A stretch of DNA of 64,000 nt from Mustelus asterias (lineage: Eukaryota), in the NCBI RefSeq assembly GCF_964213995.1, contig NW_027590134.1:930001-994000 (forward strand), written 5' to 3'. This document shows, one piece after another, positions 1-64,000 of the stretch. Made by a program: the position numbers and the translations under genes. Each line of letters starts with the position of its first letter. The stretch's first letter is position 1. A model generated the notes under the pieces. That model was not told where the DNA came from. It ran no database searches and was given only the letters and a program-made list of their open reading frames with translations.

Positions 1-1085
1 TATTTGGATAGTGTGGGAGGGGGTTGTGTGGGAAAATGTAAGATGCTGAGTCAGTGCAGACTAGATGGCATAAATATCCTCCCCCACTATAGCGATGCAA
101 AGAACAAAGAACAATACAGAACAGAAACAGATCCTTTAGCCCACCAAGTCTGTACCGATGTAGATGCCTCTCTGATCTTTGGAACAAGTTTGGTGAACCT
201 TTGTTACACTTTCTATCACAAAATAATTATCCTTCCTAAGGTAAGGGGACCAAAACTACACACAGTTCTCCAGGTGCCGTCTAACCAAGCTGCTAGACAA
301 TTAAAGTAAGGCTTCACTTCTGCTGTACTCAAAACCTTTTGCAATAATGTCCAACATATCATTAGCCTTCCTAATTGCCATCTGGACCTGCATGTTAACA
401 TTTTTAGTCCTTTTGTACATCTACATTTTCTTATCTTTTATCTTGACAGGTATATATCACAGGAATAAAACAAATTCATCCACTCACAGATATAAAACAC
501 GGTGTCACCTTGATCACACATTAAGTAACAATTCTTCGCTCAGACAGACAAAAGATAATTGTACAATACTGAATAAATTACAATTAATTACCTGATAAAT
601 ATGTAAATGAATCCAAAAAAGCTCAATATGAGTAAGACAGAAAGATGTAACAGCAATTCCTTTGCTTCCAATTGCAGGAATTGCTTCCCAGGTTATGTAT
701 CCAATTGTTACCATTCACAGAATTACAAATTGAATACTCACACACAGCTGCTGAATATAAACAGGGACAGTCAAATGTACTGGAAATCTATGAAAAAATA
801 AATTGAAAGATGAACAAATATCAATACATTATGTTTTTAGCATGTAGTGTTTATCACAATGTCTGAGATACATGTAAAGTTAAAGTACAGAAGTATCCCA
901 CACTTCAACACAACGCAAGAGACACATGGATAAAGATTGATTCCTACACCCACATGGATAATCAGAGAATCACAGATGTAAAATTAATCCTACTTTCTCA
1001 AACTCTCTAGAGACAGATGGAAGAACAAGGAATTCCAAAACATACTAGAGAATGACAACTACAGAATGATACCTACATTCAAACT

Positions 1086-3237
1086 TAAGACCATAAGACC
1101 ATAAGACATAGGAGCGGAAGTAAGGCCATTCGGCCCATCGAGTCCACTCCACCATTCAATCATGGTTGATTTCAACTCCATTTACCCGCTCTCTCCCCAT
1201 AGCCCTTAATTCCTCGAGAAATCAAGAATTTATCAATTTCTGTCTTGAAGACGCTCAACGTCTCGGCCTCCACAGCCCTCTGTGGCAATGAATTCCACAG
1301 ACCCACCACTCTCTGGCTGAAGAAATTTCTCCTCATCTCTGTTGTAAAGTGACTCCCTTTTATTCTAAGGCTGTGCCCCCGCGTCCTAGTCTCCCCTGTT
1401 AATGGAAACAACTTCCCTACGTCCATCCTATCTAAGCCGTTCATTATCTTGTAAGTTTCTATCAGATCTCCCCTCAACCTCCTAAACTCCAATGAATATA
1501 ATCCCACGATCCTCAGACGTTCATCGTATGTCAGGCCTACCATTCCTGGGATCATCCGTGTGAATCTCCGCTGGACCCGCTCCAGTGCCAGTATGTCCTT
1601 CCTGAGGTGTGGGGCCCAAAATTGCTCACAGTACTCCAAATGGGGCCTAACCAGTGCTTTATAAAGCCTCAGAAGTACATCCCTGCTTTTGTATTCCAAG
1701 CCTCTTGAGATAAATGACAACATTACATTTGCTTTCCTAATTACGGACTCAACCTGCAAGTTTACCTTTAGAGAATCCTGGACTAGGACTCCCAAGTCCC
1801 TTTGCACTTTAGCATTATGAATTTTGTCACCGTTTAGAAAATAGTCCATGCCTCTATTCTTTTTTCCAAAGTGTACGACCTCGCACTTGCCCACGTTGAA
1901 TTTCATCAGCCACTTCTTGGACCACTCTCCTAAACTGTCTAAATCTTTCTGCAGCCTCCCCACCTCCTCAATACTACCTGCCCCTCCACCTATCTTTGTA
2001 TCATCGGCAAACTTGGCCAGAATGCTCCCAGTCCCGTCATCTAGATCGTTAATATATAAAGAGAACAGCTGTGGCCCCAACACTGAACCCTGCGGGACAC
2101 CACTTGTCACCGGTTGCCATTCTGAGAAAGAACCTTTTATCCCAACTCTCTGCCTTCTGTCTGACAGCCAATCGTCAATCCATGTTAGTACCTTGCCTCG
2201 AATACCATGGGCCCTTATTTTACTCAGCAGTCTCCCGTGAGGCACCTTGTCAAAGGCCTTTTGGAAGTCAAGATAGATAACATCCATTGGCTCTCCTTGG
2301 TCTAACCTATTTGTTATCTCTTCAAAGAACTCTAACAGGTTTGTCAGGCACGACCTCCCCTTACTAAATCCATGCTGACTTGTCTTAATCCGACCCTGCA
2401 CTTCCAAGAATTTAGAAATCTCATCCTTAACGATGGATTCTAGAATTTTGCCAACAACTGAGGTTAGGCTAATTGGCCTATAATTTTCCATCTTTTTTCT
2501 TGTTCCCTTCTTGAACAGTGGGGTTACAACAGCGATTTTCCAATCCTCTGGGACTTTCCCTGACTCCAGTGACTTTTGAAAGATCATAACTAACGCCTCC
2601 ACTATTTCTTCAGCTATCTCCTTTAGAACTCTAGGATGTAGCCCATCTGGGCCCGGAGATTTATCAATTTTCAGACCTTTTAGTTTCTCTAGCACTTTCT
2701 CCTTTGTGATGGCAACCATATTCAACTCTGCCCCCTGACTTTCCTGAATTGTTGGGATATTACTCATGTCTTCTACTGTGAAGACTGACGCAAAGTACTT
2801 ATGAAGTTCCTCAGCTATTTCCTTGTCTCCCATCACTAGATTACCAGCGTCATTTTGGAGCGGCCCAATGTCTACTTTTGCCTCCCGTTTGTTTTTAATG
2901 TATTTAAAGAAACTTTTACTATCATTCCTAATGTTACTGGCTAGCCTACCTTCATATTTGATCCTCTCCTTCCTTATTTCTCTCTTTGTTATCCTCTGTT
3001 TGTTTTTATAGCCTTCCCAATCTTCTGACTTCCCACTACTCTTTGCCACATTATAGGCTCTCTCTTTTGCCTTGATGCATTCCCTGACTTCCTTTGTCAG
3101 CCATGGCTGCCTAATCCCCCCTCTGATAACCTTTCTTTTGTTTGGGATGAACCTCTGCACTGTGTCCTCAATTACTCCCAGAAACTCCTGCCATTGCTGT
3201 TCTACTGTCTTTCCCACTAGGCTCTGCTTCCAGTCTG
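1086..3237 (-). mobile_element. 5'-truncated CR1-clade LINE (ORF2 RT region and 3' tail), young copy
   Basis: ORF 1172..3397(-) has CR1 ORF2 motifs ([43 protein letters not shown]) with no stops from ~3237 down. The 3' end has 8-bp (TCTTATGG)n repeats, read as ccataaga repeats at 1086-1110. The first ~50 aa of the ORF are flanking sequence. Confidence 0.95.
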
Positions 3238-3691
3238 TTTTGAGAAACAGTGAAGCAAAATGAAGTCCACTCTCACACAGTATCACAAGTAGCATCCATA
3301 GAATGAACCCTGCATTCACACACAACACCACAGACAGACAGAAAAGCACACTCAGATGTTGTACCAGAGTCCGATGCATACAGTATGATTCAGACACTTA
3401 TGCAGTTACTCAATGACACATGCCTGCAGAACTGAAATCAAACTCCCATTCAATTCAAGACACTGGCATGAGCAGAATTTACCCCATATTAACATACACA
3501 GTGGAGACTGATATAGTGCATGAGTCACAAAATTATGTTCAGCCAATCTCACACATGCAAGCTGGCAATCAACAGACAAATACACATTTTGTTTCACATA
3601 CTGTACCCAATACTTACAAGCACATAATTAATCACATTCTGTACATGAAATAGAGAGATGCTATTTCAGTCCCACACTCAGCCTCACTGAT

Positions 3692-4024
3692 TTAGAATAG
3701 GATCCCTCCAGTGCAGAAGGATGTCATTTGACCCAACAAGTCTGCACTGACTCAACATTTTACCCAGGCCCTATCCCCATAACCCCACAAATTTACCACG
3801 GCTACATCCCCTAACTACACATCTTGGGGTACCAAGGGGCAATTAACATGGCCAATCCAAATAACCTGCACAACTTTGAACTGTGGGAGGAAACCAGTGC
3901 ACTTGGAGAAAACCCATGCAGATAAGGGGAGAATATGCAACCTCCACAAAGACAGGCGTCCGAGGCCGGAAACGAACCTGGGTCCCTGGTATTGTGAGGC
4001 AGCTCTCTAACCATTGTGTCGCCC
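3692..4024 (-). mobile_element. Diverged tRNA-derived SINE (HE1/V-SINE-like)
   Basis: Degenerate match to the SINE at 4517-4856 (ctgtgggaggaaacc...aaacccatgcaga; gaacctgggtccctgg). Confidence 0.75.
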
Positions 4025-4516
4025 GTTCTTGCAGTGTACTTCACAAATGGTGCACACTGTGTATGAATGGTTGAGGGAGTAAATGCTGAAGCTGGTGAAT
4101 GGTTTGCAAGTGAAACCAAAAACTAGATTTGTTTCTGAGATTATTTGGTGTTGTTGGAGGTGCACTGACCAGTGAGTGGAGAGTATTCCATCCCTTACCT
4201 AAATGTGGAATTCAATTGTGGAAAGTCTGTTGGAAAATAGGAGGTCAGTCACTAGCTCTGGACATGCTCTGTTCTATTTTTAAAGCCAAAGTCATATTGT
4301 GACAGGATACAAGAAGTACCTTGTACTCATTTATCGTTAATTACAGTCACAGAATGATGACCATGCTAAAACATAATTAGAAGATAAGAAATTGGAGCAA
4401 GAGTCGGCCATTCGGCTCTTCGAGTCCACATTGCCATACAGTGAAATCATGACTGATTTTCCACTTCAACACCATTTTCCTGAGCTATCCCCGTAACCCT
4501 TGATGTTTTTGACATG

Positions 4517-4856
4517 TAGAATCATAGAAACCCTACAGTGCAGAAGGAGGCCATTCGGCCCATCGAGTCTGCACCGACCACAATCCCACCCAGGCCCTAC
4601 CCCCACATATTTTACCCACTAATCCCTCTAACCTACGCATCCCAGGACTCTAAGGGGCAATTTTTTAAACCTGGCCAATCAACCTAACACACACATCTTT
4701 GGACTGTGGGAGGAAACCGGAGCACCCGGAGGAAACCCACGCAGACACGAGGAGAATGTGCAAACTCCACACAGACAGTGACCCGAGCCGGGAATCGAAC
4801 CCGTGACCCTGGAGCTGTGAAGCAGCAGTGCGAACCACTGTGCTACCGTGCCGCCC
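4517..4856 (-). mobile_element. Full-length tRNA-derived SINE (HE1/V-SINE-like) inserted in an old CR1 3' end
   Basis: Reverse complement starts GGGCGGCACGGTAGCACAGTGG (A box), then GGTTCGATTCC (B box) and core GTGTGGAGTTTGCACATTCTCC. It ends in a CR1-like tail ATGGGCCGAATGGCCTCCTTCTGCACTGTAGGGTTTCTATGATTCTA. Confidence 0.9.
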
Positions 4857-5688
4857 GACTTATTTATCAATCTCACTCTTGAACATATTTAATGATTAAA
4901 TCTCCTCATATCTCTCCGCATTGCTTCTATCTGCAAAATTGTTGCCCATTTGCTCAGCCTCTTCAAATACACACAAAGAGTCTTTGCCTCCTTCTCACAA
5001 CTCACACATCCACCTTGTTTGTGACAGCTACCAATTTAGAAATATTACCTTTAATCCCAAATCATTGATACACAGATTGTAGAAAGCAGTGGCCCAAACA
5101 CTGATCCTTGTGGTAGCCCACTTGTCATAGCCTGCTAACTTGAAAATGACCCATTTGTTCCTACTCTCAGTTTTCTGTCCATCAGCTCGTTCTCAGTCTA
5201 TTCCAGGACATTCTCTCCCCCAGCCCCCCCCCCCCCCCCCCGCCAGCCCCCACCATTCCACGTGCTCTCATTTTCTTTATTTGCCTCTGGTGTGGAACCG
5301 TATCAAGGCTTGTAGCCAGTAATATCCAATTCTGATTCCACTCCTTCTTGCAGTCAGCTTTTTGTTTTAGCAACAATGTCAATGTGGCTGTTGCTCATCA
5401 AACTTGTTCCCCTTCCACACGCCCAGATATTCTGCACTGCCAGCTCCCGGTGATGGGCGGAAGTAAAGCAGAGCAGTTGGTGCTGGTGAGGAAGGGGAAA
5501 TGTATGAACAGTATCAGCAGTCTGATAGAGTGATGTGGGATGAGCAGCAGAGAGAATGCGCTGGTGCGGCAGAGGGAGTGAGAGGGTCAGGGGGTTGGGT
5601 GGATCGGGGCGGACAAGGGGAAAGGACGGATTGACAACAGACTGGTTGCTGCTCAAATCCACAAACTCTGTGTTTGGGTATCTGAACT

Positions 5689-5800
5689 AACCAATCAGAG
5701 AGAGAGCGTCACGAATTGACATCACTGTGAATGAGCGAATGGGGAACAGGGCTTTCAGCAATCCTTCATTAGCATAGGCCTCTGCTTTGGTCTATAAAAG
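5689..5800 (+). promoter_or_regulatory. H2B promoter: CCAAT box, octamer-like H2B box, TATA box
   Basis: aaccaatcag (~5690), cttcattagcata (~5764, 1 mismatch to ATTTGCAT) and tataaaa (~5793) lie upstream of the H2B ATG. Confidence 0.7.
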
Positions 5801-5851
5801 AGGAGTTCCGAGCGCGATTCAGTAATTCTGTGTCTGAAATTAACTGTGAGG

Positions 5852-6226
5852 ATGGTGGATGAGAAGAAAGCAGCTCCTAAGAAGGGGGCGAAGAAAGTGA
5901 TTAAGAAACCGGTAATAAAGGGCGGCAAGAAGCGGCGAAAGTCGAGGAAGGAGAGTTACTCCATCTACATCTACAAAGTGATGAAGCAGGTTCACCCCGA
6001 CACCGGCATCTCCTCCAAGGCCATGAGCATCATGAACTCGTTCGTGAACGATATTTTCGAGCGCATCGCGGGTGAGGCTTCCCGCCTGGCCCATTACAAC
6101 AAGCGCAGCACCATCAGCTCCCGGGAGATCCAGACCGCCGTGCGCCTGCTGCTGCCCGGGGAACTGGCCAAGCACGCCGTGTCGGAAGGGACAAAGGCGG
6201 TGACCAAGTACACCAGCTCCAAGTAA
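5852..6226 (+). CDS. H2B: Histone H2B (replication-dependent), 124 aa
   Basis: ATG at 5852. Histone fold [26 protein letters not shown]...[23 protein letters not shown]. Intronless, with a downstream stem-loop. Confidence 0.98.
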
Positions 6227-6262
6227 AACCCCCCATGGACTGAAAAACATCCCAAACACAAC

Positions 6263-6278
6263 GGCTCTTTTAAGAGCC
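6263..6278 (+). promoter_or_regulatory. Histone 3' stem-loop (H2B)
   Basis: GGCTCTTTTAAGAGCC, followed by a purine-rich downstream element (gaaaaagctg). Confidence 0.95.
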
Positions 6279-7316
6279 ACTCACAATCTCCCTGAAAAAG
6301 CTGTATCATCCATTTAGTTTCAATTAATCTTTCACTCTGAAGCGTCTCGAACAATCTAATAGTTGTTTTTACTGTTGATCAATGATAAGTACTGAGTAAT
6401 GCAAGTTGATCGCCCAGCGTCTGATTAATAATGTTTCAATTAATTAATTGGTTTCCGACCGCCTCTGCACTTAGATCTCAGAGGCCCGTTTCCCCGACTT
6501 TAGAGAGAGAGAGAGAGCTAATGGAGCAAATGTGTCAGCTTCCAATTCTGTTCCAGTTTGGTCTTAATAATCGATCAGTTTATTCCCTATCAGCCCCGGT
6601 TGTGCAGGAACCTCAGTCTCGGCACTGGTCAATTTACACCGAAAATGTTCACTCCCCTCTTGATTCTCACGAATATGGAGAACATCCCGTCCGTTTACAG
6701 AACGATGTCAATGAGACTTTCTGGCGGCGAGTTCGAGAGTTTTAAAAAGGGCCGAGATTAACCCCGAATGGATCCAGGATTCTAAAAGCAAATCTGCAAC
6801 TTGGGATAAAATGTGAAATGGTGCAAACACAGACTGATGTTTTAAACACTTTGTTGTTAGACAGTTAATTATTGAGAGATTTTATTTGAAATGTATTTCT
6901 TGTTTTATAAATACATCTGCGAACTTTTCAAAAATGAATAGTGAAAATTTTGTTATTTTCGACTTATTTTCCGAAAAACCCAGGCTGAAAATCAGAAACT
7001 GCCAGATACAGGTTAACTATAGACTGGGGAAGGAGAGAAAGGGAGATTCTTACCTTACTCAAAATTAATTAACCATTACCTATTCGTATAATTTTCGAAA
7101 CTCTTGTTCTTTCCGCTTTGGCGGCTTTTACAGTTTGAAATGAAATCGGTTGGAATCTGAGATTTTGGCGCCGTTATTTTCCGCCCTCACTCCGTGGGCT
7201 CTCCGGATTGGTGAGTTAAGCAGATTTCTGATTGGTCATATGAACAAGATACTGAGAGGCAGCAACAAAGTGACCAATCAGCAATGTCCGCACCTCCATT
7301 CCTCCCGGAGCTATAA

Positions 7317-7766
<450 letters not shown>

Positions 7767-7796
7767 AGCGACCATTCTTTAATCTGATAACCCAAA

Positions 7797-7812
7797 GGCT
7801 CTTTTCAGAGCC
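7797..7812 (+). promoter_or_regulatory. Histone 3' stem-loop (H2A)
   Basis: GGCTCTTTTCAGAGCC. Confidence 0.95.
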
Positions 7813-9456
7813 ACTCACTTTTTCTGGAAAAGGGCGATCTATTGTTTGCCCCTCAGATGCTGCGCTGCTATTCACAGTCCAGCTGTTTCCCTCTTTGTTT
7901 TATCAATCCGGAGTTTCCCCCTGTGTACGATAGTAAATAGACCCCATCAGTCTCGCAGCAGATAGAGGAATTCATCAGGCGAATACACCATCCACGTTAC
8001 GATAATATTGTCACAGGCAGTATTTTAATGCATGCAAGTTGCTGTTTTTTATTAATAGTTGATATCTGGAACTCGGGTTCTGATTTCAGTTAATCAACAA
8101 TTTCATCATTTGCGCCGTTTTTTTGTGCAGCAAATAACCATCTGTGCAAACTAAGACTTTATTCCATTCTTACACAGATTGTTACAGGTACAGAGAGGAT
8201 TTGAAGTCTATCTTCCTCCACTTAGTGCGTTAGACTCGATCTCTGTCCCTTTTCACTCAAGCCCATTCAGATTTAACACATAAGCTCACAGGATCAGTGA
8301 AAGGGCTGCTTCCTGGCAGCAGGGAGTCAGAGATGGAGTGACTGTCACGGTGGATTGATCTGTTTCTGATTTGTTTACTGATGTTTCAGTTCCCTCTCTA
8401 TATTGAGCTCAAGTGAATAATTGAACGACATGGTGTCAGAATCAAGGTTTTTATAAATCCTTCAGTTTGCTTCATACCGAGTCTATCCCGGCGCATTATC
8501 GACAACAAGGAAGAATTTCGCAGTTGGAGAATGATATATTTTCCTCTGTCGGATGATCTGGGCGTCGCTCCCGGAACAGAGTAAAGGCGGGAATGAAGAG
8601 GTTATTCTCGGGCTGATCTGTTTATTCCGCAGTTTTCCCAGAGGACGGAATCAGCGAGATTTCTGCACACACAGGACCTGAGTCCATTGCAGCGCTTGAA
8701 GATCTGCCTCCCCCCGGCGCTCCCTATTCTCCAGACACAAAGCTGCCTGTTCCACCGGCGGGATCGGGCCGGGGATTCTCTCCGCACTTCCCATTGTAAC
8801 ATTCCCGGCCGCTTTCAGGGGATAGGATCAGAAATCAGCCGTTTCCCTCTGTCCCTGTGAAGCCTGTGTGAAGGAGTTGGTTGGTGATCTCTATGTTTCT
8901 GCTTTTCCACTGAGCTGAGATTTGCTCCGTTTTAAATTGCGGAACGGGGTCTGATTACCGCGGGTTATAGATAAGAGATTGAGAAATTCAAACTGTTCCT
9001 AAAATAGCGCCAGGATTCTGTGGCGGAAAATACAATAAACAGATTATAAAGTGAGATTGAAATAGTTTCCTGAACATTCAGGCGTTCGGTTATTTTATAT
9101 TTTTCCTGCACTGAAATTGGCGGGTTTTTCCAATTTGAAAATGTGAACCAATCAAAACCTCCCATTTCTTCTCCCTGATCCTCCCATTGGTTACGAATCT
9201 GATTGAAATGTGAGTGACCAATCAGAGCTGGAGTCTGGCTGCAGCCTCACAAACCGCTCACAATGATTATTAATAGAGATTAAACTGACGGAATCTGTAT
9301 CTTCTCTCTCACCTGTACTTGAATTTTAAAATATACTTTGTTTCCACAGACAAATTATTGAAGGAACGTGAATAAATGTGATGTCTCCTCCACGCAAGTT
9401 ACAGGGAAGTGAGTCGCCGGCTCCTTCTCACGTTGTCTCTGACGGAGCTCAGACAG

Positions 9457-10690
9457 TAAGAAGTCTCACAACACCAGGTTAAAGTCCAACAGGTTTATTT
9501 GGCAGCACAAGCTTTTGGAGTCTCAGGCTCCTTCAGGTGAGTGAGAAGCTGTGTTCACAAACAGGGCACATACAGGCACAAACTCAATTTACAAGATAAT
9601 GGTAAGAATGCGAGTCTTTACAGGTAATCAAGTCTTAAAATTGCAGACAGTGTAAGTGGAGAGAGGGCCAAGCACTGGTTAAAGAGGTGTGTATTGTCTC
9701 CAGCCAGGACAGTTATTGATATTTTGCCCAGGCAAGTTGTGGGGGTTACAGATAGTGTGACATGATCCCAAGGTCCCGGTTGAGGCCGTCCTCATGTGTG
9801 CGGAACTTGGCTATCAGTTTCTGCTGAGTGATTCTGCGTTGTCATGTGTCGTGAAGGCCACCTTGGAGAACGCTTACTCGAAGATCAGAGGTTGAATGCC
9901 CATGACTGCTGAAGTGTACCCCGACAGGAAGGAAGCACTCCTGCCTGGCGATTGTTGAGCGGTGTTCATTCATCCGTTGTCATAGCGTCTGCATAGTCTC
10001 TCCAATGTGCCATGCCTTGGGACATCCTTTCCTGCAGCGTGTCAGGTAGACAACATTGGCCAACTCGCAAGAATATGTACCGTGTACGTGGTGGATGGTG
10101 TTCTCATGTGAGATGATGGCATCAGTGTCAATGATCCGGCACATTTACCGAGGTTGCTGTGGCAGGGTTGTGTGGTGACGTGGTCAATGTTCTCCTGAAT
10201 GCTGGGTAATTTGCTGCAGACAATGGTCTGTTTGAGGTTATGCGATTGTTTGAAGGCGAGAAGTGAGGGTGTGGGGATGGCCTTGGCGAGATGTTCGTCT
10301 TCATACTTGACATGTTGAAGGCTCCGGAGAAGATGTCGTAGCTTCTCTGCTCTGGGGAAGGATTGGACAATGAAGGGTACTCTGTCTATCGTGTCCTGTG
10401 TTTGTCTTCTGTGGCACATCGGAACTGTCGATCAATGAGTCGAGCACCATATCCTGTTGTTATGAGGGCATCTTTCAGCGTCTGTAGGTGTCTGTTGCAA
10501 TACTCCTCATCTGAGCAGATCCTGTGTATGCAGAGGGCTTGTCCACAGAGGACGGCTTCTTTAACGTGTATAGGATGGAAGCTGGAGAAGTGGAGCATCA
10601 TGAGGTTATCCATGTGCTTGCGGTACAGTGAAGTGCTGAGGTGACCGTCCTTGATGGAGATGCGTATGTCCAAGAATGCAACCAATTCCA
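9457..10690 (-). mobile_element. Degraded 3' fragment of a Penelope-like element (RT thumb, GIY-YIG, pLTR)
   Basis: ORF fragments (AFLDIRISIKDGHLSTSLYRK; RVPFIVQ; HLAKAIPTP) match the element at 34058-37105. The terminal aagaagtctcacaacaccaggttaaagtccaacagg is shared. Confidence 0.9.
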
Positions 10691-10817
10691 GACACACAGA
10701 TATCTTATTAGTTCAACGGTCTCAGAGAGCAGAAATAGTTGCAGACACATTTTCAACCCATCAATCAAACAGAGCAGGAGAGACAGACATTTTTGTCCAT
10801 GTGACTCTAAATATCCT

Positions 10818-10900
10818 ACCAGGATGGCCGAGTGATTAAGCGGTTGGACTTAAGATCCAATGGACTTATGTCTGTGTGCATTTGAACCGCACTCCAATTA
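10818..10900 (+). pseudogene. tRNA-Leu(TAA) pseudogene
   Basis: ACCAGGATGGCCGAGTGATTAAGCGGTTGGACTTAAGATCCAATGGAC... follows the vertebrate tRNA-Leu-TAA sequence with an intact anticodon arm. The T-loop/B box (CATTTGAACC) and the 3' acceptor strand (TCCAATT) are mutated. Confidence 0.85.
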
Positions 10901-10909
10901 AATGGACAT

Positions 10910-11050
10910 TTAACACTACATTCTGCACCCTCTCCTTTTCTTCTGCTCTATGTGCTGTATGAACTGTCTGCTTTGTCTGTATAGCACGCAAGAAAACAAT
11001 ACTTTTCACTGTATACCAATGCATGTGACAATAATAAATCAAATCAAACC
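10910..11050 (+). mobile_element. LINE 3'-terminal fragment (Rex/Babar-like); an inverted related copy lies at ~11350-11490
   Basis: gcaagaaaacaatacttttcactgtat...catgtgacaataataaatcaaatcaa is mirrored by tgatttgatttattatcgtcacatg...agtgaaaagtattgtttcttgc. Family assignment is by recall only. Confidence 0.55.
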
Positions 11051-11519
11051 CAGTACCATTGATAGTGGGATCCATAAATCCAAGTCCAAATTGACTCCTG
11101 CCATCAGATCATCACAGTGCCAATCCCACAATAGAGCAGCCTTAGCTCCAAATTAAATATATGATAAAACTGACACATGGAATCTAATTAAAAGTTACAC
11201 AATGAACATTAATAATGTACTCTGAGATTCGACTTAAATACATCACGCAAATCAGGGGTTTTGAATTGACTGTACTAATGGCCACAGTGAATATTCACAA
11301 ATACATTTGATACAAATCCAAATCTGAAATACATTCTCAGATTGAGGTATGATTTGATTTATTATCGTCACATGTATTAGTAAATAGTGAAAAGTATTGT
11401 TTCTTGCGTGCTCTACAGACAAAGCATAGAATTCACAGAGAAGGATAGGAGAGAGTGCAGAATGCAGTGTTACAGTCATAGCTAGGGTGCTGAGGCCATC
11501 TTCACCGCCCCATATGGAA

Positions 11520-11767
11520 CAGTGTGAGTGAGAGGAAACAGAGAGTAGTGGTTAATGGTTGTGTTTCAGACTGGAGGAAGGTTTCTAGTGGAGTTCCCCA
11601 GGGCTCGGTTTTAGGAGCCCTGCTCTTCCTGATATATATTAATGACACACACCTTGGTGTACAGGACTCAAGCTCAACATTTCCATACGCCACCAATCTT
11701 GGAGGCATTGGCAACTGTGAGGAGGAAAGTGGGAAACTTCAATAAGACACGGGCAGCTTGGTGGAAT
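11520..11767 (+). mobile_element. CR1 RT fragment
   Basis: RKQRVVVNG...[20 protein letters not shown]. Confidence 0.8.
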
Positions 11768-12024
11768 GGGAGTGGTACAGTGGTTAGCACTGCTGCCTCA
11801 CTGCGCCAGGGACCCGGGTTCGATTCCTGGCTTAGGTCACTGTCGATGCGAAGTCTACACAATCTCCCCATGTCTGCATAGGTTTCCTCTGGTCATTGGT
11901 CATGCTAAATGCTCTCTCAGTGTACCCAAACAGGCGCCAGAGTGCAGTGACTAGAGAGTTTTCAGAGTAACTTCATTGCAGTGTTAATGTAAGCCCTACT
12001 TGTGACACAAATAAATAAACTTTA
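11768..12024 (+). mobile_element. tRNA-headed SINE with HE1-like head and a different 3' tail
   Basis: Head cagtggttagcactgctgcctcac...gggttcgattcctggc; tail gtaacttcattgcagtgttaatgtaagcc...ttgtgacacaaataaataaac. Confidence 0.75.
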
Positions 12025-12124
12025 CAAGTGGCACTGGGGAATGTTCCAGCACAGATTGCCCTGTGGCTGTGCCTGGGCAAGTCAGTGTCCTGGATAGAGC
12101 ACTTTCCGGGGCACAGAGCATTGT

Positions 12125-12430
12125 TTTTATTAATTCAGGTGATGTGGGCATCACTGGCTTGTTAGGCCATTTCAGAGGGCACTTAAGAGTCAACCACATT
12201 GCTGTGTGTCTGGAGATACATGTAGGCCAGAACAGTAAATTTGGGCAGATTTGCTTGCCTGAAGGAGCATCAGTAAATGAAGTGGGTTGTCATGATGTGG
12301 TCATCATTAGACCTTAATTCCAGATTTTTTTAAAGTTCAAATTGCACTCTCTGCTGTGGTAAAATTTGCTCCCATTGCATTACACTGGATCACTAGTCCA
12401 GTGACAATACCACGACACCATTACCTCCCC
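12125..12430 (-). mobile_element. Diverged copy of a second SINE family (same as 28934-29290)
   Basis: gatgtgggcatcactggc...agagtcaaccacattgctgtg...ccagattttt is the reverse complement of motifs at 28934-29290. Confidence 0.7.
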
Positions 12431-12994
12431 ATGTGGGAACTGCGGCCGCCATGAGTGGATATTTGGAAGTGTTTTATCTCATGCTGATTGTCAGTGAGCT
12501 GAAACATGAACTCTGTTTCTCTCTTCGCAGATGCTACCTGACCTGTTGTGTATTCCAGAATTTTCACCTTGTTTCAAAATTCCAGTGGCCACATGATTTT
12601 ACCAGTTTATTATTGTAGCTGTTGCTCAGAAAAATGAGGCCAGAAATGGACAAAGAATCCATTTGAACCAGGGTGGATGTTGGTTGTGAAAATTGGTGTC
12701 TCACTTTCTGTGAAGGTATGTTCTTGTTGGCTGGCTTTGAACTGGAGTGTTGATAGTGGAAAAGCTGATGGGTTTAACCCTGAGTACATTTGAGACCAGT
12801 CGGGCCCAAACATTTCTCATCAAGGTGTCCTGGACAGTAACAGAGACTGACAGAGACATTGCATACTCATATAAAATTAGTAATGGAAAGGGAATCAGTT
12901 CTGCACTCATATGCAATGTCAAAAGTAAGTTAATTCCACACTGAAGTACTGAAACAGAGACTAAGGGAGTTAGTTCCACATTGACATCAAATCA

Positions 12995-13918
12995 GAACAT
13001 ATGAAGCAGGAGTAGCAGAAGGCAATTTGTTCTTTCGGGTTGCCCCACCATTCAGTAAGATCGTGGTTGATGTGATTATGGCCTCAACTCCATTTTATTG
13101 CCTGCCCTATAACCCTTGTCTCTCTCGTAGATCAAAATTCTTCCTACCTTAGGATGGAATCTAATCAATGCCAAAAATTAAGGACACTTTGAGAGGAGAA
13201 ATTCCTTCTCATCTCCATCTTAAGTGGGGCATACTTTATTTTTAAACTGTGTCCTGTAGTTCCAATTTTGCCCATAAATGGAAACATTCCTCTCAACATC
13301 TACCCTGTCCAGTCTCCTCAGATTCTTCAATGTTTCAATATGATCATCTCTCATTCTTCTCAACTTCTATGATATTAGCTTAACTTGATTAAACTTTCCT
13401 CATAAGATGACTCCTTCATCTTAGCAATCAACCAAGTGAATCTTCATTGCCTACAATACAAGTGTTTCCCTCTTTAAATCAGAGAAAGCATATAAACGTG
13501 TAGACTCAGCAATGCCATGGATTTGCAGCAACATTTCCCTACTTTTATACTCCACATATGTACTTATAATTACAGTTAGATCCTCTGTACTGTAACATTC
13601 TGCTGTCTCTTCCTCTAATTAAATAATGTTCTGCCTTCCAATTCTTCCCACTGAAGTGGAAAGCTTCACTCTTTCCTACATTGTATCCTACCTGCCAGAT
13701 TTGTGTCCACTCACTTAACCTCTCTATATCCCCTTGCAGACTTTTTGTGTCCTCCTCACAACCTGCTTTCCCACTTACCTATATATTGCCTGAAAGTTTG
13801 GTGTTGATCTGTCCCCTCATCTGGGTCATTAGTATAGATTGTAAATAGCTGAGAACCCAGCACTGATCCCTGTGGCTCTCTACTAGCAGCAGTTTGCTAA
13901 GCTGACAGTGACCCACTT
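12995..13918 (-). mobile_element. Old, degraded CR1 3' fragment(s)
   Basis: CR1 3'UTR and RT-like motifs (ttctcatctccatcttaa; cccagcactgatccctgtgg). No ORF. Confidence 0.65.
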
Positions 13919-13919
13919 C

Positions 13920-16258
13920 CATACAGTAACAGAGACTGACAGTTAATTGCATACATTATTAATAGATAGCTAGGGAGTTATTTCCACAATCACACAGTAA
14001 CAGATTGAGAGAGAGTTAATTCCACATTCACACTCAGTAATCGTTTGAGAGGGAGTTAATTACACATACACAGTAATTGGTTGAGAGAGTGTTAATTTCA
14101 CACTCTCACACTGTAACATATTGAGAGAGAGTTACATCCACACTCTCACACAGTAATAGATTGAGAGAGAGTTCTTCCATCCTCACACACAACAATACAG
14201 TGAGAGACAGTTAATTCCACGCTCGCACACAGTGCAATAGATTGAGAGAGAGTCAATTCCACACTGACACACAGTAATAGATTGAGAGTTAATTCCACAC
14301 TGAAACACAGTAATAGTTTGAGAGAGAGTTAATTACACACTCACACAGTGATAGATTGAGAGATTATTCATTGCACACTCGCACACAGTAATAGATTGAG
14401 AGAGATAATTCCACACTCTCTCACAATTCAATTCAGAGGGTGTTAATTCCACACACACACACTAACAGATTGAGACGGTTAATTCCACACTATCACATAG
14501 TAATAGATTGAGAGAGAGTTAATTCCACACACTCTCAGGAATAGATTGAGAGGGAGTTAATTCCACACTCATGCATAGTAATAGATGGGAGTTAATTCCA
14601 CCCTCTCACACAGTAATAGATTGAGAGAGAATTAATTCCACACTCGCACTCAGTAATCGATTGAGAGAGAGTTAATTCCACACACTCTCAGGAATAGATT
14701 GAGAGGGAGTTAATTCCACACTCACACCTAGTAATAGATGTGAGTTAATTCCACCCTCTCACACAGTAATAGATTGAGAGAGTACTATTTGCACACTTGC
14801 ACTCAGAAATAGATTGAGAGATAGTTAATTCCACCCTCTCACACAGTAATAGATTGAGAGAGTATTATTTGCACACTTGCACTCAGTAATAGATTGTGAG
14901 AGAGTTAATTCCACACTGACAGAGCAATAGATTGAGAGAGAGTTAATTCCAAAAGCACACAGTGATAGATGGCGAGAGAGTTAATTCAACACACACACAG
15001 CAATAGATTGAGAGAGCTACTTCCACAATCACACAGAGGAATAGATTGAGAGAGAGTTAATTCCACACACACGCACACATGCACACACAGTAATAGGATA
15101 GAGTTAATTCCACACTCACATACAATAATAGATTGAGAGAGTTAATTCTGCACAGTAATCGATAAAGTAATAGAAGAGAGTCATTTCCACACTCACACAC
15201 AGTAATAGAATGAGAGAGTTAATTCTACACTCGCACACTAATAGATTGAGAGAGTTAATTCGACACTCATACACAGTAATAGACCGACAGAGGGTTAATT
15301 ACACACTCACACACCTTAATAGATTGAGAGAGAATTAATTCTACACACAGTAACAGATTGAGAGAGTGATAATTCTACACTCTCACATAGTAATAGATTG
15401 TCAGAGAGTTACTGCCACACTCTCACATAGTAATAGATTGAGAGAGAGTTTCTGCCACACTGACTCACAGTAGTAGATTGAGACAATTATAATTGCCGCT
15501 CTCACACACTAATGGATTGAGAGAGTCAACTCCACACACACACACACACACACACAGTAATAGATTGAGAGAGAGTTAGTTCCACACACACCACATACAC
15601 ACTCACACAGTAATACATTGAGAGTTAGTTCCACACATACACACACACACACTCACACAGTAATATATTGTCAGCTCGTTAATTCCACACACTCTCACAC
15701 AGTAATAGATTGAGAGAGAGTTAGTTCCACATACACACACACACACAGTAATATATTGTCAGCTAGTTAATTCAACACACTCTCACACAGTAATAGATTG
15801 AGAGGGAGAGTTAATTCCACACTCTCTCACAGTAATAGACTGAGAGAGAGAGTTAACCACACACTCACACACACTAATAGATTGTCAGTGTTACTTGCAC
15901 ACTCTCTCACAGTAATAGATTAAGATAGAGTTAATTCCACACCGACAAACAGCAACTGATTGAGAGAAAGTTAATTCCACACCCACACACACTGTTAGAT
16001 TGAGAGAGTTTTAATTCCACACACACACAGACAGTAATAGATTCTCAGAAGGTTAATTCCACCCAAACACAGCACTAGATTAAGATAGAGTTAATTACAC
16101 ACTGAGACACAGTAATAGATTGAAAGAGAGTTAATTCCACACTCTCACACTAATAGATTGAGAGTTAATTCCACACCCATACAGTAATAGATTGAGAGAG
16201 TTGATTCTTCACGCACACACGCTGATAGATTGAGAGAGTATTCATTGCACACTTACAC
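13920..16258 (+). repeat. Minisatellite, ~35-45 bp unit GAGAGAGTTAATTCCACACTCACACAGTAATAGATT, with variable (CA)n/(GA)n
   Basis: Dozens of tandem imperfect copies. Degenerate units also occur at ~12830-12990. Confidence 0.95.
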
Positions 16259-16610
16259 TGCTTCTAACGTGTTTACATCTTTCTTTCAATAAGGGGACCA
16301 GTACTGCATACAATCCTCCAGATGTGGTCTCACCTCGTCCTGTTCAAGTGAAGCATCAATTCCCTACAATTCCTCACATTAAGCAATAACATTCTATTTG
16401 CATTCCTAATTATTTGCTGCACATCTATATTAGCCTTTTCTGATTCATGCACTAGGAACCCAGAACCAGAGGGTTTTCACACACAGAGTTGTGAGTGTCT
16501 GGAACGAGCTGCCAGAGGCAGTCGGAGAGGTGGGTACAATTTTGTCTTTTAAAAGGCATTTAGACAGTTACATGGGTAAGATTGGTATAAATTGGAATTG
16601 TAGGGAATTG

Positions 16611-16952
16611 GGGCGGCACGGTAGCACAGTGGTTAGCACTGCTGCTTCACAGCTCCAGGGACCTGGTTTCGATTCCTGGCTTGGGTCACTGTCTGTGTGG
16701 AGTTTGCACATTCTCCTCGTGTCTGCATGGGTTTCCTCTGGGTGCTCCGGTTTCCTCCCACAGTCCAATATTGTGCAGGTTAGGTTGATTGGCCATGCTA
16801 AAATTGCCGCTTCGTGTCCCGAGATGCGTAGGTTAGAGGGATTAGCGGGTAAATATGTCGGGATAAGGGGGTAGGGCCGGGATGGCATTGTGGTCGGTGC
16901 AGACTCGATGGGCCAAATGGCCTCTTTCTGCACTTTCGGGCTTCTATGATTC
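16611..16952 (+). mobile_element. HE1-like SINE nested in a CR1 3' end (16470-17062)
   Basis: GGGCGGCACGGTAGCACAGTGG...ttctatgattct; the flanks join into a CR1 3' end (VWNELPEAV...FKRHLD). Confidence 0.88.
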
Positions 16953-17062
16953 TGAAGGGATACAGGCCGAATGCAGGCAATTGAGACGAGCTTAGTGGTA
17001 TAAACAGGGCAGCTTGGACAAGTTGGGCCAAAGAGCTGTTTCCATGCTGTAAACCTCTATGA

Positions 17063-18540
17063 CTCCAAGGATCCTATCAGCCTTATTAATAACTGTTTCA
17101 ACTTGCCTTGCCCGCAACAGAGCATTATACACTTGAAACCCAAGTTCTCTCTGCTCCTGTACTTCCCCTAAATGCTGTACCATAATGGGCATATTTTCTC
17201 CTCATGTTTCTTGTACCAAAATGCATTTCCTCACATTTTGCTGCATTGCAATTCATCTGCGGTGTCTGCCCATTTGGGCAACTTGTCAATGTCCCTCTAA
17301 AGTCACTCAGCATCATTCTCACAATTCACTATTCTCCCCAGCTTGGTATTGTATGCAAATTTTGCCCTTAACATCGATCTCTAAATGGTTTATATAAATC
17401 AGAAAAAGCAAGTGTCCCAACACTGATCCCTGGGGAACACCACTTTCAACTCGTCTCGAGTCTGAGAAATGCACATCTATACCCAACCTCTGTTTCCTAT
17501 CTTTCAGCCAACTTCTAATCCATGCTGCCAAGGACCCATCAATCACAAACATTTCTAATTCGCTCACCAACCTGCCATGTGGCACCATATCAAATGCTTT
17601 CTGAAAGTCCAAATATACAACATCCACGGCACTACCCTCATCCAATGTCTGTGTCTCATCTTGCCAAACATGACCTGCCCTTGAGAAAATTATGTCATCT
17701 GCCGAGTATGAACTTATATTTCTCTGAGAGTATATATATATCTTATTTCATACTGTGGCCTCCATCTGTTTTCTCACTATTGATGTCCAGCTGAGAGGTC
17801 TGTAGTTTCCTGGGATATCCTTTGCCCCTTTCCTGAAAAACAGCATTACATTTGCAATCCTCCAATCCCATGGGACTAATTCTGTGTTCAAAGAGGCCAG
17901 GAAGTTTCTGTCAATGGCTGCGCAATTTGCTCCCTCACCTCTCAGCAATCTACGATGCATCCAGTCTGGACCTGGTGACTTCTCTACTGAGAGTGCTGCC
18001 AGAGTTTTAGTGCCTCTTCTTTATCTATCACTATACTGTTCAGTTACTGAGCACCCATATTTTCAACAAGGCCATTGTCACATTGTTTAATTTTGTAAAG
18101 ACAGAAGCACCGTACTCATTTAGTATCTCTGCCATACCCTCTGCTTCAGTGACCAGTTTACCCTGCTCGTCCCTTATGAGCCCCACTTTATCCTTCACGA
18201 ACCTTTTCACATGTATATGTTTGAAGAACATTTTACTATTTGTTTTAGCGCAGCCTGCTATCCTTTCCTCATGCTCCCTCTTAGCCTCCCTTATTAAAGC
18301 CTTAGCCTCTCTCCTGCATTTGAACTGTTTTTCCTGATTTCTATTGCTATTATTATTCCAGCATGCATCCTATGTCTCTTTTTTCTTCCTTATTTTCTCA
18401 TCAATATCCTTAGACTCCAGGATACTCTAGCTTTGGATGCCGTGTATTTATTTCTGGTGGCTATGTACCTGGCTGGCACCCTATTCATCTCAACTTTGAA
18501 AGTCTCAATTTTTCATCCACTGTTTCATCCTCGCAATTTG
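17063..18540 (-). mobile_element. Old fragmented CR1 ORF2
   Basis: Frameshifted pieces: [29 protein letters not shown]. Confidence 0.85.
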
Positions 18541-18749
18541 CCTCATTTTGCCAATTCACATAACCTATCTGTTTCCTTTTGTAGCCTCCTTACGTACACT
18601 TTGCAATTAATTTCTTGTCAATCTTTATGCTGTCAGCAAATTTAACAACCGTATCTTCAGTCCCTTCATCAAAGCCATTTTTATAAATTGTAACAAGTTG
18701 TGGCCCTGGTACAGATACACCATTCGACATATCCTGCCACCCAGAAAAA

Positions 18750-18875
18750 GATGTGGAGATGCTGGCGTTGGACTGGGGTAAACAGAGGAAGAAGTCTGAC
18801 AACACCACGTTAAAGTCCAACAGGTTTATTTGGTAGCAAAAGCCACCAGCTTTCGGAACAGGCTGCCCCTTCATC
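18750..18875 (-). mobile_element. Solo Penelope pLTR/tail fragment, truncated within the hammerhead core
   Basis: gatgtggagatgctggcgttggactgggg...gttaaagtccaacaggtttatttggtagc...agctttcgg matches the reverse complement of 36985-37105. Confidence 0.8.
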
Positions 18876-18987
18876 GTCGAACAGCTGTCAGGGTAACAGC
18901 CTGTAGTTCCCTGTTTTCTCTCTCCATCTCTTTTTGAATAAAGGTGTTACACTTTCTATATTTCATTCTAATGGAACATTCTCTGAA

Positions 18988-19144
18988 CAATGAGAAGTCT
19001 CACATCAACAGGTTAAAGTCCAATAGGTTTATTTGGTAGCACAAGGTTTACTTAGTAGTAAAATAAACCTGTTGGACATTAACCTGGTGTTGTAAGACTT
19101 CTTATTGTGCTTACCCCCCAGTCCAACGTCGGCATCTCCACATC
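18988..19144 (+). mobile_element. 157-bp hairpin non-autonomous Penelope derivative with 12-bp TSD
   Basis: Inverted pLTR halves plus tail ending ctccacatc. Flanked by acattctctgaa at 18976-18987 and 19145-19156. Confidence 0.85.
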
Positions 19145-20634
19145 ACATTCTCTGAAGCCAGGGAATTTTGCAAAATTAAAACAAATGCATCAGCTATCTC
19201 ATTAGCCACTGATTTCATGTCCTGAGTGTGAAGCCCATCCGGACGCAGGGATTTGTCAGCCTCCAGATCCGACAATTTGCTCAATACCACTTTCCCTGGT
19301 GATTGTAATTTTCCTGAGTTCCTCCCTCCCTTCCATTTGCTGATTTCCAGCTATTTTTGGGATGTTACTTGTGTCCTCTATAGTGAACACAAATGAAAAC
19401 TACCTGTTCAATTCATTTGTCAATATCCTATTTTCCATTATCAATTCCCCAGATGCACTTTCGATAGAACCAATGCTCACTTTAATTCTTTTATTGTTTA
19501 AATACCTACAGAAACTCTGACTATCCACCTTCATGTTACTGGCTGCTTGTCGTCTTCAGCTTGTTAATTTCCTGATAAACTCAGCTTTAAAAATTGTTTG
19601 TGGACAATTCAACATTCCCACCATCCTCTATCAAGAAGCTTTTCCTGAAATTAAATAAGGGGATCAGGGATTATGGGGAAAAGGCAGAACAGTGGGGATG
19701 AGAAAAATATCAGCTATGCTTCATTGGCAGAGCAGACTCAAGCGGCCGAGTGGCCTAATTCTTATATTTTATATTCTTATATCTTATGGTCTAAATTATC
19801 CCTGAAATGTCTCACTCTCATTTTACGGTGAGGTTCCCCCATTCAGAGCTAACATAGAACATAGAACAGTACAGCACAGAACAGGCCCTTCAGCCCACGA
19901 TGTTGTGCCGAGCTTTATCTGAAACCAAGATCAAGCTATCCCACTCCCTATCATCCTGGTGTGCCCCATGTGCCTATCCAATAACCGCTTAAATGTTCCA
20001 AAAGTGTCTGACTCCACTATCACTGCAGGCAGTCCATTCCACACCCCAACCACTCTCTGTGTAAAGAACCTACCTCTGATATCCTTCCTGTATCTCCCAC
20101 CACGAACCCTATAGTTATGCCCCCTTGTAATAGCTCCATCCACCCGAGGAAATAGTCTTTGAACGTTCACTCTATCTATCCCCTTCATCATTTTATAAAC
20201 CTCTATTAAGTCTCCCCTCAGCCTCCTCCGCTCCAGAGAGAACAGCCCTCGCTCCCACAACCTTTCCTCATAAAACCTACCCTCCAAACCAGGCAGCATC
20301 CTGGTAAATCTCCTCTGCATTCTTTCCAGCGCTTCCACATCCTTCCTATAGTGAGGTGACCAGAACTGCACACAATACTCCAAATGTGGTCTAACCAAGG
20401 TCCTGTACAGTTGCAGCATAACCCCACGGCTCTTAAACTCCAACCCCCTGTTAATAAAAGCTAACACACTATAGGCCTTCTTCACAGCTCTATCCACTTG
20501 AGTGGCAACCTTTAGAGATCTGTGGATATGAACCCCAAGATCTCTCTGTTCCTCCACAGTCTTCAGAACCCTACCTTTGACTCTGTAATCCACATTTAAA
20601 TTAGCCCTACCAAAATGAATCACCTCACATTTAT

Positions 20635-20816
20635 CAGTCCAAAGATGTGCGGGTTAGGTTGATTGGCCAGGTTAAAAATTGCCCCTTAGAGTCCTGGGAT
20701 GCGTAGGTTAGAGGGATTAGCGGGTAAATATGTGGGGGTAGGGCCTGGGTGGGATTGTGGTCGGAGCAGACTCGATGGGCCGAATGGCCTCCTTCTGCAC
20801 TGTAGGGTTTCTATGG
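20635..20816 (+). mobile_element. 5'-truncated HE1-like SINE inside CR1
   Basis: cagtccaaagatgtgcggg...ctgtagggtttctatg splits the CR1 RT after WQMEFK. Confidence 0.85.
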
Positions 20817-21564
20817 TTTAAACTCCATTTGCCATTTTTCAGCCCAGCTTTGCATCCTATCTATGTCTCTTTGCAGCCTACAACAGCCCTCCACCTCATC
20901 CACTATTCCACCAATCTTGGTGTCATCAGCAAATTCACTGATCCACCCTTCAGCCCCCTCCTCTAAGTCATTAATAAAAATCACAAAGAGCAGTGGACCA
21001 AGCACTGATCCCTGCGGCACTCCGCTAGCAACCTGCCTCCAATCCGAAAATTTTCCATCGACCACCACCCTCTGTCTTCGATCAGACAGCCAGTTACCTA
21101 TCCAATCGGCCAACTTTCCCTCTATCCCACACCTCCTCACTTTCATCATAAGCCGACCATGGGGGACCTTATCAAACGCCTTACTAAAATCCATGTATAT
21201 GACATCAACTGCCCTACCTTCATCAACACACTTAGTTACCTCCTCAAAAAATTCTATCAAATTTGTGAGGCACGACTTGCCCTTCACGAATCCATGCTGA
21301 CTATCCCGGATTAATCCGCATCTTTCTAAATGGTCGTAAATCCCATCTCTAAGGATCTTTTCCATCAATTTACCAACCACCAAAGTAAGACAAACAGGTC
21401 TATAATGACCAGGGTCATTTCTATTCCCTTTCTTCAACAGAGGAACAACATTCGCCATTCTCCAGTCCTCTGGCACCATCCCCGTGGACAGCGAGGACCC
21501 AAAGATCAAAGCCAAAGGCTCTGCAATCTCATCCCTTGCCTCCCAAAGAATCCTCGGATACATT

Positions 21565-21905
21565 GGGCGGCATGGTAGCACAGTGGTTAGCACTGCTGCT
21601 TCACAGCTCCAGGGTCCCAGGTTCGATTCCCAGCTCGGGTCACTGTCTGTGTGGAGTTTGCACATTCTCCTCGTTTCTGCGTGGGTTTCCTCCGGGTGCT
21701 CCGGTTTCCTCCCACAGTCCAAAGATGTGCAAGTTAGGTTGATTGGCCAGGTTAAAAATTGCCCATAAGAGTCCAGAGATGTGTAGGTTAGAGGGATTAG
21801 CAGGTAAAATATGTGGGGGTAGGGCCTGGGTGGGATTGTGGTCAGTGCAGACTCGATGGGCCGAATGGCCTCCTTCTGCACTGTAGGGTTTCTATGATTT
21901 CTATG
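21565..21905 (+). mobile_element. Full-length HE1-like SINE inside CR1
   Basis: Splits the CR1 motif SPGPDE/MYPRIL. A and B boxes and a (TTTCTATGA)n tail are present. Confidence 0.9.
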
Positions 21906-24331
21906 ATTTCATCAGGCCCAGGGGACTTATCGACCTTCAGTTTATTCAAAACTGCCAGGACATCCTCCCTCCAAACATCTATTTCCTCCAGCCTATTCGC
22001 CTGTAACACCTTCTCTTCCTCAAAAACATGGCCCCTCTCCTTGGTGAACACTGAAGAAAAGTATTCATTCATCACCTCGCCTATCTCTACTGACTCCATA
22101 CACAAGTTCCCACTACTGTCCTTGACCGGCCCTAACCTCACCCTGGTCATTCTTTTATTCCTCACATAAGAGTAAAAAGCCTTGGGGCTTTCCTTGATCC
22201 GACCCGCCAAGGACTTCTTGTGTCCCCTCCTAGCTCTCCTAAGCCCCTTTTTCAGCTCATTCCTTGCTAACTTGTAACCCTTAATCGAGCCATCTGAACC
22301 TTGTTTCCTCGTCCCTACATAAGCTTCCCTCTTCCCTTTCACAAGACATTCCACCTCTTTCGTGAACCATGGTTCCCTCACTCGGCCATTTCCTCCCTGC
22401 CTGACAGGGACATACCTATCAAGGACATCCAGTATTTGTTCCTTGAAAAAGTTCCACTTTTCATTAGTTCCTTTCCCTGACAGTTTCTGTTCCCAACTTA
22501 TGCCCCCTAATTATTGCCTAATCGCATCATAATTACCTCTCCCCCAATTGTAAACCTTGCCCTGCCGTACGGCCCTATCCCTCGCCATTGCAATAACAAA
22601 AGACACCGAATTGTGGTCACTATCTCCAAAGTGCTCTCCCACAACCAAATCTAACACTTGGCCCGGTTCATTTCCCAGTACCAAATCCAATGTGGCCTCA
22701 CCTCTTGTCGTCCTATCCACATATTGTGTCAGGAAACCCTCCTGTACACACTGCACACAAACTGCCCCATCCGAACTATTTGACCTACAAAGGTTCCAAT
22801 CAATATTTGGAAAGTTAAAGTCTAACTACCCTGTGACCCCCACACATATGCATAATCTGCTTAGCAATTTCTTCCTCCACATCTCTATTACTATTTGGGG
22901 GCCTATAGTAAACTCCTAACAACGTGACCGCTCCTTTCCTATTTCTACCCTCAGCCCATATTACCTCAGTGAGCAGATCCCCCTTGAAGTGCCTTTCCGC
23001 AGCCGTTAAACTATCCTTGATTAACAATGCCACTCCTCCACCTCTTTTACCAGCTTCCCTACACTTAGTGAAACATCTATTCCCCGGAACGTCCAACAAC
23101 CATTCCTGTCCTTGTTCTACCCACGTCTCCGTAATGGCCACAACATCGTAGTCCCAAGTACCAATCCACGCCCCAAGTTCATCTACCTTGTTCCGGATGC
23201 TCCTTGCATTGAAGTAGACACACTTCAACCCACCTTCCTGTCTACCGGTACCCACCCTTGACCCTGATACCTTCCCCAATACCTCACCACCCTCACTGAC
23301 TTGTGGACTACAACTCCTTTTCCCACTCCCCTGACAAATTAGTTTAAACCCCCCTGAAGAGCCGTAACAAATTTCCCTCCCAGGATATTGGTGCCCCTCT
23401 GGTTCAGGTGCAGCCTGTCCTGTTTGTACAGGTCCCACCTTCCCCAGAATGTGTTCCAATTATCCACGTATCTGAAACCCTCCCTCCTACACCATCCCTG
23501 CAACCACATGTTTAACTGCACTCTCTCCCTGTTCCTCAACTCGCTATCACATGGCACCGGCAACGTACCAGAGATGACCACATGTTTTGTCTTGGCTCTC
23601 AGCTTCCAGCCCAGCTCCAGAAATTCCTGCTTTAAATCCCCGTCCCTTCTCTTACCTATGTCATTGGTACCAATGTGTACCACGACTTGTGACTGTTTCC
23701 CCTCCCCCTGCAGAATCCGGAAAACACGGTCTGAGACGTCACGGACCTTGGCATCTGGTAGGCAACATACCATCCGTGAGTCTCTTTTGCTGCCACAGAA
23801 CCTCCTATCTATCCCTCAAACTAACGAGTCCCCAATTACTATTGCCCTCCCGCTCTGCCCCTTACCCTCCCGAGCCACAGAGACGGACACAGTGCTGCAG
23901 ATCCTCTCACTGCGGCTCACCACTGGTATGTCATCCCCCTCAACCGTATCCAAAGCGGAATACTTGTTGCTAAGGGGAACGACCACCGGGGATCCCTGCA
24001 CGGACTGCTTCCTCCCAGCCCCTCTCAACGTCACCCATCTGTTTTCATTCTAACAGTTTATCTCTCTGCACCCTATCAAATCATTCACTGTAAACATCTC
24101 ACTCACATCACCACTTAATCTTCCATGTTCAGGTTATTACAGGACTAGTCTTTGCAATCTGTCCTCATCATTTGAGTCTGGCATCACTGGTGAAATTCTG
24201 CTGCTCCCACTCCAAGGCCAATCTAACCTTCCTGGGATGAACACAGTGATCTCAATGGGGTCTGAACAGAGTTTTCTGCAACTGTAACACAAATTCCAAT
24301 CCTTCATAGACTATTAGCTTTATTACTTCAC

Positions 24332-27300
24332 TGTGGTGAACCATCGTTGGTTCCCACTGTGGGATTAATACACCTGTGGTTGTTACTGTTGTGGCACATC
24401 CCAGTCGGGCTCCGCCTCCTGGGAGAGGTATAAGACCCCCTGCTCGGGCGGGACCTCGTCAGTCTGGGAAAGTGTGTTTACGTTCTATTAGTTCCATTGT
24501 TAGACAATAAAAGCCTTCTGTTACCGAAGCTTCGTGCCTCGTGTTCAATTGGCGCGCATCAATTTTATTGTCTAACATTAAGCTCTCGACGGAAGGGAAA
24601 AAGAAAGGAGAGTATGGAGCAAATCCTAAAGCCAGAACGTCTGACGCTAGATCCACGTGCGGTGGGCGCTTCTAACACCTTCGACCACTGGCTGAAGTGT
24701 TTTGAAGACTACCTGGCAGCCTCCGCAGCGGTCACCACAGATGATGACAGACTCCGGGTCCTCCATTCGAGGGTAAGCGACACAGTCTACCTCGCGATCC
24801 GTGCGGCCACCAGTTACCCGAGGGCCCTCGAGCTTTTAAAAAAGCACTACACGAAACCTCCCAACGAGATCAACGCTCGTTACCTCCTCGCTACACGACG
24901 TCGGCAGTCGGGCGAAACCATGGAGGATTACGCCAATGAGCTCTTGCAGCTTGCCAGGGGCTGTGACTGCAAAGCTGTGTCGGCTGAGCAGTACATGTAT
25001 GACCTCACCCGAGATGCGTTTGTGGCAGGGGTAGGGTCTTCATACATCCGTCTCAAGCTGCTAGAAAAGGGAAATCTCAACCTGACCCAAGCTATGGAAT
25101 TGGCTGAAATGCTTGAGGCGGCTTCGAAGAGCTTGGTCCTGTATCCGGAGGACCACGTGGAGACAACGTGGCAGGAGCAGTCGCAAATCCCTCCTCGCCC
25201 CACGGGCTCGAAGTGCAGTGTTATGGTGTGCTCCCATGTAGACCCGACGACGGCTGCTGCCCCATGCGGCCCGCGGTGGTACTTCTGCGGAGGAGCCAAG
25301 CATCCATGACAAAAGTGTCCCACTAAAGCGGTGGTCTGTAACCTATGCGGTAAAAAGGGGCATTATGCGAAGGTGTGCAGATCGAAGCCCAAGAACGGCA
25401 GTGCAGCCTGTAACCCTTCGGAATGGGGATCATCACCATCGACATCGAAGTACTCACGGGGTTCGTCCACGTGCGAGTCCAGGACGACGCCATTGTGGTC
25501 GATGGAGTCGGAGGAGTCGGAGGAGGATGACCACCAGGAGTCGTTATGTTTGGCGCCCTCAACCATGTGCGATTCATGGGGGCGGCCATTTTGGTCGACG
25601 ATGACCATGAGCGACCAGCAGGGGTCCTCAGCATCGACCTCAGCTGCCTGCAGTGACGTTCACGGACCAACGGTGGCGTCGATCACCCTGAACCAGGCTA
25701 AGCACCACAGGCTTGACTGTTCAATGATGGATATACAGGTAAATGGTCGTGCAATTTATTGTCTGTTTGACAGCGGGAGTACTGAGAGCTTTATTCACCC
25801 TGACACTGTAAAGAGGTGTGGACTCCAGATTCAACCTGCCAAACAGACAATCTCTATGGCATCAAGGTCCCGGTCTGTCCCTGTGCTAGGACGTTGTGTG
25901 GTAACCTTGAAAGTGCAAGGCACAATTTACGAGCGATTCAGGCTCCTTGTGTTGCCGCATCTTTGCGCACCAATTCTCCTCGGACTAAACTTTATGGTCC
26001 ACATGAAGAGTGTGATCCTACAGTACGGTGGGCCACTCCCTTCGCTGACAGTAGGGGAACAGCTGCAGTCTCCAAATTGTCCAAAGTGCCCCGCATGCAA
26101 TCTTTCTACATTAAAGATCACCACACTCTCTTTATTCAAGAATCTGGTACCAGGCTGCAAGCACATCGCTACTAAAAGTAGGCGTTACAGCACTGAAGAT
26201 CGGATCTTCATCAGATCTGAGGTTCAGCGACTCCTCAAAGAAGGTATCATACAGCCCAGTGTTAGTCCGTGGAGAGCACAGGTTGTGGTGGTCAAGAGTG
26301 GGAACAAACCCCGGATGGTCATTGATTACAGTCAGACCATTAATCGATATACGCAGCTGGATGCGTATCCCCTCCCGCGCATATCTGATATGGTCAATCA
26401 GATTGCGCAGTACCGGGTGTTCTCCACCATAGACCTTTGGTCCGCCTACCACCAACTCCCCATTCGCCCAGAGGACCGACACTACACGGCCTTTGAGGCG
26501 GATGGTCGTCTGTATCAGTTTCTTAGGGTTCCATTTGGTGTCACCAATGGGGTCTCGGTCTTCCAGCGTGCTATGGACCGAATGGTGGACCAGAACAGGC
26601 TGCGGGCTACCTTCCGGTACCTGGATAATGTCACCATCTGCGGCCGTGATCAGCAGGACCATGACACAAATCTCCAGAACTTTTTACGCACTGCATCTCG
26701 CCTGAATTTGACCTCGAACAGGGAGAAGTGTGTATTCCATACGCGCCGGTTAGCCATCCTGGGATACGTGGTGGAAAACGGGGTCATTGGCCCTGATCCC
26801 GACCGTATGCGCCCCCCTGCTGAACTTCCCTTGCCCGCTAGCGCAAAAGCACTGAGAAGATGCCTAGGCTTCTTCTCCTATTAGGCGCAGTGGGTCCCTA
26901 ACTACGCGGACAAAGCCCGTCCGCTTATTAAGTCCACGACTTTTCCACTCACGCCAGAGGCCCAATTGGCCTTCAAGGAATTGAAACACGACATCGCGAA
27001 AGCCACGATGCACGCGGTAGACGAATCCATCCCTTTTCAGGTGGAAAGCGATGCATCTGATTTCGCCCTGGCCGCCACACTGAACCAGGCGGGCAGGCCC
27101 ATCGCGTTTTTTTCCCGCACCCTCCAAGGCCCCGAAATTCGGCATTCAGCGGTGGAAAAGGAGGCCCAGGCCATTGTGGAGGCCGTCAGACACTGGCACC
27201 ATTACCTGGCGGGGAAGCGGTTCACTCTGATCACGGACCAGCGGTCCGTGGCGTTCATGTTCAACAACACGCAGAGGGGCAAGATCAAGAATGATAAGAT

Positions 27301-28903
27301 CTTGTGGTGGAGAATTGAACTCTCCACCTATAACTACGATATCATGTATCGTCCAGGGAAACTCAATGAGCCCTCGGATGCCCTCTCGCGCGGAACATGC
27401 GCTACTATGCAGGAGGATCGCTTGAACGCCCTCCATAATGACCTGTGCCATCCTGGGGTCACTCGGCTCTACCACTTTATCAAAGCCCGCAACCTGCCTT
27501 ACTCGGTGGAGGACGTCAGGTCGGTGACAAGGAGCTGTCGGATTTGCGCGGAATGCAAACCGCACTGTTACCGACCTGACCGGGCACATTTGGTCAAGGC
27601 CACTCGCCCCTTCGAGAGGCTGAGTGTGGATTTTAAGGGCCCCCTTCCCTCAACAGATCGGAACGTGTACTTTCTGAACATAATAGATGAGTACTCCCGG
27701 TTCCCGTTTGTTGTCCCCTGCGCGGACACGTCGACTGCCACGGTGATCAAGGCATTCCGTGATCTTTTTACCCTGTTCGGGTACCCCAGCTATATCCATA
27801 GCGACAGGGGCTCGTCGTTCATGAGTAATGACTTGAGGCAATTCCTGCTCTCATGCGGGATTGCCTCTAGTAGGACCACGAGTTACAACCCTAGGGGTAA
27901 TGGACAGGTGGAAAGAGAGAATGCTACAGTCTGGAAGGCTGTCCTATTGGCGCTGAAGTCCAAAGGCCTTCCAGTCTCCCATTGGCAGGAGGTCCTCCCT
28001 AATGCGCTTCACTTCATTCGCTCCCTCCTGTGTACGGTAACCAATGCTACTCCCCATGAGAGGATGTTCTCATTCCCTCGGAAGTCGTCCTCGGGGATAT
28101 CTTTACCAGCCTGGTTGACATACCCAGGACCCGTCCTTCTGCGGCGACAGGTAAGGGTCCGCAAGTCCGACCCCTTGGTCGAACAGGTCCACCTCCTCCA
28201 CGCCAACCCTCAGTATGCCTATGTGGCATATCCTGACGGGCGAGAGGACACAGTCTCGATCCGAGACCTGGCGCCCGCAGGGGACGTAGCAACTCCTGTC
28301 GCTCCCATACCCCCAGTGACGAATCCCTTATTTCTCCCCCGGACATGGCGCGGACAGCATCGGGACCAGTGCTTAACAGTTTTACTCCAATGCACAGCTT
28401 GCCTGAGCCCCGGAGATCGGCGCCATCGCAGAATGTACCGGGATCCCCTGCACTACCGCTTCATCAGGGTCAACCGGCCTGTGAGTCCGTGGGGGAACAG
28501 CTGGACGCTGTTTTGGGGAGAACGCCACCGCAAGCACCTACTCCGGTGTCACCGCCGGTATTGAGGAGGTCACAACGACGGTGCGGTCCTCCAGACCGTC
28601 TGAACTTATAATCTGTTGACATTTTAGTCTGTTTTCGTACCCCGCCGGCCTTTGTTCTCAAAGGAGGGGTGAATGTGGTGAACCATCGTTGGTTCCCACT
28701 GTGGGATTAATACACCTGTGGTTGTTACTGTTGTGGCACATCCCAGTCGGGCTCCGCCTCCTGGGAGAGGTATAAGACCCCCTGCTCGGGCGGGACCTCG
28801 TTAGTCTGGGATAGTGTGTTTACGTTCTATTAGTTCCATTGTTCGACAATAAAAGCCTTCTGTTACCGAAGCTTCGTGCCTCGTGTTCAATTGACGCGCA
28901 TCA
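24332..28903 (+). mobile_element. Full-length Gypsy (Mag-like) LTR retrotransposon, left copy, with 230-bp LTRs (24332-24561, 28674-28903) and 5-bp TSD TTCAC
   Basis: TGT...CA LTRs. TTCAC at 24327-31 and 28904-08. Polypurine tract aaaggaggggtgaa. Gag has CCHC knuckles; protease LFDSGS, RT YLDN, RNase H ESDASD, integrase HSDRG. Premature stops at 25307 (TGA) and 26882 (TAG). Confidence 0.96.
24614..28564 (+). pseudogene. Gypsy gag-pol pseudo-ORF
   Basis: ORFs 24497-25309, 25331-26884 and 26966-28564 share one frame and are separated by nonsense codons. Confidence 0.9.
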
Positions 28904-28933
28904 TTCACCTACCAGTTAATGATGTCTGTACAC

Positions 28934-29290
28934 GGGGGGAGGTGATGGCCGAGTGGTATTATCACTATGCTATTAATCCAGAAACTCAGCTAATGTTCTG
29001 GGGACCCGGGTTCGAATCCTGCCACGGCAGTTGATGGAATTTAAATTTGATAAAAAAATATCTGGAATTAAGAATCTACTGATGACCGTGAAGCTATTGT
29101 CGATTGTCAGAAAATCCTATCTGGTTCACTTCCTTTCGGGAGGAAATCTGCCGTCCTTACCCGGTATGGCCGTCATGTGACTCCAGAGCCACAGCACTGT
29201 GGTTGACTCTCAACTGTCCTCTGAACAAGGGCAACTCAGGATGTGCATTAAATGCTGGCCAGTCAGCGATGCCCATGTCCCACAAATGAT
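28934..29290 (+). mobile_element. tRNA-headed SINE, second family
   Basis: A box tggccgagtgg, B box gggttcgaatcc, tail taaatgctggcc...gcccatgtcccacaaatga. Confidence 0.8.
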
Positions 29291-30312
29291 TTTTAAAAAA
29301 ACACGGCCCTCTGTTCGTCTGCAGTTTCCTGCATCTCGCCACAAATATAACCACTCTGCTCTACTACATCACAAGGACGTTTCAAACTATATGTGTTCCC
29401 AAGGATAATCTGTTTCTGTCACTATGAACTTTTCTCGTTGTTCTTTCAGCCGGTGTAAATCCAGAGAATGGAAGGGATGGAGGGAAAAATCTTTCCCGAA
29501 TCCTATTTGGTCATCATTCCAATAACATTTGGGTGAGGAAATCTAATCGTCAGTCTCTGTGAAAAGCTGTATCCGGCACCTTCCTATTCGATGGTTAGAA
29601 TGTAAAATGGAATAACTTCGACTGCTGTTTGTGTCTCCTGTCCTGTAAACCAAACATTAACCCAGAATTCACTCACTGCCTTCGCTTTGTGCTGAAAACT
29701 GTTATTATTCTGTTGTTTTCACAGCTCCAAAATGACCTCATTAGCGGCTGTTTTTCGCGGTAACGGGCCCTTCTCTCAATTCCTGAAATGTTCATTGATT
29801 CATCATTTTATTCACAGTAATTCTCCGCAGGGTAACAGTCCGGAGTGGGATTATTACAGAGCGGAATAAGGACAGTGTGCGGACTCGATCCGGCTCCCTG
29901 TTTTCTGTGAAGGAGAGTGGGTTCTGATTGAAGACGAAACGGAGTGTTTTCCTTCTGGGAATGCTGTGAACAGGGATTGATTCCCGCCCGGGACAGTTAG
30001 AAAGCGATAGGAGAATGAAGCACATTGAAATAAAATGTTAAAGCCGCGCCTGCGATTGGTGACGGGAAGAGCTGAATAAAAGCAAATCAATAGAAGGGAT
30101 TTGAAATCTCTGACTAAGGACGACATTGATTTGAATTCGCTCCTTTCCCACAATGAAATTGGCGGCTTTTGGAAATGGACAAATTCTCTGCTTCTGCCGG
30201 ATGTTGTGGGGAAGTCCCGCCCTCTTCTGTTTCCAGTGAGCTGATTGGTGAAGAATATAGGCAAATGAGGTGAATAGAGCAGCGGCCAATCAGAGGAGCT
30301 GTCAGTTTATAA

Positions 30313-30762
<450 letters not shown>

Positions 30763-31539
30763 AGCGCCCATTCTTTAATCTGATAACCCAAAGGCTCTTT
30801 TCAGAGCCACTCATTTTATCTGAAAAAGGGCGACCTGGTGTCTATCGGTCAGTTTCTGCACTGCTATTCACAGCACAGCTGTTTCCCGCTTTGTTCTATC
30901 AATCCGTACTATTGACACATACAGTATTTTAATGCAACTTGCTGCTGTTTATCGGGGAAACTATCCCAGTGAACATAAATGATCCTATTTCAAATATAAT
31001 TGCTTTAAAATGTGATAGTCTGCGAGGACATTCATCTGCAGCCCATCGGTTTTCAAAGTCAGTCACTATCTGGAAAAGTGTTAATTATTGTCCATGCGAA
31101 TGTGCAAGCGTTTCTGCAATGGCTATATCTGTGTGAGTGGGCTCCTGTTTGAGACATGCTTCATATTCTGAACCTAATTGACGCAATTTTCAACACTCGC
31201 TGCGACTCGAAACATGTGCGGAGAAAGTCGATTTGCGGAATTATTGCTCGGAAACTGAAATGATCGCAGGTTTAATAAAACCACTTTAAAATTGAATTGC
31301 GGTAGAACTGTTAACGGCATCGTTTTTACTCTAACCATCGAAGGATTGGAGATATGAGTGACCTCAATGCAACGGAGGGTTAATTGTAACATTGAGAGGT
31401 TTCAGTACTGGAGTCCTGGGAATATTCTGTCCTGGGAATTCAAACACTAGAATCGTTAACAGGAGATCGCAGCTCTTTCATTTGCCGATTTGGTGGCTCT
31501 TAAAAGAGCCGTTGTTGTACTTGGTGCTGAAGTCGGGGT

Positions 31540-32010
<471 letters not shown>

Positions 32011-33275
32011 TTAAACTCTGTGAGGAACCGCCCCCAGCGGGAATTGGCCCAGGAAGTTTCAATCAAACTCTGACCAGGGAATTAATGTCTGTAACTCAGG
32101 TTCTGATTGGTTCAGTTGTTTTGTTAACCGCGCCTTTCAGAAATTGGGCCGTTTTCGATGCAGGAAATAGCCGTCTGTATAAAAGACTTTATCCCGTCCT
32201 TATTAAAACAAACATGACTCGAAATATTGAAGAAGTCTATCTCCCTGCCCTTAGTGCTTTAGACCCTTTCCCCGCTCTCTGGGCTGTTCATTCCCAGAAT
32301 CTCCCGCTGTTCCACTCGATCCCTGTCCCTCTGCGCTCCAGCCCATTCAGATTTCCCCTCTCCTGCGGCTTGTAACATTCGCCGCCGTTTCCGGGAAAGG
32401 ATCAGAAATCCTTCTCTGTGTCTCCCTGAAGCCGGTGTGAAAGGGGTTGAGTCTGTTGTTTGTTCCAGAGAGTGACTTCATATTTGTCCCGTTTGACATT
32501 ACTGAATAGAACCGTTTGCCGCCCGTGGCGGACAAATGTTCACAAATGAAAACTCTTTGTAAAATAATCTTACAGCAGAATATTAATTGAGAATCTATTT
32601 TTAATAAGTTAAGAATTTGTCTCAATTCCCTTTCCCGCGCTGAAATTGGCGGCATTTCCCCCCAATTCAAAATTTCTGCCGGTTGACAGTTGAAGCCAAT
32701 GATTGGCTCAATGTTCACATTCGATGCTCTGCGATTGGTTCAGAGCTGCGAATGTGGAGAGGATGGCCAATCAGAAGCAGGCTGGGGTTGGAGCGGCTAA
32801 AACTGCGGGAATTGCGGGTTTGTGAATGACTGAGCGGAAACTGATCAGTTTCACAAAGCGTCAGTTTCAGTGCAGGAAACAACCGTCTGGGGGCAAATAG
32901 CATCACAACTGGGACTGGTTCCAGTGAACGATTCACCGGCTGCTGCTACTAAACTCCGCTATTCCAGAGAAAGCTTTGATACACTATGAAAACACTGTGA
33001 TTAGGCAGGAGTGATGTGGCGTTTCACTGAGGGCACATGTCAACTGTGGGCTGATTCGACAATACACTAAATTTCAAAAACAATCCGCATGGCTGCTCCA
33101 AATGAAATGTTAAATTCGGTGATTCCCGCACTGTAACCTAAACAAAACAAACATGCATCTCAAACACTGAACAGCCTGTCCCAGCTCCGTCCCCAGGTCA
33201 CTGCTCTCTCTGTGAAGCGGTGAGTGGCCCTTAAAAGAGCCTTTGTTGTGTGTTCGGGAGGAAGGTTGCAGTTGT

Positions 33276-33596
<321 letters not shown>

Positions 33597-34111
33597 TCAC
33601 TCAGATCACTGCACAATATGAGACAGGAACTTTTTCAGGCTCCTTTTATACAGCCCGCCCCGACCTGACTCAGAAAGGCGGAGTGAGAGCAGCGAGGGGA
33701 GGAGACAGAGTGAAGATTAAACACAGAGCGGGAGGGAGGAGAGAGCCGGACTGACACACACACACAGAACGGCCCCTGATCTTTCAGCTCCACCTCCAGT
33801 TTCTGCAACCGCCAATTTCAACCCGTTTATTAACAATGGAAGCGAAACACAGCTCCCCACACAAACCCTTCCAGAGCCGCCCTTCACACACAAGAGTTTC
33901 CACAAACCCGGAACTTTGAAATATGGAATCAAAACAGAAAATGCTGCAAATAATCAGCAGCTCCGGCAGCTTTTGTGAAGAGAGAGAGAGAGACAGAGTT
34001 AACGTTTCGGGTCGTGACTCTTTGCTTTTGTGTTTTTAAACCTGGCCCCGTTATAATAAGAAGTCTCACAACACCAGGTTAAAGTCCAACAGGTTTATTT
34101 GGTAGCAAATA

Positions 34112-34148
34112 CCATAAGCTTTCGGAGCAATGCTCCTTCGTCAGATGG
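34112..34148 (-). ncRNA. Minimal hammerhead ribozyme motif (antisense copy in inverted pLTR)
   Basis: Exact reverse complement of 36976-37012. Confidence 0.7.
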
Positions 34149-36975
34149 AGTGGTCTCTGTTACAGACATCAAGTTTCTACAAACATGCAAGAAAGCAGAC
34201 AAGATACCGAAAGGACTACGGATCACGAACCCACTCAGGTCAACCTTTAACACGGACTACGCTGAGAGACTGTGCCGTCACACCTCTCTCACCCTCCTCA
34301 AACACCTCATACACCAACTCTACAGCAAACGCCGCAGCCTGGAAACCAAGATCGAATCCATAGTCTCAACCTGCGCTCAGGACGCAGACCAGCTGCGAAA
34401 CTCTGCCAAGCAGACGAGACAAAGGAACGACACCATCTACATGCACACCAAGAACAGGAAACTTGAGAAACTCGGCATCACCACCAGCAGCAACCAAGCC
34501 TCCCCCGGTATCACAGTAGAAAACAGTACCACTGCAGGAAAGTCCATTGTCAACCTATCGGACTACACACTTCAGCCAGATGAAATTGAAGTTCTCAGCC
34601 GAGGGCTCAACTTTTGCCCCACTACCAAAATAGACCCCATCAGTCTCGCAGCGGACACAGAGGAATTCATCAGGCGAATGAGGCTGCGGGAGTTCTTCCA
34701 CAAACCCCAAGAGGCCAACAGCGAACACAATGAGACAGCTAATGAACCGGAACAGCAGACAGAGAGATCCGCAGTGCAACCGAAGAGGAAAGAGTCGAAT
34801 TGGACTCCTCCGGAAGGCCGCTGCCCTCGACTTGACATGTATGCCCAAGGCATCAGGAGGCGCGTCAACACCAAATTCATCAGCCGCACTCACAAGACAG
34901 CACCGAACATCACCCAAGCACAACGCAACGCCATCCACGCTCTCAAGACCAACCGCAACATTGTCATCAAACCAGCAGACAAAGGAGGGGCCATCGTCAT
35001 ACTGAACAGAACGGATTACTGCAAAGAAGTGTACCGACAACTGAACAATGAGGAACACTACAGATAGTTACCCACAGATCCGACCAAAGAACACACCCGT
35101 CCACTCAACACTCTGATCAAAACCTTTGATCCGGACCTTCAGAGCACCCTCCGTGCTCTCATCGCACGTACTCCACGCGTTGGAGATCTCTACTGCCTCC
35201 CAAAAATACACAAGGCAAACACACCCGGCCGTCCCATCGTTTCAGGAAACGGAACCCTGTGCGAGAACCTCTCCGGCTATGTCGAGGGCATCTTGAAACC
35301 CATTGTACAAAGAACCCCCAGCTTTTGTCGCGACACTACGGACTTCCTACAGAAACTCAACACACATGGAGCAGTTGAACCAGGAGCACTCCTCGTCACA
35401 ATGGATGTCTCGGCACTCTACACCAGCGTCCCCCACGATGATGGCATTGCTGCAACGGCCTCAGTACTCAATGCCGTCAACTGCCAGTTTCCAGATGCAA
35501 TTTTACAACCCATCCGCTTCATCCTGGATCACAATATCTTCACCTTCAACAACCAGTTCTTCATCCAGACACAAGGAACAGCCATGGGGACAAAATTCGC
35601 ACCTCAATATGCCAACATCTTCATGCACAGGTTCGAACAAGACTTCTTCACTGCACAGGACCTTCAACCGATGCTATACACTAGATACATCGATGACATT
35701 TTCTTCCTTTGGAGTCATGGTGAGCAATCACTGAAAAAACTATATGATGACATCAACAAGTTCCATCCCACCATCAGACTCACCATGGACTACTCTCCGG
35801 AATCGGTTGCATTCTTGGACACACGCATCTCCATTAAGGATGGTCACCTCAGCACCTCACTGTACCGCAAGCCCACGGATAACCTCATGATGCTCCACTT
35901 CTCCAGCTTCCACCCGAAACACGTAAAAGAAGCCATCCCCTACGGACAAGCCCTCCGAATACACAGGATCTGCTCGGATGACGAGGATCGCAACAGTCAC
36001 CTCCAGACGCTGAAAGATGCCCTCATAAGAACAGGATATGGCGCTCGACTCATCGATCAACAGTTTCGACGTGCCACAGTGAAAAACCGCACCAACCTCC
36101 TCAGAAGACAAACACGGGACACGGTGGACAGAGTACCCTTCGTCGTCCAGTACTTCCCCGAAGCGGAGAAGCTACGGCATCTCCTCCGGAGCCTTCAACA
36201 TGTCATTGATGAAGACGAACATCTCGCCAAGGCCATCCCCACACCCCCACTTCTTGCCTTCAAACAACCACGCAACCTCAAACAGACCATTGTTCCCAGC
36301 AAACTACCCAGCCTTCAGGAGAACAGTGACCAAGACACCACACAACCCTGCCACAGCAACCTCTGCAAGACGTGCCGGATCATCAACACGGATGCCATCA
36401 TCTCACGTGAGAACACCATCCACCAGGTACACGGTACATACTCTTGCAACTCGGCCAACGTTGTCTACCTGATACGCTGCAAGAAAGGATGTCCCGAGGC
36501 ATGGTACATTGGGGAAACCATGCAGACGCTACGACAGCGGATGAATGAACACCGCTCGACAATCACCAGGCAAGACTGTTCTCTTCCTGTGGGGGAGCAC
36601 TTCAGCAGTCACGGGCATTCAGCCTTGGATCTTCAGGTAAGCGTTCTCCAAGGTGGCCTTCACGACACACGACAGCGCAGAGTCACTGAGCAGAAACTGA
36701 TAGCCAAGTTCTGCACACATGAGGACGGTCTAAACCGGGATGTTGGATTTATGTCACATTATCAGTAACCCCCACAGCTTGACTCCTGGACTTGCACAAT
36801 TTCACAAGCTGTACTGTCTGGAGACAATACACATCTCTTTAACCTGTGTTGAATGCTCCCTCCACCCACATTGTCTGTGCATTTAAGACCTGGCTGGCTG
36901 TAGAGATTTGCATTCTAATCAGTATTCTGTAATTTGATTTCTGTGTCTGTGCCCTGTTTGAGAACAGAGACCACT

Positions 36976-37012
36976 CCATCTGACGAAGGAGCATTGCTCC
37001 GAAAGCTTATGG
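36976..37012 (+). ncRNA. Minimal type-I hammerhead ribozyme motif in Penelope pLTR
   Basis: CCAT-CTGACGA-A-GGAGC-ATT-GCTCC-GAAA-GCTT-ATGG: CUGANGA and GAAA core, stem I CCAT/ATGG, stem II GGAGC/GCTCC, palindromic AGCT in place of stem III. Confidence 0.78.
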
Positions 37013-37530
37013 TATTTGCTACCAAATAAACCTGTTGGACTTTAACCTGGTGTTGTGAGACTTCCTACTGTGCTTACCCCAGTCCAACGCCGGCATCTCC
37101 ACATCCCGTTATAATTCCCAGTCAGTAATATTCCGACCTAAACACAGCAAGAATCTCCCTCAGTAACATCCTCACCCACATCCGCTTCCAGCTGTTTACA
37201 AATACCTTATTGCAGCTGTTTGGAGAAATCTCCTGTGTTAAAATTGAAGTTGGAAAGCGCTTTTTAGCCGCCAGTGTTACTGTCTCACACTGAATCTACC
37301 AGACATCTTTATTATGAGAGAAAGTGACGATTGAACAAATGTGAAATTCAAATGAAATTCAGCATCTGCTGTGTTTTGCTTTAGTCTGAATTTGAAATGA
37401 TCTCTATTGAGAACGAGCCGGGCCGCGGGACAGGAATCATTTTCTTGCGGGATCAGCTCTTTCCTGAGAGATGTGGGTGGCTCTGAGAAGAGCCTTTGGG
37501 TTCAGGGGTTTACAATTTGCTCGGGTTGTT

Positions 37531-38181
37531 TCACTTCTTTCCTGACGCTTTCTTCGCTTTTGCTGCTTTCACTTTGGGTTTGGCCTTCGATTTAGTCGCT
37601 TTTTTGACAGACTTTCCGGCCGTCACCTTCTTCACAGGAGACTTTTTCTTCAGGGCTGCTTTCTTCACCACCTTTTTTGGAGTTGCCGCCTTCTTGCTGC
37701 TTGTTTTCTTCACTGTTGATTTCTTCACTGGAGTTTTCTTTGCTGCGAGTTTCTTGGCTGCTGCTTTCTTTGTTGTCACCTTCTTGGCCGCTGTTTTCTT
37801 TACTAAAGATTTCTTGGCTGTTGGTTTCTTCAACTTCTTTCCCATTTTCCCCAGGCTTTCCTTCTGAGCGAGTTTGAAGGAGCCGGAGGCGCCCTGTCCC
37901 TTTGTCTGCACCAGAGAGCCTTTCTCCACCTTCCTCTTGATAGTTAACCTGATCTGGGAGCCGCGCTTCCCCACATCCACTCCGCTGCCAGCCAAAGCTT
38001 TCTTTATCGCGGCCAGGGACATCCCCTTGCGATCGCTGCAACCCGCCACAACATTGAGGATCTGCTCGCCTAACTTGGGACCGGCTGCCGCAGGTCGGGG
38101 AGCCGCCTGCTTCTTCCTCGGAGACTTCACTTGAGCGGGAGCGGCTGGAGGAGCCGTTTCGGCGGCTGCAGTTTCAGTCAT
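37531..38181 (-). CDS. H1: Histone H1, 216 aa (left arm)
   Basis: Globular domain (MSLAAIKKAL...LVQTKGQGASGSFKL) and K/A/P-rich tail. Stem-loop GGCTCTTCTCAGAGCC at 37479-37494(-). AAACACA H1 box upstream. Confidence 0.95.
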   Translation of the reverse strand: MTETAAAETAPPAAPAQVKSPRKKQAAPRPAAAGPKLGEQILNVVAGCSDRKGMSLAAIKKALAGSGVDVGKRGSQIRLTIKRKVEKGSLVQTKGQGASGSFKLAQKESLGKMGKKLKKPTAKKSLVKKTAAKKVTTKKAAAKKLAAKKTPVKKSTVKKTSSKKAATPKKVVKKAALKKKSPVKKVTAGKSVKKATKSKAKPKVKAAKAKKASGKK

Positions 38182-39490
38182 ATCCGAGAGTGTGTGGAAA
38201 ATCTGTGTGAGTCAGAACTGGATCCGAAATGAACCCAGTAGTGGCGGCACAGAGCAACTTAAAGGCAGAGAGCGGACGGAGCAGAGACAAGCTGCTGTCA
38301 GCTCCCGGCTCCTCCAGCCTCTCTGTGTTTCTCTCTCCTCACAAACTCTCCCCTTGCAATGAAATTCCGCCTCTCCAGAGATCCAGCTCACATCCTTCAT
38401 GTCTCTGACACACGAATGTTTGCTGTTGAAAAGGTTTCACTCGAACTGAGGACTCCATTTTCCACTGAAACCCGTTTTACTGCTGCACTGATCGCGCTCT
38501 CACACGCGATAGCTGACATGTTCTCTACTTTTCCACTGAAATCTTCAATTTAGCGAAACAATTGCCTTGAAATCTCACTTTGGGGCTCAGCAGGGGGATT
38601 GGGGGGAATCTTTGATTGAAAATCGTTTTATTTTACACAAGAGAGACTCGGAGATCTCATGATCAGAACAGACACACAAACACAGTTGGATTAGTCTGAC
38701 CCGCCCGCTCCTTTCATACACTCTCTCTTACACAATATTCACATCTACACATTCACAGGACAAAACTTTCACCAACTGTAAGGTCCCAGGACGGAATTTC
38801 TCCTCCTTCCGGCCTTTGCTCCGGGTTCCAGGGGGTTAGTTATAGTTTTTCATCTCAGTAACTGTTAAACACTCTGAAGCCCGCTCCCTGCAGATTGCCT
38901 TTGAATTCATTCATGGAATGTGAGTGTCGCTGTCTGGGTCAGCATTTATTGCCCATCCCTAATTGCCCTTGGGAAGGTGGTGATGAGCTGCCTTCTGGAA
39001 CTCTTTCCGGCCTTTGCTCCGGATTCCAGGGGGTTAGTTACAGTTTTTCACCTCAGGAACTGTTAAACACTCTGAGGCCCGCTCCCCACAGTTTGTCTTT
39101 GAATTCATTCATGGAATGTGAGTGTCGCTGTCTGGGTCAGTATTTATTGCCCAGACTAGCTGCAGGAAGGATGTTTTCCTTGGTTGGGGAATGTAGAACA
39201 AGGGGACACAGTCTTAGGATACAAGGTTCACCATTTAGAAATGAGATGAGGAGAGATTTCTTCACTTAGAACCTGTGGAATTCTCTACCACAGAAGCTGT
39301 GGCGACCAAGTCACTGCATATATTCAAGAAGGAGAGAGAGAAATTTTTCGATTTTAATGGCATCAAGGGGTATTGGGGAAAACTGAGAATATGGAATTGC
39401 GATATAGGATCAGACATGACCACATTGAATGATGCAACAGGCTCAAAGGCCTGAATGGCCGACTCCTGTTCCGAGTTTCTGTGTTTCCAA

Positions 39491-39603
39491 GTTCTGATGA
39501 AAGGTCACAGACCTGAAAAACTAACTCTGTTTCTCTCTGTAGACAGATGCTGCACAATCTGCTGAGCTTTCTTTTCTGTTTCATTTCAGATTTCCAGCGT
39601 CTG
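39491..39603 (+). mobile_element. Old Penelope-type tail with decayed hammerhead
   Basis: gtt-CTGATGA-a-AGGTC-aca-GACCT-GAAA...aactctgtttctctc...cagatgctgc. Related pieces at ~12495-12600 and ~33930-34020(-). Confidence 0.55.
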
Positions 39604-40655
39604 AACTGAACCCCGCCCGCTCCTTTCATACACTCTCTCTTCCACAATATTCACACCTACACATTCACAGGACAAAACTTTTACCAACTGTAAGGTCCCA
39701 GCACAGAATTTTTTACTCCTTTCACAATTCTGAACACTTCTATCAAATCTCCTCTCAACCTTCTCTTCGTCAAAGAGAACAGACCCAAATTCTCAATCTA
39801 CCGACGTAACTGAACTTCCTCATCCCTGGACCCATGCCCAGAGATTTATTGCACCCTCTCCAATGCCTTCACATCCTTTCCAACGACTGCTGTCCAGATC
39901 AGAGTCAAATACTCCAACTGAGGCCAAACCAGTGTTTTATACAGGTTTCCCATAACCTGCTTGCTCTTGTACTCTATGTCCCTACGTATAAAGCTCACAA
40001 AACCAAATACTTTATTAACAATGCTCTCAACCTGCCACTCAAACAGCAATTATTAGTGTCACATTTAACTGCAGGCCCCTTGTTCCTGCATGCTTTTACA
40101 ATTGTATCATTACTTTTATATTGTCTCAACCTTTTCTTCCCAATGAAATAAATCATTTCACACTTCTCTGCTTTAAATTGGTCTTGTTTGACCAATCCAC
40201 AAGCTGTATCAGGAACTTTGAGCTTCAGCAGTACCCCCTCACTGTTCACAATGCTGCCATGTATTGTATAATTACCACAGTTTGAATGTGTGCTCTGTAC
40301 AGCATTGCCGATGTCCAAAGCCTTAACCACTCAGTCATTGCAGCTGCACATGTGTCAGAATGATGGAACCACCCCAATAACGTTCATATTAACTTCATCA
40401 GGTACCAGGATTGTGCAGAGCACAGTGTGTGAGCTGTAATTTAATCTTTGTCTCTGATGGAGAACTCATTTATTAGGTCAGAGATTTGGTTTTCTATTTC
40501 AATAATTTTTCATTTGAAACGAATTACGTCCGAAGAAAAAAATGAAACTTTTAATTATTTTATTTCATTCCTGTCAAATGTTGCGTTCGTACTGTTTTTG
40601 TCCACTCGGTTTAAAACACAAGAGACCGTGGACAAGGTTCTTCATAAACTATAAA

Positions 40656-40727
40656 TGTGATAGCCGGGAATCGAACTCGGGTCAATTGTTTGGAAGGCAG
40701 CTGTGCTCACCACTATACCACCATCAC
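40656..40727 (-). pseudogene. tRNA-Gly(TCC), probably a pseudogene
   Basis: Reverse complement GTGATGGTGGTATAGTGGTGAGCACAGCTGCCTTCCAAACAATTGACCCGAGTTCGATTCCCGGCTATCACA. Acceptor stem pairs; 2 mismatches in the anticodon stem and 1 in the T stem. Confidence 0.85.
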
Positions 40728-42329
40728 TCAATCTGCTCAAACAGCCCTTCTTTTCAATAGTTATAATTAGGAACTACCTTCGCTGCTGATTTCATCAGAC
40801 ATTTGGTGTATCCATGGCACAGTTTGTAAACTGAACTTGGCTTTTCTCGTTTTTCTGGACAGTTTCAGCCACCTTTTTACTATTGTTTCTGACTGAGAAC
40901 TCATTGATTAGTTTTGAGGCCTGTTCTTTCATTTTAACAAAGTTTCCACAAAGTAAATTGAAGCTGGATTTTCCATTAGAACCACAGTGATGGTGAGAAT
41001 CTTTCGTGAATTTTATTTTAGGAATGCCCACCTGCTGTTGTGACCTGCGATAGTTAATTAAATAAATCACCACTGTGATGGTCAGGAACTGACTCTTGGT
41101 CAAATGCTCGCACAGTCACTACTCCACCACCATCGCTCACCTGGCTCTTCCACCCCTTCTGTAACAAAGTTCAGCTTTGACAGTGAATCTGGTTTCCTCA
41201 GGCCCAATCGGAGGATGGTCGGAAACTGTCCATCACTATCAGAAACTTCACTTTCAGCGAGTGTGGGATGATTATTTAACTGGCTGTCACTGGTTGTTGA
41301 GGTTGTGATTTACTGTTACCTGTCAGTGCAGAAGAAACAAATAAAACAGGAAATCGAGAGACTCCGAGAGCAAATAATTTGTATTTTCACCCGAAAGACA
41401 CAATGATCTCTGCAATCACTATAATAACTGAAAACCCCCAGATATTATTAGCTCTGGCCACGGAATCTGGTTAACAGATGTGGTCCCACACCACATGGAC
41501 TGCAGCGGTTCCGGAAGGCAGCTCATCACCACCTTCCCAAGGGCAATTAGGGATGGGCAATAAATGCTGACCCAGACAGCGACACCTACATTCCATGAAT
41601 GAATTCAAAGGCAATCTGCAGGGAGCGGGCTTCAGAGTGTTTAACAGTTACTGAGATGAAAAACTATAACTAACCCCCTGGAATCCGGAGCAAAGGCCGG
41701 AAGGAGGAGAAATTCCGTCCTGGGACCTCACAGTTGGTGAAAGTTTTGTCCTGTGAATGTGTAGGTGTGAATATTGTGTAAGAGAGAGTGTATGAAAGGA
41801 GCGGGCGGGTCAGACTAATCCAACTGTGTTTGTGTGTCTGTTCTGATCATGAGATCTCTGAGTCTCTCTTGTGAAAAATAAAACGATTTTCAATCAAAGA
41901 TTCCCCCCAATCCCCCTGCTGAGCCCCAAAGTGAGATTTCAAGGCAATTGTTTCGCTAAATTGAAGATTTCAGTGGAAAAGTAGAGAACATGTCAGCTAT
42001 CGCGTGTGAGAGCGCGATCAGTGCAGCAGTAAAACGGGTTTCAGTGGAAAATGGAGTCCTCAGTTCGAGTGAAACCTTTTCAACAGCAAACATTCGTGTG
42101 TCAGAGACATGAAGGATGTGAGCTGGATCTCTGGAGAGGCGGAATTTCATTGCAAGGGGAGAGTTTGTGAGGAGAGAGAAACACAGAGAGGCTGGAGGAG
42201 CCGGGAGCTGACAGCAGCTTGTCTCTGCTCCGTCCGCTCTCTGCCTTTAAGTTGCTCTGTGCCGCCACCACTGGGTTCATTTCGGATCCAGTTCTGACTC
42301 TCACACAGATTTTCCACACTCTCTCGGAT

Positions 42330-42980
42330 ATGACTGAAACTGCAGCCGCCGAAACGGCTCCTCCAGCCGCTCCCGCTCAAGTGAAGTCTCCCAGGAAGAA
42401 GAAGGCGGCTCCCCGACCTGCGGCAGCCGGTCCCAAGTTAGGCGAGCAGATCCTCAATGTTGTGGCGGGATGCAGCGATCGCAAGGGGATGTCCCTGGCC
42501 GCGATAAAGAAAGCTTTGGCTGGCAGCGGAGTGGATGTGGGGAAGCGCGGCTCCCAGATCAGGTTAACGATCAAGAGGAAGGTGGAGACAGGGTCTCTGG
42601 TGCAGATAAAGGGACAGGGCGCCTCCGGCTCCTTCAAACTCGCTCAGAAGGAAAGCCTGGGGAAAATGGGAAAGAAGGTGAAGACACCAACAACCAAGAA
42701 ATCTTTAGTAAAGAAAACAGCGGCCAAGAAGGTGACAACAAAGAAAGCAGCAGCCAAGAAACCCGCAGCAAAGAAACCCGCAGCAAAGAAAACTCCAGTG
42801 AAGAAAACAAGCAGCAAGAAGGCGGCAACTCCAAAAAAGGCGGTGAAGAAAGCAGCCCTGAAGAAAAAGTCTCCTGTGAAGAAGGTGACGGGCGGAAAGT
42901 CTGTCAAAAAAGTGACTAAATCCAAGGCCAAACCCAAAGTGAAAGCAGCAAAAGCGAAGAAAGCGCCAGGAAAGAAGTGA
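42330..42980 (+). CDS. H1: Histone H1, 216 aa (right arm)
   Basis: ATG at 42330 (MTETAAAETAPP). AAACACA box at 42179-85; stem-loop at 43017-43032. Confidence 0.95.
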   Translation: MTETAAAETAPPAAPAQVKSPRKKKAAPRPAAAGPKLGEQILNVVAGCSDRKGMSLAAIKKALAGSGVDVGKRGSQIRLTIKRKVETGSLVQIKGQGASGSFKLAQKESLGKMGKKVKTPTTKKSLVKKTAAKKVTTKKAAAKKPAAKKPAAKKTPVKKTSSKKAATPKKAVKKAALKKKSPVKKVTGGKSVKKVTKSKAKPKVKAAKAKKAPGKK

Positions 42981-43841
42981 AACAACCCGAGCAAATTGTA
43001 AACCTCTGAACCCAAAGGCTCTTCTCAGAGCCACCCACATCTCTCAGGAAAGAGCTGATCCCGCAAGAAAATGATTCCTGTCCCGCGGCCCGGCTCATTC
43101 TCAATAGAGATCATTTCAAATTCAGACTAAAGCAAAACACAGCAGAGGCTGAATTTCATTTGAATTTGACATTTGTTCAATCGCCACTTTCTCTCATAAT
43201 AAAGATGTCTGGTAGATTCAGTGTGAGACAGTAACACTGGCGGCTAAATACCGCTTTCCAACTTCAATTTTAACAGGAGATTTCCCCAAACAGCTGCAAT
43301 AAGGTATTTGTAAACAGCTGGAAGCGGATGTGGGTGAGGATGTTCCTGAGGGAGATTCTTGCTGTGTTTAAGTCGGAATATTACTGACTGGGAATCATAA
43401 CGGGGCCAGGTTTTAAACACAAAAGCAAAAAGTCACGAACCGACTCGTTAACTCCCTCTTCACAAAAGCTGCCGGAGCTGCTGATTATTTGCAGCATTTT
43501 CTGTTTTGATTCCATATTTCAAAGCTCCAGGTTTGTGGAAACTCTTGACTGTGAAGGGCGGCTCTGGAAGGGTTTGTGTGGGGAGCTGTGTTTCGCTTCC
43601 ATTGTTATTAAACGGGTTGAAATTGGCGGTTGCTGAAACTGGAGGTGGAGCTGAAAGATCAGGGGCCGTTCTGTGTGTGTGTGTCAGTCCGGCTCTCTCC
43701 TCCCTCCCGCTCTGTGTTTAATCTTCACCCTATCTCCTCCCCTCTCTGCTCTCACTCCGCCTTTCTCAGTCAGGTCGGTGCGGGCTGTATAAAAGGAGCC
43801 TGAAAGATTTCCTCTCTCATATTGTGCAGAGATCTGAGTGA

Positions 43842-44162
<321 letters not shown>

Positions 44163-45445
44163 ACAACTCGCTCCTTTCTCCCGAACACACAACAAAGGCT
44201 CTTTTAAGAGCCACTCACCGCCTCACAGAGAGAGCAGTGACCTGGGAGCGGGGGCTGGGATAGGCTGTTCAATGTTTGAGATGCATGTTTGTTTTGTTTA
44301 GGTTACAGTGCGGGAATCACCGAATTTAACATTTCATTTGGAGCGGCGATGGGAATTGTTTTTGAAATTTTTAAGAGGATTGTCTGAGCAGCCCCCAGTT
44401 GACATGTGCCCTCAGTGAAACGCCACATCACTCCTGTTTAATCACTCAGTGTTTGGATAGAGTTTATAAAAGCTTTCTCTGGAATAGCGGAGTTTAGTAG
44501 CAGCAGCCGGTGAATCGTTCACTGGAACCAGTCCCAGTTGTGATGCTATTTGCCCCCAGACGGTTGTTTCCTGCACTGAAACTGACGCTTTGTGAAACTG
44601 ATCAGTTTCCGCTCAGTCATTCACAAACTCGCAATTCCCGCAGTTTGAGCCGCTCCAAACCCCAGCCTGCTTCTGATTGGCCATCCTCTCCACATTCGCA
44701 GCTCTGAACCAATCGCAGAGCATCGAATGTGAACATTGAGCCAATCATTGGCTTCAACTGTCAACCGGCAGAAATTTTGAATTGGGGGAAATGCCGCCAA
44801 TTTCAGCGCGGGAAAGGGAATTGAGACAAATTCTTAACTTATTAAAAATAGATTCTCAATTAATATTCTGCTATAAGATTATTTTACAAAGAGGTTTCAT
44901 TTGTGAACATTTGTCCGCCACGGGCGGCAAACGGCTCTATTCAGTAATGTCAAACGGGACAAATATGAAGTCACTCTCTGTAACAAACAACAAACTCAAC
45001 CCCTTCCACACCGGCTTCAGGGAGACACAGAGAAGCGACTGATTTCTGATCCTTGCCCCCGAAAACGGCAGCGAATGTTACAAACGACAGGAGAGGGGAA
45101 ATCTGAATGGGCTGGAGAGGAAAGGGACAGGGATCGAGTGGAACAGCGGGAGATTCTGGGAATGAACAGCCCAGAGAGCGGGGAAAGGGTCTAAAGCACT
45201 AAGGGCAGGGAGATAGACTTCTTCAATATTTCGAGTCATGTTTGTTTTAATCAGGACGGGATAAATACCCGTCTTTTATACAGACGGCTATTTCCTGCAT
45301 CGAAAACGGCCCAATTTCTGAAAGGCGCGGTTAACAAAACAACTGAACCAATCAGAACCTGAGTTACAGACATTAATTCGCTGGTCACCGTTTGATTGAA
45401 ACTTCCTGGGCCAATTCCCGCTGGGGGCGGTCCCTCACAGTTTAA

Positions 45446-45925
<480 letters not shown>

Positions 45926-46701
45926 ACCCCGACTTCAGCACCAAGTACAACAACGGCTCTTTTAAGAGCCACCAAATCGGCAAATGAAAGAGCTGCGATC
46001 TCCTGTTAACGATTCTAGTGTTTGAATTCCCAGGACAGAATATTCCCAGGACTCCAGTACTGAAACCTCTCAATGTTACAATTAACCCTCCGTTGCATTG
46101 AGGTCACTCATATCTCCAATCCTTCGATGGTTAGAGTAAAAACGATGCCGTTAACAGTTCTACCGCAATTCAATTTTAAAGTGGTTTTATTAAACCTGCG
46201 ATCATTTCAGTTCCGAGCAATAATTCCGCAAATCGACTTTCTCCGCACATGTTTCGAGTCGCAGCGAGTGTTGAAAATTGCGTCAATTAGGTTCAGAATA
46301 TGAAGCATGTCTCAAACAGGAGCCCACTCACACAGATATAGCCATTGCAGAAACGCTTGCACATTCGCATGGACAATAATTAACACTTTTCCAGATAGTG
46401 ACTGACTTTGAAAACCGATGGGCTGCAGATGAATGTCCTCGCAGACTATCACATTTTAAAGCAATTATATTTGAAATAGGATCATTTATGTTCACTGGGA
46501 TAGTTTCCCCGATAAACAGCAGCAAGTTGCATTAAAATACTGTACGTGTCAATAGTACGGATTGATAGAACAAAGCGGGAAACAGCTGTGCTGTGAATAG
46601 CAGTGCAGAAACTGACCGATAGACACCAGGTCGCCCTTTTTCAGATAAAATGAGTGGCTCTGAAAAGAGCCTTTGGGTTATCAGATTAAAGAATGGGCGC
46701 T

Positions 46702-47151
<450 letters not shown>

Positions 47152-48179
47152 TTATAAACTGACAGCTCCTCTGATTGGCCGCTGCTCTATTCACCTCATT
47201 TGCCTATATTCTTCACCAATCAGCTCACTGGAAACAGAAGAGGGCGGGATTTCCCCACAACAACCGGCAGAAGCAGAGAATTTGTCCATTTCCAAAAGCC
47301 CGCCAATTTCATTGTGGGAAAGGAGTGAATTCAAATAAATCAATGTCGCCCTTAGTCAGAGATTTCAAATCCCTTCTATTGATTTGCTTTTATTCAGCTC
47401 TTCCCGTCACCAATCGCAGGCGCGGCTTTAACATTTTATTTCAATGTGCTTCATTCTCCTATCGCTTTCTAACTGTCCCGGGCGGGAATCAATCCCTGTT
47501 CACAGCATTCCCAGAAGGAAAACACTCCGTTTCGTCTTCAATCAGAACCCACTCTCCTTCACAGAAAACAGGGAGCCGGATCGAGTCCGCACACTGTCCT
47601 TATTCCGCTCTGTAATAATCCCACTCCGGACTGTTACCCTGCGGAGAATTACTGAGAATAAAATGATGAATCAATTAACATTTCAGGAATTGAGAGAAGG
47701 GACCGTTACCGCGAAAAACAGCCGCTAATGAGGTCATTTTGGAGCTGTGAAAACAACAGAATAATAACAGTTTTCAGCACAAAGCGAAGGCAGTGAGTGA
47801 ATTCTGGGTTAATGTTTGGTATACAGGACAGGAGACACAAACAGCAGTCGAAGTTATTCCATTTTACATTCTAACCATCGAATAGGAAGGTGCCGGATAC
47901 AGCTTTTCACAGAGACTGACGATTAGATTTCCTCACCCAAATGTTATTGGAATGATGACCAAATAGGATTCGGGAAAGATTTTTCCCTCCATCCCTTCCA
48001 TTCTCTGGATTTACACCGGCTGAAAGAACAACGAGAAAAGTTCATAGTGACAGAAACAGATTATCCTTGGGAACACATTTAGTTTGAAACGTCCTTGTGA
48101 TGTAGTAGAGCAGAGTGGTTATATTTGTGGCGAGATGCAGGAAACTGCAGACGAACAGAGGGCCGTGTTTTTTAAAAAT

Positions 48180-48535
48180 TCATTTGTGGGACATGGTCAT
48201 CGCTGACTGGCCAGCATTTAATGCACATCCTGAGTTGCCCTTGTTCAGAGGACAGTTGAGAGTCAACCACAGTGCTGTGGCTCTGGAGTCACATGACGGC
48301 CATACCGGGTAAGGACGGCAGATTTCCTCCCGAAAGGAAGTGAACCAGATAGGATTTTCTGACAATCGACAATAGCTTCACGGTCATCAGTAGATTCTTA
48401 ATTCCAGATATTTTTTTATCAAATTTAAATTCCATCAACTGCCGTGGCAGGATTCGAACCCGGGTCCCCAGAACATTAGCTGAGTTTCTGGATTAATAGC
48501 ATAGTGATAATACCACTCGGCCATCACCTCCCCCC
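48180..48535 (-). mobile_element. tRNA-headed SINE, second family (mirror of 28934-29290)
   Basis: Reverse complement of the left-arm copy. Confidence 0.8.
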
Positions 48536-48565
48536 GTGTACAGACATCATTAACTGGTAGGTGAA

Positions 48566-51500
48566 TGATGCGCATCAATTGAACACGAGGCACGAAGCTT
48601 CGGTAACAGAAGGCTTTTATTGTCGAACAATGGAACTAATAGAACGTAAACACACTATCCCAGACTGACGAGGTCCCGCCCGAGCAGGGGGTCTTATACC
48701 TCTCCCAGGAGGCGGAGCCCGACTGGGATGTGCCACAACAGTAACAACCACAGGTGTATTAATCCCACAGTGGGAACCAACGATGGTTCACCACATTCAC
48801 CCCTCCTTTGAGAACAAAGGCCGGCGGGGTACGAAAACAGACTAAAATGTCAACAGATTATAAGTTCAGACGGTCTGGAGGACCGCACCGTCGTTGTGAC
48901 CTCCTCAATACCGGCGGTGACACCGGAGTAGGTGCTTGCGGTGGCGTTCTCCCCAAAACAGCGTCCAGCTGTTCTCCCACGGACTCACAGGCCGGTTGAC
49001 CCTGATGAAGCGGTAGTGCAGGGGATCCCGGTACATTCTGCGATGGTGCCGATCTCCGGGGCTCAGGCAAGCTGTGCATTGGAGTAAAACTGTTAAGCAC
49101 TGGTCCCGGTGCTGTCCGCGCCACGTCCGGGGGAGAAATAAGGGATTCGTCACTGGGGGTATGGGAGCGACAGGAGTTGCTACGTCCCCTGCGGGCGCCA
49201 GGTCTCGGATCGAGACTGTGTCCTCTCGCCCGTCAGGATATGCCACATAGGCATACTGAGGGTTGGCGTGGAGGAGGTGGACCTGTTCGACCAAGGGGTC
49301 GGACTTGCGGGCCCTTTCCTGTCGCCGCAGAAGGACGGGTCTTGGGTACGTCAACCAGGCTGGTAAAGATATCCCTGAGGACGACTTCCGAGGGAATGAG
49401 AACATCCTCTCGTGGGGAGTAGCATTGGTTGCCGTACACAGGAGGGAGCGAATGGAGTGAAGCGCATTAGGGAGGACCTCCTGCCAATGGGAGACTGGAA
49501 GGCCTTTGGACTTCAGCGCCAATAGGACAGCCTTCCAGACTGTAGCATTCTCTCTTTCCACCTGTCCATTACCCCTAGGGTTGTAACTCGTGGTCCTACT
49601 AGAGGCAATCCCGCATGAGAGCAGGAATTGCCTCAAGTCATTACTCATGAACGACGAGCCCCTGTCGCTATGGATATAGCTGGGGTACCCGAACAGGGTA
49701 AAAAGATCACGGAATGCCTTGATCACCGTGGCAGTCGACGTGTCCGCGCAGGGGACAACAAATGGGAACCGGGAGTACTCATCTATTATGTTCAGAAAGT
49801 ACACGTTCCGATCTGTTGAGGGAAGGGGGCCCTTAAAATCCACACTCAGCCTCTCGAAGGGGCGAGTGGCCTTGACCAAATGTGCCCGGTCAGGTCGGTA
49901 ACAGTGCGGTTTGCATTCCGCGCAAATCCGACAGCTCCTTGTCACCGACCTGACGTCCTCCACCGAGTAAGGCAGGTTGCGGGCTTTGATAAAGTGGTAG
50001 AGCCGAGTGACCCCAGGATGGCACAGGTCATTATGGAGGGCGTTCAAGCGATCCTCCTGCATAGTAGCGCATGTTCCGCGCGAGAGGGCATCCGAGGGCT
50101 CATTGAGTTTCCCTGGACGATACATGATATCGTAGTTATAGGTGGAGAGTTCAATTCTCCACCGCAAGATCTTATCATTCTTGATCTTGCCCCTCTGCGT
50201 GTTGTTGAACATGAACGCCACGGACCGCTGGTCCGTGATCAGAGTGAACCGCTTCCCCGCCAGGTAATGGCGCCAGTGTCTGACGGCCTCCACAATGGCC
50301 TGGGCCTCCTTTTCCACCGCTGAATGCTGAATTTCGGGGCCTTGGAGGGTGCGGGAAAAAAACGCGATGGGCCTGCCCGCCTGGTTCAGTGTGGCGGCCA
50401 GGGCGAAATCAGATGCATCGCTTTCCACCTGAAAAGGGATGGATTCGTCTACCGCGTGCATCGTGGCTTTCGCGATGTCGTGTTTCAATTCCTTGAAGGC
50501 CAATTGGGCCTCTGGCGTGAGTGGAAAAGTCGTGGACTTAATAAGCGGACGGGCTTTGTCCGCGTAGTTAGGGACCCACTGCGCCTAATAGGAGAAGAAG
50601 CCTAGGCATCTTCTCAGTGCTTTTGCGCTAGCGGGCAAGGGAAGTTCAGCAGGGGGGCGCATACGGTCGGGATCAGGGCCAATGACCCCGTTTTCCACCA
50701 CGTATCCCAGGATGGCTAACCGGCGCGTATGGAATACACACTTCTCCCTGTTCGAGGTCAAATTCAGGCGAGATGCAGTGCGTAAAAAGTTCTGGAGATT
50801 TGTGTCATGGTCCTGCTGATCACGGCCGCAGATGGTGACATTATCCAGGTACCGGAAGGTAGCCCGCAGCCTGTTCTGGTCCACCATTCGGTCCATAGCA
50901 CGCTGGAAGACCGAGACCCCATTGGTGACACCAAATGGAACCCTAAGAAACTGATACAGACGACCATCCGCCTCAAAGGCCGTGTAGTGTCGGTCCTCTG
51001 GGCGAATGGGGAGTTGGTGGTAGGCGGACCAAAGGTCTATGGTGGAGAACACCCGGTACTGCGCAATCTGATTGACCATATCAGATATGCGCGGGAGGGG
51101 ATACGCATCCAGCTGCGTATATCGATTAATGGTCTGACTGTAATCAATGACCATCCGGGGTTTGTTCCCGCTCTTGACCACCACAACCTGTGCTCTCCAC
51201 GGACTAACACTGGGCTGTATGATCCCTTCTTTGAGGAGTCGCTGAACCTCAGATCTGATGAAGATCCGATCTTCAGTGCTGTAACGCCTACTTTTAGTAG
51301 CGATGGGCTTGCAGCCTGGTACCAGATTCTTGAATAAAGAGAGTGTGGTGATCTTTAATGTAGAAAGATTGCATGCGGGGCGCTTTGGACAATTTGGAGA
51401 CTGCAGCTGTTCCCCTACTGTCAGCGAAGGGAGTGGCCCACCGTACTGTAGGATTTGTACTTCATGTGGACCATAAAGTTTAGTCCGAGGAGAATTGGTG

Positions 51501-53127
51501 CGCAAAGATGCGGCAACACAAGGAGCCTGAATCGCTCGTAAATTGTGCCTTGCACTTTCAAGGTTACCACACAACGTCCTAGCACAGGGACAGACCGGGA
51601 CCTTGATGCCATAGAGATTGTCTGTTTGGCAGGTTGAATCTGGAGTCCACACCTCTTTACAGTGTCAGGGTGAATAAAGCTCTCAGTACTCCCGCTGTCA
51701 AACAGACAATAAATTGCATGACCATTTACCTGTATATCCATCATTGAACAGTCAAGCCTGTGGTGCTTAGCCTTATTCAGGGTGATCGACGCCACCGTTG
51801 GTCCGTGAACGTCACTGCAGGCAGCTGAGGTCGATGCTGAGGACCCCTGCTGGTCGCTCATGGTCATCGTCGACCAAAATGGCCGCCCCCATGAATCGCA
51901 CATGGTTGAGGGCGCCAAACGTAGCGACTCCTGGTGGTCATCCTCCTCCGACTCCGTCGACCACAATGGCGTCGTCCTGGACTCGCACGTGGACGAACCC
52001 CGTGAGTACTTCGACGTCGATGGTGATGATCCCCGTTCCGAAGGGTCACAGGCTGCACTGCCGTTCTTGGGCTTCGATCTGCACACCTTCGCATAATGCC
52101 CCTTTTTACCGCATAGGTTACAGACCACCGCTTTAGCGGGACATTTTTGTCGTGGATGCTTGGCTCCTCCACAGAAGTACCACCGCGGGCCGCATGGGGC
52201 AGCAGCCGTCGTCGGGTCTACATGGGGGCACGCCATAACACTGCACTTCGAGCCCGTGGGGCGAGGAGGGATTTGCGACTGCTCCTGCCACGTTGTCTCC
52301 ACGTGGTCCTCCGGATACAGGACCAAGCTCTTCGAAGCCGCCTCAAGCATTTCAGCCAATTCCATAGCTTGGGTCAGGTTGAGATTCCCCTTTTCTAGCA
52401 GCTTGAGACGGATGTATGAAGACCCTACCCCTGCCACAAACGCATCTCGGGTGAGGTCATACATGTACTGCTCAGCCGACACAGCTTTGCAGTCACAGCC
52501 CCTGGCAAGCTGCAAGAGCTCATTGGCGTAATCCTCCATGGTTTCGCCCGACTGCCGACGTCGTGTAGCAAGGAGGTAACGAGCGTGGATCTCGTTGGGA
52601 GGTTTCGTGTCGTGCTTTTTTAAAAGCTCGAGGGCCCTCGGGTAACTGGTGGCCGCACGGATCGCGAGGTAGACTGTGTCGCTTACCCTCGAATGGAGGA
52701 CCCGGAGTCTGTCATCATCTGTGGTGACCGCTGCGGAGGCTGCCAGATAGTCTTCAAAACACTTCAGCCAGTGGTCGAAGGTGTTAGAAGCGCCCACCGC
52801 ACGTGGATCTAGCGTCAGACGTTCTGGCTTTAGGATTTGCTCCATACTCTCCTTTCTTTTTCCCTTCCGTTGAGAGCTTAATGTTAGACAATAAAATTGA
52901 TGCGCGCCAATTGAACACGAGGCACGAAGCTTCGGTAACAGAAGGCTTTTATTGTCTAACAATGGAACTAATAGAACGTAAACACACTTTCCCAGACTGA
53001 CGAGGTCCCGCCCGAGCAGGGGGTCTTATACCTCTCCCAGGAGGCGGAGCCCGACTGGGATGTGCCACAACAGTAACAACCACAGGTGTATTAATCCCAC
53101 AGTGGGAACCAACGATGGTTCACCACA
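48566..53127 (-). mobile_element. Full-length Gypsy LTR retrotransposon, right copy (LTRs 52898-53127 and 48566-48795; TSD GTGAA)
   Basis: Same insertion site and TSD as the left copy. Gag-PR is open (51421-52962), with a private frameshift at ~51455 and the shared TAG at 50585. Confidence 0.96.
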
Positions 53128-53409
53128 GTGAAGTAATAAAGCTAATAGTCTATGAAGGATTGGAATTTGTGTTACAGTTGCAGAAAACTCTGTTCAGACC
53201 CCATTGAGATCACTGTGTTCATCCCAGGAAGATTAGATTGGCTTTGGAGTGGGAGCAGCAGAATTTCACCAGTGATGCCAGACTCAAATGATGAGGACAG
53301 ATTGCAAAGACTAGTCCTGTAATAACCTGAACATGGAAGATTAAGTGGTGATGTGAGTGAGATGTTTACAGTGAATGATTTGATAGGGTGCAGAGAGATA
53401 AACTGTTAG

Positions 53410-56400
53410 AATGAAAACAGATGGGTGACGTTGAGAGGGGCTGGGAGGAAGCAGTCCGTGCAGGGATCCCCGGTGGTCGTTCCCCTTAGCAACAAGTATT
53501 CCGCTTTGGATACGGTTGAGGGGGATGACATACCAGTGGTGAGCTGCAGTGAGAGGATCTCCAGCACTGTGTCCGTCTCTGTGGCTCGGGAGGGTAAGGG
53601 GCAGAGCGGGAGGGCAATAGTAATTGGGGACTCGTTAGTTTGAGGGATAGATAGGAGGTTCTGTGGCAGCAAAAGAGACTCACGGATGGTATGTTGCCTA
53701 CCGGATGCCAAGGTCCGTGACGTCTCAGACCGTGTTTTCCGGATTCTGCAGGGGGAGGGGAAACAGTCACAAGTCGTGGTACACATTGGTACCAATGACA
53801 TAGGTAAGAGAAGGGACGGGGATTTAAAGCAGGAATTTCTGGAGCTGGGCTGGAAGCTGAGAGCCAAGACAAAACATGTGGTCATCTCTGGTACGTTGCC
53901 GGTGCCATGTGATAGCGAGTTGAGGAACAGGGAGAGAGTGCAGTTAAACATGTGGTTGCAGGGATGGTGTAGGAGGGAGGGTTTCAGATACGTGGATAAT
54001 TGGAACACATTCTGGGGAAGGTGGGACCTGTACAAACAGGACAGGCTGCACCTGAACCAGAGGGGCACCAATATCCTGGGAGGGAAATTTGTTACGGCTC
54101 TTCAGGGGGGTTTAAACTAATTTGTCAGGGGAGTGGGAAAAGGAGTTGTAGTCCACAAGTCAGTGAGGGTGGTGAGGTATTGGGGAAGGTATCAGGGTCA
54201 AGGGTGGGTACCGGTAGACAGGAAGTTGGGTTGAAGTGTGTCTACTTCAATGCAAGGAGCATCCGGAACAAGGTAGATGAACTTGGGGCGTGGATTGGTA
54301 CTTGGGACTACGATGTTGTGGCCATTACGGAGACGTGGGTAGAACAAGGACAGGAATGGTTGTTGGACGTTCCGGGGTATAGATGTTTCACTAAGTGTAG
54401 GGAAGCTGGTAAAAGAGGTGGAGGAGTGGCATTGTTAATCAAGGATAGTTTAACGGCTGCGGAAAGGCACTTCAAGGGGGATCTGCTCACTGAGGTAATA
54501 TGGGCTGAGGGTAGAAATAGGAAAGGAGCGGTCACGTTGTTAGGAGTTTACTATAGGCCCCCAAATAGTAATAGAGATGTGGAGGAAGAAATTGCTAAGC
54601 AGATTATGCATATGTGTGGGGGTCACAGGGTAGTTAGACTTTAACTTTCCAAATATTGATTGGAACCTTTGTAGGTCAAATAGTTCGGATGGGGCAGTTT
54701 GTGTGCAGTGTGTACAGGAGGGTTTCCTGACACAATATGTGGATAGGACGACAAGAGGTGAGGCCACATTGGATTTGGTACTGGGAAATGAACCGGGCCA
54801 AGTGTTAGATTTGGTTGTGGGAGAGCACTTTGGAGATAGTGACCACAATTCGGTGTCTTTTGTTATTGCAATGGCGAGGGATAGGGCCGTACGGCAGGGC
54901 AAGGTTTACAATTGGGGGAGAGGTAATTATGATGCGATTAGGCAATAATTAGGGGGCATAAGTTGGGAACAGAAACTGTCAGGGAAAGGAACTAATGAAA
55001 AGTGGAACTTTTTCAAGGAACAAATACTGGATGTCCTTGATAGGTATGTCCCTGTCAGGCAGGGAGGAAATGGCCGAGTGAGGGAACCATGGTTCACGAA
55101 AGAGGTGGAACGTCTTGTGAAAGGGAAGAGGGAAGCTTATGTAGGGACGAGGAAACAAGGTTCAGATGGCTCGATTAAGGGTTACAAGTTAGCAAGGAAT
55201 GAGCTGAAAAAGGGGCTTAGGAGAGCTAGGAGGGGACACAAGAAGTCCTTGGCGGGTCGGATCAAGGAAAGCCCCAAGGCTTTTTACTCTTATGTGAGGA
55301 ATAAAAGAATGACCAGGGTGAGGTTAGGGCCGGTCAAGGACAGTAGTGGGAACTTGTGTATGGAGTCAGTAGAGATAGGCGAGGTGATGAATGAATACTT
55401 TTCTTCAGTGTTCACCAAGGAGAGGGGCCATGTTTTTGAGGAAGAGAAGGTGTTACAGGCGAATAGGCTGGAGGAAATAGATGTTTGGAGGGAGGATGTC
55501 CTGGCAGTTTTGAATAAACTGAAGGTCGATAAGTCCCCTGGGCCTGATGAAATCATAGAAATCATAGAAACCCTACAGTGCAGAAGGAGGCCATTCGGCC
55601 CATCGAGTCTGCACTGACCACAATCCCACCCAGGCCCTACCCCCACATATTTTACCTGCTAATCCCTCTAACCTACACATCTCTGGACTCTTATGGGCAA
55701 TTTTTAACCTGGCCAATCAACCTAACTTGCACATCTTTGGACTGTGGGAGGAAACCGGAGCACCCGGAGGAAACCCACGCAGAAACGAGGAGAATGTGCA
55801 AACTCCACACAGACAGTGACCCGAGCTGGGAATCGAACCTGGGACCCTGGAGCTGTGAAGCAGCAGTGCTAACCACTGTGCTACCGTGCCACCCAATGTA
55901 TCCGAGGATTCTTTGGGAGGCAAGGGATGAGATTGCAGAGCCTTTGGCTTTGATCTTTGGGTCCTCGCTGTCCACGGGGATGGTGCCAGAGGACTGGAGA
56001 ATGGCGAATGTTGTTCCTCTGTTTAAGAAAGGGAATAGAAATGACCCTGGTCATTATAGACCTGTTTGTCTTACTTCGGTGGTTGGTAAATTGATGGAAA
56101 AGGTCCTTAGAGATGGGATTTACGACCATTTAGAAAGATGCGGATTAATCCGGGATAGTCAGCATGGATTCGTGAAGGGCAAGTCGTGCCTCACAAATTT
56201 GATAGAATTTTTTGAGGAGGTAACTAAGTGTGTTGATGAAGGTAGGGCAGTTGATGTCATATACATGGATTTTAGTAAGGCGTTTGATAAGGTCCCCCAT
56301 GGTCGGCTTATGATGAAAGTGAGGAGGTGTGGGATAGAGGGAAAGTTGGCTGATTGGATAGGTAACTGGCTGTCTGATCGAAGACAGAGGGTGGTGGTCG

Positions 56401-57605
56401 ATGGAAAATTTTCGGATTGGAGGCAGGTTGCTAGCGGAGTGCCGCAGGGATCAGTGCTTGGTCCACTGCTCTTTGTGATTTTTATTAATGACTTAGAGGA
56501 GGGGGCTGAAGGGTGGATCAGTGAATTTGCTGATGACACCAAGATTGGTGGAATAGTGGATGAGGTGGAGGGCTGTTGTAGGCTGCAAAGAGACATAGAT
56601 AGGATGCAAAGCTGGGCTGAAAAATGGCAAATGGAGTTTAAACCATAGAAACCCTACAGTGCAGAAGGAGGCCATTCGGCCCATCGAGTCTGCTCCGACC
56701 ACAATCCCACCCAGGCCCTACCCCCACATATTTACCCGCTAATCCCTCTAACCTACGCATCCCAGGACTCTAAGGGGCAATTTTTAACCTGGCCAATCAA
56801 CCTAACCCGCACATCTTTGGACTGATAAATGTGAGGTGATTCATTTTGGTAGGGCTAATTTAAATGTGGATTACAAGTCAAAGGTAGGGTTCTGAAGACT
56901 GTGGAGGAACAGAGAGATCTTGGGGTTCATATCCACAGATCTCTAAAGGTTGCCACTCAAGTGGATAGAGCTGTGAAGAAGGCCTATAGTGTGTTAGCTT
57001 TTATTAACAGGGGGTTGGAGTTTAAGAGCCGTGGGGTTATGCTGCAACTGTACAGGACCTTGGTTAGACCACATTTGGAGTATTGTGTGCAGTTCTGGTC
57101 ACCTCACTATCGGAAGGATGTGGAAGCGCTGGAAAGAATGCAGAGGAGATTTACCAGGATGCTGCCTGGTTTGGAGGGTAGGTTTTATGAGGAAAGGTTG
57201 TGGGAGCGAGGGCTGTTCTCTCTGGAGCGGAGGAGGCTGAGGGGAGACTTAATAGAGGTTTATAAAATGATGAAGGGGATAGATAGAGTGAACGTTCAAA
57301 GACTATTTCCTCGGGTGGATGGAGCTATTACAAGGGGGCATAACTATAGGGTTCGTGGTGGGAGATACAGGAAGGATATCAGAGGTAGGTTCTTTACACA
57401 GAGTGGTTGGGGTGTGGAATGGACTGCCTGCAGTGATAGGGGAGTCAGACACTTTTGGAACATTTAAGCGGTTATTGGATAGGCACATGGGGCACACCAG
57501 GATGATAGGGAGTGGGATAGCTTGATCTTGGTTTCAGATAAAGCTCGGCACAACATCGTGGGCTGAAGGGCCTGTTCTGTGCTGTACTGTTCTATGTTCT
57601 ATGTT
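53410..57605 (+). mobile_element. Long CR1 LINE with two nested SINEs (55553-55894, 56644-56824); mirror of 19851-24050
   Basis: Near-identical ORF fragments on the opposite strand. Confidence 0.95.
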
Positions 57606-58311
57606 AGCTCTGAATGGGGGAACCTCACCGTAAAATGAGAGTGAGACATTTCAGGGATAATTTAGACCATAAGATATAAGAATATAAAATATAAGAATTA
57701 GGCCACTCGGCCGCTTGAGTCTGCTCTGCCAATGAAGCATAGCTGATATTTTTCTCATCCCCACTGTTCTGCCTTTTCCCCATAATCCCTGATCCCCTTA
57801 TTTAATTTCAGGAAAAGCTTCTTGATAGAGGATGGTGGGAATGTTGAATTGTCCACAAACAATTTTTAAAGCTGAGTTTATCAGGAAATTAACAAGCTGA
57901 AGACGACAAGCAGCCAGTAACATGAAGGTGGATAGTCAGAGTTTCTGTAGGTATTTAAACAATAAAAGAATTAAAGTGAGCATTGGTTCTATCGAAAGTG
58001 CATCTGGGGAATTGATAATGGAAAATAGGATATTGACAAATGAATTGAACAGGTAGTTTTCATTTGTGTTCACTATAGAGGACACAAGTAACATCCCAAA
58101 AATAGCTGGAAATCAGCAAATGGAAGGGAGGGAGGAACTCAGGAAAATTACAATCACCAGGGAAAGTGGTATTGAGCAAATTGTCGGATCTGGAGGCTGA
58201 CAAATCCCTGCGTCCGGATGGGCTTCACACTCAGGACATGAAATCAGTGGCTAATGAGATAGCTGATGCATTTGTTTTAATTTTGCAAAATTCCCTGGCT
58301 TCAGAGAATGT

Positions 58312-58468
58312 GATGTGGAGATGCCGACGTTGGACTGGGGGGTAAGCACAATAAGAAGTCTTACAACACCAGGTTAATGTCCAACAGGTTTATTTTACTA
58401 CTAAGTAAACCTTGTGCTACCAAATAAACCTATTGGACTTTAACCTGTTGATGTGAGACTTCTCATTG
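58312..58468 (-). mobile_element. Hairpin Penelope derivative (mirror of 18988-19144)
   Basis: TSD ttcagagaatgt on both sides. Confidence 0.85.
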
Positions 58469-58919
58469 TTCAGAGAATGTTCCATTAGAATGAAATATAG
58501 AAAGTGTAACACCTTTATTCAAAAAGAGATGGAGAGAGAAAACAGGGAACTACAGGCTGTTACCCTGACAGCTGTTCGACGATGAAGGGGCAGCCTGTTC
58601 CGAAAGCTGGTGGCTTTTGCTACCAAATAAACCTGTTGGACTTTAACGTGGTGTTGTCAGACTTCTTCCTCTGTTTACCCCAGTCCAACGCCAGCATCTC
58701 CACATCTTTTTCTGGGTGGCAGGATATGTCGAATGGTGTATCTGTACCAGGGCCACAACTTGTTACAATTTATAAAAATGGCTTTGATGAAGGGACTGAA
58801 GATACGGTTGTTAAATTTGCTGACAGCGTAAAGATTGACAAGAAATTAATTGCAAAGTGTACGTAAGGAGGCTACAAAAGGAAACAGATAGGTTATGTGA
58901 ATTGGCAAAATGTGGCAAT

Positions 58920-60395
58920 TGAGGCAAATTGCGAGGATGAAACAGTGGATGAAAAATTGAGACTTTCAAAGTTGAGATGAATAGGGTGCCAGCCAGGTAC
59001 ATAGCCACCAGAAATAAATACACGGCATCCAAAGCTAGAGTATCCTGGAGTCTAAGGATATTGATGAGAAAATAAGGAAGAAAAAAGAGACATAGGATGC
59101 ATGCTGGAATAATAATAGCAATAGAAATCAGGAAAAACAGTTCAAATGCAGGAGAGAGGCTAAGGCTTTAATAAGGGAGGCTAAAAGGGAGCATGAGGAA
59201 AGGATAGCAGGCTGCGCTAACACAAATAGTAAAATGTTCTTCAAACATATACATGTGAAAAGGTTAGTGAAGGATAAAGTGGGGCTCAAAAGGGCAGGGT
59301 AAACTGATCACTGAAGCAGAGGGTATGGCAGAGATACTAAATGAGTACCCTGCTTCTGTCTTTACAAAATTAGACACTATGACAATGGCCCTGTTGAAAA
59401 TATGGGTGCTCAGTCACTGAACAGTATAGTGATAGATAAAGAAGAGGCGCTAAAACTCTGGCAGCACTCTCAGTAGAGAAATCACCAGGTCCAGACTGGA
59501 TGCATGGTAGATTGCTGAGAGGTGAGGGAGCAAATTGCGCAGCCATTGACAGAAACTTCCTGGCCTCTTTGAACACAGAATTAGTCCCATGGGATTGGAG
59601 GATTGCAAATGTAATGCTGTTTTTCAGGAAAGGGGCAAAGGATACCCCAGGAAACTACAGACCTCTCAGCTGGACATCAATAGTGAGAAAACAGATGGAG
59701 GCCACAGTCTGAAATAAGATATATATATACTCTCAGAGAAATATAAGTTCATACTCGGCAGATGACATAATTTTCTCAAGGGCAGGTCATGTTTGGCAAG
59801 ATGAGACACAGACATTGGATGAGGGTAGTGCTGTCGATGTTGTATATTTGGCCTTTCAGAAAGCATTTGATATGGTGCCACATGGCAGGTTGGTGAGCAA
59901 ATTAGAAATGTTTGTGATTGATGGGTCCTTGGCAGCATGGATTAGAAGTTGGCTGAAAGATAGGAAACAGAGGTTGTGTATAGATGTGCATTTCTCAGAC
60001 TCGAGACGAGTTGAAAGTGGTGTTCCCCAGGGATCAGTGTTGGGACACTTGCTTTTTCTGATTTATAAAAAACCATTTAGAGATCGATGTTAAGGGCAAA
60101 ATTTGCATACAATACCAAGCTGGGGAGAATAGTGAATTGTGAGAATGATGCTGAGTGACTTTAGAGGGACATTGACAAGTTGCCCAAATGGGCAGACACC
60201 GCAGATGAATTGCAATGCAGCAAAATGTGAGGAAATGCATTTTGGTACAAGAAACATGAGGAGAAAATATGCCCATTATGGTACAGCATTTAGGGGAAGT
60301 ACAGGAGCAGAGAGAACTTGGGTTTCAAGTGTATAATGCTCTGTTGCGGGCAAGGCAAGTTGAAACAGTTATTAATACGGCTGATAGGATCCTTG
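58920..60395 (+). mobile_element. Old CR1 ORF2 fragments (mirror of 17063-18540)
   Basis: [23 protein letters not shown]. Confidence 0.85.
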
Positions 60396-60507
60396 GAGTC
60401 ATAGAGGTTTACAGCATGGAAACAGCTCTTTGGCTCAACTTGTCCAAGCTGCCCTGTTTATACCACTAAGCTAGTCTCAATTGCCTGCATTCGGCCTGTA
60501 TCCCTTC

Positions 60508-60850
60508 AGAATCATAGAAGCCCTATAGTGCAGAAAGAGGCCATTTGGCCCATCGAGTCTGCACCGACCACAATCCCATCCCGGCCCTACCCCCTTATCC
60601 CGACATATTTACCCGCTAATCCCTCTAACCTACGCATCTCGGGACACAAAGCGGCAATTTTAGCATGGCCAATCAACCTAACCTGCACATCATTGGACTG
60701 TGGGAGGAAACCGGAGCACCCAGAGGAAACCCATGCAGACACGAGGAGAATGTGCAAACTCCACACAGACAGTGACCCAAGCCAGAAATCGAACCCAGGT
60801 CCCTGGAGCTGTGAAGCAGCAGTGCTAACCACTGTGCTACCGTGCCACCC
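60508..60850 (-). mobile_element. HE1-like SINE (mirror of 16611-16952)
   Basis: Reverse complement of the left-arm SINE. Confidence 0.88.
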
Positions 60851-61209
60851 CAATTCCCTACAATTCCAATTCCAATTTATACCAATCTTACCCATGTAAC
60901 TGTCTAAATGCTTTTTAAAAGACAAAATTGTACCTACCTCTACGACTGCCTCTGGCAGCTCGTTCCAGACACTCACAACTCTGTGTGTGAAAACCCTCTG
61001 GTTCTGGGTTCCTAGTGCATGAATCAGAAAAGGCTAATATAGATGTGCAGCAAATAATTAGGAATGCAAATAGAATGTTATTGCTTAATGTGAGGAATTG
61101 TAGGGAATTGATGCTTCACTTGAACAGAACGAGGTGAGACCACATCTGGAGGATTGTATACAATACTGGTCCCCTTATCGAAAGAAAGATGTAAACACGT
61201 TAGAAGCAG

Positions 61210-64000
61210 TGTCAGTGTGCAATGAATACTCTCTCAATCTATCAGCGTGTGTGCGTGAAGAATCAACTCTCTCAATCTATTACTGTATGGGTGTGGAATT
61301 AACTCTCAATCTATTAGTGTGAGAGTGTGGAATTAACTCTTTCTCAACCTATTACTGTGTCTCAGTGTGTAATTAACTCTATCTTAATCTAGTGCTGTGT
61401 TTGGGTGGAATTAACCCTCTAACAATCTATTACTGTCTGTGTGTGTGTGGAATTAAAACTCTCTCAATCTAACAGTGTGTGTGGGTGTGGAATTAACTTT
61501 CTCTCAATCAGTTGCTGTGTGTCGGTGTGGAATTAACTCTATCTTAATCTATTACTGTGAGAGAGTGTGCAAGTAACACTGACAATCTATTAGTGTGTGT
61601 GAGTGTGTGGTTAACTCTCTCTCTCAGTCTATTGCTGTGAGAGAGTGTGGAATTAACTCTCCCTCTCAATCTATTACTGTGTGAGAGTGTGTTGAATTAA
61701 CTAGCTGACAATATATTACTCTGTGTGTGTGTGTGTGTGTGTATGTGGAACTAACTCTCTCTCAATCTATTACTGTGTGAGAGTGCGTGGAATTAACGAG
61801 CTGACAATATATTACTGTGTGAGTGTGCGTGTGTGTATGTGTGTGTGTGGAACTAACTCTCAATCTATTACTGTGTGAGTGTGTGTGTGGTGTGTGTGGA
61901 ACTAACTCTCTCTCAATCTATTACTGTGTGTGTGTGTGTGTGTGGAGTTGACTCTCTCAATCCATTAGTGTGTGAGAGCGGCAATTATAATTGTCTCAAT
62001 CTACTACTGTGTGTCAGTGTGGCAGAAACTCTCTCTCAATCTATTACTATGTGAGAGTGTGGCAGTAACTCTCTGACAATCTATTACTATGTGAGAGTGT
62101 AGAATTATCACTCTCTCAATCTGTTACTGTGTGTAGAATTAATTCTCTCTCAATCTATTAAGGTGTGTGAGTGTGTAATTAACCCTCTGTCAGTCTATTA
62201 CTGTGTATGAGTGTCGAATTAACTCTCTCAATCTATTAGTGTGTGAGTGTAGAATTAACTCTCTCACTCCATTACTGTGTGTGAGTGTGGAAATGACTCT
62301 CTTCTATTACTTTATCGATTACTGTGCAGAATTAACTCTCTCAATCTATTATTGTATGTGAGTGTGGAATTAACTCTATCCTATTACTGTGTGTGCATGT
62401 GTGCGTGTGTGTGGAATTAACTCTCTCTCAATCTATTCCTCTGTGTGATTGTGGAAGTAGCTCTCTCAATCTATTGCTGTGTGTGTGTTGAATTAACTCT
62501 CTCTCAATCTATTGCTCTGTCAGTGTGGAATTAACTCTCTCTCAATCTATTGCTCTGTCAGTGTGGAATTAACTCTCTCACAATCTATTACTGAGTGTGA
62601 GTGTGGAATTAACTATCTCTCAACCTATTACTGAGTGCAAGTGTGCAAATAATACTCTCTCAATCTATTACTGTATGGGTGTGGAATTAACTCTCAATCT
62701 ATTAGTGTGAGAGTGTGGAATTAACTCTTTCTCAACCTATTACTGTGTCTCAGTGTGTAATTAACTCTATCTTAATCTAGTGCTGTGTTTGGGTGGAATT
62801 AACCCTCTAACAATCTATTACTGTCTGTGTGTGTGTGGAATTAAAACTCTCTCAATCTAACAGTGTGTGTGGGTGTGGAATTAACTTTCTCTCAATCAGT
62901 TGCTGTGTGTCGGTGTGGAATTAACTCTATCTTAATCTATTACTGTGAGAGAGTGTGCAAGTAACACTGACAATCTATTAGTGTGTGTGAGTGTGTGGTT
63001 AACTCTCTCTCTCAGTCTATTGCTGTGAGAGAGTGTGGAATTAACTCTCCCTCTCAATCTATTACTGTGTGAGAGTGTGTTGAATTAACTAGCTGACAAT
63101 ATATTACTCTGTGTGTGTGTGTGTGTGTGTATGTGGAACTAACTCTCTCTCAATCTATTACTGTGTGAGAGTGCGTGGAATTAACGAGCTGACAATATAT
63201 TACTGTGTGAGTGTGCGTGTGTGTATGTGTGTGTGTGGAACTAACTCTCAATCTATTACTGTGTGAGTGTGTGTGTGGTGTGTGTGGAACTAACTCTCTC
63301 TCAATCTATTACTGTGTGTGTGTGTGTGTGTGGAGTTGACTCTCTCAATCCATTAGTGTGTGAGAGCGGCAATTATAATTGTCTCAATCTACTACTGTGT
63401 GTCAGTGTGGCAGAAACTCTCTCTCAATCTATTACTATGTGAGAGTGTGGCAGTAACTCTCTGACAATCTATTACTATGTGAGAGTGTAGAATTATCACT
63501 CTCTCAATCTGTTACTGTGTGTAGAATTAATTCTCTCTCAATCTATTAAGGTGTGTGAGTGTGTAATTAACCCTCTGTCAGTCTATTACTGTGTATGAGT
63601 GTCGAATTAACTCTCTCAATCTATTAGTGTGTGAGTGTAGAATTAACTCTCTCACTCCATTACTGTGTGTGAGTGTGGAAATGACTCTCTTCTATTACTT
63701 TATCGATTACTGTGCAGAATTAACTCTCTCAATCTATTATTGTATGTGAGTGTGGAATTAACTCTATCCTATTACTGTGTGTGCATGTGTGCGTGTGTGT
63801 GGAATTAACTCTCTCTCAATCTATTCCTCTGTGTGATTGTGGAAGTAGCTCTCTCAATCTATTGCTGTGTGTGTGTTGAATTAACTCTCTCTCAATCTAT
63901 TGCTCTGTCAGTGTGGAATTAACTCTCTCTCAATCTATTGCTCTGTCAGTGTGGAATTAACTCTCTCACAATCTATTACTGAGTGTGAGTGTGGAATTAA
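61210..64000 (-). repeat. Minisatellite (mirror of 13920-16258) with a ~1.39-kb higher-order duplication
   Basis: Unit aatctattactgtgtgagtgtggaattaactctctc. The block starting tactgtatggg at 61281 recurs at 62669. Confidence 0.95.

Follow-up and report, generated by a model that had tools for sequence, protein, structure and literature searches.

The window, that is, the whole 64,000-nt stretch of Mustelus asterias DNA analysed here, harbors a Gypsy LTR retrotransposon of 4.57 kb on the forward strand (24332–28903), bounded by a 5-bp target-site duplication (TTCAC) at 24327–24331 and 28904–28908. Its 230-nt 5′ LTR (24332–24561), which begins with TG and ends with CA, is a direct repeat of the 3′ LTR (28674–28903) with 98% identity, and a polypurine tract shared by the family copies (28660–28673) abuts the latter. 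The gag-pol frame (24614–28564) encodes a CCHC knuckle in Gag, followed by protease, reverse transcriptase (RT), RNase H and integrase domains without a chromodomain, and is broken by in-frame stops at 25307–25309 and 26882–26884. LTRs of the TG...CA form, a target-site duplication and a polypurine tract are all features of Ty3/Gypsy elements; the Pfam domain order (protease-RT-RNase H-integrase) is likewise that of Ty3/Gypsy, and the best PDB match of the RT is Ty3 RT (E = 6.5e-35). The closest named proteins come from cartilaginous fishes.

The insertion lies in a 14-kb inverted segmental duplication (window 20001–33986 and 43452–57455, 98.5% identical) that also holds histone genes, and another contig (C85) carries two more copies of the same insertion. 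Directly upstream of the element, a fragmented and partly rearranged CR1-type LINE occupies 19931–23815 on the minus strand, and long Penelope-like RT frames span 34060–36768, with a 105-nt inverted repeat on both sides (34057–34161 and 36963–37067). Among the copies L001–L060, LTR length rises in steps of 230, 263, 274, 307 and 351 nt within the first ~190 nt of the LTR, while the LTRs are otherwise 98–99% identical between copies, pointing to a probable repeat expansion in U3.

The first-pass annotation had claimed that the sequence just after the 5′ LTR, where a primer-binding site (PBS) is expected, perfectly complements 15 nt of the LTR itself and lacks the TGG of a tRNA-complementary site. 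Both observations held. The predicted PBS (24563–24577) is the exact reverse complement of an arm within the LTR (24498–24512), the likely self-primer, which contains AATAAA at 24506–24511; the LTR ends in CA at 24561, and a single A, with no TGG, follows. Between arm and PBS lies a 49-nt loop (24513–24561) that runs from a predicted cut (AAA↓GCC) to the LTR end and would be the template for minus strong-stop DNA. The 80 bases of arm, loop and PBS recur unchanged on the minus strand at 52882–52961, in the inverted segmental duplicate of the insertion, and these two sites are the only perfect inverted repeats of at least 15 bp with a loop of at most 100 nt in the window. Folding of the arm/PBS region gave z = −2.67, with 2 of 200 shuffles equally good. 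At 30 5′ junctions of the element's own family (family A), four of which are duplicates of one insertion, the arm and PBS paired at 15/15 positions in 26 and at 14/15 in the remaining 4.

The annotation had further held that only the 5′ LTR keeps the perfect match, and had read this as coupling priming to suppression of premature polyadenylation. The window's 3′ LTRs do mismatch, owing to an A-to-C change at 28844 in the arm copy, but the mismatch is private and not a family trait. Among 14 3′ LTRs, TGTTCGAC occurs in the window's two only and TGTTAGAC in 10, the other 2 representing a sister subfamily; all six solo LTRs carry TGTTAGAC. Because the two C85 duplicates of the window's insertion retain the A, as do the other 3′ and solo LTRs, the C arose after insertion. 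A designed asymmetry was accordingly rejected, and the argument drawn from it was wrong; any masking specific to the 5′ end would come from the PBS adjoining the 5′ LTR.

As a check, the annotation had proposed examining covariation between the two 15-mers, and we found that arm and PBS change together across shark subfamilies and distant relatives. Other shark families, fetched through Gag homologues at 54–68% identity, each carried their own arm with a matching complementary PBS. Two compensated pairs distinguish sister subfamilies whose Gag N-termini are 98% identical, and in one family (L104) AATAAA is replaced by ATTAAA in both LTRs and the PBS follows (ATTAAAA/TTTTAAT). An alignment of 40 polyproteins led us to 80 metagenome and 9 genome-contig loci, the metagenome relatives having RTs 50–65% identical. 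We examined the 42 of these 89 non-shark loci that retained a gag start and upstream DNA; many loci of the WLWD01 assembly are copies of three families. An unanchored search recovered perfect stems of 13–19 bp in 31/42 loci, against at most 11 bp in shuffles (20 per locus). Six of the 11 misses had the same geometry with mismatches, and three were layout artefacts: L144, L157 and L196 carry stems of 16 bp (at the true gag start), 12 bp and 14 bp, the last read by eye at the other end of its contig. This leaves L180 and L193: the former has only a 9-bp stem with a different spacer (95–175), and no stem was found in the latter (1–119) on re-examination.

Subsequently, we reduced 127 copies (91 shark, 36 other) to 68 arm/PBS types, after dropping from the shark set exact duplicates, four loci without a recognisable LTR end and three damaged or mis-anchored loci. 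Thirty-one distinct stems (11 shark, 20 metagenome) were perfect over 13 bp. At positions 8–13, outside the shared A-rich core, a PBS paired with its own arm at 5.59 of 6 positions on average, whereas shuffled partners reached 3.08, with a maximum of 3.66 in 10,000 shuffles; the shuffle takes no account of relatedness, and although each arm was identified as the best complement, the arms always ended at the same AAA↓RCC junction. Watson-Crick pairing falls from 65/68 types at position 13 to 46/68, 34/68 and 19/68 at positions 14, 15 and 16, and the junctions are fixed in nearly all 68 types, with an RCC-like motif after the arm and CA plus A before the PBS.

Several further observations concern individual positions or loci. 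Position 10 from the 3′ end of the arm (window 24503) is G in 59/64 paired types, while its neighbours vary freely. A G-U pair that appeared to be fixed in the L123 family proved to be a private wobble, since 28/30 copies of that family pair at 15/15 positions. The divergence of arms was also set against that of their flanks, in pairs picked for differing arms, and for that reason the contrast carries no weight as a measure of rate. Host contamination probably explains the presence of some lineage members (L221–L229) on contigs from assemblies that carry the label of bacterial metagenome-assembled genomes. An unrelated LTR pair around one lineage member (L154:3094–3456) has an ordinary TGG primer site. 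No relatives of the lineage were found in the viral contigs scanned.

A full tRNA ends in CCA and requires TGG in the PBS. Across the lineage, the PBS begins with TT in 66/68 types, and none of the at least 31 PBS sequences starts with TGG. When the PBS was compared with host tRNAs, another check that the annotation had named, the best match was 6 nt among 31 distinct calls, a partial set of few isotypes, mostly Thr. A tRNA-primed control from the same genome was sought, and no LTR pair was found in L278/L279. Given 31 different perfect 13-bp stems that all end at AAA↓RCC, the PBS appears too variable for any tRNA, and tRNA priming is very unlikely. The annotation's suggestion of self-priming is thus well supported, as the complementarity covaries and the PBS is too variable for a tRNA.

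We considered whether the stem might serve only to mask the 5′ poly(A) signal or to package the RNA, with a host RNA, a tRNA fragment or a protein as the primer. Of 37 representatives, which were chosen by us and favour well-paired copies, 28 have an arm that terminates in AATAAA or ATTAAA, and three of the other nine have the hexamer in the loop; this frequency speaks for such a role, as does the narrow span of the tRNA comparison. Nevertheless, the 3′ strand of the stem begins exactly one base past the LTR end, where a primer must bind, and the stem is retained in six relatives whose arms hold no signal (L141, L143, L145, L158, L186 and L216). The variety of PBS sequences without TGG, with no tRNA match beyond 6 nt, also argues against this reading. 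Pairing chemistry points the same way. A second helix of at least 4 bp opens at the first base after the arm in 22/37 representatives, compared to 7.1 expected and a maximum of 15 in 1000 shuffles, a count that takes in related rows; this hairpin is weak in the window's own family. G-U pairs make up 27/100 pairs of the second hairpin and only 2/481 pairs of the arm/PBS core in these author-chosen representatives, and none occur at positions 1–13 in the 27 non-shark types, although G-U pairs should be tolerated in a helix with a purely structural role, as they are in the second hairpin. We therefore regard a stem without a priming function as very improbable. Because some relatives' arms lack the signal, priming would be the role that never varies, and poly(A) masking would be no more than a common addition to it. 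The annotation's proposal that the fold-back hides AATAAA in the 5′ LTR thus stands as plausible in the many copies whose arm ends in the hexamer but fails as a general rule, and masking is plausibly secondary to priming.

The predicted promoter bears on how the primer would be made. A predicted TATA box (24429–24435) is present in 14/14 shark representatives, 83–95 nt before the arm end, and a pyrimidine-pyrimidine-A lies 31–33 nt after the TATA T in all 14 by eye. In the window, an initiator-like TCAGT (24459–24463), also read by eye, places the predicted RNA start at A24461, ~37 nt before the arm. The primer of Tf1, by comparison, is the first 11 bases of its RNA, and RNase H cuts between bases 11 and 12 (PMC7175516). 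If the shark element worked identically to Tf1, transcription would start at the 5′ edge of the arm and the first 13–15 RNA bases would be the primer. The sharp edge of the stem at 13–15 bp could indeed mark an RNA 5′ end at the arm; furthermore, many arms have an initiator-like YAGY near position 11, the G at position 10 is nearly invariant, and no promoter could be placed in the non-shark LTRs. However, the TATA box and initiator lie at a regular spacing well upstream of the arm in every shark representative, stems of 16–19 bp extend past the YAGY in several relatives, and AATAAA would follow almost immediately on a start placed at the arm. This makes an arm at the extreme 5′ end improbable, and we favour a start upstream of it. 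Contigs from four runs of unrecorded type yielded no information on RNA starts or ends.

The strictness of the core suggested how the PBS is inherited. In Ty3 RT, the active sites for polymerase and for RNase H are ~13 bp apart (PMC5371799), and the enzyme cuts 11–12 nt from the polymerase site (PMC11363490); the 13-bp core may be linked to this spacing. To follow inheritance within one shark group comprising 583 5′ junctions and four PBS types, the first 100 listed were fetched as an unselected sample. Both arms were readable in 75, and in 56 of these the two arms and the PBS agreed throughout. Four copies carried the PBS alone of another subfamily and two a private PBS change; four had another subfamily's arm in one LTR only (2 + 2); a private change was present in one arm in seven and in both arms, uncompensated, in one, and one copy differed everywhere. 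Two targeted patterns gave 11 matches, among them five PBS-only swaps (L448, L468, L469, L447/L471 and L475), of which L448 and L447/L471 also occur in the sample and L469 is a complex mosaic; the rest comprised one probable swap without a 3′ LTR, one uncompensated private change in both arms and four ordinary copies. In L448 the swapped PBS is changed at two positions, whereas gag, the leader and the arms of both LTRs all remain of the copy's own type; with a background C-G change of 0.18% per site per copy, this swap is unlikely to have arisen by point mutation. In both sample cases that were informative, the exchanged stretch stops within 7 nt and short of the leader, and no joint swap of PBS and leader was found among the copies typed. 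Together, the avoidance of G-U pairs, the 13-bp length of the core and the PBS-only swaps suggest a PBS copied anew from its primer, and a primer that another RNA can donate.

Switches of the arm in one LTR were about as frequent as PBS-only swaps (2 + 2 versus 4), so exchange between copies may also contribute to the swap signal. Copies with another subfamily's arm in one LTR alone (L365, L379, L396, L443 and L469) suggest intermolecular plus-strand transfer or gene conversion between copies. Copying at the DNA level would also fit strict Watson-Crick pairing, and we accordingly considered templated correction between the closely spaced inverted repeats, with no priming at all, as the force that keeps the complementarity. 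Resident copies nevertheless drift apart, as mismatches at one site that affect just the 5′ arm or just the PBS show; moreover, under such correction the element would have no primer, and nothing would explain why the position is fixed among elements whose RTs are 50–65% identical. We judge it extremely unlikely, and the non-priming roles remain quite improbable even when taken together.

A closer competitor is self-priming in which the arm is supplied by the 3′ LTR copy or by a second RNA, either another genome packaged alongside or a short transcript that originates in a solo or a 5′ LTR; the primer would then anneal to the PBS and be trimmed at AAA↓RCC. Both ends of the RNA would carry the arm if R spans it, solo LTRs exist (six seen), and PBS-only swaps bring in the PBS of another subfamily; the U5 loop markers of L448 are of the recipient type, which a cis route predicts less well, with the caveat that the key loop base also occurs in seven of the donor-type copies. 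PBS-only swaps, however, would also arise if priming occurred in cis and the first jump then led to a second RNA, and a local fold over 50 nt should form first. For a primer from the 3′ copy in particular, no private change was compensated in all three places in any of the 75 copies, and L372 and L474, two cases that count lightly against it, share a private arm change in both LTRs with an uncompensated PBS. A further set of 18 copies with mismatched or rare stems, in which both LTRs were covered apart from one 3′ LTR, showed about as many changes in the 5′ arm only as in the PBS only; since mutation after insertion is expected to produce equal counts, this set does not discriminate between primer sources. 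We thus hold a primer from the 3′ end or in trans to be rather unlikely and lean towards cis fold-back from the 5′ arm, whereas self-priming in one form or another is highly probable from the comparative sequence evidence.

The favoured cis route can be set out as follows. Transcription would likely start ~37 nt before the arm. The arm would then likely pair with the PBS, ~50 nt further downstream, and in many cases the second hairpin immediately follows the arm. As in Tf1, cleavage by the element's own RNase H at AAA↓RCC would leave a 3′-OH, and a strong-stop DNA of ~50 nt would then jump to the 3′ end. With a poly(A) signal inside the arm or shortly behind it, the RNA would end past the cut and thereby supply the overlap for this transfer. 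Plus-strand synthesis likely copies ~13 nt of the primer, rewriting the PBS in each cycle; we propose that this rewriting explains why the core is strictly Watson-Crick, why compensation is quick and why the PBS alone is swapped in some copies. Concealment of the 5′ poly(A) signal may be a by-product of the fold or a second role for it. The lineage is likely, on these grounds, a group of Gypsy elements without a chromodomain that prime reverse transcription with their own LTR arm instead of a tRNA. More broadly and more tentatively, we suggest that a widespread animal Gypsy lineage with thousands of shark copies has its own tRNA-free priming outside the chromoviruses, in which an internal arm that overlaps the poly(A) signal and is cut at a fixed junction would be able to prime another RNA and would rewrite the PBS each cycle, with primer and PBS drifting together freely and a single helix setting priming, transfer overlap and 5′ masking.

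Self-priming has been demonstrated experimentally for Tf1, has been treated as a mark of the Tf1/sushi chromoviruses and has been predicted in some plant Copia elements. Whether hairpin priming is ancestral or evolved several times has been asked before (PMC3601003), and a large animal lineage outside the chromoviruses whose geometry differs would bear on the answer. The high-copy shark families offer a natural record of PBS inheritance, so that genome sequence by itself suffices to test where the primer comes from. PBS-directed control by tRNA fragments would likewise fail to reach self-primed elements, and annotation tools that depend on a tRNA PBS would overlook them.

Self-primed Gypsy non-chromoviruses of marine invertebrates have reportedly been recorded in Repbase by Kapitonov and Jurka; the idea would then be the same and the lineage possibly so. 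We know of no account in those entries of the covariation, the junction rules, the G-U contrast or the PBS swaps. No self-priming non-chromoviral Gypsy lineage of animals was described in the literature that we searched, which left most subscription papers and Repbase Reports outside its scope. Cigr-1 is a short non-chromoviral Gypsy element similar in size to the shark element. Its clade, known from Ciona intestinalis, is also found in molluscs (PMC6238403), and a tunicate protein is among the shark RT matches (61%); the shark lineage is a candidate member of this clade. The TGTGGYG start of the shark LTR fits the motif given for the CsRN1 clade (CsRn1, PwRn1 and Boudicca) in Table 3 of PMC3601003. 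CsRN1 elements as described in PMC2582038 have a tRNA-Trp PBS and a CHCC Gag motif, however, whereas the shark element has neither and carries a CCHC knuckle instead.

Beyond these clades, self-priming has been predicted from LTR/PBS complementarity for the Gypsy chromovirus Tcn1 and for the Copia elements TAR, Houba and Osr-1 (PMC6317226), and is thus not confined to one clade; these plant elements belong to another superfamily or clade, whereas the shark lineage is an animal non-chromovirus. In an RT tree of 49 rows (five dropped for short matches), with four other shark Gypsy rows as outgroup and no chromovirus reference, the shark families and their relatives fell on one side of a branch with 100/98 support. 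None of 17 chromodomain hits in the genome designated G000 lay near an integrase, and no chromovirus was found there.

The closest parallel in mechanism is provided by Tf1 and Tf2 of Schizosaccharomyces pombe, Tj1, Tosmo and the Tf1/sushi chromoviruses, in which, as in the shark element, the PBS complements the element's own LTR. Self-priming with an RNase H cut has been shown for Tf1 (PMC7175516), and extra helices beside its primer duplex form a three-duplex 'pretzel' (PMC10085805) that the second helix of the relatives recalls, weak as it is in the window's family. Unlike the Tf1/sushi group, the shark lineage has no chromodomain, either in the window element or in any of the 40 related polyproteins. 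Its core is at least 13 bp long, compared to 11 in Tf1, and ~37 nt of RNA are predicted to precede its arm, which in most cases overlaps the poly(A) signal, whereas the Tf1 primer is at the 5′ end. Collectively, the shark element very probably primes its own reverse transcription in the manner of Tf1 without being a chromovirus.
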